Positions 1 to 64,000 of a stretch of DNA of 64,000 nt are shown piece by piece. The DNA is from Escherichia coli phage phiS: sequence record PP449093.1; one strand, given 5' to 3'. The notes beneath the pieces are model-generated. The model was not told the DNA's origin and searched no databases. It saw only the letters and a program-made list of their open reading frames with translations. The number at the start of each line of letters is the position of its first letter. Positions within the stretch are counted from its first letter, which is position 1. Both the position numbers and the translations under genes were made by a program.

Positions 1-1
1 G

Positions 2-958
2 CGCGGCAACTGTCTTGATATGAAAGAAAAGAATCCTTTGCGATTCAATGGTTATAATGTCGGCAATATGTATGGTATGGCGTGGCGACGCAAACCGATT
101 CATCCACACGGTGAAATCAAAATTAAGCGCGTTAAGAGCAAATATACACATACATTTAAGCACCCGTGGGTAGAAGACTTTACGCCAACCAATGAAACAG
201 AAGACCGTTTATGTGCTATCTGGCGTGGTATGCGTTATGAAGAGTTTGATTGTATTCTGGTAGCAGACCACTGGAAGACTCAATCTAATTTTGTTAATGA
301 TGCATATTGCTTGTGGGGATTCCAGGAATGGGTAGATAGTGGTTATTTCGATTATCTGCTTGATAGTGATTATCTGGGCGGTGACATTTTAGCACCGGAT
401 ACCACGATCTTTGTTAGTATGGACGTAGACACATCAAGCCCTAAAGACGATGAGGAATATGTATATCGCCAGAAGATTTGGGAAGACCAGTTACAAAACG
501 TGATTGAACAAATTAAAAACAATCCAACAGATCGCCGGATCATTATTGACTCATGGAACGTACAAGGAACACATAATGCTGTATTAGGTGTATGTCATCC
601 TTTCGTGCAATTCTATGTCAATGAAGGTAAACTGTCTTGTATGTGGTTTCAGCGAAGCGTAGACAGCTTTTTGGGCTTGCCCTTTAACGTCGCCAGCTAT
701 GCGCTGTTAACTCACATCATAGCGAAAATGTGTGATCTTGAGGTAGGAGAACTGATTTTCTCTGGTGGAGATACTCACATTTACAAAAACCACTTTGATC
801 AAGTTATGGAACAGTTAAGCCGTGTTCCGTTTGATAAACCAACAATTGAGTTGCCGGAATTTAAATCTTTAGATGAGATATTGACAAAGACTCCGAAAGA
901 CTTTAAAATTCACAACTATCAAAGCCATCCAGCGATCACAGCTCAAATGGCAGTATAA
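2..958 (+). CDS. td: Thymidylate synthase, 5' end truncated by window edge; carries a ~125-aa insertion relative to E. coli ThyA/T4 Td between the GxxYGxxWR motif and the DRR motif
   Basis: Frame open from base 2; motifs NVGNMYGMAWRR, TDRRIIIDSWN, CHPFVQFYV (catalytic Cys), FLGLPFNVASYALL, GDTHIYKNH and C-terminal HPAITAQMAV match the ThyA family. Confidence 0.85.
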   Translation, partial: RGNCLDMKEKNPLRFNGYNVGNMYGMAWRRKPIHPHGEIKIKRVKSKYTHTFKHPWVEDFTPTNETEDRLCAIWRGMRYEEFDCILVADHWKTQSNFVNDAYCLWGFQEWVDSGYFDYLLDSDYLGGDILAPDTTIFVSMDVDTSSPKDDEEYVYRQKIWEDQLQNVIEQIKNNPTDRRIIIDSWNVQGTHNAVLGVCHPFVQFYVNEGKLSCMWFQRSVDSFLGLPFNVASYALLTHIIAKMCDLEVGELIFSGGDTHIYKNHFDQVMEQLSRVPFDKPTIELPEFKSLDEILTKTPKDFKIHNYQSHPAITAQMAV

Positions 959-1028
959 ACAAAGGGGGCGAAAGCCCCCCAAATATGGAGGATAAACTTG
1001 TTCCTGCTAAAATATGAAGTGAGGTAAT

Positions 1029-3272
1029 ATGATTAAAAATGTTGTTAAGTCTTCCGGTCTGACTGTTCCGTTTGAAAAAGAAAAAGTAATGAAAATTCTT
1101 GAAGCGGCAGCCGAAGGTCATAACGTTGATCCATATGAATTGTTTGATATGGTTGAACCACTTCTGACAGAAGGTATGTCTACCAATGATATCCAGAAAG
1201 TATTGATTAAGGTCGCAGCAGATAACATTACTGTAGAAACACCAGATTATCAATATGTAGCAAGTAACCTTGCAATGTTCGCGCTTCGCAAATCAGTATA
1301 CGGTCAATTCCAACCGATTGATTTTTATAGCCATATTGAGCGTAATATTGCAACCGGAAAATATGATCGCGAAATTCTGCAAAAGTATTCCCGCGAAGAA
1401 GTGGAATATCTGGAGAAATTCATCGATCATAAACTTGATTTTAAAATGACCTACGCTGGTGCGATGCAGTTAAAAGAGAAATATCTTGTTCAGGATCGCA
1501 GCACTAAGAAAATCATTGAAACACCGCAGTTTGCGTATATGCTGATCGGTATGTGCTTACATCAAGAAGAGACAGAAAATCGACTTGAACATGTGATTGA
1601 TTTTTATAATGCTGTTGCGAATAAGCAAATTTCTCTGCCTACTCCGATTATGGCGGGTGTGCGTACCCCGACACGACAATTTAGTTCGTGTGTGGTTATT
1701 GAAAGTGATGACTCATTGCAGGGCATCAACGAAACAGCAAATGCAATCATCAAGTATATTAGTAAGCGTGCTGGTATCGGTATCAATGCTGGTATGATTC
1801 GCGCGGAAGGATCTAAGATCGGGCATGGTGAAGTTCGTCATACTGGCGTTATCCCATTCTGGAAACATTTTCAGACTGCCGTTAAGTCATGCTCACAAGG
1901 CGGTATTCGTGGCGGGGCGGCGACTCTCTATTACCCAATGTGGCATTTAGAGTTTGAAAGTCTTATTGTGTTGAAGAACAACAAAGGGGTAGAAGATAAC
2001 CGCATTCGTCATCTTGATTACGGCGTACAGATTAATAACCTGATGGTAGAGCGATTCCTTAAACGGGATTACATTACTCTGTTTAGTCCAGATGTTGCAG
2101 GTGGCTTGTTGTGGGATCTGTACTTCCGAGATGAGGAAGGTTTCCGCCAGCTTTACGAAAAACTGGAAAAAGATCCGAGTGTTCGTAAAACTCGTGTTAA
2201 AGCCGAAGACCTGTTTTTAGCGGTAGCAATTGAACGTTTTAACACTGGTCGAATCTACCCAACATTCACAGACAACATGAACAATCACGGGGCGTTTATT
2301 CGTAATGTAGCACCAATTAAACAATCTAACCTGTGTTGTGAAATTGCTCTGCCAACAAAACCGATGGGTCGTGATGATTCAGAAATTAGCCTATGTACTT
2401 TGGCAGCATATGTTTTAGGTAATTTCGATATCGAAAATATGGAAGAAGTAGAACGCATTGCTATGGTTATGGTGCGTGCACTTGACAACCTGTTAGATTA
2501 TCAGGATTATCCTGTAGAACAAGCTCTGACAGCCAAAAAACGTCGCTCTCTGGGTGTTGGTGTTACTAACTTTGCATCATATCTAGCAGATAATTTCTTC
2601 ACATATGAAGACGCTAACGAGTTTACGCATAAAACGTTTGAACGCTTGCAATATGCTCTGATTAAGGCTAGTGTGCGACTGGCTAAAGAGAAGGGTGCTT
2701 GCGAACTGATGCACGAAACACGTTATGGTCGCGGTGAACTGCCTATCGACTGGTACAAAAAGACAGTAGATGAACTGGTTGATCCGGTGTATGAGATGGA
2801 TTGGGAAGAACTGCGCGAAGACCTGAAAAAATATGGCATTCGTAACAGTACACTTTCGGCGCTGATGCCGTGTGAGTCGTCTTCTCAGGTATCTAACAGC
2901 ACAAACGGTATTGAACCGCCTCGCGGGATTGTATCGGTTAAAGGATCGAAAGAAGGGCAATTTAATCAGGTTATTCCGAACGTAGAGAATAATGCTGATG
3001 TTATTGACCTGCTTTGGACACTGATCAAGAAAGGTAACAAGCCTTATCTGACACTGGCAGCGATCATGCAGAAGTTTGTAGATCAGGCGATTAGTTCCAA
3101 TACATCCTATGATCCAAGCACTTATAAGACTGGTAAAGTCGATATTGCTGATGTGTTAGATGATATGTTGTTCGCTCAACATTACGGTCTGAAAACCCTG
3201 TATTATGCGAACGTTCGCGACGGTGCAGATGGTACGGAAGACGCTAGCGAGTGCTCATCTTGCAAGCTGTAA
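1029..3272 (+). CDS. nrdA: Ribonucleotide reductase class Ia large subunit
   Basis: 747 aa; N-terminal ATP-cone-like segment, C-terminal CESSSQVSNSTNGIEPPRG active-site region; RBS GAGGTAA before ATG; position td-nrdA-nrdB as in T4. Confidence 0.95.
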   Translation: MIKNVVKSSGLTVPFEKEKVMKILEAAAEGHNVDPYELFDMVEPLLTEGMSTNDIQKVLIKVAADNITVETPDYQYVASNLAMFALRKSVYGQFQPIDFYSHIERNIATGKYDREILQKYSREEVEYLEKFIDHKLDFKMTYAGAMQLKEKYLVQDRSTKKIIETPQFAYMLIGMCLHQEETENRLEHVIDFYNAVANKQISLPTPIMAGVRTPTRQFSSCVVIESDDSLQGINETANAIIKYISKRAGIGINAGMIRAEGSKIGHGEVRHTGVIPFWKHFQTAVKSCSQGGIRGGAATLYYPMWHLEFESLIVLKNNKGVEDNRIRHLDYGVQINNLMVERFLKRDYITLFSPDVAGGLLWDLYFRDEEGFRQLYEKLEKDPSVRKTRVKAEDLFLAVAIERFNTGRIYPTFTDNMNNHGAFIRNVAPIKQSNLCCEIALPTKPMGRDDSEISLCTLAAYVLGNFDIENMEEVERIAMVMVRALDNLLDYQDYPVEQALTAKKRRSLGVGVTNFASYLADNFFTYEDANEFTHKTFERLQYALIKASVRLAKEKGACELMHETRYGRGELPIDWYKKTVDELVDPVYEMDWEELREDLKKYGIRNSTLSALMPCESSSQVSNSTNGIEPPRGIVSVKGSKEGQFNQVIPNVENNADVIDLLWTLIKKGNKPYLTLAAIMQKFVDQAISSNTSYDPSTYKTGKVDIADVLDDMLFAQHYGLKTLYYANVRDGADGTEDASECSSCKL

Positions 3273-3280
3273 AATAAGTG

Positions 3281-3309
3281 TTGACGCGGGGAGAAATCCC
3301 CGCTATAAT
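3281..3309 (+). promoter_or_regulatory. sigma70-type early promoter with stem-loop in spacer (PeSL-like): TTGACG - 17 bp - TATAAT
   Basis: TTGACG 3281-3286, inverted repeat GCGGGGA gaaa TCCCCGC 3286-3303, TATAAT 3304-3309. Confidence 0.6.
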
Positions 3310-3341
3310 ACAACCATCAAAAACAAGTGAGGATTTTTATT

Positions 3342-3509
3342 ATGACCAAATTAAAATGTGTTGCTGTAGATTTTGAGCTAGCTGATAGCTTTGTTGTCGG
3401 TGATGTATATGATGCTCGACATGATGGGGCTTGCTACTACGTTGAGGATGAATATGGCGTAGAATGGGCTATTCTTCCTGATGATAAATGCTTTGAGGTT
3501 GTAGGATAA
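3342..3509 (+). CDS. Hypothetical small protein (55 aa)
   Basis: ATG preceded by GAGGA RBS; downstream of PeSL-like promoter. Confidence 0.35.
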   Translation: MTKLKCVAVDFELADSFVVGDVYDARHDGACYYVEDEYGVEWAILPDDKCFEVVG

Positions 3510-3682
3510 TGGCTACTGTATGGTTATTGATTGCAATCAGCAATTCAATGTATAATTACGGAAATATGTCAAGCATTGAGTTTGCAACAAAGCAGGATTG
3601 CGTTAAAGCTCGCGAGGTTATCCGCGAAGACAATAAACGCTTTATGAATCTGTACTGTGTTGAAAAGCAGAAGGTGAACTAA
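3509..3682 (+). CDS. Small membrane-anchored protein, tandem paralog 1 (57 aa)
   Basis: Not in the ORF track (<60 aa); MATVWLLIAISNSMY hydrophobic N-terminus; TAATG start-stop overlap; paralog of 3682..3849. Confidence 0.4.
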   Translation: MATVWLLIAISNSMYNYGNMSSIEFATKQDCVKAREVIREDNKRFMNLYCVEKQKVN

Positions 3683-3849
3683 TGGCTACATTATGGTTAT
3701 TGCTTTCCGTTAGTGTTGGTGTGTATAATAAAGGCACGGTCACTGGTGTAGAGTTTACATCTCATCAAAGTTGTTTTGAGGCTTTGCGGGAACTACAACA
3801 GGATAGCGAAATAAACAGAAATACTAAGTTCTTTTGTGTTAAAAAGTGA
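3682..3849 (+). CDS. Small membrane-anchored protein, tandem paralog 2 (55 aa)
   Basis: MATLWLLLSVSVGVY N-terminus, same architecture as 3509..3682; TAATG overlap. Confidence 0.4.
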   Translation: MATLWLLLSVSVGVYNKGTVTGVEFTSHQSCFEALRELQQDSEINRNTKFFCVKK

Positions 3850-3918
3850 TAGTGAGGTGAATTAATCCTTCTTCTGGATACCTGATAAATAATGGTATAC
3901 AGAAAAGAGGATTTATTC

Positions 3919-4566
3919 ATGAACTTACAAAAACTACACGACGCAATCATAGAAAAAGCAAAGATGAGAGGAACCGTTGAAGGATATAAGGAAACACATC
4001 ACATTTTACCGCGATCTATGGGTGGCAGTGATGAAGTCGATAACCTGATTGATTTGACAGCAAAAGAACATTTTGTTATTCATCACCTGCTAGCAAAAAT
4101 TCATGGTGGACCTATGGCGCAAGCATTTGGTATGATGTGTTTGGCAAAAAATGCTAAGACCAATAAAAGAGATTATGTTGTTTCGTCTAGGGTATATGAA
4201 CAAGCTAGGGTACTGATATCTGAACAAAGAAAGGGTAAGCCTATGAAAGAAGAAACGCGAAGAAAGATTAGCGAATCTTCAAAGGGTGTATTGAAATCAG
4301 AAGAAACAAAAGCTAAAATGCGTAAACCAAAAACAAAGGAGCACGCGTTAAACATTTCAAAAGCTAGAATGGGAAGTAAAAATCCTATGTTTGGTAAACC
4401 ATCACCAACTAAAGGAATACCACATAGCGAGGAAATGAGAAAGCTGATTGCACAAAGGACAAAGGAAGCAACGATGGCAGATCCTTGTCCGCATTGCGGT
4501 AAAATTACCAATAAAGGCAATGCTCTACGATGGCACTTTGATAACTGTAAAATGAGGAATATGTGA
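3919..4566 (+). CDS. mobE: HNH homing endonuclease between nrdA and nrdB (MobE-like)
   Basis: HNH core HHILPRSMGGSDEVDNLIDLTAKEHFVIH; repeated NUMOD3-like K/R-rich segments; RBS AAGAGGA before ATG 3919; stop overlaps nrdB ATG; same position as T4 mobE. Confidence 0.75.
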   Translation: MNLQKLHDAIIEKAKMRGTVEGYKETHHILPRSMGGSDEVDNLIDLTAKEHFVIHHLLAKIHGGPMAQAFGMMCLAKNAKTNKRDYVVSSRVYEQARVLISEQRKGKPMKEETRRKISESSKGVLKSEETKAKMRKPKTKEHALNISKARMGSKNPMFGKPSPTKGIPHSEEMRKLIAQRTKEATMADPCPHCGKITNKGNALRWHFDNCKMRNM

Positions 4567-5760
4567 ATGGGAAATACGGTATTTAATCGTGAACATGTTG
4601 ATATTATGAATGAACCGATGTTTCTGGGTAGCGGTTTAGGTATCGCTCGTTATGATATTCAGCGTCATCAAGTATTTGAAGAATTAATTGAAAAATCTCT
4701 GTCATTTTTCTGGCGTCCAGAAGAGATTTCACTTGCAACTGACCGCATTCAATATCTTAATATGGGTGACGTTGAAAAGCGTTTCTTTACTGAAAACTTG
4801 AAGTATCAGACATTACTTGATTCTATTCAAGGTCGCGCACCGTCCGCAGCATTTGGTCCAATTGTATCTGATCCAACTCTCGATACATGGTTACAAACAT
4901 GGACATTCAGCGAAACGATTCATAGCCGCAGTTATACTCACATTATGCGTAACTGTTTTATTGATCCGGCTAGTGAGTTCGACCAGATCATCGATAACCC
5001 TGCTATCATGAAGCGAGCGGAATCTATCGGGAAATATTATGATGATGTTCTTTATTGGATTCGTAAGTATGAGAATGCAAAAGAAGATCTCCGCTATTGG
5101 GAAGAAGAAGTTCTCCACCACTATTGGGAAGAACGAGACGATCAGACAGAATTAGATGATGCAAGAAGATTTTTTGAAGATACAAAACGAGATCTGATGG
5201 CTTCGATTTATCTGTGTGCACACTGCGTAAATGCACTGGAAGCAATTCGTTTTTATGTGTCCTTTGCATGTACTTTCAGCTTTGCCGAACGTGGTTTACT
5301 GGAAGGTAACGCGAAGATCATGAAATTTATTGCGCGTGATGAACAACTTCACTTAAAAGGCACACAATACATTATTCGTCAATGGCAAACGGGGGTTGAT
5401 GGTGATGAGTGGAAACAGATTGCGGAAGAACTTGAAGGCGAAGCAACGAAAATCTTTCTGGATGTTGTCGAGCAAGAAAAAGAATGGGTAGACCACCTAT
5501 TCGCAATGGGGGCAATTCCTAACCTGTCACCGGAAATTCTGAAAACCTATGTAGAATACCTGGCAGATTCCCGTATGCGCGCCGCCGGACTGAAAAGCCC
5601 GTTTAGTGTTCGTCGTCATCCGTTACCGTGGATGCGTAAATGGTTGAACTCTGACGAAGTACAGAATGCAGCGCAGGAAGTAGAGATTATGTATCTGGTA
5701 TCTCAGGTTAATACCGATTTAACAGACGACGACTACAACCGATTCGGGAAATATCTATGA
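4567..5760 (+). CDS. nrdB: Ribonucleotide reductase class Ia small subunit; no intron evident
   Basis: 397 aa continuous ORF; di-iron ligand motifs (EALEAIRFYVSF, ARDEQLHL); C-terminal acidic tail. Confidence 0.95.
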   Translation: MGNTVFNREHVDIMNEPMFLGSGLGIARYDIQRHQVFEELIEKSLSFFWRPEEISLATDRIQYLNMGDVEKRFFTENLKYQTLLDSIQGRAPSAAFGPIVSDPTLDTWLQTWTFSETIHSRSYTHIMRNCFIDPASEFDQIIDNPAIMKRAESIGKYYDDVLYWIRKYENAKEDLRYWEEEVLHHYWEERDDQTELDDARRFFEDTKRDLMASIYLCAHCVNALEAIRFYVSFACTFSFAERGLLEGNAKIMKFIARDEQLHLKGTQYIIRQWQTGVDGDEWKQIAEELEGEATKIFLDVVEQEKEWVDHLFAMGAIPNLSPEILKTYVEYLADSRMRAAGLKSPFSVRRHPLPWMRKWLNSDEVQNAAQEVEIMYLVSQVNTDLTDDDYNRFGKYL

Positions 5761-6233
5761 TATATTTTGTCGATTTAGATTTTACGATCACAGATCCAAC
5801 GCATCGACTAGCAAAGATGCCAACCGAAAATCTTGATAAAGTCGAGTCGTGGATCGAATATAACAAGGCATGTGGGGGAGATTCCCCCATTTACGATGTA
5901 ATTCGTGTTATTAATGCTCTTTCCGACAACGGGCATTTGATTTACATCCTCACCGGACGAAGTTCACATGCTTACATGGAAACAATTGATTGGTTAATTT
6001 CTAACGGGGTGTGTTTTGATAAAATCTTTATGAGAGGCCGTACCGATTCCCGTAAAGACTATCACATCAAATTAGAGGTAATTAAATCCTTTGATAAAGA
6101 TGAAGTTGTCGGAGTCTTTGAGGATAACCCAGAAGTGATTAAAGTTTTGCGTGAAAATGGTTATCGTGTCTTTGACGTAGGAAATCACAAAGATAAGACG
6201 CGAGCGGATATTGCAAATCACGGTCATGATTAA
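5757..6233 (+). CDS. HAD-superfamily phosphatase-like protein
   Basis: N-terminal DxD motif in VDLDFTITD (HAD motif I); ATGA overlap with nrdB stop. Confidence 0.5.
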   Translation: MIYFVDLDFTITDPTHRLAKMPTENLDKVESWIEYNKACGGDSPIYDVIRVINALSDNGHLIYILTGRSSHAYMETIDWLISNGVCFDKIFMRGRTDSRKDYHIKLEVIKSFDKDEVVGVFEDNPEVIKVLRENGYRVFDVGNHKDKTRADIANHGHD

Positions 6234-6244
6234 TGTTTGTTCAA

Positions 6245-6271
6245 AGTCGCCCATAGTGGCGACTTTTTTTG
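6245..6271 (+). terminator. Rho-independent terminator
   Basis: AGTCGCC cata gt GGCGACT followed by TTTTTTT. Confidence 0.6.
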
Positions 6272-6281
6272 TTATTGGGTG

Positions 6282-6310
6282 TTGACAATCGGATCGTGGT
6301 ATAGCATAAT
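6282..6310 (+). promoter_or_regulatory. sigma70-type early promoter (PeSL-like, degenerate stem): TTGACA - 17 bp - CATAAT
   Basis: TTGACA 6282-6287, CATAAT 6305-6310, conserved leader ...cccatcgaaacGGAGGaacatATG. Confidence 0.55.
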
Positions 6311-6334
6311 GCACCCATCGAAACGGAGGAACAT

Positions 6335-6553
6335 ATGGAAACAGAAGAACAAGTCATTGCATATTTTCATCGTAAAAAGATGAAACTTAGAATCGAAAAA
6401 CAGTACATCAATCACTACATTGACCAAGTTCACTTAACAAGTACACCTTACCTATTCCGGTTGATAAACCCTAGAAAACGGTGGGAGAAGTTGGATAGAA
6501 ACACAAAAATAATTGATAAGCTCACCCAATGGTGGAATGAATACAACAAGTAA
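6335..6553 (+). CDS. Hypothetical protein (72 aa)
   Basis: ORF with GGAGGA RBS downstream of PeSL promoter. Confidence 0.45.
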   Translation: METEEQVIAYFHRKKMKLRIEKQYINHYIDQVHLTSTPYLFRLINPRKRWEKLDRNTKIIDKLTQWWNEYNK

Positions 6554-6560
6554 AAAGTAG

Positions 6561-6589
6561 TTGACACTGAATAACGGGGGTAGTAAGAT
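6561..6589 (+). promoter_or_regulatory. PeSL-like early promoter: TTGACA - 17 bp - TAAGAT
   Basis: TTGACA 6561-6566, TAAGAT 6584-6589, imperfect inverted repeat GGGGGTAGTA/TACTCCC around the -10. Confidence 0.55.
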
Positions 6590-6622
6590 ACTCCCATCGA
6601 AACGAAACAAAGGAGAATCAAA

Positions 6623-6841
6623 ATGAAATTTACTTGCACCGACTCTATCAACAAACACTTTGTAGTGGGCGAAGTATACGAATCTACTACTATTCGTCAA
6701 CGTGACCTGATGGGTCGCCTTTACAATCAGCCAGTATTCATTATTGGTGAAGAATTGTTCTACATTGAAAACCGTCCGTGGGTTGCTTTCAATAAACGAG
6801 GACGCAAGGTAGCAAAATTCGAACTTGTCATTAAAAAGTAG
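6623..6841 (+). CDS. Hypothetical protein (72 aa)
   Basis: ORF with GGAG RBS downstream of PeSL promoter. Confidence 0.45.
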   Translation: MKFTCTDSINKHFVVGEVYESTTIRQRDLMGRLYNQPVFIIGEELFYIENRPWVAFNKRGRKVAKFELVIKK

Positions 6842-6870
6842 TTGACAGCATATCACGGGAGTAGTAAGAT
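6842..6870 (+). promoter_or_regulatory. PeSL-like early promoter: TTGACA - 17 bp - TAAGAT
   Basis: TTGACA 6842-6847, TAAGAT 6865-6870, inverted repeat GGGAGTA gtaaga TACTCCC. Confidence 0.55.
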
Positions 6871-6903
6871 ACTCCCATACCAAAACAACTAAGGAGTATC
6901 AAG

Positions 6904-7302
6904 ATGATTAAATTTCAAACTCGCAAAGACGTTCTGGACTTCGTTAAAGTTTTCGGTTACGCTGCATTGCAACATGCAATGGACAAAATGACCATCTCCC
7001 CAGATCAGACTATGCTGATCCGTATGGTTAAAGCAACCGCCTACAAAAACGACATTACCCTCTCAGAAATCAACGACGGTAATACTGTCCGCGAGGTAAT
7101 TGTTTCTTTCGAATCACCGAAAATTGGCGGTTTTCATACCACGATGTTAGGTGAAATCACTGTCACTGTATACGGGCAAGGTGGCGGAGTGTTTACCGTC
7201 AAAGAAGCAATGGAAAATGGAACGCTGAACAAAGAAAAACTGGAATTTGTCCTGAAAATCATCAAGGAGCGTAACGAAGCTCGCGATATTCTGGAAAGTT
7301 AA
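6904..7302 (+). CDS. Hypothetical protein (132 aa)
   Basis: ORF with GGAG RBS; followed by terminator-like hairpin. Confidence 0.5.
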   Translation: MIKFQTRKDVLDFVKVFGYAALQHAMDKMTISPDQTMLIRMVKATAYKNDITLSEINDGNTVREVIVSFESPKIGGFHTTMLGEITVTVYGQGGGVFTVKEAMENGTLNKEKLEFVLKIIKERNEARDILES

Positions 7303-7309
7303 TAAGGTG

Positions 7310-7334
7310 GGCGGGAGAAATCCCGCCTTTGTTG
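7310..7334 (+). terminator. Rho-independent terminator-like hairpin
   Basis: GGCGGGA gaaa TCCCGCC followed by TTTGTTGT. Confidence 0.45.
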
Positions 7335-7352
7335 TGACGTGAGGAAAGGATA

Positions 7353-7814
7353 ATGATTAATGAGCTAATAGAAAACTATGGATTCGTTAAATATTCATGT
7401 TTAGAGTGTAAAGATGGTGATGTGATTCTACCGCCTCAGAAGAACCGTTTAAATGTTCTTTACGCTATTGTTGTTGATGATGAACTGGTATACATTGGTC
7501 AGACTGTTAATCTCAGAAAGCGGATCAATTATTACCGGACTAGCATTAACAGACAAACACCAACAGCGGATACTCGCAAGAGTAAGAATATTCATAAGGC
7601 GCTAGAGGAAGGTAAGACAGTAACATTCTATTACCGACAGTGCTTTGAGTTGTACATCGAGAATCCAACGGGTAAGGATATTATAAGCACTGCCGATATC
7701 GAAGAACCTGTTTTGATCACCAAATTTAAACCAGAATGGAACACAAATTATGTCAACAAAAGAAAACAACAAAAAAGTTTTAGCATTGTTCAAAAATCTG
7801 ATGGTACTATGTGA
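7353..7814 (+). CDS. denA: Endonuclease II (GIY-YIG family)
   Basis: GIY-YIG core NVLYAIVVDDELVYIGQTVNLRKRINYYRTSINRQ closely resembles T4 EndoII as I recall it; position upstream of rnlA. Confidence 0.75.
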   Translation: MINELIENYGFVKYSCLECKDGDVILPPQKNRLNVLYAIVVDDELVYIGQTVNLRKRINYYRTSINRQTPTADTRKSKNIHKALEEGKTVTFYYRQCFELYIENPTGKDIISTADIEEPVLITKFKPEWNTNYVNKRKQQKSFSIVQKSDGTM

Positions 7815-8919
7815 CGGATCTGATACGTTCTATTACAAAGATGAAATTACGGCGATGCAAACCCGTATGCGCATTTTTAGCTATCTGTACTTGAGCAAAC
7901 CGGAAATGTGGAATAAACCAGATGCGTTAGAGTGTCGCGGGATCATGTTTGAAATTGACGATAAAGGTCGTCCGGTCCGCATCGCATCTCGTCCTATGGA
8001 GAAGTTTTTTAATTTGGGTGAGAATGATCGCGCTCGCTTTAAGCCGGAAGATGTGGAAATGGTCATGGACAAAATGGACGGTAGTCTAGTAAGTACATAC
8101 ATTGATAACGGCTATGTTCAGTTGAAGTCTAAAGCGGCCTTGTACTCAAGCCAGGCAGAGAGAGCAAACGGTCTTCTGTATTCAGAGAAGTATGCGGATC
8201 TACGCGCTAAGATTGCTGATATTGGGTCTGATTATACTTTCAACTTTGAATATACAGCGCCCAGCAACCGAATTGTTGTAGAATATTCTGAACCGTCGCT
8301 AACACTTCTGAATGTACGCCATAACGTCACAGGAGAGTATGTACCGCATCAAATGCTATTCGCTGATGCAATCCTACGTCCTCATCTGGTAAATGCGTTA
8401 CAGGTTGATTCAGCGCGTTTTAGCAATATTCTTGATGAAGTTCGGATCGCAGAAGGTATCGAAGGAATTGTTGCACGCACTAAAGACGGTCAAATGTTCA
8501 AAGTGAAGAGTGAATGGTATATTGGTGTGCATAACATTAAAAACACATCGATGTTTCCTAATAACCTGATCTACTATGTAGTAGAAAGTGAAACCGATGA
8601 TTTGCGTGCTGCATATGAAGGCGAACCGGAAGCACTGGAACGAATCGAGCTATTCGAGGAAGCATTCAGGTCTATTCTTCGCAATGCCTTCACGACAGCA
8701 ACAGAATTTTATAACGCACACGCGGGAGAAGACAGAAAGACATATGCATCCAATGCGACTATCGAATCACGTAAACATGGTGATGCACAAGCATATATTT
8801 TCATGTGTCTGATGATTGCATTTGATGGTCTTGATTATGACCGTATTCTGGATTCAATGAAAACTTACTATCTACGGAATTATAAGAAACTGATTCCGGC
8901 TGATAAGATTGATTGGTAA
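7750..8919 (+). CDS. rnlA: RNA ligase 1; start uncertain (overlaps denA 3' end)
   Basis: Nucleotidyltransferase KxDG motif in VMDKMDGSLVSTY; ALECRGIMFE and IASRPMEKFFNL blocks as in T4 Rnl1. Confidence 0.85.
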   Translation: MSTKENNKKVLALFKNLMVLCDGSDTFYYKDEITAMQTRMRIFSYLYLSKPEMWNKPDALECRGIMFEIDDKGRPVRIASRPMEKFFNLGENDRARFKPEDVEMVMDKMDGSLVSTYIDNGYVQLKSKAALYSSQAERANGLLYSEKYADLRAKIADIGSDYTFNFEYTAPSNRIVVEYSEPSLTLLNVRHNVTGEYVPHQMLFADAILRPHLVNALQVDSARFSNILDEVRIAEGIEGIVARTKDGQMFKVKSEWYIGVHNIKNTSMFPNNLIYYVVESETDDLRAAYEGEPEALERIELFEEAFRSILRNAFTTATEFYNAHAGEDRKTYASNATIESRKHGDAQAYIFMCLMIAFDGLDYDRILDSMKTYYLRNYKKLIPADKIDW

Positions 8920-8925
8920 TAATAA

Positions 8926-8947
8926 GCGGGGCTAGTTCCCGCCTTTT
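8926..8947 (+). terminator. Weak terminator-like hairpin
   Basis: GCGGG gctagtt CCCGC then CTTTTGTC. Confidence 0.3.
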
Positions 8948-8962
8948 GTCGTTGGGGGTAAT

Positions 8963-9286
8963 ATGTCAAAGCTGATATACATTGTTATCATCTCTGTCTT
9001 GCTAGGGGTAGGTGGTAATATGTGGTGGGAAAATAAAAAGGAGGTAGATCGACTGAATCAGGAATTTACAGAGTATAAGAAAAAGACAGATGAAAAGATG
9101 AAGATTGTAGACTCGCTACAAAAGGAGATGTACGGAATAAGAACTAAGTTTGCAGAAGAACAAAACAAAGCAATGAAAGACGCTACACGAGGCTATGTAG
9201 TAGCACAAAAACCCAAGTTGGTAGAGAAACAGCTTAATGACTCATTTAAGGAGTTTACCGAAGAATTAAAGGAGGCTACTAAATGA
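8963..9286 (+). CDS. Putative i-spanin (Rz-like): N-terminal transmembrane helix plus coiled coil
   Basis: LIYIVIISVLLGVGG hydrophobic segment then K/E-rich helical region; sits just upstream of pseT, as the T4 spanin genes do. Confidence 0.5.
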   Translation: MSKLIYIVIISVLLGVGGNMWWENKKEVDRLNQEFTEYKKKTDEKMKIVDSLQKEMYGIRTKFAEEQNKAMKDATRGYVVAQKPKLVEKQLNDSFKEFTEELKEATK

Positions 9287-9735
9287 GCATAGAAATATTG
9301 CATACACAAGATCAGATAAGCAATTTTAATCTGGTTGATTATCTGGGGATAGGTGCAAGCATTATTATCCTGATGGTGTTTTCAATTTTCGTGATACACT
9401 GGATGTTTAAGAAAGCACATAAGAATTTTCAGACCGCCATAATCCATGTCTTCGCTGTGCCTATTGTATTTGCGCTTTCTTCGTGTACACTGGACCATTA
9501 TTCACAGGAACCGAAATTACATCCTCCACTACCAGCACCAATAGAAAAAGTTGACATTGACCTGAAAGTGGATACAATAGACGGTAAACCTAGAGTTTCT
9601 ATGTCGTGGGAGGACTCCCAAAAATTCAGAGTCTGGCTTGCGGATATTAAGAGATATACACTTGAAAGTAAGTTGATCATGTGTTATTATCGAAAAGAAC
9701 TTAATGAGGAACGGTGCAAACCGAAGGAGAAATAA
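9283..9735 (+). CDS. Putative o-spanin lipoprotein (Rz1-like); true start may be the internal ATG at 9403
   Basis: Lipobox-like VFALSSC preceded by MFKKAHK plus hydrophobic stretch; proline-rich mature region; strong AAGGAGG RBS supports 9283 whereas the signal-peptide logic supports 9403. Confidence 0.45.
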   Translation: MSIEILHTQDQISNFNLVDYLGIGASIIILMVFSIFVIHWMFKKAHKNFQTAIIHVFAVPIVFALSSCTLDHYSQEPKLHPPLPAPIEKVDIDLKVDTIDGKPRVSMSWEDSQKFRVWLADIKRYTLESKLIMCYYRKELNEERCKPKEK

Positions 9736-10613
9736 TGCCGAAATGTGAAGTGATTTTAACCGTTGGTTGTTCTGGGTCCGGTAAAACTACATGGGCTATG
9801 GAAACGTGTAAACGGTTTAGTAATTATCGTAATGTGAATCGCGATGATCTTCGTCTTATGTTGTTTGGTGTTGACTCACATTTGAAATACAAGTATACTA
9901 AGGAAAAAGAAAAACTGGTAGAGTCTATTCAGAGAATGATTGCTCGTGAGACTCTATCACGCGGTTTGAGTATCATTATCTCCGATACCAACCTGAAAGA
10001 AAAACATCGTGTATTCTACAAAGAACTTGCAAAAGAATTTAACGCGGTGTATACTGAACAAGTGTTCAATGAACCGTTTGAGACACTAAAGAAACGTAAT
10101 TTCTATCGCGGCGAGAAAGCAATTCCACTTTCTCATTTGCGTAACCAATTTTATCTGATGCAGGAATATATGGGTCAAGAAGTATACAAACCGAATACCA
10201 TGCTGCCGAAGGCAGTGATCTTTGATATTGATGGAACATTAGCGGATAAGGGCGGTCGTCATCCGTTTGACTGGACAAAGGTCAAAGAAGATAAACCTCG
10301 TCCGCAAGTGATCGAAATGCTTAAACTGTATCGTGATAATGGCTATCGTATCATTACATGCTCAGGGCGTGAGGATGTTTGCGAAGAAGATACTCTGCAA
10401 TGGTTGCGTGAACAGGGTATTGAACCGAGTGATCACTTTCAACGTGAAACTAATGATCGTCGTCCTGATCATGAAGTGAAGAAAGAGATTTTCTTCTCTG
10501 AAATTGCACCGCGTTATCATGTTGTGTTGGCAGTAGATGATCGTGATCAAGTGGTTGACATGTACCGCTCAATTGGTGTAGAATGTTTTCAGGTTAACTA
10601 CGGAGACTTTTAA
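9735..10613 (+). CDS. pseT: Polynucleotide 5'-kinase/3'-phosphatase
   Basis: P-loop GCSGSGKTT at N-terminus, HAD phosphatase DIDGTL in C-terminal half, C-terminal GVECFQV; RBS GAAGGAGA. Confidence 0.9.
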   Translation: MPKCEVILTVGCSGSGKTTWAMETCKRFSNYRNVNRDDLRLMLFGVDSHLKYKYTKEKEKLVESIQRMIARETLSRGLSIIISDTNLKEKHRVFYKELAKEFNAVYTEQVFNEPFETLKKRNFYRGEKAIPLSHLRNQFYLMQEYMGQEVYKPNTMLPKAVIFDIDGTLADKGGRHPFDWTKVKEDKPRPQVIEMLKLYRDNGYRIITCSGREDVCEEDTLQWLREQGIEPSDHFQRETNDRRPDHEVKKEIFFSEIAPRYHVVLAVDDRDQVVDMYRSIGVECFQVNYGDF

Positions 10614-10816
10614 TGTTTACCGATAAAATCAAGCAATTAGGCGAAGCACTTGCTAAACGTGGTTTTAGTGTTGATATTGAACCAGCGCCAGTTATGCCGT
10701 TTAGCGATGAACGTCGCAGTGTATATGTCATCATGAGAAATAATCATGGTGTGAATACATTCAATGTAAAACAGTATAGCGACGGATCAGTAGAATACTT
10801 TCGCGTATACGGTTAA
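10613..10816 (+). CDS. Hypothetical protein (67 aa)
   Basis: ATGA overlap with pseT stop. Confidence 0.4.
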   Translation: MFTDKIKQLGEALAKRGFSVDIEPAPVMPFSDERRSVYVIMRNNHGVNTFNVKQYSDGSVEYFRVYG

Positions 10817-10837
10817 TTAATATGTGAGGATTATATT

Positions 10838-11344
10838 ATGTTGTCACAAACTTACATGCAGATCGCCTATCTGATCGCAAAGAACTCTAAATGTGTTTCG
10901 TGGAAGGTAGGCGCACTGATCGAAAAAGACGGGCGAATCATTTCTACTGGATTTAACGGAACTCCAGCAGGGCAAGTAAATTGTAGCTGTCATGCACATA
11001 AAAACGGTTGGCTGGATGATGACGGCAAAATGATCCCAGAAAAACGACCAGAGCATAGTGCATGGTCACAGAAAAACGAGATCCATGCTGAATTAAATGC
11101 TATTTTGTTTGCTGCCCGTAGCGGTGTATCGATTGAAGGCGCTAGTATGTGGTGTACTGCTTCACCGTGTCCAGATTGCGCTAAAGCAATTGCAAACAGT
11201 GGAATTAAACATTTATACTATTGCGACACATATGATCGAAATGGTGGGCGTGATTGGGCTGATATTTTGGATAAAGCCGACATTACGGTTACGCGTATTC
11301 CAAAAGCATTATTGGCTGATTTGAAGGGTATTGATAATGACTGA
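10838..11344 (+). CDS. cd: dCMP deaminase
   Basis: Zinc-binding deaminase motifs HAELNAI and PCPDCAKAI; strong resemblance to T4 Cd as recalled. Confidence 0.9.
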   Translation: MLSQTYMQIAYLIAKNSKCVSWKVGALIEKDGRIISTGFNGTPAGQVNCSCHAHKNGWLDDDGKMIPEKRPEHSAWSQKNEIHAELNAILFAARSGVSIEGASMWCTASPCPDCAKAIANSGIKHLYYCDTYDRNGGRDWADILDKADITVTRIPKALLADLKGIDND

Positions 11345-11657
11345 ACAAATTGATAATATCGCACTTCGTGAAGCACTCAAGAAAATGTTTTCGGTCGGTA
11401 CTCACTCTTTGCAGTTTACTAAGAAAGATGGTACTGTCCGTGAGATGATCGCCACGCGAGATCCGGCACTGATGCCGTTTGAAACATACGAAAAGTGGTT
11501 AGTTCCTAATGTTGAAAAACCGCGTAAAGAATCAGAAACATCTTTGCCAGTATATGAAATTGCAGTTGAAGGTTTCCGTAGTTTTGGGCTTGATAGTCTG
11601 ATTAATGTAGATGGATTGACTCCAGCGCAGATCATCGAAATGTACGGTGGTAGTTGA
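11331..11657 (+). CDS. Hypothetical protein (108 aa)
   Basis: ORF in operon context; no recognisable motif. Confidence 0.4.
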   Translation: MIMTEQIDNIALREALKKMFSVGTHSLQFTKKDGTVREMIATRDPALMPFETYEKWLVPNVEKPRKESETSLPVYEIAVEGFRSFGLDSLINVDGLTPAQIIEMYGGS

Positions 11658-12271
11658 CAATGGAAATAAAAGATGATAATATCATATTACCAGCACCGGA
11701 AGAATGGAGACAAGCTGTAGGTTATCCGTGGTATGAAATCTCTAATTATGGTAGATTGAGATCTATTGACCGAAATATCGAATTTTATAGAGAAGTTTCT
11801 CCTGGTAATATTAAGCTAGTAAAACAAAAACGTGCTGGTAAAATAATAAAACCGATTTTAGACCGATATGGGTATTATTATTCAACACTGTCAAAACAAA
11901 AAGACAATGGTAAAATCTCAGTTAAAGCCGAAAAGATACATCGACTTGTAGCAAATGCATTTCTAGGAGACGTTACCGGACTGGAGGTTAACCACATCAA
12001 TGGTGTAAAAACCTGCAATTATGTGTGGAATTTAGAAATAGTAACCTTACTAGAAAATATGAGACATTCATTTAGAACTGGACTCAATAACAATGTTGGT
12101 GAAAACCACTCACGGGCAAAACTGACAAATGCGCAAGTCGAAGAAATAATGCGACTCAAAGGAAAGGTTAAGAAGCAAATTATAGCCGATATGTTTAATG
12201 TTTCTTATTGTTGTATAGCGCAAATACATTCTGGTCTGCGGCGAAATCCAAAGGTCGCTAAATATAAATAA
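11654..12271 (+). CDS. HNH homing endonuclease (NUMOD4 + HNH + C-terminal HTH-like)
   Basis: NUMOD4-like WYEISNYGRLRS; HNH-like VNHINGVKTCNYVWNLEIVTLLENMRHS. Confidence 0.7.
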   Translation: MTMEIKDDNIILPAPEEWRQAVGYPWYEISNYGRLRSIDRNIEFYREVSPGNIKLVKQKRAGKIIKPILDRYGYYYSTLSKQKDNGKISVKAEKIHRLVANAFLGDVTGLEVNHINGVKTCNYVWNLEIVTLLENMRHSFRTGLNNNVGENHSRAKLTNAQVEEIMRLKGKVKKQIIADMFNVSYCCIAQIHSGLRRNPKVAKYK

Positions 12272-12307
12272 TTTACTATTGAACTGAATTGAAGAGGTAA
12301 GAAAATT

Positions 12308-12631
12308 ATGACCGTTAAAACTCCTAAAGCACTTGGTGACTATGTGATCATTGAAGCTAAAGCGGAAAGCGCAGGGACCGAAGTAAAGAGCGACTTTGGT
12401 ATTATCATCGAACAAAAACGAACTATGGGAGAGATTCCTTTAGTCGGTAAGATTATTGATATCGGTGATAACGTTGATAAAGAATTGCTGGGTAAGACTG
12501 TATTGCTTCCTCATGGGAAACTTAATAAAGTTCCTCATCCAGACGTTATTAACGGCGTTAAGAAGGAAGAAGAGATCGACCTGAAATGGACTGTAACACA
12601 CAAACAGAATATTGTGGTAGTTTACGGTTAA
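12308..12631 (+). CDS. 31: Co-chaperonin GroES-like protein (T4 gp31 homolog)
   Basis: 107 aa; GDYVIIEA and VPHP motifs resemble T4 gp31; position between cd and gene 30. Confidence 0.75.
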   Translation: MTVKTPKALGDYVIIEAKAESAGTEVKSDFGIIIEQKRTMGEIPLVGKIIDIGDNVDKELLGKTVLLPHGKLNKVPHPDVINGVKKEEEIDLKWTVTHKQNIVVVYG

Positions 12632-12642
12632 TGATTTTAAAC

Positions 12643-12669
12643 GGCGGGAAATAATCCCGCCTATATTTT
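12643..12669 (+). terminator. Terminator-like hairpin
   Basis: GGCGGGA aataa TCCCGCC then TATATTTT. Confidence 0.45.
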
Positions 12670-12713
12670 GGCTATATGATTTTGTAAGTTATTGATTATT
12701 AAGGAATTTTATT

Positions 12714-12878
12714 ATGAAAACTATGAATGTAAACATCCACGAAATCCATACCGAAGTATTCACCGATGAAGACCAGTTTGGTGTATGGGTAAATCCTCAT
12801 TCGATTACTATCGATATTCCTAATGACGATTATGATCCGTTCTCTCTGATTAGCGAGATTAGTTTCAATGACTTCTGA
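12714..12878 (+). CDS. Hypothetical small protein (54 aa)
   Basis: ATG with upstream AAGGAA; overlaps start of next gene. Confidence 0.25.
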   Translation: MKTMNVNIHEIHTEVFTDEDQFGVWVNPHSITIDIPNDDYDPFSLISEISFNDF

Positions 12879-13347
12879 AATTGATATCTATGCGGGTGGA
12901 CCTTATCCATCGGGTGAATTGAGTAATTTCAATAAAAGACCATTCCGTCTATTTGGTTGTGATATTAACAGCACAGAAGGATTTTTACAGGGGCTAAGAT
13001 TTAAGAACCCTCAGAGACAAAGAGAAATCTTTTTGATGCACGGTGGCAAAGCAAAAAGAACCGGAAGAACTGAAAAGATTGAGAATCACATGTTATATTT
13101 TCAGGGTCGCCAGATTCATCGAATGAGTGAGCATTATTACAGACTGGTACATCTGGCATTTGTTACGATGGCACGGAATAACCCAGAATTTTGTAAAGCA
13201 TTACTCGCTACAGGAAATAAGAAATTACGTCATAGCATAGGTGGAACTGATCCGTTAAAGACTATATTGACTGAATCGGAATTTTGTAGTATCCTCAATG
13301 ATATTCGTGAACGTTTAACAAAACGAGGTGAAAATGTCAATTCTTAA
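12868..13347 (+). CDS. NADAR-domain (YbiA/DUF1768-like) protein
   Basis: ELSNFNKRPF...STEGFLQGLRF and ALLATGNKKLRH blocks match the NADAR family signature. Confidence 0.6.
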   Translation: MTSEIDIYAGGPYPSGELSNFNKRPFRLFGCDINSTEGFLQGLRFKNPQRQREIFLMHGGKAKRTGRTEKIENHMLYFQGRQIHRMSEHYYRLVHLAFVTMARNNPEFCKALLATGNKKLRHSIGGTDPLKTILTESEFCSILNDIRERLTKRGENVNS

Positions 13348-14830
13348 TATCATTAACCAGCTTGCAGCGACCGACAAAACATCGCTGAAAGAAAAGATCC
13401 TGAAAGAATCCGCAAGTAATGAAACTCTGAAAGAATGCTTTTATCTGGCATATTGCAAACAGGTTACGTTTGGCGTAAAGAAATACGATAAACCATCGCG
13501 TTATTCGTCTGTATTGTCTTTATCCGGTGCATTACAGGTCTTTAAAAATAAACTTGCCACGCGTCAAGTAACTGGTAATGCAGCATTACAGCTAGTTACC
13601 GATACTCTGACTTGCTTGTCAGAGGATGATGCTAAAGTTGCAATGATGGTCCTGAATCGTGATCTGGAGTGTGGTTGTTCCGCTACCACTGCAAACAAGG
13701 TATGGAAGAAACTGATCCCCCAGCAACCGTGCCACCTTGCATCGTCATGTTCTGATAAGACTATTGCCAATATCAAATATCCGGCGTATGCACAACTTAA
13801 AAGCGATGGCGCTCGTGGTATGGCTGATATTGACGGGGAAACATTAGCAATCTATACCCGCTCAGGTAATACCTATCAAGGGCTTGATGATTTGTTTGCG
13901 GTTTTAGAGCGTCTACGAGGCCGTGGAATTGTTCTAGATGGCGAATTGGTATATATGCCTACCCTTTCGCAAACACCAGCGCAGAACTTCGTTGAGAGCG
14001 TTTATGATGGTACTCTGTCATGGATATTTGAAGAAGAGGAAATGCCATTAACGCCAGTAGCGGAAGCAGTGAAAGAATCCGTTGTTGCAGATCGTCAGAC
14101 CGGAAATGGTATCCTCAACAAATCACTTAAAGGAACTATTCCAAAAGAAGAAGCCCAATGTATTGTTTACACTGTCTGGGATGTTATCGACCGTGATGTG
14201 TATTACGGAAACGAGAAAGCAACGAAGCAATATAAAGATCGATTCGAAGAACTAAAACAGATTGTTGAAGAACTTAACGATCCTCGTGTTCAGATAATCG
14301 AAAATACTGTAGTTAACAATATCGATGAAGCTCGCGAAGTATATCATCGCTATGTAAACATGGGATTAGAAGGCATTATCCTTAAAAATTTACATGGTGT
14401 ATTTGAAGATCGTCGCAGTAAAGATCAGGTTAAATTTAAAGAAGTGATTGACTTCGACGCGGAAATTGTTGATGTATATCCGCATAGTAAAGATCCTAAT
14501 AAGGTAGGCGGTTTTACTGTCCGTAGTGCGTGCGGACGAATGATGACTAACACCGGATCGGGATTGACCGACACCACAACCGAAAAAGGCGATGATGGTA
14601 TTGAACGTGTGATTCCGTTTGACCGTCGAAATGAACTTGACCGAGAAATGTTATGGGCTGACCGTCATAACCTGATTGGAAAAGTCATTGAGATGACATG
14701 CAACGGGTATATCCGCAGCAAATCACGTAAAGAAGATGAACCGGAGTTCTCTTTATTTCTCCCAATCATAAAACGTATTCGCTACGACAAGACCACTGCA
14801 AATACAGTAAAAGAGGTATTCGATGTGTGA
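13334..14830 (+). CDS. 30: ATP-dependent DNA ligase
   Basis: Adenylation motif AQLKSDGARG (KxDG); overall resemblance to T4 gp30; RBS GAGGTGA. Confidence 0.95.
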   Translation: MSILNIINQLAATDKTSLKEKILKESASNETLKECFYLAYCKQVTFGVKKYDKPSRYSSVLSLSGALQVFKNKLATRQVTGNAALQLVTDTLTCLSEDDAKVAMMVLNRDLECGCSATTANKVWKKLIPQQPCHLASSCSDKTIANIKYPAYAQLKSDGARGMADIDGETLAIYTRSGNTYQGLDDLFAVLERLRGRGIVLDGELVYMPTLSQTPAQNFVESVYDGTLSWIFEEEEMPLTPVAEAVKESVVADRQTGNGILNKSLKGTIPKEEAQCIVYTVWDVIDRDVYYGNEKATKQYKDRFEELKQIVEELNDPRVQIIENTVVNNIDEAREVYHRYVNMGLEGIILKNLHGVFEDRRSKDQVKFKEVIDFDAEIVDVYPHSKDPNKVGGFTVRSACGRMMTNTGSGLTDTTTEKGDDGIERVIPFDRRNELDREMLWADRHNLIGKVIEMTCNGYIRSKSRKEDEPEFSLFLPIIKRIRYDKTTANTVKEVFDV

Positions 14831-15299
14831 TAATGAAGGGGCGAAAGCCCCTAAACCTAAAAAATTGTCAAAGAAAGAGCAACGCCAGATCCTGAAAATG
14901 AAATATGGTGGACGTTGTGCCTATTGTGGCGAGGAACTAGGGGATCGCTGGCACGCAGACCACATCAAACCAGTATTGCGACGCTCAAAGGTAGTCTATG
15001 ATGAAAATGGACGAATTGCCCGTAATGATGATGGATCGTGGAAGTATAAGGTTGTAGGAATGCATAAACCGGAGCATGATATACTTGATAACATGAATCC
15101 GGCGTGTGTGCAATGCAATCTTTACAAAAGCTGTATGGGCTTAGAATACTGGCGTAAGTGTATACGCGAGAACTTCCAGAAGTACATTCAGCACAATATG
15201 GGATTGCGAGCGGCTAAACGCTTTGGCTTGCTGTCAATTCATGACCAGCCAGTAGAATTTTATTTCGAAAAGTACGAGCGCGAGCATCAAGAAAAATAA
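14823..15299 (+). CDS. HNH nuclease (McrA-like zinc-finger HNH)
   Basis: CAYCG ... HADHIKP ... CVQCNLYK pattern typical of HNH nucleases. Confidence 0.65.
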   Translation: MCDNEGAKAPKPKKLSKKEQRQILKMKYGGRCAYCGEELGDRWHADHIKPVLRRSKVVYDENGRIARNDDGSWKYKVVGMHKPEHDILDNMNPACVQCNLYKSCMGLEYWRKCIRENFQKYIQHNMGLRAAKRFGLLSIHDQPVEFYFEKYEREHQEK

Positions 15300-15313
15300 T
15301 TCAAAAAAAGTTG

Positions 15314-15342
15314 TTGACAGGGGATCACCGATCCCCTATACT
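15314..15342 (+). promoter_or_regulatory. PeSL-like early promoter: TTGACA - 17 bp - TATACT
   Basis: Spacer is the perfect inverted repeat GGGGATC acc GATCCCC. Confidence 0.6.
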
Positions 15343-15387
15343 ACACACATCAAAACGAAACACACTTTCTTAAACGGAGAATCAAAA

Positions 15388-15555
15388 ATGTTCCAGACTA
15401 AAGCAGAATGCGAAGCATACATTGTAGCAAACCACGGTGAAGACTACCTGAAATTCGATATCGTAGTAGCACAGAAGATCACCGGAATGGTTGCAAAATA
15501 TCTGGGTGTTAAAGAAGGTTACTATCCAAGCAACGCACCAGAAATTAACAAATAA
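15388..15555 (+). CDS. Small protein (55 aa), paralog of 18645..18812
   Basis: Not in ORF track; MFQTKAECEAYIVANHGEDYLKFDIVVAQK...; near-identical second copy at 18645. Confidence 0.5.
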   Translation: MFQTKAECEAYIVANHGEDYLKFDIVVAQKITGMVAKYLGVKEGYYPSNAPEINK

Positions 15556-15558
15556 TAG

Positions 15559-15587
15559 TTGACAATGATTAAAGGGAGTAGTAAGAT
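15559..15587 (+). promoter_or_regulatory. PeSL-like early promoter: TTGACA - 17 bp - TAAGAT
   Basis: Inverted repeat GGGAGTA gtaaga TACTCCC. Confidence 0.55.
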
Positions 15588-15619
15588 ACTCCCATAAAGA
15601 CAACAAACGGAGAATCAAA

Positions 15620-15799
15620 ATGAAAGCTATCGAAGTTCAGAAGTACATGGAACTCATCATTGAAGGTAAAGCACATACAGTATTGACTACCCACGTAGGA
15701 TATGATAAAAATGTGCATATGCTGGTAGACAATATCGGTTGGATGAAGTTTAATCCTAACGAGAATGTACAAGCTCAAGAAATGACCATCCCTTTCTAA
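15620..15799 (+). CDS. Hypothetical small protein (59 aa)
   Basis: ATG with GGAG RBS downstream of PeSL. Confidence 0.4.
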   Translation: MKAIEVQKYMELIIEGKAHTVLTTHVGYDKNVHMLVDNIGWMKFNPNENVQAQEMTIPF

Positions 15800-15811
15800 G
15801 AGGAATATATT

Positions 15812-16090
15812 ATGATGCGAATTACTGCAACGCTGGATAAGACACACAAAGAAAGATTTTTCGGTATGATCTTAAAAACGCCGATTTTCGATAATTACCT
15901 TTATGTTGACTATGACGGTCACATTAGCTATAAATGTAAAAATGATATTCGTGATTCCTTTGGTGATAAATCACAAGCCGATATTCATGACCACTGGTGG
16001 AACCATGACGAACCTTTACGAGTTATCGCAGTTGATGTAAAAACAACAAAAGAAGCTGATAAGGTAGTGAATGATTATGAGCAAATTTAA
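15812..16090 (+). CDS. Small protein, member A of a 4-copy paralog family (HxHW motif)
   Basis: YLYVDYDGHISY ... HDHWW ... RVIAVDV shared with 16491, 16816 and 17513 ORFs. Confidence 0.5.
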   Translation: MMRITATLDKTHKERFFGMILKTPIFDNYLYVDYDGHISYKCKNDIRDSFGDKSQADIHDHWWNHDEPLRVIAVDVKTTKEADKVVNDYEQI

Positions 16091-16286
16091 AGAATACAAA
16101 GCATATCAACAGATTTTGCGAGTATACGCACCAGAGTTCGCCGAAAAGATGATGGAAGATGCATCAAAATGCCCGTCCTTTTCTGGAAACAAAAACCATT
16201 ATTCGACTGGTATTGTGTCATGGAAAGAAACCGCATATACTCAACAATGGATAGAGGTTTTCTCAAAAACTCTTGATTGGTGTTAA
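16077..16286 (+). CDS. Small protein, tandem paralog 1 (MSKFK family)
   Basis: MSKFKEYKAYQQI...MMEDA...WKETAY; paralog of next ORF. Confidence 0.45.
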   Translation: MSKFKEYKAYQQILRVYAPEFAEKMMEDASKCPSFSGNKNHYSTGIVSWKETAYTQQWIEVFSKTLDWC

Positions 16287-16288
16287 TT

Positions 16289-16504
16289 ATGAGCAAATTT
16301 AAAGATTATCGAGCATATAAAGCGATCTGCGATATATTCGATGAAAAGACCGCTCATGCAATGATGGAAGATGCAGAACAATATGAATCATTCGTCAATT
16401 CCAAAGATTGCACAGTAAACGGGATTGTGTGCTGGAAAGATACAAAGTATGAAGAAAAATGGATTACTGTGTATTACGGAGAACTAGAATATGAAATTAA
16501 CTAA
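16289..16504 (+). CDS. Small protein, tandem paralog 2 (MSKFK family)
   Basis: MSKFKDYRAYKAI...MMEDA...WKDTKY. Confidence 0.45.
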   Translation: MSKFKDYRAYKAICDIFDEKTAHAMMEDAEQYESFVNSKDCTVNGIVCWKDTKYEEKWITVYYGELEYEIN

Positions 16505-16811
16505 AAAGATTTTCCCAGAATTGCGTAACTGTCTGTTATTGGTTACTGAATATAAGCCGTATGCGATCTACTTGTATGTTGATGAAAATCTGAAAATCCG
16601 TTACTATGATTATACGTCTCCAGTGATGAAATCATTTGCTCACTCGATAGCAAATAACTGTATGAATCACAATCATTGGGTATCAGAAACGGATGACGAT
16701 GCGTCAGAAGTTGTAGTGGTTGCATGGAATCTATCACCAGCGGAAGCAGATCAAGCACGCATTAAGCATTATGCGAAAAACAATTGGTTTGACCTTATAA
16801 GTGAGGACTAA
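16491..16811 (+). CDS. Small protein, member B of the 4-copy paralog family
   Basis: ELRNCLLL...YLYVDENLKIRYYDY...HNHW...VVVVAWNL. Confidence 0.5.
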   Translation: MKLTKKIFPELRNCLLLVTEYKPYAIYLYVDENLKIRYYDYTSPVMKSFAHSIANNCMNHNHWVSETDDDASEVVVVAWNLSPAEADQARIKHYAKNNWFDLISED

Positions 16812-16815
16812 TATT

Positions 16816-17094
16816 ATGTTCAAAGTAGGTGATAAGTTTATTCTTAGTCGTGATATTCTACCTAATCTGAAAGGTTGTATCATCAATCCTAGTAAAAATT
16901 CATGGTTTTATCTGTTTATCGACGACAAACTGAATGTACGCGCCGAATATAAAGAAGGTCTTCGCACTGGCCTCGGTTTCTTTAACGATCACGATCATAG
17001 CCATTGGCTAAACGGTGGATTCGAAGCAACGGTGCTCGCGGTTGATGTGACCTACACAAACATCATAGAAAAATATCAAAAAATTATTTTATAA
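16816..17094 (+). CDS. Small protein, member C of the 4-copy paralog family
   Basis: FYLFIDDKLNVRAEY...HSHW...VLAVDVT. Confidence 0.5.
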   Translation: MFKVGDKFILSRDILPNLKGCIINPSKNSWFYLFIDDKLNVRAEYKEGLRTGLGFFNDHDHSHWLNGGFEATVLAVDVTYTNIIEKYQKIIL

Positions 17095-17100
17095 AAAGTG

Positions 17101-17129
17101 TTGACATAAGATCGGGTGTATAGCATAAT
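17101..17129 (+). promoter_or_regulatory. PeSL-like early promoter: TTGACA - 17 bp - CATAAT
   Basis: Inverted repeat GGGTGTAT agcataa TACACCC. Confidence 0.6.
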
Positions 17130-17175
17130 ACACCCATCGAAACGAGATACACTTTCTAACTAGGAGAATCAAATT

Positions 17176-17463
17176 ATGGCATACATCACCATCACTCTGA
17201 AAGTTAACAAATTTGCTCACGCTGCACACGAAACCGATAATGCAATCCGTAACAACAAGTTCGCACGTCTGGTACGCGATGCGGTAGCTAAAGAGTTCAA
17301 CTTCAAATTTGCCGATGGTAAAGTTATCACTAAATGGACTCATGACGGCGAAACTAAAGTAGAACTTGCTGACAACTTCGCAAATCAGGAATATGCACAC
17401 CGTCGCATTAATGAAATTATCAGCGATGAACTCTACTACGGTGTACAGGAAGGACTGTTTTAA
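17176..17463 (+). CDS. Hypothetical protein (95 aa)
   Basis: GGAG RBS, downstream of PeSL. Confidence 0.45.
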   Translation: MAYITITLKVNKFAHAAHETDNAIRNNKFARLVRDAVAKEFNFKFADGKVITKWTHDGETKVELADNFANQEYAHRRINEIISDELYYGVQEGLF

Positions 17464-17512
17464 TATATGGGGCGTTAAGCCACTTTTAATCTATCTGAAT
17501 GAGGATATCACT

Positions 17513-17821
17513 ATGAAAAATCTTGTAGTTGAATTTACCCGCGAGAATTTACCACAATTACGCAACTCTCTGCTTAAACTAGAGAACAGTAATTATGATG
17601 TATATTTTTACATCACAGAAGACCTAGAGATCCTTTACGCAGATTATCCAGGTCCGATCCGTACTTTCGAAACAGCATCAAAGTATAAAAATGTTTACGG
17701 TCATGAGCACTGGTTACGAGAAAACCCAGGTCGCAAGAAAGCACGCGTTAAAGTGCTGGCGATTGACATAACACCAGCATACGCCGACCGGATTGCACAG
17801 AATGATTATTTGTCTAAATGA
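17513..17821 (+). CDS. Small protein, member D of the 4-copy paralog family
   Basis: LPQLRNSLLKL...VYFYITEDLEILYADY...HEHW...VLAIDIT; GAGGA RBS. Confidence 0.5.
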   Translation: MKNLVVEFTRENLPQLRNSLLKLENSNYDVYFYITEDLEILYADYPGPIRTFETASKYKNVYGHEHWLRENPGRKKARVKVLAIDITPAYADRIAQNDYLSK

Positions 17822-17828
17822 TTTTATT

Positions 17829-17855
17829 AGCCGACCTTAGCGTCGGCTTTTTTAT
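17829..17855 (+). terminator. Rho-independent terminator
   Basis: AGCCGAC cttagc GTCGGCT followed by TTTTTT. Confidence 0.6.
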
Positions 17856-17877
17856 TGCATAAAATTTTAAAAAAGAA

Positions 17878-17906
17878 TTGACACCAGATCACGCCTATAG
17901 CATAAA
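17878..17906 (+). promoter_or_regulatory. PeSL-like early promoter: TTGACA - 17 bp - CATAAA
   Basis: Conserved leader ...cacccatcaaaacgagataccacttaGGAGaatcaaacaATG. Confidence 0.5.
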
Positions 17907-17947
17907 TACACCCATCAAAACGAGATACCACTTAGGAGAATCAAACA

Positions 17948-18217
17948 ATGGCACTGACTAAAACCACTACCAACTTTGCAAAACGTCACGGCTTCGACCT
18001 TGAAATCAATAGCTTTAACGATTACACCCTTCTGTGTGTATATGAAATCGAAAATGATTGCGAGTGGATGTTCAGCTATCGCGTAAACGAAGACGGATCT
18101 TTCACTTGGAACGGAAATATCTATCTTGCACAGGAAGTAAAAGAAGAACTTCCGGCGACCATCAAAGATGAGAAACATTTACGTCAAGTTTTAAAATTTA
18201 TTTCTGAAAATATCTAA
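17948..18217 (+). CDS. Hypothetical protein (89 aa)
   Basis: GGAG RBS, PeSL upstream. Confidence 0.45.
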   Translation: MALTKTTTNFAKRHGFDLEINSFNDYTLLCVYEIENDCEWMFSYRVNEDGSFTWNGNIYLAQEVKEELPATIKDEKHLRQVLKFISENI

Positions 18218-18225
18218 AAAAGTTG

Positions 18226-18254
18226 TTGACACTAAAGTAAGAACATAGCATAAT
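18226..18254 (+). promoter_or_regulatory. PeSL-like early promoter: TTGACA - 17 bp - CATAAT
   Basis: Consensus hexamers with 17-bp spacing. Confidence 0.55.
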
Positions 18255-18287
18255 ACACCCATACCGAAACGAACTGGAGAATCAAAA

Positions 18288-18569
18288 ATGAAATTCATCA
18301 AAGCAACCGAAATCCTGAAAAACAAAGAAGCATACATCGGAAACATCGTTGGTATGAACATTCGCGGCGCTGGTAGCCAGTGGACCAAACTGGTTGATGT
18401 TAAAGCTAAAGGCGATAAAATTGAGTTCACTGTAAAAATGCTTACGCATAACGCACATATGGGTATCAAGACAAAAACGATGGCAGCAGATAAAAGCATT
18501 AACTATCAGGATCTGGGTGATTGGCTGAACTGGTGCAAAATGCACAACATCGAAACTAATCACGAATAA
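18288..18569 (+). CDS. Hypothetical protein (93 aa)
   Basis: GGAG RBS, PeSL upstream. Confidence 0.45.
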   Translation: MKFIKATEILKNKEAYIGNIVGMNIRGAGSQWTKLVDVKAKGDKIEFTVKMLTHNAHMGIKTKTMAADKSINYQDLGDWLNWCKMHNIETNHE

Positions 18570-18582
18570 TTTAAAAAAGTTG

Positions 18583-18611
18583 TTGACGGGGATCGGGAGA
18601 TCCCCTATAAT
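18583..18611 (+). promoter_or_regulatory. PeSL-like early promoter: TTGACG - 17 bp - TATAAT
   Basis: Inverted repeat GGGGATC ggga GATCCCC. Confidence 0.6.
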
Positions 18612-18644
18612 ACACACATACCGAAACGAAATAGGAGAATCAAA

Positions 18645-18812
18645 ATGTTCGAGACTAAAGCAGCATGTGAAGCATATATCATTGAAACCTACGGTGAAGA
18701 TTATCTGAAATTTGACATTGTAGTAGCACAGAAGATTGTAGGGATGGTTGCGAAATACCTGGGTGTTAAAGAAGGTTACTATCCTAGCAACGCACCAGAA
18801 ATTAACAAATAA
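18645..18812 (+). CDS. Small protein (55 aa), paralog of 15388..15555
   Basis: MFETKAACEAYIIETYGEDYLKFDIVVAQK... Confidence 0.5.
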   Translation: MFETKAACEAYIIETYGEDYLKFDIVVAQKIVGMVAKYLGVKEGYYPSNAPEINK

Positions 18813-18826
18813 TTTTATAAAAAGTG

Positions 18827-18855
18827 TTGACAGGGGAGGATAACTCCCCTACAAT
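18827..18855 (+). promoter_or_regulatory. PeSL-like early promoter: TTGACA - 17 bp - TACAAT
   Basis: Inverted repeat GGGGAG gataa CTCCCC. Confidence 0.55.
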
Positions 18856-18895
18856 ACAACCATCAAAACGAGATACCACTTAGGAGAATCAAACA

Positions 18896-19147
18896 ATGGC
18901 TAACATCGAAACCGCAAAGAAAATCGCTAAAGACCTGAACGTTAAAGGCTTCCGTAAACTGAAATTACAGCGTGTACGCTACACCATCGGCAAACAGTGC
19001 TCTTTCATGAGCGAAGAAATTGCTAACAGCCTGATTGATAACCTGATTGCGGCTGGCTGGGAAGTTGCGGATCTGAAAACTTGCCGCGAACTGGCTAACA
19101 AAGGTCTTTTAGATTCTGTTACTATCAAACCAATGGGGGCAGCGTGA
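18896..19147 (+). CDS. Hypothetical protein (83 aa)
   Basis: GGAG RBS, PeSL upstream. Confidence 0.45.
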   Translation: MANIETAKKIAKDLNVKGFRKLKLQRVRYTIGKQCSFMSEEIANSLIDNLIAAGWEVADLKTCRELANKGLLDSVTIKPMGAA

Positions 19148-19680
19148 ACAATATAGACTGGAAGAAATACTTTAATTATGATCCTGATACTGGTATTCTT
19201 ACATGGAAGGAGAGAACAGATATACACCCATCAAGAATAAAACAATGGAATGCTGCATGGGCTGGAAAGGAGGTCGGGTCACTAGGAAGTGGTGGACGTT
19301 ATCTTGAATCGTCAATAAAAATTGACGGTAAAATTATTAACTACAAAGTTCATCGAGTATGTTATATTATCCACAATGGACCTATACCAGAAGGATATGA
19401 AGTAGACCATATTAATCACATTAAGACAGATAATAGAGCGGTGAATTTTGAACTTAAGACACATCAAGACAACATGAGGAATCAAACAAAATCTAAAAAG
19501 AATACAAGCGGACACAGTGGAATACATAAAAACAAATACAATAAATGGGTAGTTAGAATTGGCAGCGGTCGTCGTGGTGATAGAAAATATCTAGGATGCT
19601 TCGATACATTAGAAGAAGCTATAGAGGTTAGAACCAAAGCAGAAAGAGAGCATGGCTATCATGAAAACCACGGAAAGTAA
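19144..19680 (+). CDS. HNH endonuclease with C-terminal AP2-like DNA-binding domain; GTG start
   Basis: HNH core YEVDHINHIKTDNRAVNFELKTHQDNMRNQ; AP2-like GIHKNKYNKWVVRIGSGRRGDRKYLGCFDTLEEAIEVR. Confidence 0.7.
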   Translation: MNNIDWKKYFNYDPDTGILTWKERTDIHPSRIKQWNAAWAGKEVGSLGSGGRYLESSIKIDGKIINYKVHRVCYIIHNGPIPEGYEVDHINHIKTDNRAVNFELKTHQDNMRNQTKSKKNTSGHSGIHKNKYNKWVVRIGSGRRGDRKYLGCFDTLEEAIEVRTKAEREHGYHENHGK

Positions 19681-20386
19681 ACTTATATTCTGTAATTTTG
19701 ATGGGTCCGGTATCATGGGTCTAGAATGGGCGAAAGCAGGTCATAAGGTGATCTGCTTTAACGCAGATGATGCGGATCATGGAACATATAAAAAATACAA
19801 CACTCGATTTGAGCATCCCAACCTAACATATGTTAATGCATGGATTGACCTAGATTGGTTGGAAAGGGCAATGGACCTTGAATGGGGCAAACCGGATATG
19901 ATCTTTGCGTTTCCTAGCTGTTCAAATTTAGCGGTTAGTGGCGCTGCACATTTTGAGCGTAAGCGAAAAACTCTAGGTCCACTCATTCAGCATAGAGATG
20001 TTCAAACAGCTAAAATAACCGCTTATTTGGGTGAATGGCTAGGAGTTCCCTACATGATAGAGAATCCTGTAAGCGTTATCTCTAGCATGTGGCGTAAGCC
20101 TGATTATATGTTCCATCCGTGGGAATATGGCGGTTATTTGCCGGAAGATGATAAACATCCTACTTTTCCTGAGTATATTGCCGCCCGTGATATGTACCCG
20201 AAAAGGACTTGCTTATGGACCGGACAAGGCTTTATAATGCCAGAAAAGAAACCGTTGCAGATTAATAAAGGGTACAGTAAACAGCATTCTAAGCTAGGCG
20301 GGAAAGGAACGAAAACAAAGACTATAAGGTCACTTACCCCGCGAGGATTCGCAAAGGCAGTATTTGAAGCAAATAAGGATCTATAA
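19652..20386 (+). CDS. Compact cytosine-C5 methyltransferase-like protein (catalytic domain only)
   Basis: Motif I-like FCNFDGSGIMG, motif IV-like DMIFAFPSCSNLAVSG (PSC instead of canonical PCQ), motif VI-like MIENP; start overlaps 3' end of the HNH-AP2 gene. Confidence 0.55.
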   Translation: MAIMKTTESKLIFCNFDGSGIMGLEWAKAGHKVICFNADDADHGTYKKYNTRFEHPNLTYVNAWIDLDWLERAMDLEWGKPDMIFAFPSCSNLAVSGAAHFERKRKTLGPLIQHRDVQTAKITAYLGEWLGVPYMIENPVSVISSMWRKPDYMFHPWEYGGYLPEDDKHPTFPEYIAARDMYPKRTCLWTGQGFIMPEKKPLQINKGYSKQHSKLGGKGTKTKTIRSLTPRGFAKAVFEANKDL

Positions 20387-20715
20387 TGAGATTGTTTAAG
20401 TATTCGCTAACGTCAAATTACGATAAACAAGGTCATTGCATCCGTTGCCCTGATTGTCATAACCATAACATCGAAAGCAAGATCACCGATCATATTGATG
20501 GACTTTGGTCGCCAGCAAGTGAAATAGAATACTATTGCGCTGATTGTGGAATTGTAGTAGCATATTGGGCATACGGATCATATGATCCATACTTCCAGAT
20601 GGGAGAGCGTTCAATCCCTGCGCTTATCTGGAGAATTAAGAACAATATCCGCCATTCATGGGATGAGTTATTAAAAGATATTGATTTACGTGATGATCCA
20701 TTCAGGAGACTATAA
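20386..20715 (+). CDS. Zinc-ribbon protein (two CxxC pairs)
   Basis: CIRCPDC ... CADCG. Confidence 0.45.
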   Translation: MRLFKYSLTSNYDKQGHCIRCPDCHNHNIESKITDHIDGLWSPASEIEYYCADCGIVVAYWAYGSYDPYFQMGERSIPALIWRIKNNIRHSWDELLKDIDLRDDPFRRL

Positions 20716-20716
20716 C

Positions 20717-21235
20717 ATGAACAGATTAACCCCTAAACGCCGTTACTATACCAATACTAAAAACTTTGTCATCTCTGTTTATGAGGCGTGGTTAGAAGAT
20801 GGCTATATCAACATGAACCCAGATTATCAGCGTCCTTTGGTATGGGACACCGAAAACAAACGTATGTTTATCGAAAACCTGATTAATGATTTTCCGGTTG
20901 GTGCTATCGCAATGGCTAAGATTGATGATGGCTCTCGATATGAGATCGAAATCGTGGACGGTAAACAGCGTTTAAACGCAATATTCTCCTTCATGAAGGA
21001 TGAGTTTAGCATTGCTGGTAATGATGATTCTATGCTGTATTACAGTGATTTTACGCCAGCAGAAAAGCGACGTTTCCGAAATCTCGGACTACCCGCGATA
21101 ATGATGGAAGAGAGCACACGAGAAGACCGATTAGAGTATTTCTACAAAACAAACTTTTTCGGTGTCCCTCAATCGGAAGAACATCGCCAGCATGTGATTT
21201 CCCTATTGCAAGATGAGCAATTAAAAAATAACTAA
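20717..21235 (+). CDS. Standalone DUF262 (ParB/Srx-like NTPase domain) protein
   Basis: PDYQRPLVW ... IVDGKQRLNAI matches the DUF262 signature (DxQR ... DGQQR); AGGAGA RBS before ATG 20717. Confidence 0.55.
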   Translation: MNRLTPKRRYYTNTKNFVISVYEAWLEDGYINMNPDYQRPLVWDTENKRMFIENLINDFPVGAIAMAKIDDGSRYEIEIVDGKQRLNAIFSFMKDEFSIAGNDDSMLYYSDFTPAEKRRFRNLGLPAIMMEESTREDRLEYFYKTNFFGVPQSEEHRQHVISLLQDEQLKNN

Positions 21236-21242
21236 AAAGTTG

Positions 21243-21272
21243 TTGACAGGGGGATCGGTGATCCCCTATAAT
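21243..21272 (+). promoter_or_regulatory. PeSL-like early promoter: TTGACA - 18 bp - TATAAT
   Basis: Inverted repeat GGGGGATC ggt GATCCCC. Confidence 0.55.
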
Positions 21273-21308
21273 GCACACATACCGAAACGAACTACTAAGG
21301 AGTATCAA

Positions 21309-21521
21309 ATGGCTAACATCGAAATCATCATTACCGACGTAACTTATGACCGCATTAACGAAATCGGTACTGCATTACTGGAAGATGAAACAACTCGTAC
21401 CATCAACTACGCAGAATACGTTGAAATGCGTGGCTGGATTAAACGAGTAGGAAAATATACCCTGATTGAAAAAGACTATTCAGGATATACCTTAGAGCAA
21501 TTGCTCGATGGTGCATTATAA
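21309..21521 (+). CDS. Hypothetical protein (70 aa)
   Basis: ATG with GGAG RBS; followed by terminator hairpin. Confidence 0.45.
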   Translation: MANIEIIITDVTYDRINEIGTALLEDETTRTINYAEYVEMRGWIKRVGKYTLIEKDYSGYTLEQLLDGAL

Positions 21522-21526
21522 TAAAG

Positions 21527-21546
21527 GGGGCGTTAAGCCCCGTTTT
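21527..21546 (+). terminator. Terminator-like hairpin
   Basis: GGGGC gttaa GCCCC followed by GTTTT. Confidence 0.45.
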
Positions 21547-21587
21547 CATAAATATAGGTTTATAGGTTATCAACTAGAGGATATAAA

Positions 21588-23639
21588 ATGTTTAACTTAG
21601 AAATCGACGATCTAATGATTGAATCTTTCGAGAAATGGCTGTTGACGGAAGAGGAAGAAAACTTTGGTAGTATTGCCCCGGTACAGTGCTTAAAGCCTAA
21701 GCAGAATCCTAAACAGCTTTTTGCAGTACAGACACGCGATAAAGATGTGATTGTCCGTCTTTGTAACTTCACCAACAAAACACCTAAAATCATTCGTATG
21801 GGTGACAAGACAGCACATGTTGTACTGTGCGAAATGAACAAAAGCGGTCGTATTGTACAGCTTAAAAATGGTCTAGGCGATAACCCGATTGCAGTTATGG
21901 CAAGTGCTTTTGATGTGGTTATGGAAACAGCCCGTAAAGCGCAATTAGACGCTGTTATGTTCCGTTTTAACGTATCCCGCATGAAAGGTAAGACCGAACT
22001 GGTTAAGCGCGTTATAGAGCGTTTGGTGCGTCGTACACCGAAGTTTGAAGTATTCCAGCAGGAAGTAATGACCAGCAAAAAGATCGCTTTAGTTGTTGTC
22101 AAGCGTCGCGGTATGGCGATTGATAAGATTAAAGGGATTAAACTTGATGATTCCTTGTTCACTAAAGTAGAAAGTGATTTAGGTGATCGCTGGGTATCTA
22201 AGGCTACTGGTGAATCTCTGACTAAAGATGAGGCGTATGCGGCTAGTCTTGTGTCAGAAGAAGAACGAAACGCGGAAGCGGAACAACGCGTAGCGGCTAA
22301 ATCTCGTTTGACTAAAGAAGAAATGCTGAAAACTCAAGCGACCTATAACAGCGACTATGTGAATCATCCAGAAAAAATTAATCTTAAACCGGAAGAAGAT
22401 ATCACCGAAGCCGAACCTAAGAAACAGTTTAATACTCTGATTGATCGTCAAGCCTTAGAACGTTCAACCGCTCGTTCTCTGAATGAATGGACAAGTGATA
22501 TTATCACTCGCTATGGTTTCATGCGTACTATTTTTGAAAGCGAAGCCGATGCAAAATACGCAGTAAGCGAACTGGTAAAAGTTCAGGATCAATATGATCC
22601 GTTGTCTGCGGAAGTTATCGCAGCATCAATCAAACGCTTAAAAGAAATCATGAGCGAGGAAGTATTCGAAAACAAGATCACCGCCCTGGCAATGGATCGA
22701 GTAGACCAGTCTATGCCAGCAGATGTAAAAGCTGAAATGCTGCGTAGTCATATCACCCAGATTAAAACCGATGCCCTACGTAATGTTGCTTCCGGTATGT
22801 TTGAAGCAATTGCTAGCAACATGGGTGAAATGATGGCAGATATTGATCTTGATCTGCCGGGCGCGGAAGGTTTTGTATTGAGCGAATATGCCGATGCAGC
22901 ATACATCAATATGAACAACTTCCTAACCGACCGTAAGCTGGAAGAGTTTGAAGGCATCGCAGATCCAGAAGAATTGGTCAAGATGTGCGATGCACTGGAT
23001 AATGCCTTCTCTAACTATGGTGTTAAACTTGATCCGGGTACTATTCTGTATCGTGGTATGGACTTCCGGTCGCAAATGTGGGAAACTGCACGTAAGCAAA
23101 AAGCGTTTTACTTTAAAAACTATGTGAGCACTTCCCTTGCACCTAACATTTTTGGTGGCTGGAATGCAAACGTGGCTAGTGCCATTGCTGGTGTTGATTC
23201 TATGGCTGGCTCTCGCGGTGAAGGTGGCGCTAATGTTGCTTTCTCCATTGCTGGCGCGGAAAACATCCCTGTATTGCCAGTAGGTAACAAAGCATTTGCT
23301 TACAAAGAATGCGAGATTTTACTTCCTCGCGGTGTTGTGTTATCCTTTGATACGGTAACTCGTGCTACGGCATCGACGGATTCACAAGAAACATATTACA
23401 TTGAGGCACATATTATGAACAAAAGTGAACTGGCAGCATTACAAGAATCTGGCGAAATGATCGCGGACGGTGATGCATTCATCCGTGAAGGTGTTGTTAA
23501 ACCTGCTTCTGACCTGTCTTTCTCCAGCTTCATTAGCGAAGCTAAAACCGAACGTAAGAAAGCAGATAAGGCAACTCTACGTCAGCTTATCGCTGATCTG
23601 GTATCTGTAGACGCAATGCCAGATAAATTTAAAATGTAA
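21588..23639 (+). CDS. alt: ADP-ribosyltransferase Alt (head-packaged)
   Basis: 683 aa (T4 Alt is about 682); R-S-E catalytic triad motifs LYRG, VSTSLAP, ECEILLPRG; CATAAATA late-promoter-like box at 21547-21554. Confidence 0.85.
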   Translation: MFNLEIDDLMIESFEKWLLTEEEENFGSIAPVQCLKPKQNPKQLFAVQTRDKDVIVRLCNFTNKTPKIIRMGDKTAHVVLCEMNKSGRIVQLKNGLGDNPIAVMASAFDVVMETARKAQLDAVMFRFNVSRMKGKTELVKRVIERLVRRTPKFEVFQQEVMTSKKIALVVVKRRGMAIDKIKGIKLDDSLFTKVESDLGDRWVSKATGESLTKDEAYAASLVSEEERNAEAEQRVAAKSRLTKEEMLKTQATYNSDYVNHPEKINLKPEEDITEAEPKKQFNTLIDRQALERSTARSLNEWTSDIITRYGFMRTIFESEADAKYAVSELVKVQDQYDPLSAEVIAASIKRLKEIMSEEVFENKITALAMDRVDQSMPADVKAEMLRSHITQIKTDALRNVASGMFEAIASNMGEMMADIDLDLPGAEGFVLSEYADAAYINMNNFLTDRKLEEFEGIADPEELVKMCDALDNAFSNYGVKLDPGTILYRGMDFRSQMWETARKQKAFYFKNYVSTSLAPNIFGGWNANVASAIAGVDSMAGSRGEGGANVAFSIAGAENIPVLPVGNKAFAYKECEILLPRGVVLSFDTVTRATASTDSQETYYIEAHIMNKSELAALQESGEMIADGDAFIREGVVKPASDLSFSSFISEAKTERKKADKATLRQLIADLVSVDAMPDKFKM

Positions 23640-23656
23640 TTTTTAAGAAATAATGG

Positions 23657-23685
23657 TTGACTCAAACGGGGACTAGTTTTATACT
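23657..23685 (+). promoter_or_regulatory. PeSL-like promoter: TTGACT - 17 bp - TATACT, doubling as terminator hairpin after alt
   Basis: Hairpin ACGGGGACTAGT ... ACTAGCCCCGT plus TTTT; hexamers at consensus spacing. Confidence 0.5.
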
Positions 23686-23717
23686 AGCCCCGTTTTCTGT
23701 TATATGGGAGGTTTAAA

Positions 23718-24542
23718 ATGTTCAAGAAATTACAGGATTTTCGTCTTTCGGAAGAAGCACGCGAATCAATGATGGAACGTATGGATAATTACATCGAAAC
23801 ATATGGCATCGAGGGGATTAATGGTTACATGATCACTGAGATGATCAGCGATCAGATTAACTTTGATGATTATGTGAAGGTTATCCGCTTCCTTGAGCGT
23901 GAGACACAAGATTATGGATTTGTCAAGAAAATCATTAATGTGATGTATGAAGTACACTCCGAAGACTTTGGAGATAATGTATTCAAACATTACAAACATA
24001 ACAATATAACCCCAGCAGAATATAATGCAATCTGTGATTATGTGTCTGAACAATACGAATGGGTAAATGGTGCTCTCTTAGGGGAAGAAGACATGACCGA
24101 TGAGATATCAGAGATTGTTGATTTGATGGATTGTGTCATGGATAAAACCGAAAAGTTAAACGGTACTCTTTATCGCGGTCAACATCTTGACATTCAGACA
24201 ATAGAGCGTATTATTGAAGATAAGGAATTTACCTTTAAAAACTTTGTGTCGACCAGCATGACACCAATCATCTTTGGAGGCTGGCTTTCAAACAGCACTA
24301 GCCTTTATTGTGAGAATCGATATGAATCAATGACCGGAAAGATGCAACATTCTTGTAATGTATCGTGGGTAATTGACGTAAAAGATCATAAAGGTTTTGT
24401 CGTTGGGTCAATTGCATGGAACCCTTGCGAATGTGAAGTAATTTTACCGCGCGGGACTTGCGTCAAGGTAAACGACGTAGTAGAATCTTTCGGCGATGAG
24501 AATCGTAGACAATTTACAATTTTCGGTGAGGTGACTAAATGA
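23718..24542 (+). CDS. Second ADP-ribosyltransferase (Alt/Mod-like, 274 aa)
   Basis: LYRGQHL, FVSTSMTPIIFGGW, ECEVILPRG parallel the Alt catalytic motifs. Confidence 0.7.
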   Translation: MFKKLQDFRLSEEARESMMERMDNYIETYGIEGINGYMITEMISDQINFDDYVKVIRFLERETQDYGFVKKIINVMYEVHSEDFGDNVFKHYKHNNITPAEYNAICDYVSEQYEWVNGALLGEEDMTDEISEIVDLMDCVMDKTEKLNGTLYRGQHLDIQTIERIIEDKEFTFKNFVSTSMTPIIFGGWLSNSTSLYCENRYESMTGKMQHSCNVSWVIDVKDHKGFVVGSIAWNPCECEVILPRGTCVKVNDVVESFGDENRRQFTIFGEVTK

Positions 24543-25024
24543 AAATGATTAAACTGATTGGTCTTGCGGCTGCATTCATGCTTACTGGTTGTGCCAACAT
24601 GGAAGCTATGATGAATGCTAAATCAGATCCGGTTTTCTTGCTTCGTGAATGTAAAGCAGCATATGCAAGTGATGGTCAGATCGAATCATGCTTTATTTCT
24701 AAAATGGAACGTCGAGACGTAGATCGAGTTAAAGTTGGTTTAGCACCACAAACTCAGATGTTCAAGGATGCAATCAAAGAAGCGCGGGAAGAGAAAGAAC
24801 AAGAAGAAAAGAAGCGTCAAGAAGAATTGCGCAAGCAGAAAGAAGAGTCTAAACAACTTGATAAGATGAAAGCACGGGATCGCTGTATCATCATGTCTGA
24901 CATGCAGATAGAGCAAGAAGCAAGAAAGGCAGCATTAAACGGTGATTATGACCGTTATGAAGAACTTAACAGCGCAGAATTTCAAACTAAGGCACTAAAA
25001 TATTGCAATGATTTAGCAAAATAA
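24539..25024 (+). CDS. Lipoprotein with coiled-coil region
   Basis: Signal peptide plus lipobox MKMIKLIGLAAAFMLTGC; K/E-rich central segment. Confidence 0.6.
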   Translation: MKMIKLIGLAAAFMLTGCANMEAMMNAKSDPVFLLRECKAAYASDGQIESCFISKMERRDVDRVKVGLAPQTQMFKDAIKEAREEKEQEEKKRQEELRKQKEESKQLDKMKARDRCIIMSDMQIEQEARKAALNGDYDRYEELNSAEFQTKALKYCNDLAK

Positions 25025-25027
25025 AAA

Positions 25028-25050
25028 GGCGGGGGATAATCCCCGCCTTT
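25028..25050. terminator. Bidirectional terminator between convergent early (+) and late (-) units
   Basis: AAAAA GGCGGGGG ataat CCCCGCC TTT; run of A on one side and T on the other. Confidence 0.6.
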
Positions 25051-25056
25051 CGCTTA

Positions 25057-25989
25057 TCAGAACCAGTTAGTGACAGTATTCACCACACGCCCACCAACGC
25101 CATTTAGACGCGATAAAGCATTACCAGCAGCAGATAACCCACTATCAAGTAAATTATTGCCGAAAGTGTTTGTTATTGCGTTTATTGCCTTATCCTCAAT
25201 CCATTCTCGCGCGGCTTGCTCTCCTACAGCACCAGTTTGCATAGAACGATATGCGAAAGTAACATCGAATGTTGTGATTTCGTTGTTGTTTTCATAGTTT
25301 AATTCCGGTGCACTCACACCAACAGGAACACAACCATTAAACATCATGATCGTGTGAGGAACTCCCATTCGGTTATGTAAGTTGACCTGAATATCTGCTT
25401 CAACGTCAACAGGAAGCGCACGAAGCCCTGTAACGGGGTCTTCTACTGAGTTAACCCAATCCTGCATTGCTCTATAGTTTGATGCGCTAGAGTCCATTCT
25501 AAAGCTCAATACAAGCGGATCAAAATCACGTCCGGTAATTCGAATGTTTGGCGCATTGTGGTTACGGTCCATTTCATAATTCAATCTGTTTTCTGGAACC
25601 TTAACAGCATACACCAGAAGACCGCTTGTCTTATATGCCATATTGAACCAGTCAAGCGCATACGTACCAACATCAAATTGCCCCAGAAGAGATTGAACTA
25701 CGCGGGATGACATTGCACCTAAAAGATACTTTTTGACACCGGATGAATCAACAGCACGCCTAACACCCTGTACAGCAAGATTTGTTAATGCGTCAGTATA
25801 ATCACCACGAGTAATCCCGAAATAGTCATTTAATGCATTTGGTATAATATCATATACCGCACCGCCCATACTTTCTAGGATCGCTTGTGTCTTATTACTT
25901 GGAGTGGTGGCAAATGCCACGCTGAATAAGTTGGATCGCTGAAAGTCAAGGTTAGCGGCTTGTTCGTTAAAATCATTTAAATCAAACAT
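25057..25989 (-). CDS. 54: Baseplate tail tube initiator (gp54-like)
   Basis: 310 aa; order 51-27-28-29-48-54 as in T4. Confidence 0.75.
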   Translation of the reverse strand: MFDLNDFNEQAANLDFQRSNLFSVAFATTPSNKTQAILESMGGAVYDIIPNALNDYFGITRGDYTDALTNLAVQGVRRAVDSSGVKKYLLGAMSSRVVQSLLGQFDVGTYALDWFNMAYKTSGLLVYAVKVPENRLNYEMDRNHNAPNIRITGRDFDPLVLSFRMDSSASNYRAMQDWVNSVEDPVTGLRALPVDVEADIQVNLHNRMGVPHTIMMFNGCVPVGVSAPELNYENNNEITTFDVTFAYRSMQTGAVGEQAAREWIEDKAINAITNTFGNNLLDSGLSAAGNALSRLNGVGGRVVNTVTNWF

Positions 25990-27047
25990 TATACCGCACT
26001 CCCAAATATAGTACCACGGGAAAGTGTCAAGATCTCTCTAAATGATACTTCCAGAACAAAGGTACTAGGCAAGTTAGGAGAAATAGCAAGGCCATTAAAC
26101 TTACCATCAGGCGACTTGTCCAGACGTACACTTGAGATCTGAGCGGGACCAAATGCATCGCTACGCCCTTCAAACGATGTACGCTTACCGAAGTTAGAGA
26201 TCATCCATATTGTCGGGTTAGATACAGTAATTGCGTTTGATAGAAAATCGGTGATCCCTTCAAACAGCGTATCATTTCTCTTTGCCTCGGCTGGAGTGGA
26301 TTTGCTCAATAGTGTATTTTTATACCACGCATCAACTTCCGCTTTTAATTCTTTTGCGGTGCTGGAAATACCACTAGAACCATAAGACAACTCTAAAAAC
26401 GTTTCGTATATGATCAGAATATTGCGAAGGTCTTCAATACTACGTGGGGTTAGATGCCATACGTAGTTTTTCGTTCGTGCGTCAGCACCCGCATACATGC
26501 TTCGCGCAGTATTATAAATCTGTTCACCGTGATCGGCAAGGTATCCACCAGTAATACTTTCGATACCACCAAAAACGGCAGTAGATGCCATATTAGAAAG
26601 AGCACCGCCTAAAGTACCACCGCCGCGAGAAATAACAGATTCACCAACATCATTAAACTTATGGCTGGCAGCGTCAACGTCAGATTGACTACGAGGAAGA
26701 AGAATATTAGCAATTGCCTCTCGGTCAAATGCAACATTTCTCCCACCCAAATTTAAATCAAAACCAGCGATATTAACACTACCGCCAAAACCGCTAGCAA
26801 CATTTTTCTTTTTCCTGAAATCACGCAACGATCCGGTAGTACGAGATGTATAATCGTATGCAGTGAATAACAGACCATTATTATATAAGTCGTTGATATA
26901 ATAACCGCTAGCATCATTACCGCTAGCACGTTCAGCGGGGAATTGAGCGGTTAATGTTTTCCCTTTATTTTTTGAGGTAAAACCAGCGGAGGTTTTAACC
27001 CCCGCTTTAAAGCTATCAACGACATCATTGATAACACTAATTTTCAT
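25989..27047 (-). CDS. 48: Baseplate tail tube cap (gp48-like)
   Basis: 352 aa; position and size. Confidence 0.75.
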   Translation of the reverse strand: MKISVINDVVDSFKAGVKTSAGFTSKNKGKTLTAQFPAERASGNDASGYYINDLYNNGLLFTAYDYTSRTTGSLRDFRKKKNVASGFGGSVNIAGFDLNLGGRNVAFDREAIANILLPRSQSDVDAASHKFNDVGESVISRGGGTLGGALSNMASTAVFGGIESITGGYLADHGEQIYNTARSMYAGADARTKNYVWHLTPRSIEDLRNILIIYETFLELSYGSSGISSTAKELKAEVDAWYKNTLLSKSTPAEAKRNDTLFEGITDFLSNAITVSNPTIWMISNFGKRTSFEGRSDAFGPAQISSVRLDKSPDGKFNGLAISPNLPSTFVLEVSFREILTLSRGTIFGSAV

Positions 27048-28780
27048 TAAAAGTTCCCCATATTAATTGTACCCGGGGCATCAATTCTAGTTGTTGGTGC
27101 ACCCTGTTTAATAGTTCTATTGTTTGTTACAATTTGTGTATTATTTACGTTTGAGGTCTGGTTTGTCGTTTGTTGCTGGATTGCAGCTTGTTTCTGCATT
27201 TGTTCAGTACGTTCCGCTTGTTTTGCTGTTTCCGTTTCAGTTGCAGGAACCGGCTGTGTTTGCACAACACCCTTAGTTTTATCAGCATACATCTCATCAA
27301 ATTTTTCAATAAGACGCTCTAACTGAGAACGATCACTTTCAACTAATGTAGGATCTTGAACTTGCTCACGGTAAACATCAATATCCTTTTTCAACTCTCC
27401 CATTCTTTCTTTGTCATAGTCACCGCTCAAATTCTCCATAACTTCATTAATATTATTGATCGCGCCCTCGCTTTTAATTCTAAGTTTACGACTAGCAGAT
27501 CGTTGTTCAGCAGAAACAGACTTGTATTCCCCGCGTTTTAATTCTTCTTGTCGTTTCTCTGCGTCAACATCCTTTTGATCTCGCCAACCCAGACTAACAA
27601 GACCTTCGTTAACTTTATCCTTAATAGAATCCCCAATAGCTTCGCCAATATCACGGGCTTTTCCGGTCCAACCAGTACGCTCTCCATATTTGTCTTCTTC
27701 GTGTTCAGACTCGACCTTATCCATTAATTCGAGTTCTCTTTCATTTGGCGTATAGCCTTGAGCGACAGCAGATTTTAAAGCACCATATTCTAACTTATCG
27801 GCATAATCACCCATACCAGGGATCATACGAAGAATTTTAGCAATACCAGTAGTGATAATTCGATCAAGTTGGATAAAGGTTTTATAGAATGCATCACCAA
27901 TACCCATAACAAGAGATTTAATTAACTCTCCATATTCGCCTTTAGACCAATAATCTCGAACCTGACGAACAGTAGTTAAAATATCGCTAATAGGACCAGC
28001 CCATCCTCCGGCCTTATCCATAAATTCCTTGAATTTTGTTTCGAATAAATCACTCCAATATCTGAAATGAACCATCAGGGTATCAATGACAAAAACAATA
28101 CCCATCAAAATAGCACCCCATTTTGCGGCTTCTGCCATAGCGGTCAATGTGATCTTAAATAACATCCCTAAGACCTTATTAGAGATACCTATGGTTTCTT
28201 TAAATCCTCCACGAACAACTTTAAGAAGATTTTCCATAGAATCCGCATTACGCTTATCTGTGGCGTTCTTTTTCTTTCGGTCATCAACATCTGGTTTTTT
28301 CTTTGGAAGACCTTGATAGTTGTCATTGTTAGGCTGTTCCGGTACAGTAGGCAAAACTGGCTGAGGTGATGGCATTGTTTGCGGTTGTTCCGGTTTTTTC
28401 AATGCTTCTTCAATCGCACCAATACCACTAGCCATTTTACTGACAACACCAAATCTACGTTCCATCATAACACCAAAACCACGTAATTTCTCATTCATCT
28501 GAGAAGAGAAATTATTGAGTTTTTGCAATTCTTCATAAGTTTTTTGGGTATTGCCAGCGGTAGATTGTGTATTTTCTGCCGTCAATTCATTGGCTGCGGT
28601 GTTATCCTCTACCGCACCAACAACTTCATTAGATTTTTGTTCCACTGTCTCCGCCACCAATTCGGTAGCGGCTTGCAAATTATCAATAGAATCAAGTTTA
28701 TCTAATTTGTTAATTTTATCAATCGGGTTTTCTTCCGCTTCCTTGCGCATCCCGCGAAATGATGTTAATGCGTCATTCAT
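27047..28780 (-). CDS. 29: Tail length tape-measure protein (gp29-like)
   Basis: 577 aa; Q/T-rich N-terminus, central hydrophobic segment; position. Confidence 0.7.
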   Translation of the reverse strand: MNDALTSFRGMRKEAEENPIDKINKLDKLDSIDNLQAATELVAETVEQKSNEVVGAVEDNTAANELTAENTQSTAGNTQKTYEELQKLNNFSSQMNEKLRGFGVMMERRFGVVSKMASGIGAIEEALKKPEQPQTMPSPQPVLPTVPEQPNNDNYQGLPKKKPDVDDRKKKNATDKRNADSMENLLKVVRGGFKETIGISNKVLGMLFKITLTAMAEAAKWGAILMGIVFVIDTLMVHFRYWSDLFETKFKEFMDKAGGWAGPISDILTTVRQVRDYWSKGEYGELIKSLVMGIGDAFYKTFIQLDRIITTGIAKILRMIPGMGDYADKLEYGALKSAVAQGYTPNERELELMDKVESEHEEDKYGERTGWTGKARDIGEAIGDSIKDKVNEGLVSLGWRDQKDVDAEKRQEELKRGEYKSVSAEQRSASRKLRIKSEGAINNINEVMENLSGDYDKERMGELKKDIDVYREQVQDPTLVESDRSQLERLIEKFDEMYADKTKGVVQTQPVPATETETAKQAERTEQMQKQAAIQQQTTNQTSNVNNTQIVTNNRTIKQGAPTTRIDAPGTINMGNF

Positions 28781-29295
28781 GATAGGCGATCCAATATGTT
28801 AATTCCACCATAGATAGTACCTTCCGGTGTATCCAGTGCAATAGTTTTTCTTAATCCTGTAGCCCAATCCATAATAAAAGCTGGGAAATCATGGAAGTCT
28901 ACGCTAGGATCGTGATAATGATGACTCAAGAAATCAGCGTCATCGATAATGGGGTCAGAAGTATACATTGGATTTTTAAATTTAAAGACTTTACCATTTA
29001 AAGTAAATTCAGTCTCTGTACAAATATACACATCAGACAGCTTAAGACCATCTTTTTCTTCCAGACACTTACCATTAAACGCACAAAGGTTAAGCATAAC
29101 CAATTCCGACTCGGCAGCGTTTAACCCAGGACAGATTGAATCAAGAAGAATCTTTAATGTTTCATCACAGCTACGAACATCTTTTAATAATCGATGTTGC
29201 TTAATCCCCATTTTTGGGATCTTAATATGTTTCCCGTTTATCTCTAATTTTTTTACAGGAACAACAAATTTTAACATAGGTTTAGTTTCTGTCAT
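28777..29295 (-). CDS. 28: Baseplate hub distal subunit (gp28-like)
   Basis: 172 aa; position. Confidence 0.65.
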   Translation of the reverse strand: MTETKPMLKFVVPVKKLEINGKHIKIPKMGIKQHRLLKDVRSCDETLKILLDSICPGLNAAESELVMLNLCAFNGKCLEEKDGLKLSDVYICTETEFTLNGKVFKFKNPMYTSDPIIDDADFLSHHYHDPSVDFHDFPAFIMDWATGLRKTIALDTPEGTIYGGINILDRLS

Positions 29296-30404
29296 TATAT
29301 CTTACCTTCAAATTTGACTTCCTGTAATTCTTCGCTGTTACCGATCATATACAGGTGAGTTAATGATTGCTCTCGGCTAATTTCATGCACAACTTCGTCA
29401 ACAATAAAATCATTGCGTGCTTGTTGTTTCTCATCAAAGAATCGAATAACCATGCCGGGGCGCAACGAAAAATTACCGTGACACACGGCGGTAGCATATG
29501 AATCATATTGTTCTATTGTGGCAAGTTTAGAACCTTCCAAAAACGCATTCTTATAAGTTAAATTACCATAAGCGCCACCATGAGCAAAGTGTGCAATATT
29601 ATCCCCATTACCAACAACAATTTTATTATACTGCTTAGTAACAAAATCAATAGTTGTGTATGTCACATTGCTAAATGAATTTTTAACTTTAGCATTGCTC
29701 TTAGTCTGCCACTCGAAATTAAAAACCATCAGATTAGGCGACATATCAATAAATTGCCCCATGAGTCTAGGCTCACAGATTATAGCTGGTATTGGCTCAT
29801 TTTTTAATATTGTATCGTATCCAGCAATCGTTATACCATCAAAATCTTCCCAGCAATACACGAAAGACTCGGTTTCTACGCTTTGCCCGTATGCCCTAAC
29901 AAAATCCATATAGTCATTTATGGTACTAACCCACGGACAACGAGGAATAACAACGTTATCACCCTTTATAGTAGGTTTCCATAAAGGAACTTCCTTATAG
30001 ATGGCATCAATCATGCTAGTTACGTTATTAACCGCGTTATTTGTCAATGAGCGAGAAAATTTAAGGTTTAATGTTTCGTGATAGCTCTTTAACTGGAATG
30101 TTAAAATATTGTCGGATTTTTGGTCAATTGTTACATTACTATGAGAGATCCCATAGATTCGGTTAAACACTTCATCTGTATTAGCAGTGGACAGCGAAAT
30201 CTGAATAATCTCTCGTCCGTTTAATTTTGTATGCATCGCTTTATTATCATAGAATTGCAACAATCCTTCATTGACCCCACGGATCGAATCACGCAGAGTC
30301 ATTGTAACAAAGGTAGCACCCAACTCTATAAAGCGATGATTTAGAAACGCCTCATAATCCTGATAAAGTTTTATTGAGACATTAGGAAACCCCGTTCTTT
30401 GCAT
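29295..30404 (-). CDS. 27: Baseplate hub subunit (gp27-like)
   Basis: 369 aa; position. Confidence 0.75.
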   Translation of the reverse strand: MQRTGFPNVSIKLYQDYEAFLNHRFIELGATFVTMTLRDSIRGVNEGLLQFYDNKAMHTKLNGREIIQISLSTANTDEVFNRIYGISHSNVTIDQKSDNILTFQLKSYHETLNLKFSRSLTNNAVNNVTSMIDAIYKEVPLWKPTIKGDNVVIPRCPWVSTINDYMDFVRAYGQSVETESFVYCWEDFDGITIAGYDTILKNEPIPAIICEPRLMGQFIDMSPNLMVFNFEWQTKSNAKVKNSFSNVTYTTIDFVTKQYNKIVVGNGDNIAHFAHGGAYGNLTYKNAFLEGSKLATIEQYDSYATAVCHGNFSLRPGMVIRFFDEKQQARNDFIVDEVVHEISREQSLTHLYMIGNSEELQEVKFEGKI

Positions 30405-31152
30405 TATTTGCCTCTTTTACGTCTTTCTCGACCAGTGTCAGTGCAATGTTTCTCTCAATCGGTAACATATCCATAAGATCACTGATAGAATAATTTGATT
30501 TTGCCAATAGATGGTTTATTCGATAAAAGATGAATAACTCATCTGGATTCAACAACAATTTGAATAATGGAAGAAGACCTATGTATTTCAGGTCATGACT
30601 TTCACAACAAGATATCTTTTGTTCGATCTTGATTGTGTGCATCTGCTTAACAACTTCTTCAAATTCAGCAAATGAGATTGAATCGATAACCTGTTCTCTA
30701 ACTTCTTCCGGTAATTCAGTCCATAGATAATCATTAATACCATCAGATACACGCTCTATCGCATCCAGAAACGTTTTTGCATAGTCGGTTGATGGTTTAA
30801 CATACCGGAAAGTTATTTTAAGCCCTGCGGCCTCTAGAACGATTGGTTTTAGTGCTTCAACCTGTAAGTTAAGCAACATTTTTCTTTCTTTGTTGCAAGT
30901 CGGGCAAGTAAAACAAAGCGGTATCTTAGTTTTACCAATTGAACTAGTAAAGACATTCAGGAAAATATATTCACGAAATGCCGGATCTACTTCTGGATAT
31001 ATTTCTTCTAATAGCTCATCCAGAATCGTTTGTTCTTCTTCTGGATTCATCTTAATTTCAGTTGACACCAGAAGGAAATCTCTATAATCTTTTACCGTGA
31101 ATGGTTTAAATCTCTGCACACCTTCCGGTAGTTTTATTCGGATAATATTCAT
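30382..31152 (-). CDS. 51: Baseplate hub assembly protein (gp51-like)
   Basis: 256 aa; Cys-rich CFTCPTCN; late promoter upstream. Confidence 0.65.
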   Translation of the reverse strand: MNIIRIKLPEGVQRFKPFTVKDYRDFLLVSTEIKMNPEEEQTILDELLEEIYPEVDPAFREYIFLNVFTSSIGKTKIPLCFTCPTCNKERKMLLNLQVEALKPIVLEAAGLKITFRYVKPSTDYAKTFLDAIERVSDGINDYLWTELPEEVREQVIDSISFAEFEEVVKQMHTIKIEQKISCCESHDLKYIGLLPLFKLLLNPDELFIFYRINHLLAKSNYSISDLMDMLPIERNIALTLVEKDVKEANNAKNGVS

Positions 31153-31172
31153 GGTATAATCCCCCTTTCGGG

Positions 31173-31180
31173 TATTTATA
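31173..31180 (-). promoter_or_regulatory. T4-type late promoter TATAAATA (for gene 51)
   Basis: Reverse complement of tatttata, about 20 nt upstream of the ATG. Confidence 0.5.
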
Positions 31181-31222
31181 AAATACTAAATAATTCTATG
31201 TGTTTATAAAGGGTGTTTTATT

Positions 31223-31852
31223 ATGCAATACTTTTTCAAGATCCAATTAGGCGAAAAGTTGATACACGCCCGTGCTTTCACCTTCGGCGAATTTCAAAAA
31301 CTGGTAGCAGCAAAAGAGACTGGCAAGCTGTCAGAGGTTGTTATAGAGATCATACATGAATGTACGGGGATCAATGCATTAGAGCTAGAGAAATGCGAAG
31401 CAGAATATATTTTTCTTCTCTTATGGTGTCACAGCCTCAATAAGATGAAAATTGATGCTACTTGGGTGTGTGGTGTATGCAATAAAGAGAAAGTATACTC
31501 TCTTGATGTTTCACGCACACAGATACCAGAAGTTGAACCGTATATTCTGGACTTAGGACAAGTAAAAATCAAGTTTCGTCAACCTAAGTTTACAGAAGAT
31601 GTTGATATTATGCAGATGGTAATTGCATGTATCGAATATATCGTGATCGGCGATCAGCAATTCAATATAGACGACCTGAACGCACAGGACTTTGACCGCG
31701 TGCTGGATATGCTTACCACGGATAAAGTGGAAGAAGTGATCGACGAGCTAACAAGAAATCAAATCACGCTGGCAGTACCGATCAAGTGCGAATGCGGGGA
31801 ATCTGGTGTATATTCATTATCAGGTCTATCCAGTTTCCTTAAAATTCTTTGA
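31223..31852 (+). CDS. 26: Baseplate hub subunit (gp26-like)
   Basis: 209 aa; divergent from gene 51 as in T4. Confidence 0.7.
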   Translation: MQYFFKIQLGEKLIHARAFTFGEFQKLVAAKETGKLSEVVIEIIHECTGINALELEKCEAEYIFLLLWCHSLNKMKIDATWVCGVCNKEKVYSLDVSRTQIPEVEPYILDLGQVKIKFRQPKFTEDVDIMQMVIACIEYIVIGDQQFNIDDLNAQDFDRVLDMLTTDKVEEVIDELTRNQITLAVPIKCECGESGVYSLSGLSSFLKIL

Positions 31853-31860
31853 GGTATAAC

Positions 31861-32247
31861 ATGGCAACTATTAATCAGATGTATACTGATTTGGATCTCA
31901 ATATATCCAGATCGTGGAATAACGACGTTAAAAAGAACATAGGGATTAAAGCGGTTAAGGATTCTATTCTACTGATCGTGACTACTCGCAAGGGATCTCG
32001 TCCATTTGATCCACTGTTTGGATGCGATCTCAATAAATCACTGTTTGAGAACATGAACCCACTGACAGTGGATACCTTATCAAAAAACATCAATGAGGCG
32101 ATCCGAAACTATGAACCACGGGTCCGAAACCTGACAGTAGAAGTAACTCCGCAGTACGACGATAACTCGATCATAGTATCAATCTACTTTTCAGTAATAG
32201 ATAACCCAGATGATCTTGAACAACTACGCATAAGACTTGCAAAGTGA
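31861..32247 (+). CDS. 25: Baseplate wedge subunit gp25 (lysozyme-like fold)
   Basis: TTRKGSRPFDPLFGCDL and EPRVRNLTVEV blocks resemble T4 gp25; GAGG RBS. Confidence 0.85.
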   Translation: MATINQMYTDLDLNISRSWNNDVKKNIGIKAVKDSILLIVTTRKGSRPFDPLFGCDLNKSLFENMNPLTVDTLSKNINEAIRNYEPRVRNLTVEVTPQYDDNSIIVSIYFSVIDNPDDLEQLRIRLAK

Positions 32248-32294
32248 TTTTGTGTGTGATATGATATAGGTCTTAGTGTGAATAAGGGGATATT

Positions 32295-32702
32295 ATGGAC
32301 CTAAACGATTTGAAAGAACAATTAGAAGCTGACATGAAGATCGATGCGACTAAGTTGCAATGGGAGGCGCTGAATAATCCGGTAGTATACTCAAAGTGGT
32401 TAAGGATTTACAGCGAGGCGAAAAGAGAGACGATTGCTCTTGAGGCTAAAAAGAAAAAGGCTATGAAAAATCGTCTTGACTTTTACACTAACCGTAGTGA
32501 TGACTGGTGTCGCGCTGAATATGAGAAATCAGAATTGAAAGTTGTCATGGCAGCAGACGACGAGATCTTACCGCTTGATACGAAAATTGCATATTACCAG
32601 ATGGTAATGGATTTTGCTGGTCGCGCACTTGATATCGTTAAATCTCGTGGATTTGCGATCAAGAATGCTATAGAATTGCGTATGCTGGAATCTGGACGCT
32701 AA
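32295..32702 (+). CDS. uvsY: Recombination mediator UvsY
   Basis: 135 aa; KLQWEALNNPVVYSKWL and KSRGFAIKN blocks as in T4 UvsY. Confidence 0.85.
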   Translation: MDLNDLKEQLEADMKIDATKLQWEALNNPVVYSKWLRIYSEAKRETIALEAKKKKAMKNRLDFYTNRSDDWCRAEYEKSELKVVMAADDEILPLDTKIAYYQMVMDFAGRALDIVKSRGFAIKNAIELRMLESGR

Positions 32703-32723
32703 ATACATGCAGGAGGAATTTTT

Positions 32724-32900
32724 ATGAAAATCTGTATTTGTTGTAAACAACCTGTCGAGGATGCGTTAGCCGTCCAGACAGAAAACGGCGTTGTTCACAC
32801 TGGCTACTGCTTACAGCTAGTAACAGAACGTTCGATTAGTGAAGATGCGAACGGCGAAGAACAAGAACAACTCGTAGAGCAAACAATGCTGTTAATGTAA
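32724..32900 (+). CDS. Small Cys-rich protein (58 aa)
   Basis: AGGAGGA RBS; CICC..C pattern; followed by terminator. Confidence 0.4.
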   Translation: MKICICCKQPVEDALAVQTENGVVHTGYCLQLVTERSISEDANGEEQEQLVEQTMLLM

Positions 32901-32933
32901 TTTGTTGATAACCGATTTTAATTGGTTTATTTT

Positions 32934-32958
32934 GCCCCATCATTGATGGGGCTTTTTT
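32934..32958 (+). terminator. Rho-independent terminator
   Basis: GCCCCATC att GATGGGGC followed by TTTTTT. Confidence 0.65.
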
Positions 32959-32963
32959 ATATC

Positions 32964-33200
32964 TTAAAAATCCTCTTCCGGCTCCTCTTCTGGCTCGTTG
33001 TCCGCTTCCAGTTGCTTACGGCGTCCAGCGATGGCATCACGGATCGAAATATCATCAGCAGGTTTCAATTCTGTTTCTTTCTTGCGCTTCTCATAATATG
33101 CCTCAAGTTCATTTAATCCCTCGATAGTATTACAAGAATAAATCTTACGCATGAAACCGTCAATAGCGGCCTCAACCAAAAAACGTTTAAAGCTAATCAT
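32964..33200 (-). CDS. UvsW.1-like small acidic protein
   Basis: 78 aa directly downstream of uvsW on the same strand. Confidence 0.55.
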   Translation of the reverse strand: MISFKRFLVEAAIDGFMRKIYSCNTIEGLNELEAYYEKRKKETELKPADDISIRDAIAGRRKQLEADNEPEEEPEEDF

Positions 33201-33243
33201 TTTTAATCTCCGTAGAATAAAGGGGCATTAAAGCCCCTATTTA

Positions 33244-34746
33244 TTAGATCTCGATTGTTTTCGTGACATATTCGAATCGATCGGTGTTATAAATTTTTAT
33301 TCTTTCAAGCGCATGTTTAAGAGCATAATTAAGGTGGCTAAACTGTTTCTTAGCATTCTTGCTCTTTGTCTTAACCGCCAAATGATCGATAAGATCCCAG
33401 ACCGTTGCAATATCCTTAGAACCATGTTTACGCAATGCACGACCGATACTCTGACGAACGATAGTTGATTCCTTCACTGGATGACCGAAAATAACATGAT
33501 GCAAATTCTTAATTGAAACACCAGTAGAGAATACACCATAAGACGCAACACAAATGATCCCGGTGTCACCCTCCGCCATTTTCTTAAATTCATCACGTTC
33601 TTCTGTCTTAACTCCACCGTCAATATAATAAACCTTGTCGTGTACCTTCTGTAACGCGTCATACATAAGTTTTCCGTGCTTAGTATTGCGGAACATAAGG
33701 AATACGTTTTCGCCCTTCTTAGCGAGTTTTAGCGCCAAATTACAAGCAAACTTATTACGTCGTGGGTTAGACGTAATATACTTGATCTCTTCCGCATATT
33801 CTCTACCCTTAACCGCGCTACATTCCTCATCGGTATAACGAAGGAAAAGACAGTTAATTTTCAGTTTTGTCACCTGGCCTTCTTCCATCAGGCGGTCAAT
33901 ACTCACGATCTTAGAAATATCACCGAAAAGCCCGACATACTGCATCATGTTAGCTTTCCCGTCACGAGGGGAACCAGTCATGCCGATCTTAAATTGGCAA
34001 TGATCCATATCAGTAACGATGTTTAGCAGGTTTTTAGCAGTAGCCTTGTGACATTCATCAACAATTACCATCCCAAATTGTTGGAACCACTCACGAGGCT
34101 GTTTACATGCTGACTGCCACGTACTAACAACGATCAGGCGATCACCTACGTGTTTACTAGTACCGCTCATGATAGTATGAATTGCTTCATACGGAAACTG
34201 GCGATAATCAACAAAGTCATCACGCATTTGCAGCACTAGCGACGTGGTAGGAACGATGATCAGCACTTTCCCTTCGTAGTTCTCTAAGTACCAACGAGAC
34301 AACATACAAGCAATCGCAGATTTACCAGCGGACGTAGGCAAAACTAACATACGGCGTTTATGATGAATACCTTCAAAGACAGCCTTTGACTGATACCAAT
34401 GCGGGGTGATCCTGTTAGCACCGGAATATAATTCTAAGTCATTACACCATTTTGTAATTTCTTCTTCTGTAACTTGTTCTTTTTCGAATAAGCGAGGATC
34501 TACCCATACGCTATAGCCCATATTTTTAGCGAAGATTCCCACGGTTTTAGTTAGGCCGATTGGCAGCTTTCCGTTGTAATCTAAAAGACGAATACGCCCA
34601 TCCCAGCCGCCGTATTTTACTCGTTTTTGAAATCTTGCTCCCTCGACTTCAAAACTAAAATAATCTCGCATTTCTAATAAAATTGAATCGCTACATTCAA
34701 TTTGAACATGGGAATAGTTCAGAAAGTGAATTTTAATATCTTGCAT
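33244..34746 (-). CDS. uvsW: UvsW helicase (SF2)
   Basis: Walker A LPTSAGKS, DECH box MVIVDECH; N-terminus MQDIKIHF parallels T4 UvsW. Confidence 0.9.
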   Translation of the reverse strand: MQDIKIHFLNYSHVQIECSDSILLEMRDYFSFEVEGARFQKRVKYGGWDGRIRLLDYNGKLPIGLTKTVGIFAKNMGYSVWVDPRLFEKEQVTEEEITKWCNDLELYSGANRITPHWYQSKAVFEGIHHKRRMLVLPTSAGKSAIACMLSRWYLENYEGKVLIIVPTTSLVLQMRDDFVDYRQFPYEAIHTIMSGTSKHVGDRLIVVSTWQSACKQPREWFQQFGMVIVDECHKATAKNLLNIVTDMDHCQFKIGMTGSPRDGKANMMQYVGLFGDISKIVSIDRLMEEGQVTKLKINCLFLRYTDEECSAVKGREYAEEIKYITSNPRRNKFACNLALKLAKKGENVFLMFRNTKHGKLMYDALQKVHDKVYYIDGGVKTEERDEFKKMAEGDTGIICVASYGVFSTGVSIKNLHHVIFGHPVKESTIVRQSIGRALRKHGSKDIATVWDLIDHLAVKTKSKNAKKQFSHLNYALKHALERIKIYNTDRFEYVTKTIEI

Positions 34747-34782
34747 AGCGAATAGCCTCACTCAATAAATACAGTATACAAA

Positions 34783-34790
34783 TATTTATA
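34783..34790 (-). promoter_or_regulatory. T4-type late promoter TATAAATA (upstream of uvsW)
   Basis: Reverse complement of tatttata. Confidence 0.45.
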
Positions 34791-34816
34791 CAAACACCCC
34801 CAATCAGGAGAATAAC

Positions 34817-35542
34817 ATGTTTGATAAAGAATATTTCGAAGAACTCCTCGCTATTGCGGCGTCCGACGACAAAGAAGCACAGAAAACAGCTAAAACAGAA
34901 TTAGCGGACTACGCAAAACAATTTGACATCAAGGCCAAAAAGACTTTATCACTAGAGAACATGATCGAGTTCGTAGAAACCGAATTAACTAAACTGGCTT
35001 CCGAAATGGAAGAAGAAACTCCGGCAGAAGGAACCAGTATTAACGATCTTATTCTGGCAGCAGACACCGCAGAGGATAAAGTGGTATTCGACGAAGTTGA
35101 CCCGTCTCTGGTTGAAGCAATGAAAGAACCTGAGATCGTCATTGAAGAAACAAAAGAAGAATCTCCAGCAGTTGAACCAGTGGTCGAAGAAGTTAAGTCA
35201 GATGTTGAAGAAGCACCGGAAGTTAAAGTGGAATCTCCGGTAGCAAACATTTTCTCTGACGAAGCAGAACATCGTTCCCCCGCACATGACACTGATTCAT
35301 TTTGCGATCTTACTGGCTTCCGTCCGACCATTTGCTTGATCGGTGGCGGTCGTGGTTACTACTCCTGCCCGTGGTGGATTTTCGACTGGATCGTTAATAC
35401 TCCAGATTGGAAGAAGTATCCAGAACGTTTCCCGCACGCGTATGTACACGACACCCTCAAGTCACTGATCTATTATATCAAACGCGATGGGTCTGTCAAG
35501 GTGCGAGAGACTAAACATAGCCAATTCCACACACTCAAGTAA
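34817..35542 (+). CDS. Acidic protein, possible Inh homolog by position only
   Basis: 241 aa, E/D-rich central region, Cys/Trp-rich C-terminus; lies between uvsW and hoc. Confidence 0.4.
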   Translation: MFDKEYFEELLAIAASDDKEAQKTAKTELADYAKQFDIKAKKTLSLENMIEFVETELTKLASEMEEETPAEGTSINDLILAADTAEDKVVFDEVDPSLVEAMKEPEIVIEETKEESPAVEPVVEEVKSDVEEAPEVKVESPVANIFSDEAEHRSPAHDTDSFCDLTGFRPTICLIGGGRGYYSCPWWIFDWIVNTPDWKKYPERFPHAYVHDTLKSLIYYIKRDGSVKVRETKHSQFHTLK

Positions 35543-35807
35543 TTTTTGGGTGATAAAAGTTGTGAAATATTTGTTATAATTTTAATTGTAGTTCCGTTAT
35601 GCAATTAAAAAGAGGATACTACATGTCTAACAAAATCAATGTATTACATCAAACAGAACAAATACCCAGACGAGATCGATACTATTTCGGCCTCGTTGCA
35701 TCACTATTCTAATACTCATGTATTGGAATCTCGCAATGGTTATCTGGTTGATGGCAATCAACTATTTCAATTAATTAAATTCGGATTTTCTATGGGAGTG
35801 GCTTTAT

Positions 35808-37022
35808 ATGGCTTTCACAGTATCAATTAAATCTAACAAAAGATGTTTTCTTGCTGGAGATGGTTTCACCTTAACGGCGACTTTAGCGGGTGACGACCCA
35901 TTACCCAGCAATTTGACATATACATGGACAAAAGACGGCCAACCGCATGAAAATAAAACAGCTACGCTAACTGTAGAAGGCGCAACAAGTGAAAATGCGG
36001 GTAGCTATAAAGTAACGGTACAAGATACCGATACGATGGCATCAGTAGAATCTGAAGTTTTCCTCATGGAAGAAGCGGAATTAATCGTAAATATCACCGA
36101 ACCGCCGCATTTCTACGTATCATCACAAAAAGACGTAGAATTACATGCAACAGTAAATTTTTCGGGTGGGAAGACTCCAGCAGACAACTATGAACTACAT
36201 TATAGTTGGAGTAAGGGCGAAGAAGTTATAGACACAAAACAGAATACTACAATCAAAAAATTTACAGCAGATAAAAACGGCGTGTATACTGTAAAAGTGT
36301 GGGGTGAGTCGGAAAATTCAGCCGATAGCGCATCGACTAAAATCATGCTGGCAACAATGAACGTAGATCAGGATGTGGTGGAATCAAAGACCGTGGCACT
36401 AGGTAATGAGATCTTACTTAATTATGTTGTGTCAGAGGACATTGTAGGCGATTCTAGCGGTATGCCTGAATTGACGATCAAACATAACTGGTATTTGCAG
36501 CGCGAAGGGCAACCGTCACCGACTCTAATCGGTAGTGAGGACGGCGAAGCACTGGAAGGATTTTCTATCACTCCAGACGGTCATCTGTTCAAAGAGAGTG
36601 CTACTTACGATGACACAGCCAAATTCTGGTGTGTTGCTAAACTATATCAACAGATCGAAGATGAAACAGTAGAAGTTGCAGCAAGTACAAGCAGAAAATG
36701 TTCCATTGAAGTTGTTAAAATGTTTCGTTACGTACACCCGATCCCGTGGCGCAAAACTTCATTTATCTACATTGGATGGTGGGTATTTGACGAGATTGTT
36801 AAATTCAATGAGGCTGGGTTAGAGTGGCGTGACCGAGAAGTTTATTCTACCAGCAAGTACGCCAAAGATCTGGAGACAATCGCGGCAGCGGAAGAACAAT
36901 ATAGTGATTGCACTTGCATGGAATCTCGCAATGGTTTCATGTATCATTCCAAAGATTTACATAAACTGGACCGAGATACGTTAGAGCGAGTTCTACGCAT
37001 TCGTGAAACGCATCCTGCTTAA
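35808..37022 (+). CDS. hoc: Head outer capsid protein Hoc-like (tandem Ig-like domains)
   Basis: Repeated beta-rich Ig-like segments (YTWTKDG, GSYKVTV, GVYTVKVWG); terminator downstream. Confidence 0.65.
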   Translation: MAFTVSIKSNKRCFLAGDGFTLTATLAGDDPLPSNLTYTWTKDGQPHENKTATLTVEGATSENAGSYKVTVQDTDTMASVESEVFLMEEAELIVNITEPPHFYVSSQKDVELHATVNFSGGKTPADNYELHYSWSKGEEVIDTKQNTTIKKFTADKNGVYTVKVWGESENSADSASTKIMLATMNVDQDVVESKTVALGNEILLNYVVSEDIVGDSSGMPELTIKHNWYLQREGQPSPTLIGSEDGEALEGFSITPDGHLFKESATYDDTAKFWCVAKLYQQIEDETVEVAASTSRKCSIEVVKMFRYVHPIPWRKTSFIYIGWWVFDEIVKFNEAGLEWRDREVYSTSKYAKDLETIAAAEEQYSDCTCMESRNGFMYHSKDLHKLDRDTLERVLRIRETHPA

Positions 37023-37033
37023 TGAAATCTATC

Positions 37034-37059
37034 AGCCATCCTTCGGGGTGGCTTTTTTG
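37034..37059 (+). terminator. Rho-independent terminator
   Basis: AGCCATCC ttcg GGGTGGCT followed by TTTTTTG. Confidence 0.65.
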
Positions 37060-37222
37060 TTTTTGTGCTCGACAGAGCGATTTAGAGGCATATAATGGCA
37101 CGCATCGACCTGCTACTGTCATAGTGAGGCGAAGAAAATATTATGAATATGGGGTTGAAAATGGCGTTGATAACTGTTACTGTCCTATTCGTTGTTGTGT
37201 TTATGAATGTATGAGGTGAAGT

Positions 37223-37420
37223 ATGAATGAGATTGTACGATTGATCAAAGAAGCATCAATCGAGATGTATTTTCTGGCTTTGGTTGCAACAATGGTCTAT
37301 CAGCTAGTCGCATGTCATGTGTGGAAGTCAGAAAATGCGTTTATCCGGTTTATTGGTACTGTCATGATCCAGTTTCCGGTACTGATCACTATCCTGTTAA
37401 TCGTCAATGGGGCGAAGTGA
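37223..37420 (+). CDS. Small membrane protein (two predicted TM helices)
   Basis: Hydrophobic segments FLALVATMVYQLVA and VMIQFPVLITILLIV. Confidence 0.4.
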   Translation: MNEIVRLIKEASIEMYFLALVATMVYQLVACHVWKSENAFIRFIGTVMIQFPVLITILLIVNGAK

Positions 37421-37695
37421 TGGACAAGAAAACAGCGTTAATGGTTTACATGCTACGCGAAGACCACGGTCTTAATTTTGTTGATATTGCTAAGAAGATT
37501 GGCGGGATCAGCGGACAAGATGCGGCTAAGGCATGGTTGATGGTAAAAGATGCACGCGAGGCTTACGCCAGCCGTGAAAAGGTTGTTTATCGTAAACACC
37601 ACATCAACAAAAAATTTAAAAATAAAGTTCAAAAACGTGTTGACATGCCAAATAACACTGTTATAATGGACGCATTCAAACGGGCAATGTCCTGA
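37420..37695 (+). CDS. Hypothetical protein (91 aa)
   Basis: ATG overlapping preceding stop (TGATG). Confidence 0.4.
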   Translation: MDKKTALMVYMLREDHGLNFVDIAKKIGGISGQDAAKAWLMVKDAREAYASREKVVYRKHHINKKFKNKVQKRVDMPNNTVIMDAFKRAMS

Positions 37696-37741
37696 TTTGT
37701 AATTAATATTCTGAATAACTAATCAATAGAGGTGACTAATT

Positions 37742-38179
37742 ATGAAATTCCGTAAAAACCACGTAGCAATGAAAAAGGCAATGTTCGAAGCATTCAAAGC
37801 AGTTGATCAGGGCGGTGTTACTCTGATTGAGCAAATTAATGTTGATGTTTGGCAATCTCCGGCGATCACTTGCTCCCGTCTTGCTACGGCTGGCCTTCTG
37901 AAAGTTCACAGCTCTACCGCATACGACGAAGCATTGCAAGTTATTAAGGCTTTTGCTGGAGACGTTACCAGCAAGTGGGTCTATGAGAATAAAGGTGAAA
38001 TTGCGGTTGCTCACGTAGGCAACAATATCCAGATGGAAATCAAGATTAAGGAAGGGTCTAAACGCAATCAGATGCTTGTTCGCTTCCAGCCATACAAAAC
38101 TAACGTAGTGCCGGATGATCTGATCATCTCTAAGAGTAATGTTACCATTCGCCGAAATCAGATCGTTATCAACAAATAA
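37742..38179 (+). CDS. Hypothetical protein (145 aa)
   Basis: GAGG RBS; terminator downstream. Confidence 0.5.
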   Translation: MKFRKNHVAMKKAMFEAFKAVDQGGVTLIEQINVDVWQSPAITCSRLATAGLLKVHSSTAYDEALQVIKAFAGDVTSKWVYENKGEIAVAHVGNNIQMEIKIKEGSKRNQMLVRFQPYKTNVVPDDLIISKSNVTIRRNQIVINK

Positions 38180-38187
38180 TTAACATT

Positions 38188-38213
38188 AGCCGTCCTTCGG
38201 GGCGGCTTTTTTG
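38188..38213 (+). terminator. Rho-independent terminator (near-copy of the 37034 terminator)
   Basis: AGCCGTCC ttcg GGGCGGCT followed by TTTTTTG. Confidence 0.65.
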
Positions 38214-38592
38214 TATCTGTTATTAACATAATTTTAGTTTACATGTGCACAATATTAATACTGTTTGATTAAATTATGATCAAAACGAAGAAAGATCTTT
38301 AGAACATAGAAAATGTATCTTTGGTTAATTATTAATCACTACATATTGTAACACAAATGTTATACTCCGTAGGAGTTCGCGAAGCGATATCCTTTTGTGT
38401 AGTTTTTACATGTATGATTAAATTATGATCAAAACGAAGACTTATCTTATAGAATAATAAAAATTTGTTTCGAACATTTATTAATCAATTACTGGGAGTG
38501 TTTTATTGCTCGCTGTGCTCGCTTCCGCTACGCGGATACTTGTATTTGTTATTAACTTGTAGTATGATATTGCTTTCTATGGAGGAAATATT

Positions 38593-39180
38593 ATGTTTGA
38601 CCAGTTACAAGATCTATTTGGAGTAAAACCACTTCGTAGATGTGCTTTAATCGGCTCTAGAAAAGCGCCTAGCGACATTTTGATAATGGCTAGTACCATT
38701 GGGAGGGTATTGTCAGAAAATCGCGTTGTAGCGCATTCTGGAGGGGCTTACGGTATGGACAATGCTTTCATGAAGTATTACGATCCAGATTATAGAAAAA
38801 TTTTCATTCCAAATTGGAAGTTTTATGACCACAAGCATAACGGGCATGATGTGATTGCATGGCAAACCTTAGAACAAAAAAATCTGGCGATGGATGAATT
38901 AGAACATGTTTATGATAATCCTCGTTCTATACCGTTATACATGCAAAATCTGTTTTCTAGAAATGTTGCTCAAGTCTTAGGTGAGACACTTGATGACCCT
39001 GTAGATTGTGTGATATTTTGGGCGAAAGAAGTTAATGGAATCGTTTCGGGAGGAACTAGAATTGCTGTTTATGTTGCCCGTAGACATGGGATACCATGTT
39101 TTAACTTATATCATCAAGAAAATAGATCCGCCGTCGAAAAAATCTTGGGCGGATCTGACTTGTCTTGGTTAGATATTTAG
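38593..39180 (+). CDS. DprA/Smf-like (SLOG-type Rossmann fold) protein
   Basis: ALIGSRKAP, HSGGAYGMDNAF and GIVSGGTRIAVYVARRHGIPCFNL resemble the DprA/LOG nucleotide-binding family. Confidence 0.45.
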   Translation: MFDQLQDLFGVKPLRRCALIGSRKAPSDILIMASTIGRVLSENRVVAHSGGAYGMDNAFMKYYDPDYRKIFIPNWKFYDHKHNGHDVIAWQTLEQKNLAMDELEHVYDNPRSIPLYMQNLFSRNVAQVLGETLDDPVDCVIFWAKEVNGIVSGGTRIAVYVARRHGIPCFNLYHQENRSAVEKILGGSDLSWLDI

Positions 39181-40422
39181 TTAAGCGTTGTCAATCTCAA
39201 GCGGTGGCAGTTCGATTCCTAAAATGTAGGACATTTCTGAACGTCCAGCCATTTTACCCCAATCGTCACCCTTGATGACCTGGTGTTCTTCCTGATCAAC
39301 TTTTGATGTATATGGGTTGACAGAGAGTGAATAACGATTCATAATAGCTACATGATGCTGGAAGCTATTAGGGTCAATTACACTCTTATACGCGCCAGCG
39401 CCGTCGGCTTCTGTATATGGGGAGTAGAACAGAGAACCTACACTCTCCATATCACCGATCATGTGCTTACAACCAACGAGCATATAATCGAAAGGTGTTG
39501 TCGTGTCTGCGTACACTTCCAGACCGCAACGTAGACGACCTTCGCTTAGAGCATTGTCGGTTTCTTCCATCCATCCGGTAGATTGCAGGAGGCCAACCAC
39601 GCGAGAAGACGCCAAAACGTATGTACCAGCAAAGGAGGAAGTCCGCAACATTTGATTGCTCATTTCGCAAGCATAGCGGTAAAGTTCACGCGCTTGTGTT
39701 GGTGCATCCTGAACGCTAACGAGAGAAAGTATGCCATCAGGGGTGATCCCTTTAATTTTATAGCGAGATGATACAGTGATCAACTTCTGAATAATATCTT
39801 TGTTGATCTCTTCGGAAGCAACAGTAGCCAGAAGATCAATTACAGAGTTTTCAGAGTTGATTTGGCTTGCCTCAAGATCCTGCATTAATTCAGTGGTGAA
39901 CGAGGTTTTCAGTTTACGGGAACCTACATTAACCTGCCATTTATCAAACTGCATAGAGGTAGACGAAATTTCGGTGTTTTTATCTTCAAAGTATTCTACC
40001 GATGCACAATCGCTATAGAAACGAATTTTGTTTGTCATTATGCCTTTAAAGATTGCAGCTTCTGGAGTTTCGGCATCTTCACCGACTGTACCAGCGGTTA
40101 CAACTTCGTATACAACATCGTCTGATTTGAATAGTGCGCCTTCGTCATAAGATTTTTCTTTTGAAAACTCTTCAATCTCTGTGCGATCACCAGCCGCGCC
40201 ACCATAGGTTGTAGCAGTTCGGAAAGTCATCTGACCATCACGATTAAGATAACGTAGGCCGTACAATGCAGATACTGGTTGATCCGTTGGCTGGATTGCT
40301 ACCAGGTCAGAGAAAATCAGGTTGTTTACCGCGCGAGTTAATGATAATAGTTGCGGTCGCGCTGTCTGGTTAGCTACTGAGGAAGTAGATTCCCGCAACA
40401 GTTCAGTAAAAATATGAGTCAT
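39181..40422 (-). CDS. 24: Head vertex protein gp24
   Basis: N-terminus MTHIFTELLREST... parallels T4 gp24; gp23-like fold signature; late promoter 40462-40469. Confidence 0.85.
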   Translation of the reverse strand: MTHIFTELLRESTSSVANQTARPQLLSLTRAVNNLIFSDLVAIQPTDQPVSALYGLRYLNRDGQMTFRTATTYGGAAGDRTEIEEFSKEKSYDEGALFKSDDVVYEVVTAGTVGEDAETPEAAIFKGIMTNKIRFYSDCASVEYFEDKNTEISSTSMQFDKWQVNVGSRKLKTSFTTELMQDLEASQINSENSVIDLLATVASEEINKDIIQKLITVSSRYKIKGITPDGILSLVSVQDAPTQARELYRYACEMSNQMLRTSSFAGTYVLASSRVVGLLQSTGWMEETDNALSEGRLRCGLEVYADTTTPFDYMLVGCKHMIGDMESVGSLFYSPYTEADGAGAYKSVIDPNSFQHHVAIMNRYSLSVNPYTSKVDQEEHQVIKGDDWGKMAGRSEMSYILGIELPPLEIDNA

Positions 40423-40461
40423 GTTTATGAATCCTGTATTTGCCTTAATGGATATATCATA

Positions 40462-40469
40462 TTTATACA
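40462..40469 (-). promoter_or_regulatory. T4-type late promoter TATAAATA (gene 24)
   Basis: Reverse complement of tatttata, about 40 nt upstream of ATG 40422. Confidence 0.55.
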
Positions 40470-40506
40470 AAAAGAAAAAGGAATCCGAAGGATTCCAAAA
40501 ATAAAC

Positions 40507-40659
40507 TTACTTCTTCCTAGAAACATTATCAACGCTACGGTTAACTTTGTTTACCAGATTAATTGCATGATCAGAACGAATAATTGCATAAGCTAATGCT
40601 AACATCAATTCGTTGTATTCCTTACGAGTCATAACATAGCTGTTTTCTTTCTTACTCAT
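40507..40659 (-). CDS. Hypothetical small protein (50 aa)
   Basis: Strong AAGGAGGAAA RBS before ATG. Confidence 0.35.
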   Translation of the reverse strand: MSKKENSYVMTRKEYNELMLALAYAIIRSDHAINLVNKVNRSVDNVSRKK

Positions 40660-40934
40660 GCATTTCCTCCTTATGGAGAATTTGTGGTTAATTCAGGGAA
40701 CAGCGTACCAAAACCAAAATTACCGCTAGCGTCACGCTGAAATGTCATAACAAGGTCGGCATACACCAGATCTGTATATCTACCAAATCTATCCGACCTA
40801 ATACTCATTTCATTCATTGGTCCTTTGCCATGTAGTTACTACGAAAATTGGTGGAATTGTTTGTTGTGTATATCTATTTTAGCTCCCAATAGAATATAGG
40901 CTTGCAACCTTATTTATGACGGGTTATAATACGC

Positions 40935-40964
40935 AAAAAGGGAAGACCCTTTCGAGTCTTCCCT
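40935..40964 (-). terminator. Rho-independent terminator downstream of gene 23
   Basis: On the - strand GGGAAGAC tcgaaagg GTCTTCCC followed by TTTTT. Confidence 0.6.
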
Positions 40965-41048
40965 TTGGAATTAACACTTTACACTGTCATAAGGTTTATG
41001 ATAGGTCGGGTATTGCACCCGACCGGAGTTTTTCAGGAATGGCTTATA

Positions 41049-42635
41049 TTAGCAACCTTTAACCCATACACGACGGAAGTATGCGTTTTTACCTACGCTG
41101 TCTTTGCTCAACATACCGGAGGTGATGCGAGCGGACGGCGCCTGGGATTTGCTGTCAGCAAACGGGTTGATGCCAATGCCATAGCGAGTCTTGAAGCCCA
41201 GAACCGGGTGGAAAGACTGCGGATCAGTTGCACGCAGCGGAGTCAGAGCAACATACGGAGCATAGTAGATACCAGCATCCATTTCGTTGTCACCTTTGTA
41301 ACCTACGGTGAAGTAGTCCTGACGAGCATACTGGTCGATGAATACTTTGTACTTACCAGCCAGAACACCAGCGAAAACAGCTTTAGTGGTGTCGGTATTC
41401 AGACCTTTTGCAGCACCCTGCATAGCAAGACTGATACCCTGATCAGCAGAAGCCAGAATGTTTACAACGTTACGGGAAGCGATAACAAAGTTACCAGCAC
41501 CGCGACCAGTCTGACGAGCGATTTCAGCAGCTTCTTTGTCGATCTGGTAAATCAGAGACTTGAAGGATTCACCAGCCCAACGAGCACCGCGAGTATCAAT
41601 CGGGTCTTGCAGGTCAAATACACCAGCTTTAGAACCAACGGTCTGAGTCATACCAGTCTTACCAACCTGAGCGGTAAAGTTGATCACATCAACGATTTCA
41701 CGGTTGATTTCCAGCAGAACTTCGTTAGCCAGAATAGCATTCAGTTCAGCGTCAGCGTCCATACCGTGAACAGCACGCAGATCCTGCGCAACTTCGATAG
41801 AGTAACGAGCTTTCAGTTGGCGAGATTTCGCTTCAACAACCTGTTTGTCAATACGCATTGACATTTCAGCCCACGGGTTATTCTGAGAACCGTTAAAGCC
41901 TTCCTGAATTTCGGCAATGGAGGTCGCCATACCGAAAGCGATTTCAGCCAGATCGCCTTTTTCGATCAGTTTCATAACCGTTTCGTCTGGGGTTTCTTGA
42001 CCTGCTTTGGTCGGGGTTACTGCCCCTGCGGTAACGTTTTGCAGATATGCAATGCCAGTTTCTGCGAAGGTGTGGTATACAATATCACCTGCGTCAATCT
42101 GAGTACCGATTGCCAGTTGCTTGAATGCAGTACCAGTTGGAGATTCAGTCGTTGCACCTTTAGCAGCAAGAGAGCTATGGAAAGCATCAGGCGCATACAT
42201 CGGGTGGAATGCTTCTTTAGCCTGAGGCGCCAGCGGGTTAGGACCGTATACAGAACGGATTGCAAAGATCTGGCTAGTCGGAGTGCTCATCGGCTGAACG
42301 CCACAAATATCAAATGCGATCAGGTTAGGAATAGCACGGCGAACCATACCGATAACAGCCGGACCTACGTTGGTGATTGCGCCAGTAGTCTGACCAGCCG
42401 CGATGTGAGATGCGTCATAACCGTGGTCGCCAGCAACTTCGGCTTCTGCGATAAAGCCACCAAATGCTTCAACAACTTTTTCATCCTTATAGATCGGGTC
42501 TACAGCAAAATCCGCTTCCTGAGATTCCAGAATTTTAGCAACCAGTTTCTGCTTAGACGCAGTTGCGATTTCCGGCAGTTTTTCGTTCTCCAGCAGCGGG
42601 GACCATTTTTCCATCAGTTCTTTGGTAGTTTTCAT
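41049..42635 (-). CDS. 23: Major capsid protein gp23
   Basis: 528 aa; long conserved blocks (GPAVIGMVRRAIPNLIAFDICGVQPM, NAYFRRVWVKG) as in T4 gp23. Confidence 0.95.
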   Translation of the reverse strand: MKTTKELMEKWSPLLENEKLPEIATASKQKLVAKILESQEADFAVDPIYKDEKVVEAFGGFIAEAEVAGDHGYDASHIAAGQTTGAITNVGPAVIGMVRRAIPNLIAFDICGVQPMSTPTSQIFAIRSVYGPNPLAPQAKEAFHPMYAPDAFHSSLAAKGATTESPTGTAFKQLAIGTQIDAGDIVYHTFAETGIAYLQNVTAGAVTPTKAGQETPDETVMKLIEKGDLAEIAFGMATSIAEIQEGFNGSQNNPWAEMSMRIDKQVVEAKSRQLKARYSIEVAQDLRAVHGMDADAELNAILANEVLLEINREIVDVINFTAQVGKTGMTQTVGSKAGVFDLQDPIDTRGARWAGESFKSLIYQIDKEAAEIARQTGRGAGNFVIASRNVVNILASADQGISLAMQGAAKGLNTDTTKAVFAGVLAGKYKVFIDQYARQDYFTVGYKGDNEMDAGIYYAPYVALTPLRATDPQSFHPVLGFKTRYGIGINPFADSKSQAPSARITSGMLSKDSVGKNAYFRRVWVKGC

Positions 42636-42668
42636 GTTCTTTAAACCTTGTTTGTTGTTAACCTAAAG

Positions 42669-42676
42669 TATTTATA
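42669..42676 (-). promoter_or_regulatory. T4-type late promoter TATAAATA (gene 23)
   Basis: Reverse complement of tatttata, 34 nt upstream of the ATG. Confidence 0.6.
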
Positions 42677-42694
42677 AAGTAGATTTGAATTACA

Positions 42695-43489
42695 TTAGAT
42701 GAAATTCAGGTAGCGGGATACGCCGGAATCTACAGTTGCCTTTTTCTCTGATTCTTCGACAGCTTCTGCAATAACATTCAGCTTGTCGGCATCAGTATTT
42801 AGTGATTCTTCAATCTTCGCTGGTTTGTCTTCTTTCTTAGCCACCATTTCGACAATTGCAGTTAATTTCTTATCGAAAGTTTCGCTATATTCCAGACCTT
42901 CAATCAGCGCGGTTACTTTTTCTTTCTGAGTATCGGAAAGATCACGAGTGCTTTCATTGATCGCTTGTTCGCGCTTCATGTCACGAATTTCGCTTTCAAG
43001 TTGCAGTTTGGCATCAAAGAGTTCAGAGGTTTTTTCTTTTTCTTCTTTGAGTGCTTCGTCAAGTTCAGCAACAACGTCTACAGATTCTTCCGGTACTACA
43101 ACATTGTGAGTAACGAAAACATCTTTCAGAGAACCAATCAGGGATTCGCACAGATCCGCTTTAATATTACGGGTGACGGCTTCTTTATTTTCTGCCAGCC
43201 ATTTAGCGCCTAAGTGATTCAGGAATTTATCTGCATCTTCGTACAGTTTGGTTTCAATCTCGGTGCGTGCTTCTTCGACCTTTGATTCTACCAGTTCATC
43301 GGCTTTAGCGGCGATTTTTTCAAGGTGGCTTTCTGCCAGTGCAACAGCATTAGCTTTTACCGCCTGAGCGTAGATAGTACCAAAATTTTCTTTTACTTCC
43401 GGCGACAGTTCGACGGATTCAAACAGGTCATCGAGAGCAACGTCTACGGTGATCTGTTTTGCTTCTTCGAGCAGCATTTCTTTAAGCAT
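42695..43489 (-). CDS. 22: Prohead core scaffold protein gp22
   Basis: 264 aa, highly acidic coiled-coil; position. Confidence 0.75.
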   Translation of the reverse strand: MLKEMLLEEAKQITVDVALDDLFESVELSPEVKENFGTIYAQAVKANAVALAESHLEKIAAKADELVESKVEEARTEIETKLYEDADKFLNHLGAKWLAENKEAVTRNIKADLCESLIGSLKDVFVTHNVVVPEESVDVVAELDEALKEEKEKTSELFDAKLQLESEIRDMKREQAINESTRDLSDTQKEKVTALIEGLEYSETFDKKLTAIVEMVAKKEDKPAKIEESLNTDADKLNVIAEAVEESEKKATVDSGVSRYLNFI

Positions 43490-43520
43490 GGTTATAACCT
43501 TCTTGTTGATAACGACGTTA

Positions 43521-44216
43521 TTATTTATAGCGTTTAGATAACGCTTCTGCGAGCGCCATAAACGCGCTATTATTCGATTCTACGATGTTTTGTTGTGAGG
43601 CTGTAGGGTTAGTCACTTTTTCGGTTTTATCGCTTTCTGGTGCGTCTGACGCGCTAGAATCGCTATCCGTTGACTCAACCACCGGAGTTACCCACGCATC
43701 CGGTGCGCTCGGACCCCAAACAACATCAACACCAACCGTCAACACAAAACCTTCCTGTACAATATTGTATCCGCGACCAGAGTCTTTCAACCGACCCAAC
43801 CCACGGGAGGAAACGCCAGGAATCCAGCCAGCGCGAATCAGTGCAGCAAGTTTATCACCTGCGCCTTTATCCCCTTCAATAACACGGGCTTTACCCATCA
43901 CGTTATTACCTTCCCACCATAATTTTTCAATTATGATGCAAGCATTAGATGGATCTGGCATTGCTCTTGCTGGGTGATTAAGTTCGCCTAGAGCTTGATG
44001 TGTCTCAACTTGTTCATGTATGTATTTAGTAACCGCATTTTCTAGAACACTGCGAGGATACCAGCGTTTATTACGGTTTACCGTTTCGGCTTGCAGGAAA
44101 ATCCCTTGAATATAGAGATTTCCTGTAGCCTTATCATCAAATGATTCAAGCAATGACGAACTACCGCGAGCACAAGGAACGCCCCATTGTTCGATCAGTA
44201 ATTCGTTCTTTTCCAT
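43521..44216 (-). CDS. 21: Prohead protease gp21
   Basis: ALGELNHPARA, GWIPGVSSRGLG, WGPSAPDAWVTP blocks as in T4 gp21. Confidence 0.9.
   Translation of the reverse strand: MEKNELLIEQWGVPCARGSSSLLESFDDKATGNLYIQGIFLQAETVNRNKRWYPRSVLENAVTKYIHEQVETHQALGELNHPARAMPDPSNACIIIEKLWWEGNNVMGKARVIEGDKGAGDKLAALIRAGWIPGVSSRGLGRLKDSGRGYNIVQEGFVLTVGVDVVWGPSAPDAWVTPVVESTDSDSSASDAPESDKTEKVTNPTASQQNIVESNNSAFMALAEALSKRYK
43522..43529 (-). promoter_or_regulatory. T4-type late promoter TATAAATA (gene 22), inside the 3' end of gene 21
   Basis: Reverse complement of tatttata. Confidence 0.5.
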
Positions 44217-44227
44217 GTTGTTTCCTG

Positions 44228-44635
44228 TTATAATCCTAACGCCTTACGTTTACGCATTGCTTTTTTGCGCTTACGTTCCGCATGACGTTCGATAGATGGA
44301 TTTGCACGTTTGGTTTTTGCAGCACGACGGGCAATTTGACGGCGTTTAGCTTTGCTTAGGCCAGTAGTCATGTAAGCATTACGCTCACGGGTTTTGCGAT
44401 CTTTCTTACGTTCAACTTCCCCGCGTGCGTTTACATGTTTAACCATTGCTTCATTTACAGTAATTCCGTCGATGATAGACAGCATTGCTACCGCCAGTTC
44501 AGGCTCATCCTCGGAGATACCTTCAACGATTTTCAATAGTTCTTCTGACTCAAACATAGCCAACATGTCCAATTTTTCCTGTGCTTCCGGCAGAAAAGTT
44601 TCTAAGTCAGCTTTAGGAGTAAAATCTTTAATCAT
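44228..44635 (-). CDS. 68: Prohead core protein gp68-like
   Basis: 135 aa, basic C-terminus; position. Confidence 0.6.
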   Translation of the reverse strand: MIKDFTPKADLETFLPEAQEKLDMLAMFESEELLKIVEGISEDEPELAVAMLSIIDGITVNEAMVKHVNARGEVERKKDRKTRERNAYMTTGLSKAKRRQIARRAAKTKRANPSIERHAERKRKKAMRKRKALGL

Positions 44636-44647
44636 GTTGGCTTCCTA

Positions 44648-44890
44648 TTATTCGTCGTCTTCTTTGTCTTTTTTATCGTCTTTGCGATCTTCGTCTTCGT
44701 CGTCCTCATCTTCCATATCTTCTTCATCATCGCGGTCTTTTTCTTCTTCACCTTCGATCATGATACTGGATGCGATTTCGACACGCTGGGATTCGATGAT
44801 CTGGGCTTTTTTAGCCTCCATGATCTTATCAAATTCTTTTTCGATCAGCGTTAGATCGCGAGTTTTAATTGCTTCGATAAATTGTTTCAT
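44648..44890 (-). CDS. 67: Prohead core protein gp67-like
   Basis: 80 aa with D/E-rich tail; position. Confidence 0.6.
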   Translation of the reverse strand: MKQFIEAIKTRDLTLIEKEFDKIMEAKKAQIIESQRVEIASSIMIEGEEEKDRDDEEDMEDEDDEDEDRKDDKKDKEDDE

Positions 44891-46456
44891 TTAAAAATCC
44901 TCTATTTCATCGGGAGTTTGTTTAAAGCGCGGATCGTTCGCTTCTTCTTCGATCTGTTTCTTCTCGGTGTCCATCTGGTCATCGGTATATTTCAGAATGT
45001 CACGCATCACTGTCTGGTTAGAGAAATATTTACCAATGTAAGGTGTAATACGTTCGATTAGACCGATTCGACGTTCTAAAATTTCCGCGTCTTTAACTTC
45101 TGTATAGTAAGAGTCCCGATGGAAAACCACCTTGATATTATTTATTTCACGATCCCAATCGTCTTCCGTAATTACATTTTTGAGAATCAGATTATATTTC
45201 AGAGGATCGCGCAATACTTCCGAAAACTGTGATTGCAGAGTTCTAATGAATTTCGAAAATTCCAACTCATCGCGAGTAATTTCTGAACCGTCACCACCGA
45301 TCACCATATTAGCATCGGAGAGATTACTACGTGACAATGGCACACGCAACGCTTCATACAACTTACGGTTAAAGTAGCGAATATCATCGATATCACTCAT
45401 ACCGGATGCACCGGGTAAAGTAGTAACGTCGGTGATTGCTTTACCATCTCGACGCTGTAACCAGTAGTCCTCTGTCATTGATAGATTTGCTTGCTGGTTT
45501 TTAAGTTTACCAGTCGATGCATCATAAACAACGCGGTTTTTAAAAGACTGTGCCACTGAGTTCATGTGCTGTGCAGCCTTGCGGTTGTTCATGTTTCCGG
45601 TATCAATAAAGAACACTCGGCGTTCCGGTGCACGCGTGATACGATAAACGACCATTGCGTCTTCCAACAATTTAAGCTGGTTTGCTGGCTTAACCGCCCG
45701 ATGCAAATAACCAATGATATATTTATCATCGCAATCCATCAAGCCGCTGTGAGCGTATGTAATAGCACTACGCGGGATTTTAACGCGACTATTAGGAGAG
45801 AATACTTGACCACCTGCGCAATAAGAGCTATTACCTACAGTGTAGATGAAATATTCTTTCGTTGCTTTATAAATTTTACCTTCCGGTGTGTCTTCTGTAA
45901 TGATCTCTCGAACGTATTCAAGATTTCGTGGATCAAGCTGGCGTAATTCTACGATACCATCTTTTGGATTTTTGCCGATGATTTTATGGAAGAAAATACG
46001 AGAATCGACATACCAGCGACGGAACATATCCTGACCACGCTTATCAAACTGGATAGTGTTTAAAAGATCTTTAAATTCTTCATGAATGCGCTCTTTTACA
46101 GATTCACTAAAGCCAGTCGCCTCAAGATTTAATGAAACAACGTCATGACCGTCTTCGAATACAATAGCATCGTTAACGATATTTTGTACAGCGTTTTCGA
46201 CTTCATGGTTATTCATCAAACCGCGATATGTGTTAACTAATTGCTTAGTTGTACTGATTTTCTGGTCGGTGCTGTAAAATTGCTGGGTAAGAGAGTTCCA
46301 CGCGCTAGCAGGTGAATTATCATTAATTTCTACTTCCGTAGCACCATCATTGTTTTTAGGTGCGGCGATAGACTCTGCTTTATCTTTAATTTGTTCTTCG
46401 TATTTGTCGTTGTCAAAATCAGCCCAACGCGCAAGCATTTTTAATCTACTAAACAT
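44891..46456 (-). CDS. 20: Portal protein gp20
   Basis: 521 aa; FRRWYVDSRIFFHKII and YLHRAVKPANQLKLLEDA blocks as in T4 gp20. Confidence 0.95.
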   Translation of the reverse strand: MFSRLKMLARWADFDNDKYEEQIKDKAESIAAPKNNDGATEVEINDNSPASAWNSLTQQFYSTDQKISTTKQLVNTYRGLMNNHEVENAVQNIVNDAIVFEDGHDVVSLNLEATGFSESVKERIHEEFKDLLNTIQFDKRGQDMFRRWYVDSRIFFHKIIGKNPKDGIVELRQLDPRNLEYVREIITEDTPEGKIYKATKEYFIYTVGNSSYCAGGQVFSPNSRVKIPRSAITYAHSGLMDCDDKYIIGYLHRAVKPANQLKLLEDAMVVYRITRAPERRVFFIDTGNMNNRKAAQHMNSVAQSFKNRVVYDASTGKLKNQQANLSMTEDYWLQRRDGKAITDVTTLPGASGMSDIDDIRYFNRKLYEALRVPLSRSNLSDANMVIGGDGSEITRDELEFSKFIRTLQSQFSEVLRDPLKYNLILKNVITEDDWDREINNIKVVFHRDSYYTEVKDAEILERRIGLIERITPYIGKYFSNQTVMRDILKYTDDQMDTEKKQIEEEANDPRFKQTPDEIEDF

Positions 46457-46514
46457 TATTCACCTCGAATTGGGAGAAATTAAGCGGGGAACTTCTCCCC
46501 GCATGATAATATAT

Positions 46515-47009
46515 TTATTCTACCCAATCGATAGCAAAAGTAACTTCAAACGTTTCAACTTCGTTGTTTTGTTCCCAATCGAGGGTTACTTCACCAACGT
46601 TGGTCGGGAAAATACCGTACAATGTTTTTTCGCTAGTTGATTCGGTGTTACGGTTAAGTTGACGAACAATAGCTTGTTTCTTATATTGTGCAGGAGTTGC
46701 ACCAGTGATCGCCGAACCTGTGCCATGTGTCTGATCGCTCCATGCAACGATAGCATCACGGATCTTGTGTGCGTCATCGTTGAATACAGTGATGGTCCAG
46801 TCGTCGTATACACGGTCGCCAGCGATGTTAATTTTACGGTTTTGATAGCCTACAGCAATTTTTTCTACGGTTGCGGCCGGGACAGTCGCAGCCTTACACA
46901 TCAGCTTAAAGTTTTGCCCCAGATACGGGATCTCAACTTCAAACAGGTTAGGACGAGCAAAATCGCCAGACTCGAAACCGCGTGTAATATCATTCAAATC
47001 GAGTGCCAT
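46515..47009 (-). CDS. 19: Tail tube protein gp19
   Basis: 164 aa; position. Confidence 0.85.
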   Translation of the reverse strand: MALDLNDITRGFESGDFARPNLFEVEIPYLGQNFKLMCKAATVPAATVEKIAVGYQNRKINIAGDRVYDDWTITVFNDDAHKIRDAIVAWSDQTHGTGSAITGATPAQYKKQAIVRQLNRNTESTSEKTLYGIFPTNVGEVTLDWEQNNEVETFEVTFAIDWVE

Positions 47010-47052
47010 AATTGATATTCCTTAATAGAGCGGGGATTTTCTCCCCGCTTGA

Positions 47053-47613
47053 TTAATCTAATAATTCCCAGACGTCAATACTATTTTTAGTGTATTTCTG
47101 TCTATTGTTTTCCCATGTGATTATTTCTAAATTCTTTATGCCGCCTATGATATGCGGCGGGATGTGATTATCAAATCCATAACGTATAGAAACTTTATGG
47201 TCTAGTTGATATGCACCTTTTTTACCACACATTCCTAACTTATCGGCATTTTCCCATTTAGACCATATTGGCTTATGTTTTCGTGTCTCTGAATAAACAC
47301 GGGCTTTATATTCCGCCAATTTATCCTTATCAGTTTTCCATCTTGGGTGATTTTCACCGCTAACGTGAGGGCGATGTGTGTTTTTTGTTTTTAACCCAGA
47401 TTTGCGAGATGCATCTTTCTTTGCACAAGAATAACATAAATGAATATCCCTTTTCATTAAAATTTGAAACTGTCTTTCAAATTTAGACCCGCATTCATCG
47501 CAAATACAATTTACTTTTTTATTACTATTGATCGGTAGATTTTCTACAGGAACTTCAATAATAGAAAATGGTTTAACTTCATATCCTAAATGCTCTGTCC
47601 ATCTTTTAGACAT
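47053..47613 (-). CDS. Free-standing HNH-type homing endonuclease inserted between genes 18 and 19
   Basis: Zn-ribbon CICDECG ... CYSC and HNH-like QLDHKVSIRYGFDNHIPPHIIGG...NLEIITWENN; start moved to ATG 47613 (TATAAATG box and RBS upstream); the longer ORF-track start overlaps gene 18. Confidence 0.6.
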   Translation of the reverse strand: MSKRWTEHLGYEVKPFSIIEVPVENLPINSNKKVNCICDECGSKFERQFQILMKRDIHLCYSCAKKDASRKSGLKTKNTHRPHVSGENHPRWKTDKDKLAEYKARVYSETRKHKPIWSKWENADKLGMCGKKGAYQLDHKVSIRYGFDNHIPPHIIGGIKNLEIITWENNRQKYTKNSIDVWELLD

Positions 47614-47704
47614 TGCTCTTACATTTATAAAGACCGGTTTAGTAGTAATCACATGGGAATCCTCGCTTGTTAATGGGGGGAGTTGACCTCCCCCTTCATT
47701 AATG

Positions 47705-49705
47705 TTATGCTTGGTTGGGTGGACCGATAATTTCGTCAAAATCAGCACCAGTTGCAACAGCCGTGAAGTTCAATAGAATGTAGTTAATCGATTTTGCTGG
47801 TTTGATGAACATACTGGCAACAAATTCGTTACGATCAATTACATCCGGCGTGTTATTCGTGGTGTCGCATTGTACTCGGAAGTCATAAATGCCGCCCAGA
47901 GAGCGAATCGTGCTGAGATATTGCGAAACCTCCATACGGAAGGAAGCGCGAGTAAAGTTATCGTTGTTTTCAAACAGTTTGTATTTGCTTGAATCGCCGA
48001 TATTCTTTTTCAGCATGTTAAACAGACGACGAACGTTAATGCGGTCAAACGGGCTAGGAACAGTCGTAGCGGTTTTATCACCCATCAGGATAAACCCTTC
48101 ACCACCAGCACCGATCACCGGGTTAATTGCGGACTGATACAGACGATCGCGGTGCGCTTTGCGAGGCTCAATTGCCAGTTTAACCACGTTCATGATCTGA
48201 CCACGGTTATAACCTGCCGGACTCATCCACGGCTGGGATACAGCATCAGTACGAGCGCACAGACCAGCAATATCAGCAGCCAACGGAACCCAACGGTTTA
48301 CGTCGTTGTATTTGTCATACTGATATTTGTAGTTACCATCAATAACCGCGTAAGTGGTATTAATGTTCATGTTGTTTTCATTATAGTTTCCTGAACCTTC
48401 GCGCCATGCAATCAGGTTATCAATTGCGGTAGTCACCGGAATATTAACAACAGTGCTACGCGGCGGAGAAACCATTACTAAGCAATCCTGACGCTCATCA
48501 CCGATGGAAACAGCATGTTTCTGTACGGTAGAGAACGCATCGCCTTCGCCAGCACATGCACCAGCGATCAACAGGTTTACGTGAATAGATTCACGTTCAG
48601 CAAACAGATCCCAACCTTGCATCATCGCACCGATGAACGGATCAGCACCAACTCCACCAGTCGTTGCTTCGTTAGCAGAAACACCACCAGCAAGAGAGAT
48701 AATACCACTGAAACCATCTACCCACCCTTGAGCGGTTGCATAGATGTACTGGCTAGAACCACGAGCAAAGAAGTCGTCCATGTAGATAGAATTGCCGTAT
48801 ACGTCTTTATCCCCTTTCAGAGTAGACAGTACATAGGATTCTACCACAACACCATCGCGACGAACAATAAATGCATATTGATTATCATTCTGCGGTGCAT
48901 ATGGAATCAGGTTGCGTGCTGCGGTGCGCTCGCCACCATAAGGATACATGGTCAGATCCGGTGCAGTATTCTTAAACGCACTACGTGCCAGAATTTCAAC
49001 TTCCAGAGAGTTACCAATCTCACCAGCATAGATCGCGCTTACCGCTGGCATGTCATATTTCTTGAGTTTAGTCAAGAAAGTTTGACTTGTGATATTGGCA
49101 CGGGAAGTTTCCAGATCCGTTAAGAGAAGACCGGAATCGGTAACAATTTTAGTTACTGACAGCGCCGCACTACCGTTACCTGACGAAGAAGTGAACTCTG
49201 CCGTCCAACCTCCATCAAGTTCTGGATATACACCGATTGCTTTAGCGTGAGCGATAATTTTACCAGTTGGGATAAATACGCCCTTAACTTTACCATCACC
49301 ATCAACTTTAGTTACTTTACCTGCCGTTTCAATCTCTTGACGGTTATGTTTAATCTTGATGGTATCGCCTACTTTATAGTTTGAACCTTCGTTTGTGATT
49401 TCAAACTCTACGTTACCAGCTAGGGCAGTTGCGTTTTTTGCTTTTTCTTTATTGAGTACACGAACAACACGCAGGTCATTGCCATACTGGAGGAAGTTAG
49501 CCCCGCTCATGAAATAGTCTGCGGTGTTATTATCCGGCTGACCAAATTTATTAACTAATTCAACTTCATTAGTTACTTGAATAATCTGGAAAGCTGGACC
49601 CCATTGGAATTTACCCACCAGTGCCGCGCGACCAGTCGCAGATTGCACAATGGTAGTGGAGAGAGTAGTTTCTTTCGTTTCGAAACCCGGTGATAATAGA
49701 GTCAT
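47705..49705 (-). CDS. 18: Tail sheath protein gp18
   Basis: 666 aa; position. Confidence 0.9.
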   Translation of the reverse strand: MTLLSPGFETKETTLSTTIVQSATGRAALVGKFQWGPAFQIIQVTNEVELVNKFGQPDNNTADYFMSGANFLQYGNDLRVVRVLNKEKAKNATALAGNVEFEITNEGSNYKVGDTIKIKHNRQEIETAGKVTKVDGDGKVKGVFIPTGKIIAHAKAIGVYPELDGGWTAEFTSSSGNGSAALSVTKIVTDSGLLLTDLETSRANITSQTFLTKLKKYDMPAVSAIYAGEIGNSLEVEILARSAFKNTAPDLTMYPYGGERTAARNLIPYAPQNDNQYAFIVRRDGVVVESYVLSTLKGDKDVYGNSIYMDDFFARGSSQYIYATAQGWVDGFSGIISLAGGVSANEATTGGVGADPFIGAMMQGWDLFAERESIHVNLLIAGACAGEGDAFSTVQKHAVSIGDERQDCLVMVSPPRSTVVNIPVTTAIDNLIAWREGSGNYNENNMNINTTYAVIDGNYKYQYDKYNDVNRWVPLAADIAGLCARTDAVSQPWMSPAGYNRGQIMNVVKLAIEPRKAHRDRLYQSAINPVIGAGGEGFILMGDKTATTVPSPFDRINVRRLFNMLKKNIGDSSKYKLFENNDNFTRASFRMEVSQYLSTIRSLGGIYDFRVQCDTTNNTPDVIDRNEFVASMFIKPAKSINYILLNFTAVATGADFDEIIGPPNQA

Positions 49706-49736
49706 TAGAATTTCCTCATCTTTTTATGCATTATCG

Positions 49737-53345
<3,609 letters not shown>

Positions 53346-53358
53346 AATAAATTACCTC

Positions 53359-54192
53359 TTAAAATTCTCTTACAATACGTGGACCCGGTGGAGTCGGTGC
53401 AACTGGTATTGGAATATCACTAGAATATGATTCTTTGATAGTTCCGTCCCATTCTTCTTGCTCGACGTCACGTTTAACGACCTCGTGATCCACAGATTCA
53501 AAATTACCGCTAGGATTTAATTCACGAGAATTAGCATGAAAATCAAGATAAATCGTTCTGATTTCCCCCTTAACGTCGGTAGCTGGAGGATAGATAAACC
53601 CGATGAACTCAAACATAATGGTCCACTCAAGACGACGACGAGAAAACTTATCTTCGCCTACCTGTTCATCTGGAGTAATAGAACTAATTGTGACCTGAAT
53701 ATCTCGATCAATCCATACATCATTACCGTGTAGTTCTTTAATCTTACAGTTAAAATGAGGCTGGAAGTAAGGAAGAATCTGTTCAATTATCTGAAACATA
53801 TCATCTTCGTTACGTGTATAAATCCCCAGCTCGAAGGTAAACTTATATGGTACAGGATTATATTGTGTCACACTCCTGATACCATCAGCCGTATATTTTG
53901 GTACTGTCTTATTTGCAATATTTGTTTTAAAGTTCTGGGCGTATGTCATATCAATCAAAGAAAGACACATACGAGGTAAAATAGTTTCTACCTTTGCTAC
54001 GTCTTCCTCGCTTAAGATATTGTTATATTTGTCCAGACTCATCATGAATTTTTCTTTCTTTGCGTAGGTGATAGGAACTTTAATAAAACGCTCACCGTCA
54101 CTACGCACCCTTTTAATTTGTACGCCGGAGAATAAATTACCCAGCAATACAATATATCTTCTAATTGACGAATTATAGTGCCAACCGAACAT
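53359..54192 (-). CDS. 15: Tail sheath stabiliser / tail completion protein gp15
   Basis: N-terminus MFGWHYNSSIRRY and YFQPHFN blocks resemble T4 gp15; AAGGGGG RBS. Confidence 0.8.
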   Translation of the reverse strand: MFGWHYNSSIRRYIVLLGNLFSGVQIKRVRSDGERFIKVPITYAKKEKFMMSLDKYNNILSEEDVAKVETILPRMCLSLIDMTYAQNFKTNIANKTVPKYTADGIRSVTQYNPVPYKFTFELGIYTRNEDDMFQIIEQILPYFQPHFNCKIKELHGNDVWIDRDIQVTISSITPDEQVGEDKFSRRRLEWTIMFEFIGFIYPPATDVKGEIRTIYLDFHANSRELNPSGNFESVDHEVVKRDVEQEEWDGTIKESYSSDIPIPVAPTPPGPRIVREF

Positions 54193-54218
54193 TTGACCCC
54201 CTTGTTTATGAGTATTTA

Positions 54219-54959
54219 TCAAAAATTAGCAAAAGGTGAACCAGTGCCATTAATAGGATCAAACGGGTCAATAAAATCTTGTCCTTCGCTTCTGAATTGC
54301 TTATCTTCTTTGTACTGATCTAAGTTGATATCTGTTAACCCGTCCAGATTAGTGATCGGTGCAAGGTCCAGATCCGCAAACTCATCAACATTAATTCCCT
54401 CATTGCGTTGTAATTCTGGTCGCAATTCCTCACCGCTATACACGAATTTCTCTGCAATAATTTTACGCATGGCATTTTTGCCAGCCTGAAAAAACGGCTG
54501 ATATGGCTCTACATATGAGATTTCAAATAAATCATTGCTCATAGGAATGTAAAACAAATCACCGGATTTAGGCTCTTGGTTATCTACTTGATGTTTAAAT
54601 AAATTTGGATTTATAGTTATGGTTAACTCATCATTAGCGGTATAACCGAAAGATTGAAAGAAATTGCCAGCACCCTCATACCCATCGAAAGAATTTATGT
54701 ATGCTGCAAACTTCCACGCCTTAGTGAATTTGCTTTGCACGTCCTCCCCAAATATCATATCAGGTTTCACAAATTCTCTCGGTATGTAGTACATCTCGAC
54801 GCCGCGCATTTGTATAGACTCGGCAACCATAATATCGGCTAGAGTTTGTGTATTTGTATGTGAATTGAAATTCACATAAGGATTGAGAATTTCTGTTTGT
54901 CTAGTGTTCTCATAATCCTTCTGTGACTCCAATCTGGCAAATAATGTAGAGTCAAACAT
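54219..54959 (-). CDS. 14: Neck protein gp14
   Basis: 246 aa; LNPYVNFN and KNEGINV blocks. Confidence 0.75.
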
Positions 54960-55536
54960 AATAAAACTCCTTCCATTTTTCTGCGGTTGACTTTACTCGT
55001 TTCCTCATAGAAGCGGCTGATATCCCATACTTTCTACAACATTCTTGAGTGGTTAAGTATAGAACACCTTCTGCCATAATTTTTCTTGCGCCTTTAAAAT
55101 TTTCCCAATCTCTATTTCTATTTTTTGCCGATTGACTCATTTTATTTTTAGTCTCGTCTGAGTGAGATTCTCTTTTTCGACTGGATGCTTTTTCAGATAT
55201 TTTTCTTCTTGCTTCATTTTTGGTTTCTTCGTCCATGTCATCCCACAAAGAACCTCTATTCACTCCACCCAGAGCAATATTATATGTATCTTCTCTTTCT
55301 ACAAATTCCTTAGTCACTATCTTTTTTTCTGCTAAAGCTAGTTCTTCTAACGTGTTGTGTGTGGAAAGAATAGTTTTTGTGAAGTTCTCTATTCCATACT
55401 TTTTTATTGCTCTTTTAATTCGTTTTCCGCTCCCCCAATAAGAATCCTTTTCTATTGGTTTTCTGGACGTTCTCATACCAACATAGACCATCCCATTTAA
55501 ATTATTTGTTATTTGATATAGATAATAATATGCCAT
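54952..55536 (-). CDS. GIY-YIG homing endonuclease (Seg-like) inserted between genes 13 and 14
   Basis: GIY-YIG core [20 protein letters not shown]...YWGSG; K/R-rich NUMOD3-like repeats; C-terminal HTH-like. Confidence 0.7.
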
Positions 55537-55603
55537 ATGATTCTCCTTTTTATGTTCTCGTCAGATCATACACTAACGAGAACATATTAGTCAACACATT
55601 TAA

Positions 55604-56536
55604 TCAAATCATGAGGATGCCGAACGGAGGATCTAATAATTCTAGTTCTTGTCGCAATTTCTCAATGTCGGCTCGTGCTTCTTCAATGATTCGGATACCA
55701 TCAACAGTGACACCACCGGGTAATTGCAGACCTTGATGTTTAGCCATGATGGACCCCCAAACCTCCTTAGTGAAGGCGGTGGCCATATCTTTCACCCAAC
55801 GGTTATTATATGCGCCCTGCTTGTTCTCACTGATCGGTCCCATGCCAGCAACAATCCCGCTTAAACCAGCAGTTGGGTTATCATAAACGGCGCTAATCCC
55901 GCCAGCGGTAGAACATCCTCCCGCATGAGCATAACCAGCAACCGCACCGATCATATCAGGAACGTCTATATAGCTTTTAACATATAATTCAACAACAATG
56001 AGATCACCTTCTCGGAAGTTTCCTGTAATCTTAAGTTGTCCGTTTGCGCTATTATACCAATAATCTGGAAGCGGATTGAGCATATTTTGCATAGTTGCGC
56101 GATAGCTCATAAGCTGTTCGAAATATCCCAGATCACCGCCCATTGCATTTGGACCATAAAATTTACTACAGCCAGATCCTAAACCGCCATTTACACCCGC
56201 TAAACCCAACAGAAAGTCAGTAAACCACGGATAAACGGCAGTGCCATCCATCGTAGCCGCGCTACCTACGTTTGTTCGAATTATTTTAGTTACTGCGAAT
56301 ACTCCAGAATCGCTTAAATCAAATACCCCGTGTTGCGCTTGCTCTGCACTAACACGAAATACTTTATATCCTTTATTCACACCATCGAAATGATATTCCC
56401 CATAGAGTTCTAGTGCTCTCTGAATACAATCGTAAATCTGGTCTTCTGTGACTTCTACGTTAATTACTGGTGCGCCTAAACGACGCAGAATAGCGTCTTT
56501 TAATTCTCTTGGGTTATTGGTTACATATCCTGACAT
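55604..56536 (-). CDS. 13: Neck protein gp13
   Basis: 310 aa; position. Confidence 0.75.
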
Positions 56537-56582
56537 AATATCACCTATAAACGGAAAAGGGGCTTAACGCCCCTTTAATTTC

Positions 56583-58352
56583 TTATACCGGAGAAATTCC
56601 AAAGAGGAACTCTTTAATTTGTAGCTGTTGCGCTAATGCTTCTTCGGATACGCCCTTAATGCGAATATCGATCCGGTCGCCCTTTTCAATATTTAGGAAA
56701 GCACTGGTAGAATAGCTAATTAAATCATCAGGTCCATAATGACCATTTCGTACCTCATGTACAATCAGACCATTTTTAGCAATACCGACTACGAAAGTAG
56801 CGTTATGTGCCGCATTTACAGAACAACGGAAATCACAACGGAATAAGCCTTTGTCGTTAACCGTAACAAGAGATTCGCTCTTAACCATTCCACGCGCAGG
56901 AACTTCTTCGGTCATATCGTTTAGCGGGATTCCTTTGTATTGATCTTGTCCGTCGAGAGTAATATCAATCTGAGCGGTGTTTTTAAATGCACCAGCCGCC
57001 CATGCGACCTGAACCCATTCCCCGTGCTTACGTAGATAATGGAAACCATCATCAGGAACGTCTGTTACCTTGCTTGCATTTGATGTGCTCAATTCCTTAA
57101 CAGTTTTCACGATCCCATCTTGTTCAAGCTGCGTGCTTCCTTCTGGATTGCCGTACATGTCGCTTGACAGCTTAATAACCCCGGCGGTTAGACCGGAATC
57201 TCGATCTCCGATCATTTGCTCGATATCCTGTACGCTAGCTTCTAGTCGTCCCTGTGTATTTTCTACAATTTTTAGACGACCTGCGATAGTATGACGCTCA
57301 CTATCAGTACCAACTGTGTTAGAGATTCGTGCAACCTCACCACGTAGACCATCAGCACCACTAACACCGACAATAGATTTAAGATCTACAAATTCCCGTT
57401 CTTGATTAGTCAATCGATAATCAATACTTCCAGCGGCTTGAGGACTGCCAATCGTATTTTCCAGAAGAGTTAAACGAGGACGGATACCAGCGTCAACCCC
57501 GTTGACTTCATCATTAAGCTGTGTATAATCAGATTGTAGCTTAGTTACTTTAGTACCGATATCAGGAATTGATTCAAATAGAATCGCTTTCTTTACTTCC
57601 TGAACTTCGTTTGATATACTAGCGATATTGCGAGTATTTGTGCGAAGACGAAGATAAACATTGTCCTGTGTTGCTAGTGATGTGTCGCCTAGCTCGCTTC
57701 GCATTTTGTTAACTTGTTCTGTTAGCTCTCCAACGTCAGAATCTTGCCAGTCGTTTTCTAGTTGGCGGATTCGCTGACCGTGGTTGTTTAATGCTTCCGT
57801 ATTCTGGATAACTCGATATTTGATACCGGAACCGGAACTACCCGGATCTGGAGAGCCGTTGATATTGAAGTTAGGGAAAGCGCCCAATTCTTGTTTGATG
57901 AAAGAAATATCATCATATATTGTTCGTGTACTCGGATCTGCTGCCGGACGAACACCAATTTTCTTTCCTGTCTCTGCCAGTTCATCTACTGTGGTTTGTA
58001 ATGTCCTTGAAGTTTCTCCTAAATTTTCTTCTACAGACTCAACCTTTGAAATAGTTTGATTGACAATATCAATAATACTACCATCAGCAACCGCGCCTAA
58101 AGTAGTTTTAATATCATTAACTGCTGTAACAACTTCGTTAACTTTTGTTACCGTTGTCTTAGAATTTTCATCCAGACGAACAATATTTTCTTGAATAGCA
58201 TAAGGGGCGCGGTTAAGCGTCCCCTCATGTCCTGTTTCTGTGGTTGCTGCGCTTAGACATTCACCATTTTTAATCCAGCTAATAGAATGCTGTCCCTCTC
58301 CAGGGACACCATCGACGTTAGGGATCTTTCGAATGTTTAACTGTTCGATCAT
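56583..58352 (-). CDS. wac: Fibritin (whisker, wac-like) with an extra C-terminal domain
   Basis: Long heptad-repeat region; foldon-like GFHYLRKHGEWVQV; about 140 aa more after it. Confidence 0.6.
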   Translation of the reverse strand: MIEQLNIRKIPNVDGVPGEGQHSISWIKNGECLSAATTETGHEGTLNRAPYAIQENIVRLDENSKTTVTKVNEVVTAVNDIKTTLGAVADGSIIDIVNQTISKVESVEENLGETSRTLQTTVDELAETGKKIGVRPAADPSTRTIYDDISFIKQELGAFPNFNINGSPDPGSSGSGIKYRVIQNTEALNNHGQRIRQLENDWQDSDVGELTEQVNKMRSELGDTSLATQDNVYLRLRTNTRNIASISNEVQEVKKAILFESIPDIGTKVTKLQSDYTQLNDEVNGVDAGIRPRLTLLENTIGSPQAAGSIDYRLTNQEREFVDLKSIVGVSGADGLRGEVARISNTVGTDSERHTIAGRLKIVENTQGRLEASVQDIEQMIGDRDSGLTAGVIKLSSDMYGNPEGSTQLEQDGIVKTVKELSTSNASKVTDVPDDGFHYLRKHGEWVQVAWAAGAFKNTAQIDITLDGQDQYKGIPLNDMTEEVPARGMVKSESLVTVNDKGLFRCDFRCSVNAAHNATFVVGIAKNGLIVHEVRNGHYGPDDLISYSTSAFLNIEKGDRIDIRIKGVSEEALAQQLQIKEFLFGISPV

Positions 58353-59755
58353 TATTGTACCCTTATCATGTAGTTTAATGCAAGGCTTTTAACGCGAGTT
58401 TCGCCAGACGTTCTAACCTGTCTTGCGCTGTCAAAGTTAACAATACTACCCCAATCATCACCACCACCGTTTTTATAGTTCGTGCTCCATTGACCACCTG
58501 TGATGGAAAATGCACCACCAGTCCAACCGCGCCAACGGTTAGCTACAGGGAAGTTACCTGTCATATGTTGCATGGTGTCGTCTTGATAAGTACCAAATCC
58601 ACGACCTGGGTCTAGTCCTCGACCGTGGTCGCATCCTCTAGCAACAAGCCCTCGCATATCGGGTAGAGCAAAGTTGTCTCCGCCATCTCCGCCGTAAGTG
58701 AAACCGATTCGTGAAAATAATACTGGATATTGGTGTTTATTTAACCATTGACCGTTACAGATTTTGAATTGTGCGTGGTCGAAACTGTTAAATGCTGTAA
58801 GAATGATGCCACCAATAGGCATACAAAGACCATCCAGTTCATTTTTAATGATAAACTGGTTTCCGTCGCCTCCGCTATGACGATACACATCACCAGTAAC
58901 GACACCACCACTTAGAGGCAATACACGAGCATTTGCCGACAGTGCTGTGTTTGCCTCGCCTGATCCTGGGTTATCTGTTAGCTTAACAACACCGAATTGT
59001 CCAGTGGTTGCTTTAGTGTTCGCAAATTTTTGTGCTGATACTACTACTGTGTTGTCATTGCCGTCAATCATTTGTTGGGATGAGGCAATTTTAACAGTAC
59101 CCGCCTGATTTTCATTGGCTCTTGCGTTGGAAAATGCATATGGACTAACGGCAAATCCTTCTCTGATAGTACCAGCAAGCGTTTGTTGGCTTGTCGCCAG
59201 TCTAACTAAACCCTCACGGGACTCGGTCGCCGTGTTTTGTTCTGGAATCAACCCAGGAACAATCTGAGCAATAGCAGCGTGCATCTTTTTAGGCGTTACT
59301 GCCATAGTGTCATCGCTACCTATTTTTGCCGCATCCATAGAACAGATTTTAATTGTACCCTGTACGGTTTCCGTTGCTTTCTTGTTCTCGAATACATGGG
59401 TTAATGTATCAGGACCAATTGCAATATTTGGAGTATCGCCCATAGCTTCATCGTTATTAGCATAGCGAGTGATCCCTTTGACAAGTTTTGTTGCGTCCGG
59501 TCTTGACAGCTTAACAGCCAATGTTTTTGGGGTAACAATTTTAGTTCCATCCAACCCATCATCTACTTCTTGTTGAGTAGCAATTTCAGCAATACCCGCT
59601 GTTTCTTCGGTTGCCGTTGGAAGACCTGCAATCGCAAATCCCTGAATAGCGGCTAATGCCGCTTGTACGTTTTTTATATTGCTAGGCCAATTTCCGGTAG
59701 GGTCAAACTTAACATACTGTGCATCGTCTTTTACGTGATTAATAGTGTTATTCAT
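58352..59755 (-). CDS. 12: Short tail fibre gp12
   Basis: N-terminal repeats (ETAGIAEIATQQEVDDG, ETVQGTIKICS, REGLVRLATSQQ, QAGTVKIASSQQ) typical of gp12. Confidence 0.75.
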   Translation of the reverse strand: MNNTINHVKDDAQYVKFDPTGNWPSNIKNVQAALAAIQGFAIAGLPTATEETAGIAEIATQQEVDDGLDGTKIVTPKTLAVKLSRPDATKLVKGITRYANNDEAMGDTPNIAIGPDTLTHVFENKKATETVQGTIKICSMDAAKIGSDDTMAVTPKKMHAAIAQIVPGLIPEQNTATESREGLVRLATSQQTLAGTIREGFAVSPYAFSNARANENQAGTVKIASSQQMIDGNDNTVVVSAQKFANTKATTGQFGVVKLTDNPGSGEANTALSANARVLPLSGGVVTGDVYRHSGGDGNQFIIKNELDGLCMPIGGIILTAFNSFDHAQFKICNGQWLNKHQYPVLFSRIGFTYGGDGGDNFALPDMRGLVARGCDHGRGLDPGRGFGTYQDDTMQHMTGNFPVANRWRGWTGGAFSITGGQWSTNYKNGGGDDWGSIVNFDSARQVRTSGETRVKSLALNYMIRVQ

Positions 59756-59766
59756 AATTTTACACC

Positions 59767-60411
59767 TTACGCAATACGCTTAAAATAAAATAGTGTTGAA
59801 TCAAATTTTTCTTCCGTTCCCAATCTGGACCATGCACCATAACCATAACGAGCAGGGGAATTTATTTCCCCACGAACGCTAATACCATATTTTTCTACGA
59901 CCGTTGCTTCGTGTGCGTTTGAATCAATATACTGAATCTCTATTTTATCATTACCAGTGCCTTTCCGCTCAACTTTAGAGAATAAGATACTTTTGTCTTT
60001 CAATTCAGTAAATTTTGTTGTGACCATTTCGCATAATGCAACATTCGATGTTCCAACATTAACAACAAATGGATAACCCAAAACTTCAATTACAACTTTT
60101 GTCGCGGCTGGATCGTGTTTATTTGTTACCGTTCCAGTGAAAGAAAGAGTTTCTATTTGTCCCGCCGCTTCCGGTGGAGTTGAATTTGTAGTTACCAATA
60201 CATCACCGACATTAAGCATAGAAATGCTATACAAATCATCAATGGCTGATTGTACGTTGTTAATAAAAGAACCTTTGCGAGATTGGTCTACGTTTAATCC
60301 ACCAATTGGGCGAATGTCACCAATAATGGGGTCTTTCGACCCCGGATCGTATGAAATGAATGCTGCGTCGCTAGAAAATACGCTTGCTTTAGAACGTGTT
60401 TTAGAAATCAT
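59767..60411 (-). CDS. 11: Baseplate wedge / short tail fibre attachment protein gp11
   Basis: 214 aa; position. Confidence 0.7.
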   Translation of the reverse strand: MISKTRSKASVFSSDAAFISYDPGSKDPIIGDIRPIGGLNVDQSRKGSFINNVQSAIDDLYSISMLNVGDVLVTTNSTPPEAAGQIETLSFTGTVTNKHDPAATKVVIEVLGYPFVVNVGTSNVALCEMVTTKFTELKDKSILFSKVERKGTGNDKIEIQYIDSNAHEATVVEKYGISVRGEINSPARYGYGAWSRLGTEEKFDSTLFYFKRIA

Positions 60412-60412
60412 A

Positions 60413-62215
60413 TTAACCTACCCTTAACCAGCGATGAACGGTACGATATGGAGGAAGAATACCCATCATTGATGGATCAGCATTTCCAGAATTAACTTTT
60501 ACGATATCCTCTCTATATTTCGTAAACGCTGGACCTGCCGCATCAGGATCAACTTGACAACCACCAATGATAATTGACCCTGTATCGTCTTTCACCAAAA
60601 CACGATCGCTGGATTGTAATTCAGGAATCATATCTTTCTTGATTTGATAGGCAACTTCACCACCAGTACCACCAGCGGTGTGTGTAGGTTGTCCATGAAT
60701 ATCAAGATCGTTATTGTTTAATGCAAAATTCTGGTCGCTGGCATCAGAAGACCAACCAGCAAGAAATTCTCCTTCCGCATACCGAACCCAGATACCAATA
60801 CCCATATATGTCGCTGGGTTAGCTGGGTTATGTGCGTTTTCGTATATCGTGCCGATCGGATGGAAAATATCAAACAGTGCATATATATCCATAATTCGAC
60901 CTGAATACTCTTCTGCCGGACGAGTGTTTTTCTGGCTAGGATTCTGGAAGTCGGTATATTCAATTTGTTTTGTTAAATTAACTTCGTCTTCGTTATTGAG
61001 ATAAATCTTGTCTGCTTTTTCTTTAATTCCGCCGACACCATCCCATTCTAATAGAGTTCCGATATCGTTATTAAACCAACGAATTGTTATAGTATCTCTA
61101 TTGTCCAACGCTTTAGCTAATTTAATCCCTGTTACAATGCTATTCTCATCAAATACCAGTGAATAATCTTCTCCAGACTGTACCCACTGACCGCCAGCAA
61201 GTGCGCAACTCTCTTCGGTTTCTCCGTCAGCACCTTCACAAACAAACGAAGGAAGATCAGCATCACCAGCTTTAATCATTTGAGTACCATTTATTAATAA
61301 CTCAAATGAATTTGGGTTAATTATATCACGTTTACTAACTCCCAAATCAGCATTGGTAAATTCTTTTTTCGTCGATAAATCACCTACCCACACTTCACCC
61401 GGAATAGTTTCTAGTGCTGTCATTCCGGTATCATACACTCTAATTGTGTGTGTGATATAACTAGATCGGAATGATGCAATTCCGTCCATATATGTAATAA
61501 TTTGAACGGTGTCCCCAGCCGAACAAGGAAAACGAAGTTTTATGCTTTTGCCATCAAGTTCAACAAGTGATCCATCCTCACCAATTGAACCGTAGTTAGA
61601 GTCATTACTAAAAGACTTGCCATAATATAAAAGGTTTCCTCGATAATATACTTCAACATTTCGAGTGTTATATGTGTTAGAACCAAATACATTAGGGAAA
61701 TCTGTTTGCCCTTCTGTGGCAATATAAACTTCCTTAGCTACTGTGCTTAGGTCAGACGTGGTGATCGTGTCAACTCGCTTGTTTTCGATATATTCCCAGC
61801 GTCCAGGCGCACAATAAACCAGTTCAACATCCATAAAATCTTTATACAACTCACGGTCGATTGGAGATCCCTTAATGGTATCACCTTGTGCTGGCTTCAA
61901 TGTTACGTTATGTGCAGCCCATGAGCGCCAAACATCACGAAGTTTAATTGTTTTATTGTAATCACTCGCGCTTCCTTTAGGCAATTCAACAGAAACAGCG
62001 TTGTTCGTTGTATTAATTGCCCATGCATCACCAAAATTTGGTTTTAATACTGGTTGTGTGTGAGTTTTCCACGCGCCGGATGCATGGGGGATATCACCGT
62101 CCCCCAGCTTAGTATAAAGTTCAGAAAAGTTGTCATTAATCTTTTGACCGCCTTTTCTTAGATAATCACCTGTACCGTCATCAACAACGTTACCGATATT
62201 AATTAATTGTTTCAT
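60413..62215 (-). CDS. 10: Baseplate wedge protein gp10
   Basis: 600 aa; position. Confidence 0.8.
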   Translation of the reverse strand: MKQLINIGNVVDDGTGDYLRKGGQKINDNFSELYTKLGDGDIPHASGAWKTHTQPVLKPNFGDAWAINTTNNAVSVELPKGSASDYNKTIKLRDVWRSWAAHNVTLKPAQGDTIKGSPIDRELYKDFMDVELVYCAPGRWEYIENKRVDTITTSDLSTVAKEVYIATEGQTDFPNVFGSNTYNTRNVEVYYRGNLLYYGKSFSNDSNYGSIGEDGSLVELDGKSIKLRFPCSAGDTVQIITYMDGIASFRSSYITHTIRVYDTGMTALETIPGEVWVGDLSTKKEFTNADLGVSKRDIINPNSFELLINGTQMIKAGDADLPSFVCEGADGETEESCALAGGQWVQSGEDYSLVFDENSIVTGIKLAKALDNRDTITIRWFNNDIGTLLEWDGVGGIKEKADKIYLNNEDEVNLTKQIEYTDFQNPSQKNTRPAEEYSGRIMDIYALFDIFHPIGTIYENAHNPANPATYMGIGIWVRYAEGEFLAGWSSDASDQNFALNNNDLDIHGQPTHTAGGTGGEVAYQIKKDMIPELQSSDRVLVKDDTGSIIIGGCQVDPDAAGPAFTKYREDIVKVNSGNADPSMMGILPPYRTVHRWLRVG

Positions 62216-63066
62216 GTAGCAACCCCGATTTTAATAGTGTCTACGGCTTTAACTGCTAAACGAATATTTTCGCCAGTAGCCTTATACTCTGCATATACTT
62301 TATCGCCGGAACCGATGAAATAACGAACTTTGTATAGCTCATCTTCTGTCTTCTGCAAAACTGCATATTCCGTCGCATAAACTTTTCCGGCTTTAGAATC
62401 AATCATCAGTAGCGTTTCACTTGAACGCATTTTTGAACCGGATGTATTGCTAGCGGTAGTTAATAATTTGATGGAAACGTATTCTGTTTTTGCGGCAATA
62501 GCAACGTTTGTTGCTACTCCAGTTACGTTAACTGTTTTATCTAATGGCATTGTTGTATCGGTAAACATACTTTCGATACCCAATCGCCATGTTACGCGAC
62601 TACCTTCAACGGCAGTACACCAAACAGTGACTTTTGAGAAAGGTTGAGTTATTACCGCGTCACCTGAATACCCGCTAATAGAATCACCTGCTTGAGTTCG
62701 AATATTGAGCGGTGTCGTCGTTGAAAAGCTACCGTTACTATTTATGAATACAACACCCTCACCAACCTTTGCTTTAGGTAGAATAGCAATAAGTGCGCCT
62801 TGAGTTGTATCGATATCGTGTAGACTCCCAATCTCAACAGCGGAACCAGCGTAGCTTTGACGTGGATGTTTCTGATAGTATCCGGTTGCATGAATAACCA
62901 TTCTTCCCACGCCGTGGTCTATGTCTTTAAACCGTTGATCAGCGAATGCGTCATAGATTGAATCAAAGTTATCGTTAATTTTATTACCGCCATCATATAA
63001 GATATCGCCAGTCGATGGATTGCCGACAGTACCTGTGTCTATTCTTTTCTTTGGAACTTGTGCCAT
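62212..63066 (-). CDS. 9: Baseplate wedge / long tail fibre connector gp9
   Basis: N-terminal IDTGTVGNPSTGDILYDGGNKINDNF and C-terminal KIGVA resemble T4 gp9. Confidence 0.8.
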   Translation of the reverse strand: MAQVPKKRIDTGTVGNPSTGDILYDGGNKINDNFDSIYDAFADQRFKDIDHGVGRMVIHATGYYQKHPRQSYAGSAVEIGSLHDIDTTQGALIAILPKAKVGEGVVFINSNGSFSTTTPLNIRTQAGDSISGYSGDAVITQPFSKVTVWCTAVEGSRVTWRLGIESMFTDTTMPLDKTVNVTGVATNVAIAAKTEYVSIKLLTTASNTSGSKMRSSETLLMIDSKAGKVYATEYAVLQKTEDELYKVRYFIGSGDKVYAEYKATGENIRLAVKAVDTIKIGVAT

Positions 63067-63141
63067 TGTTTAATTCCTCATGTTATGATGTATTATTTAT
63101 AAAATACATACAAAAAAGCCGCCCACAAGGACGGCTTATAA

Positions 63142-63981
63142 TTAAATGTCAAACAAATCTGAGAGCGTCCCAGACTCGCTTTCCTGTTTCGGTAAGGTAA
63201 TATCCTTACTTTCTTCTATTTGTTCGTTAGGACGTGATTTAGGCGCTTCTACGGCTTCTTTCTCGTAATACCGAACCTCAACCACTTCTGTTAAAACGTT
63301 GGTACTATGCCATTCATCGCGATAGATTGATGTATCGATCCCGCATCCGGCGTAAGTCACCAAACCAGTTTGTTTGCTCCATTTTAGATATTTATTAGAC
63401 TTCACTGATTCATCATAATAAGGTCTGCCGGAATAAGCAAACCCAGCGGAACTAGCAGGAACAATAAAATAACCTACATCGGCAAACTTCTGGCCTAACG
63501 TCATAACCTTAAATTCAAACTCACCGCCAGTATATTCAAATACATCCTTTGTGTCTGTAGTATTGATTTTACCGAAAGGTGGATTGCTGATCACCACATC
63601 GAATTTTTCGTTTGACTCAAATTCGAATACATCGCTGGTGATCCATTCTGCCTCCGGTAATAGTCGCTTGCCAATCAGCGCAAATTCTGGATTGAGTTCG
63701 ACGCATACGATCTTTTCTGGCTTACAACGATGTAACATACAAAAAGATAAGCGACCGATCCCCGCACAAAGATCTAATACTTTTCCGGTGCAATATGCAT
63801 CAATGGTAAAATCCCAGGCAAGCCATTCTGGGGTAAAGAATGCACCGGAACCACCTAGTCCATCGCCATGATAGTTGTTATAGCAAAATTCTTTTTCTTC
63901 AAATGTCAATGGACGATCTGAATTAATCAACTCCATCACCCGATCGTGTAATTTTTGTTCTTGTTTAGAAAGTCGTGCCAT
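63142..63981 (-). CDS. Class I SAM-dependent methyltransferase, gamma-class amino-MTase-like (candidate DNA N6-adenine/N4-cytosine MTase)
   Basis: Motif order X-I-IV: FFTPEWLAWDF, VLDLCAGIGRLS, VISNPPFGK; acidic C-terminal tail. Confidence 0.55.
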   Translation of the reverse strand: MARLSKQEQKLHDRVMELINSDRPLTFEEKEFCYNNYHGDGLGGSGAFFTPEWLAWDFTIDAYCTGKVLDLCAGIGRLSFCMLHRCKPEKIVCVELNPEFALIGKRLLPEAEWITSDVFEFESNEKFDVVISNPPFGKINTTDTKDVFEYTGGEFEFKVMTLGQKFADVGYFIVPASSAGFAYSGRPYYDESVKSNKYLKWSKQTGLVTYAGCGIDTSIYRDEWHSTNVLTEVVEVRYYEKEAVEAPKSRPNEQIEESKDITLPKQESESGTLSDLFDI

Positions 63982-64000
63982 TATTTAACCTTTGCTGTGA

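Follow-up and report, generated by a model that had tools for sequence, protein, structure and literature searches.

An in-frame insert in the thymidylate synthase of Krischvirus phages as the probable relic of a homing-endonuclease-like module

The td gene of Escherichia coli phage phiS lies at the start of the stretch of DNA analysed here (the window, 64,000 nucleotides of record PP449093.1) and encodes a thymidylate synthase (TS, ThyA) with a long in-frame insert. This locus raises the question of where such an insert comes from, whether it is removed before the mature enzyme forms and whether it has a role of its own. At full length, the Td protein has 406 aa in G2248, the closest phage, and 410 aa in RB49. 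The parts of the gene within the window are as follows:

2-958, plus strand: td (thymidylate synthase) reading frame; the window starts inside td and the stop codon is at 956-958.
2-88, plus strand: stretch of td core directly preceding the insert, cut by the edge of the window and encoding residues 89-117 of the 406-aa Td (translation and ThyA alignment).
62-88, plus strand: GNMYGMAWR motif, the end of the upstream td core.
89-484, plus strand: in-frame insert of 132 codons, RKPIHPHG...YVYRQKIWE (ThyA alignment, hhalign, HMM, AlphaFold and dN/dS).
485-958, plus strand: remainder of td, the C-terminal core, beginning with DQLQNV and including the stop codon (Pfam PF00303, TIGR03284 and invariant alignment columns).

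The borders of the insert were set by alignment with E. coli ThyA and 18 other ThyAs. It corresponds to residues 118-249 of the 406-aa Td and is bounded by two invariant pairs, the W-R that ends GNMYGMAWR and the D-Q that opens DQLQNV, an interval of 132 residues here as against ten in E. coli ThyA (AWPTPDGRHI) and five in T4 Td (DFGGV), with a loop of about 12 residues at this site in the Td of RB16. The net gain in the Krischvirus Td is approximately 122 residues. All 132 codons of the insert are open, while stops (3-18 per frame) interrupt each of the five remaining frames. A sequence-only reading of this DNA had described an in-frame insertion of about 125 aa that stays open in frame, and both points hold; the coordinates it gave, 119-493, denote the same object with a start 30 nt too late and an end 9 nt inside the DQL motif.

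The enzyme around the insert is readily recognised. The window fragment alone matches PF00303 with E=2.7e-58 (197.6 bits, cut-off 24.3) and TIGR03284 with 199.5 bits (cut-off 108.35). The catalytic and substrate-binding residues are all present in DRRIIIDSWN, GVCH, QRSVD, PFNVASY and GDTHIY, at invariant or nearly invariant columns of the ThyA alignment; those checked were the Cys of (P/V)CH, the Arg pair of RR..SWN, RS.D, the dUMP-selecting Asn of FN.ASY and the His and Tyr of GD.H.Y. Judged by these residues, the Krischvirus Td is an ordinary dTMP synthase with an intact active site and is apparently active.

The insert is fixed within Krischvirus, being present in all 58 genomes of this genus that were found with 89-97% amino-acid identity. 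This presence, together with the open frame, excludes both a chance ORF and an artefact of assembly. Its length is stable in these genomes and in the relatives P0003-P0006, which are 40-55% identical. The dN/dS of the insert ranges from 0.07 to 0.55 and is mostly 0.15-0.3 (about 0.2), while that of the Td core is 0.01-0.06 in most pairs (about 0.02) and 0.11-0.17 in pairs with JSE, so that constraint on the insert is roughly tenfold weaker than on the enzyme core. Indels among strains keep the frame (SEYN), and the substitution pattern clearly points to an insert that is translated and under purifying selection at the protein level. Another 44 records, from outside Krischvirus, had seemed to match the region; the shared sequence amounts to no more than 32 nt around the td stop codon and terminator and does not include the insert. 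The GC content of the insert (41.4%) equals that of the genome, making composition uninformative on recent acquisition.

AlphaFold models of the whole Td (410-aa RB49-type protein; pLDDT 93.8, pTM 0.92) and of the insert alone (pLDDT 91.5) predict with confidence that the insert folds as a domain of its own, separate from the enzyme core and held on a two-stranded stalk. The sequence-only reading had proposed structure prediction as a check for a separate domain, and the models agree with it. The following parts were distinguished:

89-127, plus strand: N-terminal arm of the beta-hairpin stalk (RKPIHPHGEIKIK), which in the AlphaFold model raises the inserted domain off the enzyme; it carries the shared consensus RKPxxPHGxxxIKR.
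194-334, plus strand: predicted helical core of the module (EDRLCAIWRGMRY ... HWKTQSNFVNDAYCLWGFQEWVD), from the insert-only model and family invariants.
353-418, plus strand: putative beta-hairpin relic, YLLDSD ... LAPDTTIFVS, strands 88-91 and 106-109 of the insert-only model.
419-457, plus strand: acidic loop (MDVDTSSPKDDEE), ThyA alignment columns 370-445, where long ThyA inserts have a further C-terminal segment.
458-484, plus strand: C-terminal stalk arm YVYRQKIWE, leading back into the enzyme core (strand 245-254 of the full-length model).

In the stalk, strand 118-130 lies beside strand 245-254, and in the model it leaves and re-enters the enzyme at the loop of the TS 'small domain' that is known to vary. 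The RKPxxPHGxxxIKR consensus is common to insert-bearing ThyAs, among which a YV.RPKIW motif is also conserved. The helical core consists of helices 35-53, 59-71 and 77-82 of the insert-only model, and the acidic loop is the part of the models with the lowest confidence. No solved structure related to the insert or its family was found either by sequence (two profiles searched against the PDB gave only chance-level matches) or by Foldseek; phage proteins annotated as 'homing endonuclease' or NUMOD are among the structural neighbours.

The origin of the domain is indicated by profile comparisons. Long inserts at the same ThyA site match phrog_2081, phrog_953 and phrog_374 ('HNH endonuclease') with E=1e-33 to 1e-9. 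When a profile of short inserts only was compared by hhalign with one of free-standing proteins only, the two sharing no sequences, the match had 97.7% probability (E=2.1e-12, 99 columns), and an HMM built from the free-standing proteins only matches the window Td at E=3.2e-9. An exhaustive HMM search with the insert profile retrieved 9,825 proteins, the best 148 clusters of which comprise 67 ThyAs with the module and 81 free-standing proteins. A search of a word-indexed protein database had found no match with the insert alone and six proteins with its profile, a limit of the index given the result of the exhaustive search. These matches show that the insert is of foreign origin and that its homologues are phage proteins that occur on their own and form a homing-endonuclease-like family. 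Elsewhere within the 64-kb window, no free-standing paralogue was found.

The core of this family reads W..M..RCY ... V.VC..RW..F.NF..D ... LDKD ... YS..TC.F.....N, the last part of which (LDKD...YS..TC.F.....N) is its most conserved motif. Behind the core there is often a DNA-binding tail of the NUMOD-like or AP2 type, the NUMOD1-like and AP2-like tails having been identified by eye. Such an architecture, a core with a DNA-binding tail, is that of a homing endonuclease. Searches of Pfam/NCBIfam with the short insert, the long inserts and the free-standing proteins gave no match besides TS, except for the I-HmuI NUMOD-like domain in five of the 81 free-standing proteins. The family does not qualify as HNH (beta-beta-alpha-metal) by this test: no Pfam HNH model matches any member. 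Its proteins are basic, with a median pI of 9.1 for free-standing members and values of 8.3-9.4 for long inserts. Many free-standing members contain two tandem copies of the module, an arrangement by which the family would also fit a pure DNA-binding domain; a small member is WP_086630407 of Klebsiella aerogenes, with 178 aa.

At the ThyA site, the full module (245-285 aa, basic) occurs in frame in at least 67 divergent protein clusters, in the 67 among the best 148 clusters at ThyA-HMM position 120-124 (approximately), and the inserts of different ThyAs grade in length between 127 and 285 aa. The sequence-only reading would have been given up had the insert proved a common feature of this TS subfamily, and common it is, with all 58 Krischvirus Td proteins carrying it and at least 67 further ThyA clusters a longer version. 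Its distribution is patchy among close relatives. P0015 (284-aa insert) and the insert-free P0035 have cores that are 86.6% identical and lie on syntenic contigs, and among jumbo phages the insert is present in KP13-7, UE-S1 and ph0011 and absent from Muenster and CMSTMSU. The upstream flank (window 2-88) is 59-78% identical to that of most aligned long-insert ThyAs (43-50% for P0011, P0012 and P0015) and only 33-43% identical to that of four aligned insert-free ThyAs, E. coli included. A neighbour-joining tree of ThyA cores showed four changes of insert state from an insert-free sample that is narrow and biased, for which reason no count of independent gains is relied upon.

A mosaic td gene was found in the RB16-like phage L015, phages of this kind being known from metagenomes only. 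This phage and RB16 are 85-97% identical at the nucleotide level in frd, td codons 1-60, td codons 410-524 (approximately) and nrdA, while the central 1,035 nt or so of L015, comprising the insert and its td flanks, are unrelated to RB16 and 68-79% identical to Krischvirus td, with sharp borders. This cassette swap looks like homing with co-conversion; the mosaic is proof of recombination, not of homing driven by an endonuclease. The pattern of a homing element, presence and absence among close relatives together with transfer of flanks, was observed for the long form and not for the Krischvirus copy.

The Krischvirus copy differs from the rest of the family in the parts that are otherwise best conserved. 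It keeps the family invariants W, R, W, F and D, but its helical core has RY in place of RC and VA in place of VC, and in the hairpin motif K is changed to S, YS to LA, TC to TT and N to D. The D-K-D position itself varies among Krischviruses (DSD, DNE, DCD). The defining D-K-D, Y-S, C and N and the N-terminal beta part of the family are not found in it, the first 50 or so family columns being absent, and it lacks the C-terminal segment (DNA-binding tail) of long ThyA inserts. It is furthermore acidic, with a net charge of -12 and a pI of 4.7. By these changes the Krischvirus insert is probably a shrunken and inactive relic of the module.

The reading that we prefer, at a probability of roughly 0.6, is that the insert is a decayed homing-endonuclease-like module which is now most likely a passenger in an otherwise ordinary Td. 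Its ancestor would have been a module of about 250-285 residues belonging to a large uncharacterised family of phage proteins, for which we infer an endonuclease activity. The complete module may have entered phage thyA/td genes in frame at one site and would then have spread among them by recombination in which the td flanks moved with it, in the manner of homing with co-conversion. In the Krischvirus lineage it would have been cut down, losing the N-terminal beta module and the C-terminal segment, and also three conserved Cys, the lysine of D-K-D, the conserved Asn and its positive charge, all of which it would need for acting on DNA. What is left may be carried as a passenger without a present function, kept because Td can fold only if the insert does so too and because clean deletions seldom arise.

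Of the other explanations, removal of the segment before the mature enzyme forms, by way of an unusual in-frame self-splicing intron or an atypical intein, has precedents in the group I introns of T4 td and other phage TS genes and in the inteins that are frequent in phage genes (PMC2988022, PMC5050341), and the frame is open throughout, as with inteins. Rfam, however, gave no match to a group I or other self-splicing intron in window 1-1100 even at E<=1. The insert begins with RKPIH and ends with KIWE, followed by DQ, and so does not have the Cys/Ser/Thr ... His-Asn termini of an intein, as had been noticed from the sequence before; neither short nor long inserts have a Pfam match of any kind, be it to a Hint or intein domain or to another. 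The substitution pattern across the insert is protein-coding, the insert is homologous to ordinary proteins, and the model shows it packed as a domain that continues the TS fold. Nothing in the sequence indicates RNA or protein splicing at the insert, and we consider its removal extremely improbable. An endonuclease hidden out of frame was not found either, as the other frames of 89-484 are closed and the longest alternative overlapping ORF has 57 aa. A home-grown expansion of the native small-domain loop, with no foreign origin, is hardly more credible, even though the site is a known length-variable region of TS: the enzyme of Lactobacillus casei (316 aa) has 52 extra residues relative to that of E. 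coli (264 aa) before the shared DQ motif, and loops of 5-33 residues occupy the site in insert-free phage ThyAs. It is already contradicted by the significant profile-profile homology to free-standing phage proteins other than TS, and other ThyAs have the module at this very site in intermediate and in full length. The earlier view of the insert as an expanded domain rather than an intron or intein is accordingly upheld as regards a protein domain (no Rfam or Hint match, selection at the protein level, predicted fold) and has to be abandoned as regards expansion of a native loop.

Two further explanations assign the insert a present activity. That it still binds or cuts DNA, making Td bifunctional, would agree with the retention of the overall fold of the module core and with purifying selection, but the YS pair is lost, as are the K, C and N that are invariant in the family and the flanking modules, the domain is strongly acidic and its motif position differs among strains; we regard this as very improbable. 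Co-option of the reduced domain, whether to dock Td in the T4-type dNTP-synthesising complex, to use its acidic surface for binding another protein of the phage or the host or to regulate the enzyme, is unlikely on balance and yet deserves more weight. The stable length and purifying selection in Krischvirus and P0003-P0006 could equally mean that a new function was acquired: dN/dS is well under 1, length and hydrophobic core are conserved across both groups, the fold is compact and confidently predicted on a conserved stalk, and the charge has shifted markedly from basic to acidic. Against this, most of the conserved positions hold aromatic or aliphatic side chains that are buried (W, F, L, Y), a pattern that selection for folding would produce by itself, constraint is some ten times weaker than on the enzyme core, and T4 and RB16 manage with their short loops in the same gene context.

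Selfish endonuclease genes in essential genes are thought to survive only inside introns or inteins that splice out. The sole exception to this rule that was found is an insertion known as ShiLan, and a third and more general route is suggested by the ThyA inserts: an element lodged in a surface loop that tolerates it simply remains part of the finished protein. We tentatively propose, at somewhat less than even odds, that they constitute an undescribed class of mobile element: a homing-endonuclease-like protein lodged in frame in an enzyme surface loop, remaining as an unspliced internal domain and spreading itself with td flanks. The Krischvirus insert would be its first recognised 'fossil' in model phages (RB49, Phi1, JSE). 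Full-text literature searching returned no title or abstract describing this insert or an endonuclease-like domain within ThyA, and the RB49-related papers that were consulted make no mention of it. Shortened forms such as that of Krischvirus amount to a natural dissection, marking the limits to which such a passenger may be trimmed. The insert also explains why the Td of the RB49 group is 120 residues longer than that of T4, and the mosaic gene documents recombination within td between different T4-like genera. A thymidylate synthase site that accepts up to 285 extra residues may be of use in protein engineering. Finally, attention is drawn to approximately 10,000 uncharacterised phage proteins which, from the profile search, appear to share an invariant D-K-D/N motif.

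Among known systems, the nearest relatives of the insert are the free-standing proteins of PHROG families 2081, 953, 374, 3377 and 8790 (labelled 'HNH endonuclease' or 'restriction endonuclease'), which are homologous to it over the module core. They are basic, have the N-terminal beta module and often NUMOD/AP2 tails, and keep D-K-D, YS, C and N, whereas the Krischvirus insert is without all of these. Within TS itself, the small-domain insert of approximately 50 residues in the L. casei enzyme occupies the same permissive region (YG.QWR to DQ), and likewise is translated and stays in the mature enzyme. It is much shorter, however, and the structure of the L. casei enzyme (e.g. 1lca) was not among the fold matches of the Krischvirus insert. 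To our knowledge, the L. casei insert has no relationship to any other protein family.

The group I intron of T4 td, which encodes I-TevI, is found in the same host gene; comparable cases are I-BmoI in Bacillus thyA and the thy intron of phage beta22. The T4 intron belongs to a related phage group with the same frd-td-nrdA neighbourhood and is a mobile element with a site-specific endonuclease that targets TS genes. It differs in being removed at the RNA level and in encoding a GIY-YIG enzyme, and the window has no ribozyme match in Rfam. The sequence-only reading had placed the T4 intron near the insert, which is true only loosely: the intron follows VFLG and precedes LPFN, equivalent to window 676/677, 192 nt downstream of the insert.

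The ShiLan domain interrupts a mycobacteriophage DNA methylase in frame, does not splice and conceals an HNH endonuclease (PMC11855218). Like the ThyA insert, it lies in frame in a phage enzyme gene, has no intron or intein features, appears mobile and is predicted to loop out (PMC11855218). The ShiLan endonuclease is encoded in a different frame (PMC11855218), whereas the ThyA module is the inserted domain itself, in the frame of the enzyme and with the other frames closed. Mini-inteins, which have lost their homing endonuclease, and the 'homing cycle' of invasion, fixation and decay offer a further parallel, as they too involve an in-frame foreign element at one conserved site in a phage nucleotide-metabolism gene, patchy among close relatives, present in full and shortened forms (127-285 aa here) and with co-travelling host flanks. 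Unlike inteins, the ThyA insert has no Hint domain or splice-junction residues and stays in the mature protein, where it would be tolerated by virtue of its location in a surface loop rather than by removing itself.

Over its first 3.3 kb the window matches, at 97-98% identity, the td-nrdA region of the Krischviruses, a group of T4-like coliphages that includes RB49, Phi1, JSE and G2248. The complete genomes of this group have the usual gene order frd-td-nrdA and encode a full-length Td of 406 aa (G2248 and Phi1) or 410 aa (RB49); in the same gene context elsewhere, Td is 286 aa in T4 and 284 aa in RB16. Loop length was taken as the number of residues between the invariant W-R (GNMYGMAWR) and the invariant D-Q (DQLQNV) across 20 aligned ThyA proteins.

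Features of the td locus (window positions) and W-R to D-Q loop lengths
nt 2 to stop codon 956-958: td, partial, as the window starts inside the gene
89-484: insert, Td residues 118-249; loop of 132 residues
1029-3272: nrdA, downstream of td
E. coli ThyA: loop of 10 residues
T4 Td: loop of 5 residues
Insert-free phage ThyAs: loops of 5-33 residues

The large in-frame insertion in Td proposed by the sequence-only reading is confirmed by this alignment (132 residues against 10 in E. coli ThyA). Sequence and frame analysis likewise agree with its description as open in frame and lacking intein termini, the other five frames having 3-18 stops each. The insert was found in 58 Krischvirus genomes at 89-97% amino-acid identity and is fixed within the group. 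Its GC content is that of the genome, and the remainder of Td is a normal thymidylate synthase with all catalytic motifs intact. The T4 td intron site (after VFLG|LPFN) falls at the equivalent of window 676/677, which is 192 nt past the insert.

The same reading had taken the segment to be an expanded protein domain rather than an intron or intein. The distinction from introns and inteins holds: no ribozyme was detected by Rfam, even at E≤1, and there was no Hint match. Among nine Krischvirus td genes, which differ in length only by a four-codon indel, pairwise dN/dS is 0.07-0.55 for the insert (mostly 0.15-0.3) and 0.01-0.06 for the enzyme core in most pairs (0.11-0.17 where JSE is one partner), so the insert is under protein-level constraint, approximately ten times looser than that on the enzyme. 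AlphaFold models of the full 410-aa protein (pLDDT 93.8, pTM 0.92) and of the insert alone (pLDDT 91.5) show a stalk of two long strands (118-130 and 245-254) bearing a small domain made up of helices and a beta-hairpin. The word "expanded" does not hold, as the insert is a foreign module; its homology to free-standing proteins that are not ThyAs argues against a grown native loop.

The closest relatives of the whole Td include ThyAs of 441-559 aa with extra residues at the same site, which align with the centre of the Krischvirus insert. Pfam gave no match for the long inserts (245-284 aa), but PHROG families 2081, 953, 374, 3377 and 8790, which bear the label "HNH endonuclease" or "restriction endonuclease", were hit at E down to 1e-33. 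When the insert alignment was used as query in an exhaustive HMM search, 9,825 proteins were returned at E≤1e-3. Among the 148 best clusters, 67 belong to the ThyA family, with the module placed at about position 120-124 of the ThyA HMM, and 81 are free-standing proteins of 170-724 aa. The consensus of the latter is G..KD...P.V.GVGY.G ... Y..W..M..RCY ... V.V..RW..F.NF..D...L.GY..WL ... LDKD ... YS..TC.F.....N, with W, R, W, D, D-K-D, Y, C and N invariant. Two tests are free of circularity: an HMM of free-standing proteins only matched the window Td at E=3.2e-9, and hhalign gave 97.7% probability (E=2.1e-12, 99 columns) between the seven short inserts and a set of 26 small free-standing proteins. 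The insert is a translated, folded domain of foreign origin in the small-domain loop of thymidylate synthase, homologous to a large homing-endonuclease-like phage family and to full-length in-frame copies of the module in many ThyAs.

Some module-bearing ThyAs (P0138, P0143, P0227, P0231, P0257 and P0258) have a second insertion further downstream, at about position 173 of the ThyA HMM, which places it in the C-terminal core near the catalytic Cys or beyond it. In P0138, P0143 and P0227 this insertion amounts to roughly 35-70 extra residues after the QFYV-type strand.

The family is uncharacterised, its database names being "hypothetical protein". It has no NCBIfam matches and no solved structural relative by sequence or by Foldseek; in a comparison with predicted viral structures, its nearest neighbours were another ThyA bearing an insert, phage proteins that are themselves uncharacterised, an I-HmuI NUMOD-like protein and a "homing endonuclease" of a Bacillus phage. 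An I-HmuI NUMOD-like Pfam domain occurs in five of the 81 free-standing proteins, and several members, as judged by eye, have terminal NUMOD1-type (…GW.F) or AP2-type DNA-binding tails. The family is basic, the median pI being 9.1 among free-standing proteins and 8.3-9.4 among long ThyA inserts, and many larger members have two tandem modules. The conserved D-K-D / YS..C.F / N pattern maps to the predicted hairpin in a layout that appears to resemble the HNH beta-beta-alpha motif with Lys in place of His; no HNH profile matched in support. The parent module probably cuts DNA and homes. Free-standing members (among the ~9,800 hits) also occur in bacterial chromosomes, presumably in prophages. 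P0170, one of the free-standing proteins of alignments A4 and A6, shares a 90%-identity cluster with Klebsiella aerogenes WP_086630407.

Several comparisons give evidence that the long form is mobile. The core of P0015, in which a 284-aa insert replaces the native 28-residue loop, is 86.6% identical to insert-free P0035 and at most 63.6% to any other carrier; the phage contigs that encode them are syntenic (DUF2201 ... DHFR-ThyA ... epimerase). In L015, a metagenomic RB16-like phage whose Td is protein P0009, nucleotide identity to RB16 (L013) is 85-97% across frd, nrdA and two parts of td (codons 1-60 and about 410-524). The central stretch of ~1,035 nt (L015 3190-4217, also in L014), a 744-nt insert encoding 248 aa plus about 290 nt of td flanks, is only about 50% identical and substitutes for about 315 nt of RB16 sequence, with sharp borders: identity drops from 92% to about 50% at the first and rises from 50% to 97% at the second. 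The imported flanks are 68-79% identical to Krischvirus td in nucleotide sequence. In protein sequence, Krischvirus and P0007/P0009 are 76-78% identical over the 54 residues that precede the insert, against only 43-46% over the N-terminal 63 residues. At least 80% of a long-insert ThyA was covered in only 65 of 2,308 ThyA-encoding phage records, all of them from Krischviruses or from four jumbo phages. No insert is present in Muenster and CMSTMSU, which are related jumbo phages. Judged from sequence comparison, this pattern of presence, absence and cassette exchange is what homing with co-conversion would yield; it proves recombination, though not endonuclease action.

Variation was also observed in and around td itself. 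A 32-nt stretch (window 947-978, …GCAGTATAAACAAAGGGGGCGAAAGCCCCCC) comprising the last td codons, stop codon and terminator hairpin is 100% identical in 44 Pseudotevenvirus-type genomes, including RB16, Cronobacter phage GAP161, Citrobacter phage Margaery and Enterobacter and Klebsiella phages, whose Td is otherwise only about 43% identical to that of the window. Within Krischvirus, td is a mosaic in JSE, GEC-3S, KFS-EC and LF73P4 (protein type P0002): identity is 98-100% in the N-terminal part, whereas the part that follows the insert (window 485-958 against L006 (JSE) 650-1873) is about 82% identical in protein (dS 0.4-0.75), implying recombination with a breakpoint close to the insert. The spacer between td and nrdA also differs from one Krischvirus to another (window 959-1028 against L003 and L004 1883-2232), Ec_Makalu_003 and SSG23 having an extra 100-aa ORF (nrdA.1-like) that the window lacks. 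In vB_EcoM_011D4, window 1-3300 is matched in two pieces over about 4.1 kb, where DNA methylase genes are annotated. Upstream of frd, RB49 (L001 1-1441) carries the hypothetical gene RB49ORF239c (>480 aa), with a weak DUF723 match (PMC1524935), and at the same place G2248 (L002 40-1436) has a small ORF and a gene for a putative ssDNA-binding protein, making this another variable spot.

The Krischvirus copy is a reduced one. It aligns to family columns 52-167 only, without the N-terminal beta module and C-terminal segment of long inserts, and has lost family hallmark residues.

Invariant positions of the family and their state in the Krischvirus insert
RC: RY
VC: VA
D-K-D: D-S-D (DNE or DCD in other strains)
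YS: LA
TC: TT
N: D

The buried W, F, L and Y are retained, and the insert has a net charge of -12 and a pI of 4.7. Insert length in ThyAs varies between 127 and 285 aa, with intermediate forms of 163-228 aa, and this series suggests stepwise reduction of the module. The relic probably does nothing any more beyond folding. The main rival reading is co-option, with the relic perhaps serving a new role such as that of a docking surface; purifying selection is consistent with both readings.

Literature searches found no paper on the Td insert or on an endonuclease-like domain inside ThyA. In the thymidylate synthase of L. casei, the small domain has an insert of about 50 residues in this region, and residue offsets in that enzyme agree with its presence there. 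Among published cases, the nearest counterpart to a mobile insertion that lies in frame within a phage enzyme and does not splice is the ShiLan domain, although its HNH is read in another frame (PMC11855218). The stepwise reduction suggested for the ThyA inserts may be likened to that of mini-inteins.

Follow-up and report, generated by a model that had tools for sequence, protein, structure and literature searches.

In the region between nrdA and nrdB of an RB49-like T-even phage (genus Krischvirus, Straboviridae), we found a pair of small genes which, judged from the selection acting on their reading frames, are genuine paralogs under purifying selection. Their products look like compact soluble cytoplasmic domains of about 55 residues, for which a beta-beta-alpha-beta fold is predicted. 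A third small ORF is coupled to the pair at its 5′ side. The explanation that we favor is that the three ORFs make up a coupled early cassette and that the two paralogs are soluble dimers or binders with an accessory role. We consider this explanation, taken as a whole, to have an even chance of being right.

The window (the whole stretch of DNA analysed, 64,000 nucleotides) has the local gene order td, nrdA, three small ORFs, a mobE-like HNH/NUMOD3 endonuclease gene and nrdB (Table 1). The region 3250-3950 was matched at 90-97% identity by 58 phage records, nearly all of them Krischvirus of Escherichia or Shigella. The initial annotation had described two back-to-back ORFs of 57 and 55 aa with TAATG coupling, and both are present exactly where it placed them. 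The protein sequence of ORF1 begins MATVWLLIAISNSMY and that of ORF2 begins MATLWLLLSVSVGVY. The TAA stop codon of ORF1 (3680-3682) shares one base with the ATG of ORF2 (3682-3684), and a Shine-Dalgarno sequence, AAGGTGA, lies 4-5 nt 5′ of this ATG. The junction from ORF0 to ORF1 is also a TAATG overlap, although ORF0 was absent from the initial annotation. As the three ORFs are joined by such overlaps, their sequence indicates that ORF0, ORF1 and ORF2 are a single translationally coupled cassette. ORF0 encodes an acidic product with a pI of 4.05, three cysteines and a weak match to DUF7244.

Table 1. Features of the td-nrdB region, in window coordinates.
Feature	Coordinates	Strand	Evidence
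td	20-958		
nrdA	1029-3272		
PeSL-type element: sigma70-type early promoter with a stem-loop inside (candidate)	3281..3309	+	promoter scan, fold, conservation
ORF0, 55 aa, acidic, phrog_16302, first gene of the cassette	3342..3509	+	E=2.3e-41, dN/dS 0.15
ORF1, 57 aa, PHROG 5579, = RB49p232	3509..3682	+	E=5.5e-24, pLDDT 90.6, dN/dS 0.06
ORF2, 55 aa, PHROG 5579, paralog of ORF1, = RB49p231	3682..3849	+	E=2.8e-21, pLDDT 93.8, dN/dS 0.13
mobE-like HNH/NUMOD3 homing-endonuclease cassette, separate from the pair	3867..4566	+	phrog_655 E=3.5e-57, NUMOD3 3.5e-9
nrdB, downstream gene	4567..5760	+	

The two ORFs were also correctly recognised as a tandem pair of paralogs. ORF1 and ORF2 are 36% identical, with 67% positives (E=3e-15). 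Conservation of the reading frames in related phages, the check that had been suggested for them, was found as well. Across 11 Krischvirus genomes, the dN/dS ratios (Nei-Gojobori method) were 0.06-0.15 in the annotated frames of the three ORFs (Table 1), compared with 0.9-2.0 in the two shifted frames. Both ORF1 and ORF2 are present in 52 Krischvirus records. The annotated Krischvirus proteins are 96-100% identical to ORF1, and that of phage KFS-EC is 100% identical.

The initial annotation had further stated that the pair was missed by the ORF track. This holds for the track which that reader was given, but from the RB49 genome record onward both ORFs carry the annotation 'hypothetical protein'. 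ORF0 corresponds to RB49p233 of the RB49 reference genome, directly before the two listed in Table 1, and the three are likewise annotated in most relatives. ORF1 and ORF2 are not new; they are catalogued hypothetical proteins and members of PHROG 5579. What is added here is a confident fold prediction for a family of uncharacterised phage proteins, a set of invariant residues that can be mutated (F25, C31 and C50), the reading of the tandem pair as a lineage-specific duplication that collapses through unequal recombination, and a recurrent, non-universal neighborhood of RNR and thymidylate synthase genes.

Residues 2-53 of ORF1 aligned to positions 1-52 of the 52-position PHROG 5579 profile, and ORF2 matched the same family over its full length. 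The catalogue labels this family 'unknown function'. We built a HMMER profile from the two paralogs and searched 1.84 billion cluster representatives with a cut-off of E<=1e-3. Among the 50 representatives obtained, 47 were genuine relatives of 51-113 aa with the same layout, and three were spurious repeat proteins. PHROG 5579 was matched by 43 of the 49 aligned family members. In this 49-sequence alignment, F25, C31 and C50 were invariant and W5, L7 and G18 nearly so; all six residues are found in both ORF1 and ORF2. None of the 49 members matched a Pfam model at E<=0.1, ORF1 and ORF2 included, and these two proteins also had no match among the NCBIfam and PADLOC models. A sequence search of the PDB returned no relative of either, and a literature search returned nothing on PHROG 5579 or on DUF1482, a family considered below.

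Krischvirus accounts for essentially all occurrences of the family in cultured phages, with few exceptions. Enterobacter phage SDFMU_EhYP (OQ884031.1), a Koutsourovirus of the Autographiviridae, has a homolog 49% identical to ORF1. One Achromobacter phage is a further exception, and weak matches came from an Erwinia jumbo phage and a few others. The homolog in SDFMU_EhYP is a 56-aa ORF, beginning MNTVWLLIAISSGSYNRG, located at 2644-2814 of L003 and overlooked by the annotation of the record; it sits between a primase/helicase-like ATPase gene and a DNA polymerase gene. We also scanned nucleotide sequences with a degenerate DNA pattern for W-[LI]-L-x-x-[IVM]-S-x-G-x-Y-N-x-G. In viral contigs the pattern was found only in Krischvirus, and in metagenomes six of the 31 matches were true members. 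Prophage copies were not found with this pattern in 185,579 bacterial genomes, where all 57 matches were false: 53 corresponded to a single unrelated Xanthomonadales protein and four were scattered chance matches.

The copy number of the family gene varies among T4-like phages. A T4-like metagenomic contig (L113), whose NrdA, NrdB and Td are 84%, 79% and 57% identical to those of the window, contains a single family member. This member lies 7 nt 5′ of nrdB and shares 47-53% identity with ORF1 and ORF2. ORF0 is absent from this more distant contig. It appears from these comparisons that the position between nrdA and nrdB is old and that the duplication is specific to Krischvirus. We also noted that, within 1753-5883 of the same contig, nrdA is interrupted by a gene for an I-HmuI/MobE-like endonuclease, an arrangement also present in Aeromonas phage Aeh1.

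The tandem pair would have arisen by local duplication, and unequal recombination at the shared 5′ ends could collapse it again. The 5′ ends of ORF1 and ORF2 share 21 identical nucleotides. Phages FL20 and G37-3 have one chimeric copy, in which the MATV of ORF1 is followed by ORF2 sequence, and such a copy is the expected product of unequal recombination within these 21 nt. One metagenome contained a 44-aa chimera of ORF1 and ORF2. ORF0 is disrupted by a frameshift in FL20 and by a nonsense codon in phage JEP8. Given the single-copy phages and the disrupted ORF0, at least one copy of the pair, and ORF0, is dispensable in nature, as far as these genomes indicate. In JEP8 (L111), the otherwise invariant cysteine of ORF1 is changed (C31F) in the same genome as the premature stop of ORF0; the cassette may be decaying in this phage, or these changes may be errors of sequencing. 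A tandem PHROG 5579-like pair of its own is present in L011, a metagenomic phage unrelated to T4, at 2046-2243 and 2240-2437; the two genes have a GTGA overlap, and the second copy is without the YN-G motif and Phe25. From its sequence, this pair shows that tandem duplication recurs in PHROG 5579-like genes.

A promoter scan detected a near-consensus sigma70 promoter (score 11/12) between the stop codon of nrdA and ORF0. Its -35 box, TTGACG (3281-3286), is separated by 17 nt from the -10 box, TATAAT (3304-3309). Between the two boxes is a 7-bp stem, formed by GCGGGGA (3286-3292) and TCCCCGC (3297-3303) with a GAAA loop, which folds at -21 kcal/mol (z=-4.2). The promoter and stem-loop were invariant in 10 Krischvirus genomes, and the synonymous sites of the adjacent ORFs differ at 11-21%. 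The PeSL (promoter-early stem-loop) cassettes of RB49 and phi1 proved in experiments to be strong promoters and attenuators (Arbiol, Comeau and Krisch 2010, PMC2839356). Here too, an intergenic sigma70-like promoter with a G/C stem-loop is located directly 5′ of small genes of unknown function. However, the element in the window is surrounded by a conserved block of nucleotide-metabolism genes, not by a hyperplastic region, and the second flanking PeSL is absent. The nrdA-nrdB locus has no occurrence in PMC2839356, and the element at 3281-3309 fits a PeSL-type element at a locus which that paper does not mention. Most likely, ORF0, ORF1, ORF2 and nrdB are transcribed early from this promoter, which stands just 3′ of nrdA; the cassette leads into nrdB. 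In relatives that are free of the endonuclease, nrdB begins 15 nt after the stop codon of ORF2, so that its co-transcription with the cassette is probable.

We predicted the structures of both proteins by AlphaFold2 with an alignment of 29 sequences. The models were confident (Table 1), with a pTM of 0.72 for ORF1. The topology common to the two is a strand at residues 3-11, a strand at 20-25, a helix at 28-42 and a strand at 46-54. The first strand covers residues 3-11 in ORF1 and 5-11 in ORF2, at a pLDDT of 87-92. According to these models, the hydrophobic N-terminus is predicted to be a buried strand of a three-stranded sheet packed on one helix, and not a membrane helix. Residues W5, L7, F25, C31 and C50 would form the core on the helix side. 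The first strand (V-W-L-L-I-A-I) seems to be apolar on both faces, one face of the sheet would be left uncovered by the single helix, and Tyr49 and Val51 of the third strand would lie on this uncovered face. An open face of this kind, next to a strand apolar on both sides, would be a probable interface for homo- or heterodimers or for clamping a partner. The pair Cys31/Cys50, on the helix side, might be structural, or might be related to redox or metal chemistry. Both the dimers and the function of the cysteines are deduced solely from secondary structure and conservation. The likeliest role for such a protein would be that of a non-essential cytoplasmic accessory binder, modulating a host or phage protein of DNA-precursor synthesis or replication.

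Structural comparison added no characterised relative. Against the PDB, Foldseek gave matches at E>=0.3 only, and the neighbors in a viral library were all uncharacterised small phage proteins. A phage protein of the DUF1482 family was among the structural neighbors, at rank 39 with a TM of 0.72. DUF1482 (PF07358), represented by the E. coli prophage protein YebW, resembles ORF1 and ORF2 in its similar size, its hydrophobic N-terminal strand followed by another strand, and a 'T-x-x-x-C' at the start of the helix. Nevertheless, ORF1 and ORF2 did not match its model at E<=10, the hhalign probability was 1.3%, and there was no Pfam match in the 49 family members, while YebW, as a control, matched the Pfam model at 5e-36. 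DUF1482 was rejected as the family of these proteins, and is itself without a known function.

We compared the genomic neighborhoods of the family in about 11 lineage groups. In three of them the family gene is held in a nucleotide-metabolism cluster. The first is the arrangement nrdA-X-nrdB, where X is the family gene, in Krischvirus and contig L113. The second contains the arrangements ThyX...X-131 aa-RNR and RNR...X, with an RNR just 22-28% identical. In the third, X is between thymidylate synthase and DHFR genes, with a glutaredoxin gene nearby. In two other groups the family gene is beside ligase, primase-helicase or polymerase genes, and in the remaining six it lies among unannotated or unrelated early ORFs. 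An all-against-all BLASTP of the neighbors at 10 loci revealed no conserved partner gene other than RNR. The gene orders indicate that the nucleotide-metabolism neighborhood is recurrent, not universal. Should this neighborhood have a functional basis, the family would offer an inexpensive, testable way to study how phages tune dNTP supply. The complete 44.6-kb genome of the Koutsourovirus, which has the closest relative outside the T4-like phages, contains no RNR and no thymidylate synthase. Therefore, on the gene content of this phage, the family cannot depend strictly on an RNR encoded by the phage.

It is possible, although we regard it only as a tentative alternative, that the family proteins are early binders of a host factor or of a defense system, serving host takeover or anti-defense, and that the nucleotide-metabolism neighborhood is incidental. 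The family has the profile typical of such proteins: they are some 55 aa long and stand behind an early promoter, their copy number varies, and they evolve fast compared with the neighboring genes. The family is also patchily distributed in unrelated phages (Straboviridae, Autographiviridae, an Achromobacter phage and many metagenomic contigs), and in many lineages the gene is in arrays of small early ORFs. However, known anti-defense proteins were similar in generic fold only, and PADLOC, which models the defense systems themselves, gave no match. Moreover, divergent T4-like phages have kept the position between nrdA and nrdB, an unusual feature if the accessory gene were there purely by chance.

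A dedicated partner of RNR seems unlikely for the family. The proteins would then be cysteine-dependent dimers, co-expressed with nrdB, that regulate, assemble or maintain NrdA/NrdB or the complex of dNTP synthesis. The location between nrdA and nrdB, 7-15 nt 5′ of nrdB in two T4-like lineages with the protein identities given above for L113, is in favor of this idea. So are the occurrence of the gene, in another phage group, 1-3 genes away from a class I RNR that is unrelated, its place between thymidylate synthase and DHFR near glutaredoxin in a third, and the two invariant cysteines. On the other hand, the homolog in the Koutsourovirus persists at 49% identity in a genome without RNR, and eight other lineage groups have no RNR neighbor. 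The proteins have neither a CxxC nor a four-cysteine ferredoxin motif, and none of the models for thioredoxin, glutaredoxin, NrdI and ferredoxin was matched. FL20 and G37-3 have lost ORF1, and the ORF1 of JEP8 has the substitution C31F. An identity as a thioredoxin/glutaredoxin or a YfaE-type ferredoxin was rejected, as there are only two cysteines, 19-21 residues apart, no Pfam match, and a beta-beta-alpha-beta fold. A bolder version, in which the class Ia RNR of the phage (and possibly that of the host) has in this family a small subunit or chaperone not recognised before, a Cys31/Cys50 redox or metal dimer that aids the activation or regulation of NrdB and is co-transcribed with nrdB in T4-like phages, would be a long shot.

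The initial annotation regarded the two proteins as membrane-anchored peptides (possibly regulators or exclusion peptides), each with a single N-terminal hydrophobic helix and a short soluble tail. We give this reading, with the helix as a transmembrane segment, very little chance: hydrophobicity is highest at the N-terminus in both proteins (best 9-residue Kyte-Doolittle window 2.4-2.5), but the apolar run extends over 9-13 residues only, the 19-residue maxima of 0.61 (ORF1) and 1.07 (ORF2) are below the membrane-span threshold of 1.6, polar Ser, Asn and Gly follow the run directly, flanking basic residues are absent, and AlphaFold2 builds the segment in both paralogs as a strand inside the domain. 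As for exclusion peptides, the searches of Pfam, NCBIfam and PADLOC gave zero matches, and no Imm-, Sp- or holin-type model was matched. T4 Imm and Sp, which are also small proteins of early phage genes and hydrophobic at the N-terminus, carry full-length transmembrane segments. Such a segment was not seen in ORF1 or ORF2, and no sequence similarity to Imm or Sp was detected. A Sec signal peptide was also considered and found to be unlikely, because a basic n-region is lacking (there is no Lys or Arg in the first 16 residues of ORF1, and the first one in ORF2 is K17) and because the segment is a predicted strand, whose removal would destroy the fold.

It had also been suggested that the pair might be cargo of the adjacent mobile endonuclease. 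The mobE-like gene is at this site in only three of the 58 related records (SSG23, SFHK24 and PTE-Eco09), and therefore the ORFs, which occur together in many more records, are not its cargo. RB49 has the same order of nrdA, three small ORFs and nrdB, and at this locus the window differs from it only by the endonuclease cassette after ORF2. In RB49, which is free of the endonuclease, nrdB starts 15 nt beyond the stop codon of ORF2; homology to such genomes ends at 3866, within the start codon of the ancestral nrdB. Therefore, to judge from this alignment, the cassette was inserted from 3867 onward at that codon, downstream of the pair. The membrane and the endonuclease-cargo readings can both be dropped, and we return to the coupled cassette of soluble accessory proteins as the preferred explanation.

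The insertion has altered the beginning of NrdB, which in the endonuclease-bearing genomes starts with MGNT in place of MS. The endonuclease ORF extends over 3892-4566. An AGAGGA site precedes the ATG at 3919, and translation probably starts there rather than at 3892. Phage G37-3 has a different HNH-type ORF of 179 aa at the same spot. nrdB is a known target of T4 MobE (PMC2988022), and by analogy the ORF of G37-3 fits an insertion hotspot beside this target. A separate peculiarity was seen within NrdB of the window, which has a unique partial tandem duplication of nine residues at about 5095-5121, RYWEEEVLHHYWEERDD; the same stretch reads RYWEERDD in SSG23, RB49, FL20 and G37-3.

Follow-up and report, generated by a model that had tools for sequence, protein, structure and literature searches.

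A T4 gene 30.3 (adfN) orthologue directly upstream of DNA ligase in Escherichia coli phage phiS: a predicted NADAR-type anti-DarTG1 factor with arginine at an active-site lysine position

The sequence analysed here, which we call the window, is a stretch of 64,000 nucleotides from Escherichia coli phage phiS (PP449093.1); coordinates refer to it unless another sequence is named. A 159-codon open reading frame on the plus strand, from ATG to TAA at 12868-13347, was confirmed at exactly these bounds from the sequence and the ORF list, and its start and stop are identical in public annotations. We refer to it as the adfN-like gene (T4 gene 30.3 orthologue); its product has the NADAR fold and is a predicted DNA ADP-ribosylglycohydrolase. 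The first-pass annotation had placed this ORF directly upstream of DNA ligase, and that is its position: the stop codon (13345-13347) falls within the first codons of gene 30 (13334..14830, plus strand), which encodes an ATP-dependent DNA ligase (PF01068 DNA_ligase_A_M, E 2.8e-22; phrog_114, E 1.4e-141) that is 41% identical to T4 gp30. The probable ATG of the ligase gene, at 13334, follows a GAGG Shine-Dalgarno motif, and the two genes overlap by 14 nt. The 12868-13347 ORF is no chance reading frame, because tblastn finds matches in 1509 phage records and a profile search recovers 1664 family protein clusters at 50% identity. No plus-strand ORF of at least 40 aa, of the kind represented by the internal out-of-frame 30.3' of T4, lies within the gene, and an antisense ORF of 52 aa inside it (13001-13159) was taken as chance.

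The upstream neighbour, ORF54 (12714..12878, plus strand; phrog_15277, E 2.3e-41), encodes 54 amino acids, and its last 11 nt overlap the beginning of the adfN-like gene (ATGACTTCTGA). The two are probably co-translated, and ORF54, 30.3 and 30 together read as one packed, translationally coupled block. A GC-rich hairpin followed by a T-run lies after gene 31 (12643..12661, plus strand; 7-bp stem with six GC pairs). It was found by a consensus scan, its sequence was read directly, and it appears to be a terminator-like element that forms the upstream bound of the block. No convincing sigma-70-type promoter was found between this hairpin and ORF54, where candidate sites were no more numerous than in shuffled sequence. 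The ORF54 product is acidic (pI 4.05), with 11 Asp and Glu residues against one Lys or Arg. It is specific to Krischvirus, being present only in the 59 records described below; it matches nothing in Pfam, NCBIfam or PADLOC and does not resemble T4 gp30.4. Candidate roles are those of a small inhibitor, a mimic of DNA or a partner protein for the NADAR enzyme.

A megablast search with positions 11600-15300 matched 59 phage records at 95-99% identity. All are RB49-like phages of E. coli or Shigella, in the genus Krischvirus of the family Straboviridae, and the adfN-like gene is intact and conserved in all 59 genomes at an identity of at least 95%. The window protein is 100% identical to that of phage UPWr_E1 and 98.7% identical to that of RB49; a metagenomic relative (P0002) is 69% identical. 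The gene is already labelled 30.3 in RB49 (RefSeq) and in Phi1 and JSE (GenBank), a label that identifies it as a 30.3 orthologue and that these RB49-type records have carried from the time they were deposited; in most of the Krischvirus records inspected, the label is "hypothetical protein".

Two HNH genes flank the ligase/30.3 block in phage phiS. An ORF at 11654-12271 (plus strand), between 31.1 and 31, carries NUMOD4 and HNH_3 domains and is a homing-endonuclease ORF. It is present in some Krischvirus genomes, FL20 and ECD7 among them, and absent from UPWr_E1, RB49, kaaroe and others; in genomes that lack it, megablast matches begin just past the ORF, a mobile insertion polymorphism. The other, at 14823-15299 (plus strand; 158 aa), begins within the ligase gene, 8 nt ahead of its stop, and is present in RB49 too, under the annotation HNH endonuclease. 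A further likely homing endonuclease, a NUMOD3-motif protein (3892-4566, plus strand), lies between nrdA and nrdB, and a 158-aa HAD/PNKP-phosphatase-like protein (5757-6233, plus strand) follows nrdB. The td ORF at 20-958 was considered as a possible oddity on account of an N-terminal 154 aa that has no Pfam match, and was set aside, as td is annotated in relatives as a single uninterrupted gene. Scans of the full window for Rfam families and tRNAs returned nothing.

The product of the adfN-like gene belongs almost certainly to the AdfN/gp30.3 family of NADAR proteins. Its best Pfam match is PF08010 (Phage_30_3), with 130.1 bits against a cut-off of 36 (E 6.5e-38) over profile positions 2-138 of 138, and it matches phrog_652 at E 2.5e-45. 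BLASTP against T4 gp30.3 gave 38% identity between residues 3-150 and residues 2-152 of the T4 protein (E 8e-29). The first-pass annotation had called the product a NADAR-domain protein and proposed a profile search as a check, and profile support proved to be divided. The match to the Pfam NADAR profile itself, PF08719, reaches 16.7 bits and lies under the cut-off of 35.1 (E 0.009), and support comes instead from PF08010 and from the alignment to YbiA given below. The PF08719 cut-off is non-discriminating here, because T4 AdfN, a proven NADAR enzyme, has no PF08719 match at E<=1 and E. coli YbiA cross-matches PF08010 (E 0.004); the two profiles describe sister families. NCBIfam gave a weak match, far under its cut-off, to the "NADAR family anti-phage protein" DS32_2 (E 0.014), and the PADLOC defence-protein models matched neither the window protein nor T4 AdfN.

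Profile and fold comparisons point the same way. A profile built from 57 family sequences aligned by hhalign to YbiA over residues 15-121 (probability 77%, E 2e-5), and YbiA was the sole PDB sequence that the profile recovered. An AlphaFold2 model made on the 57-sequence alignment (pLDDT 94.4, pTM 0.89) was used for a fold search, which confirmed the YbiA/NADAR fold and returned YbiA among the top structural matches. At the level of superfamily and fold, the NADAR label was right.

The active-site positions defined in other NADAR proteins were located by alignment, and their conservation was counted over 286 aligned domains taken from 277 varied members of the family together with the window and T4 proteins. 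Glu37 (codon GAA, 12976..12978, plus strand) corresponds to E36 of T4 AdfN, E88 of the NADAR of E. coli C7 (EcC7), E43 of the P. nicotianae protein and E48 of YbiA. The equivalence was obtained from pairwise and family alignments and from the hhalign alignment to YbiA; the residue is Glu in 277 of the 286 domains, and the position is a contact of the distal ribose (PMC11543638, PMC11825919). His122 (codon CAT, 13231..13233, plus strand), in the last beta-strand, corresponds to H123 of T4 AdfN and, when the hhalign alignment over residues 15-121 is extended onward, to E125 of YbiA. It is invariant in alignments A1 and A2 and is His in 273 of the 286 domains. A His in the last strand is the hallmark of phage gp30.3-type NADARs, the residue being Glu in the YbiA family and Asp in DarG1-type proteins (PMC11125620, PMC11543638). 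The C-terminal alpha-helix (residues 136-152; 13273..13323, plus strand) is intact in the AlphaFold2 secondary structure, with a pLDDT of 94-97 per 10-residue block, and the alignment of the window protein extends to the last residue of T4 AdfN.

The third position differs from nearly all of the family. Arg44 (codon AGA, 12997..12999, plus strand) occupies the site of the phosphate-coordinating lysine (K43 in T4 AdfN, K95 in EcC7 NADAR, K50 in the P. nicotianae protein, K55 in YbiA), and it retains the basic character of that residue. Lys is found here in 276 of the 286 domains and Arg in six, namely the window protein, two relatives that are 98% and 69% identical to it, the unrelated P0242, and two degenerate second domains in which the Glu has also been lost. 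Arg is thus restricted to the Krischvirus group and P0242 among domains that retain the equivalents of E37 and H122, and Arg44 reads as a rare, naturally occurring K-to-R substitution at an important site of the active centre.

Variation was also seen elsewhere in the family. At residue 63, in a basic AK..G loop near the ADP-ribose site, the window protein and 264 of the 286 domains have Lys, and T4 AdfN (L001, 3311-3766, minus strand) has Gln. In EcC7 NADAR, a nearby Lys, K115, is needed in vivo and dispensable for catalysis; its equivalence to residue 63 is only putative. The T4-specific loss of Lys at this site might be relevant to the failure of T4 AdfN outside T-even infection. Some PF08010 proteins are multi-domain, with two or three tandem gp30.3 domains, one of them without the catalytic Glu and/or Lys. 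A stand-alone PF08010 gene occurs in a bacterial chromosome (L006, 6001-6447; Limnocylindrales MAG, GCA_035559535.1) between genes for an NTP-transferase and a ClC channel; it is accompanied by no DarT and no obvious prophage. Proteins P0130, P0145, P0159, P0178 and P0224 make up these observations beyond phages or in tandem.

Gene order in the window is that of a classic T4-like phage: td, nrdA, nrdB, rnlA, pseT, cd.2, cd, 31.1, 31, 30.3 and 30, followed beyond gene 30 by alt and then by tail, head and baseplate genes. The order in T4 is 30.4, 30.3, 30.2, 30.1, 30, and in Acinetobacter phage Ac42 it is 30.3, 30.2, 30. Krischviruses are without 30.1 and 30.2, hence 30.3 abuts 30. When T4 30.1, 30.2, 30.4-30.9 and rIII were sought in the window by tblastn, none was found. 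T4 gp30.2, which has no tblastn similarity anywhere in the window, has a DxDGV motif (DIDGV) at its N-terminus, which hints at a HAD-type protein. In Agrobacterium phage Atu_ph04, which lies outside the Straboviridae, the 30.3 homologue adjoins a helicase gene; in a 317-kb contig that resembles a jumbo phage, it sits amid small unannotated genes; and in the Limnocylindrales chromosome, it is found amid housekeeping genes. Adjacency to the ligase therefore reflects an inherited T4-like gene order and not a functional coupling.

The family, fold, mechanism and biological role of NADAR proteins such as this one have all been published. Schuller et al. (2023) reported that NADARs reverse the guanine ADP-ribosylation made by DarT1 (PMC11543638). 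Cleavage occurs at the bond between base and ribose, and the DNA backbone is left intact. The catalytic positions in that study are E88, K95 and D171 in EcC7 NADAR and E43, K50 and E125 in the P. nicotianae protein, with His at the last position in phage NADARs. The lysine is essential in EcC7 NADAR; the K95R protein hydrolysed ADPr-guanine in vitro, but cells were not rescued from DarT1 (PMC11543638). In vitro, T4 gp30.3 hydrolyses guanine-linked ADP-ribose and not thymidine-linked ADP-ribose (PMC11125620, Toxins 2024). Johannesman et al. (2025) renamed gene 30.3 adfN, for anti-DarT factor NADAR, and found that T2 and T4 need AdfN to plaque on DarTG1 cells and that AdfN is enough to let RB69 do so (PMC11825919). 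In the same work, T4 AdfN stripped ADP-ribose from DNA in vitro; E36A, K43A and a C-terminal truncation were impaired, K43A giving partial rescue; and RB69, whose allele is without the last helix, was DarTG1-sensitive. Full activity of T4 AdfN was seen only in T-even infection, which implies a phage cofactor. The panel consisted only of Tevenvirinae (Bas35-47, T2, T4, T6 and RB69), and every phage NADAR assayed so far is guanine-specific (PMC11825919). What the first-pass annotation had stated, that NADAR enzymes strip ADP-ribose from guanine in DNA, is thus reported for the DarG1 NADARs and for T4 gp30.3. A literature search linking RB49 or Krischvirus to DarTG or ADP-ribosylation gave no relevant result.

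The phiS gene is an intact orthologue of T4 gene 30.3, conserved in fold, in the catalytic Glu and last-strand His, and in synteny. From the T4 and DarG1 work we infer that its product has enzymatic activity, guanine specificity and a role in counter-defence. The window gene probably gives this phage counter-defence against DarTG1 as the gp30.3/AdfN orthologue. We stop at "probably" because residue 44 is Arg and because the function is carried over from T4 AdfN at only 38% identity. The loss of rescue in EcC7 K95R and the dependence of T4 AdfN on a further T-even factor for full activity also weigh against this reading. The first-pass annotation had suggested either a counter to DarT-type toxins or a part in nucleotide metabolism; the first of these is supported by the T4 orthologue AdfN, and metabolism is the weaker reading. 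Fixation of the intact gene in 59 genomes argues for a working enzyme, the efficiency or specificity of which may differ from that of T4 AdfN.

The predicted course of events is as follows. The Krischvirus product would be a free-standing, His-type, NADAR-fold N-glycosidase. In a host that carries DarTG1, DarT1 would ADP-ribosylate the N2 of guanine in phage DNA and block replication. Enzyme made from the pseT-cd-31-30.3-30 cluster would then bind the ADP-ribose moiety, with Glu37 touching the distal ribose, Arg44 standing in for the pyrophosphate-contacting Lys, and His122 of the last beta-strand at the catalytic centre. Hydrolysis of the N-glycosidic bond between guanine and ribose would release ADP-ribose and restore unmodified G and replication, making the protein an "orphan antitoxin". 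The absence of a strand break would leave the neighbouring ligase outside the reaction.

A search for the other anti-DarT factor, AdfA (T4 61.2), gave no match in the window and none across RB49 positions 1-45000, a range that includes the syntenic 61-41 interval. The site of T4 61.2 (adfA), between 61.1 and 41, is occupied in RB49 by dc1 and dc2, which are unrelated genes (NC_005066 11585-12628, L011). With no AdfA homologue detected in the window or in the syntenic interval of RB49, 30.3 may be the one anti-DarT1 factor known in RB49-like phages.

It is unlikely, although Arg44 raises the question, that the protein belongs to the same family but is shifted or weakened, either as a poor anti-DarT1 factor or as an enzyme retuned to another ADP-ribosylated substrate, which might be the product of another DarT-like or a ScARP/pierisin-like toxin, or ADP-ribosylated RNA, possibly with ORF54 as a partner. 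Such a shift would be consistent with the rarity of Arg at this site (six of 286 domains) and with the behaviour of EcC7 K95R, active in vitro and yet unable to rescue cells from DarT1. It would also suit the requirement of T4 AdfN for an additional phage factor and the nature of ORF54, a strongly acidic product confined to the 59 Krischvirus records whose ORF overlaps the start codon. However, the positive charge is preserved by Arg, and the K95R protein is still catalytically active in vitro; Arg is fixed in an intact lineage (59 records at >=95% identity, with P0002 at 69% also carrying Arg); guanine specificity is shared by all phage NADARs assayed; and the link between ORF54 and the enzyme is one of adjacency only. 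A version that combines the K-to-R change with ORF54, giving either a shifted substrate range or a two-component counter-defence in which ORF54 is the equivalent of the T4-type potentiating factor, strikes us as quite unlikely.

Hydrolysis of small molecules in place of DNA adducts is in our judgement very unlikely. The protein would then be a riboflavin-intermediate N-glycosidase, or a destroyer of soluble ADP-ribose-derived immune signals or toxins. YbiA, one of the top structural matches, is annotated as an N-glycosidase, and the gene lies in a cluster of nucleotide-metabolism genes (td, nrdAB, cd, pseT). Before the AdfN work, Iyer et al. (2022) had proposed phage NADARs in general as hydrolases of ADP-ribose-derived small molecules. 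Yet the protein falls in the His-type gp30.3 clade and not in the Glu-type YbiA family, the one clade member that has been characterised has ADP-ribosylated DNA as its substrate and accounts for a phage phenotype, and the position in the cluster is inherited T4 synteny. In the same region, ~8 kb downstream of the NADAR gene, an ORF at 21588-23639 (plus strand; 683 aa) carries an ADP-ribosyltransferase exoenzyme domain (PF03496, E 1.5e-9) and is an Alt-type phage ART. An ADP-ribosyl "writer" and a predicted "eraser" are therefore found in one region, a pairing noted in T4-like phages by Iyer et al. (2022).

That enzyme and ligase form a repair pair, with adduct removal followed by strand sealing, is extremely improbable and is largely refuted by comparative gene context: in spite of the 14-nt overlap and of the position of 30.3 a few genes at most from gene 30 in T4, Ac42 and RB49, genes 30.2 and 30.1 intervene in T4 and 30.2 in Ac42, homologues elsewhere adjoin helicase, housekeeping or small unannotated genes, and no ligation step would be needed because NADAR enzymes cut between base and ribose and the backbone stays whole, with no nick to seal (PMC11543638).

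With DarTG1 counter-defence as the preferred reading, "AdfN-type NADAR" becomes a suitable name for the gene, whose predicted role is to counter the DarTG1 defence. The name would be useful when therapeutic RB49-like phages are picked against E. coli strains that carry DarTG1; beyond correct annotation, its importance is small. The natural K-to-R variant would, in addition, provide a cheap test of the need for the NADAR active-site lysine in vivo. Together with ORF54 and the apparent absence of AdfA, it would make RB49-like phages well suited to a clean test of the importance of that lysine in vivo.

Among the systems with which the phiS gene can be compared, T4 AdfN is the closest. The two proteins share PF08010, 38% identity over the full length, the NADAR fold and their three best structural matches. 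They also have in common the Glu (E36/E37), the His (H123/H122), the C-terminal helix and the slot upstream of gene 30, and both are without the N-terminal extension of the DarG1 type. They differ in that the window protein has Arg44 for K43 and Lys63 for the Gln of T4 (Lys in 92% of the family); the window is without 30.1, 30.2 and an internal 30.3' ORF, its upstream neighbour being ORF54 and not 30.4; and Krischvirus lies outside the Tevenvirinae, the group assayed in the AdfN study.

Differences from the DarG1 proteins (the BC4488-type NADARs of G. lovleyi 8BAT and E. coli C7; PMC11543638) are larger. The window protein has His in the last strand where DarG1 has Asp, and Arg where DarG1 requires Lys for rescue in vivo. 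It is 159 aa long, with the core motif starting from residue ~15 and no N-terminal extension, whereas the G. lovleyi NADAR has 219 aa. Its gene is carried by a lytic phage and not by a toxin-antitoxin operon: no DarT1 gene lies beside it, the neighbours are ORF54 and the ligase, and the flanking ORFs have no DarT-like domain by Pfam. E. coli YbiA (2B3W) has Glu125 in place of His122 and is encoded in the host chromosome beside dinG, with rhlE and ybiB nearby, and its substrate is metabolic; the window protein, for its part, falls below the Pfam NADAR threshold. AdfN(Bas32) and AdfN(Bas60), from T5-like phages and Vequintavirinae, are phage orphan NADARs with anti-DarTG1 activity and guanine specificity (PMC11825919); by the description in that paper, they represent other, independently acquired NADAR clades that need no extra phage factor.

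Follow-up and report, generated by a model that had tools for sequence, protein, structure and literature searches.

What are the promoter-like repeats that punctuate the small-ORF region of this phage genome, and how do they act on the genes they separate? The window (the whole stretch of 64,000 nucleotides analysed here) belongs to a Krischvirus, a T4-type coliphage of the RB49/phi1 kind, with 95-97% identity to phi1, RB49, JSE and GEC-3S. Its repeat region and phi1 ORFs 183-212 are collinear; PeSLs (promoter-early stem-loops) were defined and tested in that hyperplastic region (Arbiol, Comeau, Kutateladze, Adamia & Krisch 2010, Genome Biol Evol 2:140; PMC2839356), and the GEC-3S record carries promoters annotated at sites orthologous to the elements found here. 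We consider these elements very probably PeSLs, the composite regulatory cassettes of phi1/RB49. The sequence-only reading, which proposed PeSL-like cassettes punctuating ORFans and mediating modular shuffling, matches what has been published for the same genus and locus (PMC2839356); the repeat family is correct but already known as the described PeSLs of RB49/phi1-type coliphages. We make one small addition, an enrichment of GGAG in ribosome-binding sites and a match to the RegB/S1 consensus.

All 13 proposed copies were found exactly in place (Table 1). Each carries TTGAC(A/G/T), followed by a spacer of 17 bp in 12 copies and of 18 bp in the copy at 21243. The count of "at least 13" was fair, as a weaker PeSL-like element lies after hoc, a gene described as PeSL-associated by Arbiol et al. 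(PMC2839356), although the family profile did not pick up this element in the 64-kb window. There are 18 occurrences of the pattern TTGAC-N18-TANNNT (3.65 expected), a count that 0 of 100 shuffles reached, and GGAGAATCAAA with at most one mismatch occurs 11 times against 2.2. A profile of the 13 copies regained all of them at E <= 4e-8, as it must by construction, with the copy at 23657 as the weakest member; the best other match in the 64 kb had E = 0.03. An unbiased self-BLAST of the whole window returned the PeSLs and one unrelated pair (38262/38411) as its sole DNA repeats. A perfect promoter without a hairpin, TTGACA-16-TGTTATAAT, is located at 37640-37667.

Table 1. PeSLs of the window, named after the first position of the -35 hexamer; all lie on the + strand.
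Element	Extent	Type or location	-35	-10	Stem-loop	Folding	Downstream
3281	3273..3341	PeSL after nrdA; leader without GGAG block	TTGACG 3281-3286	TATAAT 3304-3309	GCGGGGA/TCCCCGC 3286-3303, in spacer	-19 kcal/mol, z -5.2	55-aa ORF 3342-3509 (phi1 ORF233 homologue)
6282	6234..6334	PeSL, subclass with stem-loop upstream of -35	TTGACA 6282	CATAAT 6305-6310	canonical terminator 6243-6266 + T-run	internal hairpin not significant, z +0.28	ORF 6335-6553
6561	6554..6622	PeSL	6561	TAAGAT	GGGGGTA/TACTCCC 6576-6595, overlaps -10; one G.U pair	z -1.15, weak	ORF 6623-6841
6842	6842..6903	PeSL	6842		GGGAGTA/TACTCCC 6857-6876, over -10	z -3.0	ORF 6904-7302
15314	15300..15387	PeSL directly 3' of HNH gene	15314	TATACT	AGGGGATC/GATCCCCT 15319-15337, in spacer		ORF 15388-15555 (ORF205 homologue)
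15559	15556..15619	PeSL	15559	TAAGAT	GGGAGTA/TACTCCC 15574-15593, over -10	z -3.7	operon 15620-17094 (six small ORFs)
17101	17095..17175	PeSL	17101	CATAAT	GGGTGTAT/ATACACCC 17114-17135, over -10	z -3.4	ORF 17176-17463
17878	17822..17947	PeSL, upstream-stem-loop subclass	17878	CATAAA, damaged	terminator 17829-17848 + T-run; no internal hairpin		ORF 17948-18217
18226	18218..18287	promoter + conserved leader without stem-loop	18226	CATAAT	none	z +0.45	ORF 18288-18569
18583	18570..18644	PeSL	TTGACG 18583	TATAAT	GGGGATC/GATCCCC 18588-18605		ORF 18645-18812, paralogue of 15388-15555
18827	18813..18895	PeSL	18827	TACAAT	GGGGAGG/ACTCCCC 18832-18850	-19.4 kcal/mol, z -5.2	operon 18896-21235
21243	21236..21308	PeSL, 18-bp spacer	21243	TATAAT	GGGGGATC/GATCCCCT 21249-21267	z -1.85	ORF 21309-21521
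23657	23640..23717	PeSL after alt	TTGACT 23657	TATACT	bulged hairpin 23664-23695, overlaps -10, then TTTTCTGTT; canonical terminator form	-19 kcal/mol, z -4.1	ADP-ribosyltransferase ORF 23718-24542
hoc element	37034..37096	possible 14th, degenerate PeSL after hoc	TCGACA (16-bp spacer)	TATAAT	terminator AGCCATCC/GGGTGGCT + T-run 37034-37053, 5' of its promoter		

The typical element occupies the intergenic gap after the stop codon of the preceding gene. An A-rich tract leads into a near-consensus sigma-70 promoter (TTGACA-17 bp-TAtAAT) with a C-rich stretch at -3..-1 and a predicted A start; a leader of 18-40 nt (AUCGAAACGA...) follows, with a GGAG Shine-Dalgarno block, GGAGAAUCAAA, and the ATG of the next gene. 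Conservation reaches about 40 nt past the promoter and takes in leader and Shine-Dalgarno sequence. A G/C-rich hairpin lies within the promoter spacer or across the -10. Such an inverted repeat had been ascribed to every copy; a stable hairpin lies in or overlaps the promoter in 10 of the 13 and is absent from the promoter in 6282, 17878 and 18226. In the copies at 6282 and 17878 a canonical terminator (hairpin plus T-run) precedes the -35 at a distance of 15-30 bp and there is no internal hairpin, and no hairpin at all was found at 18226 by folding against shuffles. According to the alignment, 18226 keeps only the 3' arm (TACACCC) of the 17101-type hairpin, the 5' arm having decayed, and all seven relatives share this hairpin-less state. 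The z values of the hairpins, obtained by folding against dinucleotide shuffles, mostly range from -2.3 to -5.2, with 6561 and 21243 weaker. Two other shared features required similar qualification: (i) the TATAAT-like -10 is damaged at 17878, where a 1-nt insertion relative to the orthologues (CATAAT) produced a hexamer failing the A2/T6 rule, and (ii) the conserved leader, with its GGAG(A/T)ATCAA block, is present in 10 of the 13, while 3281, 6282 and 23657 have other Shine-Dalgarno sequences.

That transcription initiates at these hexamers is borne out on orthologues. The core of 15314 is identical from the -35 to about +7 to phi1 PeSL206/205, whose lacZ fusion reached about 13,000 Miller units (PMC2839356), and the RB49 early-promoter consensus is consistent with 5'-end mapping (Nolan et al. 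2006, PMC1524935). Promoter and terminator activity data come from plasmid lacZ assays of three or four orthologous PeSLs (PMC2839356). The host RNA polymerase would, as lacZ fusion and 5'-end mapping show for orthologues, fire the PeSL promoters right after infection. As for the ten in-promoter hairpins, each has its 5' arm ahead of the predicted +1, so the structure cannot form in the mRNA of the cassette itself and can form only in RNA arriving from upstream. There it probably attenuates or caps the transcripts of the preceding unit, as shown for one orthologous hairpin; each unit would therefore be transcriptionally insulated.

The stems vary in sequence between copies and orthologues with pairing kept (GGGTGTA/TACACCC vs GGGGATA/TATCCCC; A-U to G-C via G.U), although this covariation amounts to few independent events at 3 pair positions, with only marginal shuffle controls. 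For instance, the orthologue of 17101 in phi1 and GEC-3S reads GGGGATAT/ATATCCCC, a double compensatory change. Each of the five wobble variants seen is a G.U pair when read on the + strand, and none is on the - strand, which points to a structure that would act in the sense RNA or the + DNA strand.

The hairpins might work otherwise than by stopping polymerase. It is conceivable, albeit rather doubtful, that the in-promoter hairpins are 3'-end protectors or processing barriers, to which read-through RNA is trimmed back, so that the upstream message is stabilised and polymerase largely continues. A hairpin followed by a U-tract was found in only 3 of the 13 copies, and among the ten in-promoter hairpins only one is followed by the U-tract that marks intrinsic terminators (terminator scans of the + strand list none of the other nine); efficient intrinsic termination is thus not predicted by standard models. 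Canonical hairpin plus T-run terminators lie nearby (6243, 17829, 21527, 23664, 25024), suggesting that the phage uses the standard form where termination is wanted, and the G.U-only wobbles agree with a structure that matters in sense RNA. Nevertheless, the stem-loop of PeSL211/210, which is of the GGGGATC...GATCCCC type as in 15314 and 21243, cut downstream lacZ about as much as rrnB T1 (PMC2839356), an assay that cannot tell termination from other polar effects but shows that expression does not pass freely.

Comparison with seven Krischvirus genomes showed that cassette-ORF units are present or absent as blocks, with junctions inside PeSLs, as the shuffling proposal had anticipated. Five of the ten structural differences from these relatives fall on PeSLs, which make up 4.7% of the 25.1 kb compared (binomial P = 4.6e-5). 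Three PeSLs of the window are chimeras left at such junctions, each derived from two phi1 PeSLs. The copy at 6842 joins PeSL227/226 (left) to PeSL226/225 (right) with the junction at 6829-6915, and the ORF226 unit is absent. At 15314, a mosaic whose flank and leader come from PeSL212/210 and whose core comes from PeSL206/205, the five phi1 ORFs 210-206 are absent, an arrangement shared among the seven relatives only by G5211. At 21243, PeSL187/186 (left) is joined to PeSL186/185 (right), and the ORF186 unit, present in all seven relatives, is missing. Insertions and exchanges were also noticed: RB49 has extra ORFs (196.1-195) inserted at the element 17878, and the 18583 site, a hot spot, carries an ORF192 unit in RB49, G2494 and FL38 and, in its place, ORF199 in JSE, which is unrelated to RB49 ORF192. 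One PeSL-ORF unit was duplicated whole (15295-15556 vs 18565-18813; 81.5% nucleotide and 87% amino-acid identity). The ORFs downstream of PeSLs belong to PHROGs of unknown function; the operon 18896-21235 includes an HNH gene, a methyltransferase homologue and an ORF with a GmrSD_N domain. The suggestion that each unit was independently acquired survives as shuffling within the phage gene pool; the GC content of the units (36-40%) is the same as in the rest of the genome.

The palindromes might instead act as DNA, either as operators at which a dimeric phage repressor would turn off the early promoters or as structure-specific (cruciform or hairpin) targets of a recombination enzyme actively mobilising PeSL-ORF units in an integron-like manner; we regard this as improbable. 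A palindrome between -35 and -10 does occupy the classic operator position, indel junctions coincide with PeSLs, and Arbiol et al., who detected PeSL mini-circles, speculated that a recombination protein binds GGGG...CCCC (PMC2839356). Nevertheless, the palindromes differ among copies (GGGGATC, GGGAGTA, GGGTGTA, CGGGGA, GGGGAG) and slide in position from the spacer to the -10, which disfavours one sequence-specific binding protein. It is pairing, not sequence, that is kept, and what is a G.T intermediate on one strand would be a C.A mismatch on its complement. The crossovers of the three chimeras are scattered (near the -35, in the leader, or as a mosaic), as general homologous recombination predicts and site-specific cleavage does not, and no integrase or recombinase gene was seen in Pfam/PHROGs scans of part of the window's ORFs. 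Least credible, and already disfavoured, is that these are just strong consensus promoters made similar by tandem gene duplication, with incidental inverted repeats: paralogous downstream ORFs (15388/18645; tandem families at 15812-17821) indicate that part of the repetition does stem from duplication, but the 13 first downstream ORFs include only one homologous pair, most of the ten hairpins fold better than dinucleotide shuffles, the stems are maintained through compensatory change, and conservation extends beyond the promoter.

Taken as PeSLs, the elements would switch on small early genes and also serve as recombination points for the gain and loss of such genes. About 100 bp of shared sequence probably offer a homology patch to the phage recombination machinery; PeSL-bounded ORFs are deleted, inserted or swapped, leaving chimeric PeSLs, as the comparison shows.

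The leader may add an early switch-off. Of the 13 PeSL-led genes, 12 have GGAG in the ribosome-binding site, compared with 4 of 26 internal genes (Fisher P = 5e-6), and GGAGAAUCAAA matches 10 of 11 positions of GGAGRAYARAA, the RegB/S1 cleavage consensus of T4 early mRNAs (Durand et al. 2006, PMC1702504). A homologue of RegB is found in Krischvirus genomes (E = 4e-25), while no regB gene lies in the 64-kb window. Through the conserved block, the phage RegB endoribonuclease may thus act on the leading gene of each unit, a link that the PeSL papers do not draw; the GGAG site is predicted to be no more accessible than the RNA is on average. Like the T4 early mRNAs cut by RegB/S1, PeSL leaders have a GGAG Shine-Dalgarno followed by an A-rich tract; unlike the T4 sites, the PeSL block has C instead of A at position 8, and its cleavage is predicted from sequence.

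Among known systems, the PeSLs of phi1/RB49 (PMC2839356) share genus, locus and orthologous copies with those of the window, and nothing differs in kind. The anatomy is the same (an upstream stop codon in an AT-rich tract, TTGACA-N17-TATAAT, Shine-Dalgarno, ATG), as are the G(n)-loop-C(n) stem-loop, whether it occupies the spacer, covers the -10 or precedes the -35, and the ties to ORFans, indels and chimeric junctions. The difference from phi1 lies in three PeSL-bounded deletions (the ORF226 unit, ORFs 210-206 and the ORF186 unit). The PeSL/PmSL elements of T4/PST and KVP40/nt-1 are likewise composite promoter and stem-loop linkers that mediate ORF swaps in hyperplastic regions; however, their promoters read TTTACW...TAYWAT or TTGYVH...TAWWAT, their stems AGNA-loop-TCNT or A3-4G3-loop-C3T3-4, and the stem-loop usually precedes the promoter (Comeau, Arbiol & Krisch 2014; PMC4122927). 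Their resemblance to the window PeSLs is one of analogy, without sequence homology. Lambdoid morons (Hendrix et al. 2000) also place a single accessory gene with its own promoter and terminator between resident genes, but show deviant GC and often opposite orientation, and do not move by means of their regulatory signals, whereas PeSL units have genome-average GC, are co-directional and use the signals themselves as recombination sites. Finally, integron gene cassettes resemble PeSL units as promoter-supplied arrays of small ORFs swapped as units, with circular intermediates and imperfect-palindrome sites; PeSLs differ in that no integrase was seen among the ORFs scanned and there is no attC/attI architecture, each unit brings its own promoter, and their recombination appears to be homologous.

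All 13 promoter-plus-stem-loop cassettes claimed by the sequence-only reading were found at the positions given for them, and elements of exactly this kind have been named PeSLs (promoter early stem-loops) in phi1 and RB49 (Arbiol et al. 2010, PMC2839356). Each copy, designated here by the start of its -35 hexamer, carries TTGAC(A/G/T) and a spacer of 17 bp (12 copies) or 18 bp (one copy), precisely as had been described. The proposed TATAAT-like -10 holds for 12 of the 13, which keep A2 and T6, and fails for copy 17878 (CATAAA); likewise, the GC-rich inverted repeat said to lie in or beside the spacer corresponds to a stem-loop in 12 copies and is missing from copy 18226. The pattern TTGAC-N18-TANNNT occurs 18 times against 3.65 expected, a count reached in 0 of 100 shuffles, and the leader block GGAGAATCAAA (≤1 mismatch) 11 times against 2.2. 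A profile HMM built from the 13 copies recovered all of them at E ≤ 4e-8, as expected by construction, and the next match in the 64 kb had E = 0.03. A blind self-BLAST of the window returned PeSL-PeSL pairs only, plus one unrelated repeat (38262/38411). The PeSL family is real, and it is the dominant repeat of the window.

The surroundings of the promoter are also shared. The gap between the end of the upstream ORF and the -35 measures 0-56 nt in all 13 copies, and in all of them a Shine-Dalgarno sequence with an ATG follows 18-40 nt past the predicted +1, taken as the A of CC(C)AT 7 nt beyond the -10. Most copies have an A-rich tract, aaaaagt(t/a)g, ahead of the -35 (6282 is T-rich, and 3281 has only a short tract). 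Pairwise similarity between copies spans 48-120 bp, and the ORFs downstream belong to PHROGs of unknown function. Eight further TTGACA-type matches (881, 9551, 9871, 10555, 11654, 13267, 16789 and 39317) were rejected as PeSLs, as they lie inside ORFs, lack the hairpin and leader, and gave no profile match. The aberrant -10 of copy 17878 (17878-17913, upstream of the ORF194 homologue) arose from a 1-nt insertion turning CATAAT into CATAAA; it is the sole variant without CATAAT at that site among eight genomes, and the change may weaken this promoter. Our literature search for Krischvirus transcriptomics found nothing relevant.

Both 15000-24000 and the whole of 1-25000 are 95-97% identical to about 60 published Krischvirus genomes, RB49, phi1, JSE, GEC-3S and G5211 among them; none of these is identical, so phiS is a further member of the genus. 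The gene order (td-nrdA-nrdB-denA-rnlA-pseT-cd-31-30, HNH, about 25 small ORFs, alt, an ADP-ribosyltransferase, then baseplate genes on the opposite strand) is collinear with phi1 ORFs 235 to 181, and the interval 15314-23685 corresponds to phi1 ORFs 205-183. Searches of the whole window found no known RNA family (Rfam) and no tRNA (ARAGORN).

As published, a PeSL comprises a sigma-70-consensus early promoter (TTGACA-N17-TATAAT), an AT-rich upstream tract containing or abutting the previous stop codon, a G(n)...C(n) stem-loop that takes one of five places (within the spacer, across the -35 or the -10, upstream of the -35 or downstream of the -10), and a 3' end formed by the Shine-Dalgarno sequence and ATG of the next gene, with about 100 bp conserved in all (PMC2839356). 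A genome carries about 52 PeSLs, which cluster upstream of ORFans in hyperplastic regions, at sites that coincide with indels between close relatives (PMC2839356). The phiS elements share the promoter, the AT-rich upstream tract, the stem-loop position, the Shine-Dalgarno/ATG end and the location among ORFans of a hyperplastic region. The core of copy 15314 is identical to phi1 PeSL206/205, a strong promoter of about 13,000 Miller units in a lacZ fusion; PeSL193/192 was also fused to lacZ (PMC2839356). Promoters are annotated at orthologous positions in the GEC-3S record, and the window copies fit the RB49 early-promoter consensus (G at -33, T or C at -12, C-rich from -3 to -1), which agrees with 5'-end mapping in RB49 (Desplats et al. 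2002, as cited in Nolan et al. 2006, PMC1524935). In IMG/VR scans, the hairpin-promoter pattern and a leader 16-mer are carried by one Krischvirus contig (164,706 bp) only. The other approximately 40 matches to the 16-mer were single chance matches, and thus give neither evidence for this PeSL sequence family outside Krischvirus nor further loci of use.

Modular shuffling at these repeats, as the sequence-only reading had suggested, is supported by comparison with relatives, in which cassette-ORF units are gained or lost with junctions in PeSLs. Window 1-25100 was aligned with seven relatives and the matches were chained, which gave ten distinct structural differences. Five of the ten have a junction on a PeSL (see the table); PeSLs make up 4.7% of the 25.1 kb (binomial P for at least 5 of 10, 4.6e-5; 3.7e-4 with 25-bp slop on each side). 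At four of these five, 42-97 bp of window sequence can be aligned with each of the two PeSLs that flank the unit in the relative, as is characteristic of repeats that have recombined; the overlap at the fifth (18583) is 2-9 bp only. Three-way alignments revealed that PeSLs 6842 and 21243 are chimeric, each joining the left part of one phi1 PeSL to the right part of another, and that PeSL 15314 is a mosaic with its core from PeSL206/205 and its flank and leader from PeSL212/210. RB49 ORF192 and JSE ORF199, which are inserted at one and the same PeSL, have no similarity to each other. The window contains one entire PeSL-ORF unit twice (15295-15556 and 18565-18813). In RB49 and phi1, the only phages concerned, inverse PCR detected PeSL mini-circles around ORFs 191-194 and 210 (PMC2839356). 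These ORFs belong to the same hyperplastic region; 191, 193 and 194 have homologues in phiS, and 192 and 210 are absent from it.

Three of the five structural differences off PeSLs are free-standing homing-endonuclease genes, and homing endonucleases are a separate, well-known source of plasticity. The small early ORFs also include tandem paralogues: 15812-16090, 16491-16811, 16816-17094 and 17513-17821 (25-35% identity, with a common 'HW' motif), 16071-16286 and 16289-16504 (43%), and 3509-3682 and 3682-3849 (36%). Each of these families is contained within PeSL-driven operons, its members having no flanking PeSLs of their own, so that local duplication operates beside PeSL shuffling.

Coordinates of hairpins, junctions and related features in the window (copies are named by the start of the -35)
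Feature	Position	Content	Basis
Hairpin in -35/-10 spacer	copies 3281, 15314, 18583, 18827, 21243 (n=5)		folding
Hairpin across -10	copies 6561, 6842, 15559, 17101, 23657 (n=5)		folding
Canonical terminator (hairpin + T-run) just upstream of -35	6243-6266	copy 6282	terminator scan
Canonical terminator (hairpin + T-run) just upstream of -35	17829-17848	copy 17878	terminator scan
PeSL junction	6829-6915	ORF226 unit in phi1 and RB49	
PeSL junction	15283-15390	ORFs 211/210-206 in phi1, RB49, JSE; absent in phiS and G5211	
PeSL junction	17830-17926	ORFs 196.1-195 of RB49	
PeSL junction	18565-18576	ORF192 in RB49, G2494, FL38; different ORF in JSE	
PeSL junction	21232-21309	ORF186 unit in 7/7 relatives	
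Homing-endonuclease-type gene, free-standing	3892-4566	NUMOD3	
Homing-endonuclease-type gene, free-standing	11654-12271	NUMOD4+HNH_3; absent in all five relatives with locus covered	
Homing-endonuclease-type gene, free-standing	14823-15299	HNH	
Homing-endonuclease-type gene, free-standing	19144-19680	HNH_3; replaces 246-bp ORF189.1 of phi1	
Terminator + TCGACA-16-TATAAT composite	37034-37096	downstream of hoc (35808-37022)	
Perfect extended -10 promoter TTGACA-16-TGTTATAAT	37640-37667	A-rich upstream tract, without hairpin; ~550 bp past the 37034-37096 composite	

Folding gave clear in-promoter hairpins in 10 of the 13 copies, the weakest being those of 6561 (z -1.15) and 21243 (z -1.85). No internal hairpin was found by folding in copies 6282 and 17878, which have a terminator upstream, and none at all in copy 18226, which keeps only the 3' arm of a 17101-type stem. 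All the in-promoter hairpins have their 5' arm upstream of the predicted +1, so that they can form only in transcripts that read in from further upstream. Where the spacer hairpin is of the commonest type, GGGGATC...GATCCCC (15319-15337, 18588-18605, 21249-21267), the promoter spacer contains two Dam (GATC) sites. The same operon cluster encodes, at 19652-20386, a homologue of an ORF annotated as DNA methyltransferase in relatives, without a Pfam match here, and a GmrSD_N-domain ORF (20717-21235).

Variation among genomes bears on the form in which the stems act. One simple filter applied to eight genomes passed 66 distinct promoter-like sequences, nearly all of them PeSLs and a few intragenic, and their stems vary in sequence yet keep pairing. 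The 17101 orthologue in phi1 and GEC-3S, for instance, has GGGGATAT/ATATCCCC in place of GGGTGTAT/ATACACCC, two adjacent pairs being changed on both sides, and A-U, G.U and G-C are all seen at one pair of the 6842-type stem. All five single-side variants give G.T on the + strand, equivalent to A.C on the - strand. The two hairpin classes that overlap the -10 have stems in different registers and were therefore analysed separately rather than in one alignment. The covariation comprises few independent events and shuffle controls were only marginal; it supports, but does not prove, a structure that is read from the sense strand, RNA being the simplest form. Sequence-specific protein binding to the palindromes is unlikely, because they differ between copies and shift position.

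A hairpin directly followed by a U-tract, as in rho-independent terminators, is seen in only three of the 13 elements (those upstream of copies 6282 and 17878, and 23664-23695), and the other nine hairpins have 1-3 T in the next 8 nt. In the published lacZ assay the PeSL211/210 stem-loop, a hairpin of the same GGGGATC type, had terminator-like activity and caused strong polarity (PMC2839356); termination is not separable from other effects in this assay. The best reading of the in-promoter hairpin is an attenuator or terminator of incoming transcripts; a 3'-end stabiliser or processing barrier is a less likely but serious alternative.

The leader may contribute a function of its own. Twelve of 13 PeSL-led genes have GGAG in their ribosome-binding region, as against 4 of 26 operon-internal genes of the same early region (Fisher P = 5e-6), which suggests two classes of translation-initiation region, possibly differing in RegB sensitivity. 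On the + strand of 1-25000, operon-internal genes mostly have GAGG, AGGA or weaker sites. RB49 RegB cuts GGAG in vivo. The RegB/S1 target is a single-stranded 11-mer, GGAGRAYARAA, in the early transcript (Durand et al. 2006, PMC1702504). The conserved PeSL 11-mer GGAGAAUCAAA matches this consensus at 10/11 positions, and PeSL leaders account for eight of the window's 18 near-matches (10/11 positions). Krischvirus genomes encode a RegB homologue (42% identity to T4 RegB, E = 4e-25), none being found within the window. In the predicted leaders the GGAG block has a computed accessibility that is unremarkable and uninformative, and RegB is unmentioned in either PeSL paper (Arbiol et al. 2010, PMC2839356; Comeau et al. 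2014, PMC4122927). We tentatively propose, on sequence grounds, that the PeSL could be a three-part module of promoter, upstream-facing hairpin and a Shine-Dalgarno block, GGAGAAUCAAA, serving as putative RegB/S1 site. If this is the case, any ORF landing behind a PeSL would be switched on as an immediate-early gene, insulated from its neighbours and switched off on a RegB-set schedule. Selection for the shared timer would then help to explain leader conservation beyond the needs of a ribosome-binding site, and hence the homology available for shuffling.

Outside the hyperplastic region, the composite and the extended -10 promoter downstream of hoc may be degenerate PeSLs. Nearby, between a terminator (38188-38207) and a DprA-like ORF (38593-39180), lies an ORF-free stretch of 385 bp (38208-38592, + strand) holding a direct repeat of about 77 bp (38262-38338 and 38411-38487, 78% identity). 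In 32 of 58 Krischvirus records the stretch reaches at least 99% identity, above the approximately 96% of the early region. It has no annotated feature in Krischvirus records, no Rfam match and no significant RNA fold (z -1.27), and could represent small RNA genes, clustered promoters or a replication origin.

Few concrete mechanisms have been put forward by which large lytic phages acquire, lose and exchange accessory genes while leaving adjacent transcription units intact, and PeSLs are one of them. The window is one more natural case, in a new Krischvirus genome, with three PeSL-bounded deletions bearing chimeric scars and an empty PeSL site filled by different cargo in RB49 vs JSE. The observation is thus confirmed and its interpretation supported, but PeSLs were already known and the phiS copies change nothing conceptually; what value they retain concerns the role of the U-less hairpins and the possible RegB module. 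The units differ from morons in two respects: (i) morons have a deviant base composition, whereas GC in the PeSL region (0.36-0.40 at 15-21 kb vs 0.39-0.43 elsewhere) is like that of the rest of the genome, so that the cargo of the ORFan region circulates within the gene pool of phages and is not a fresh acquisition from hosts, and (ii) the regulatory signals of morons are uninvolved in mobility, whereas the junctions in phiS fall inside the regulatory element. By every sequence-level criterion the elements are members of the PeSL family, and most are orthologues or recombinant derivatives of the very copies that define it.
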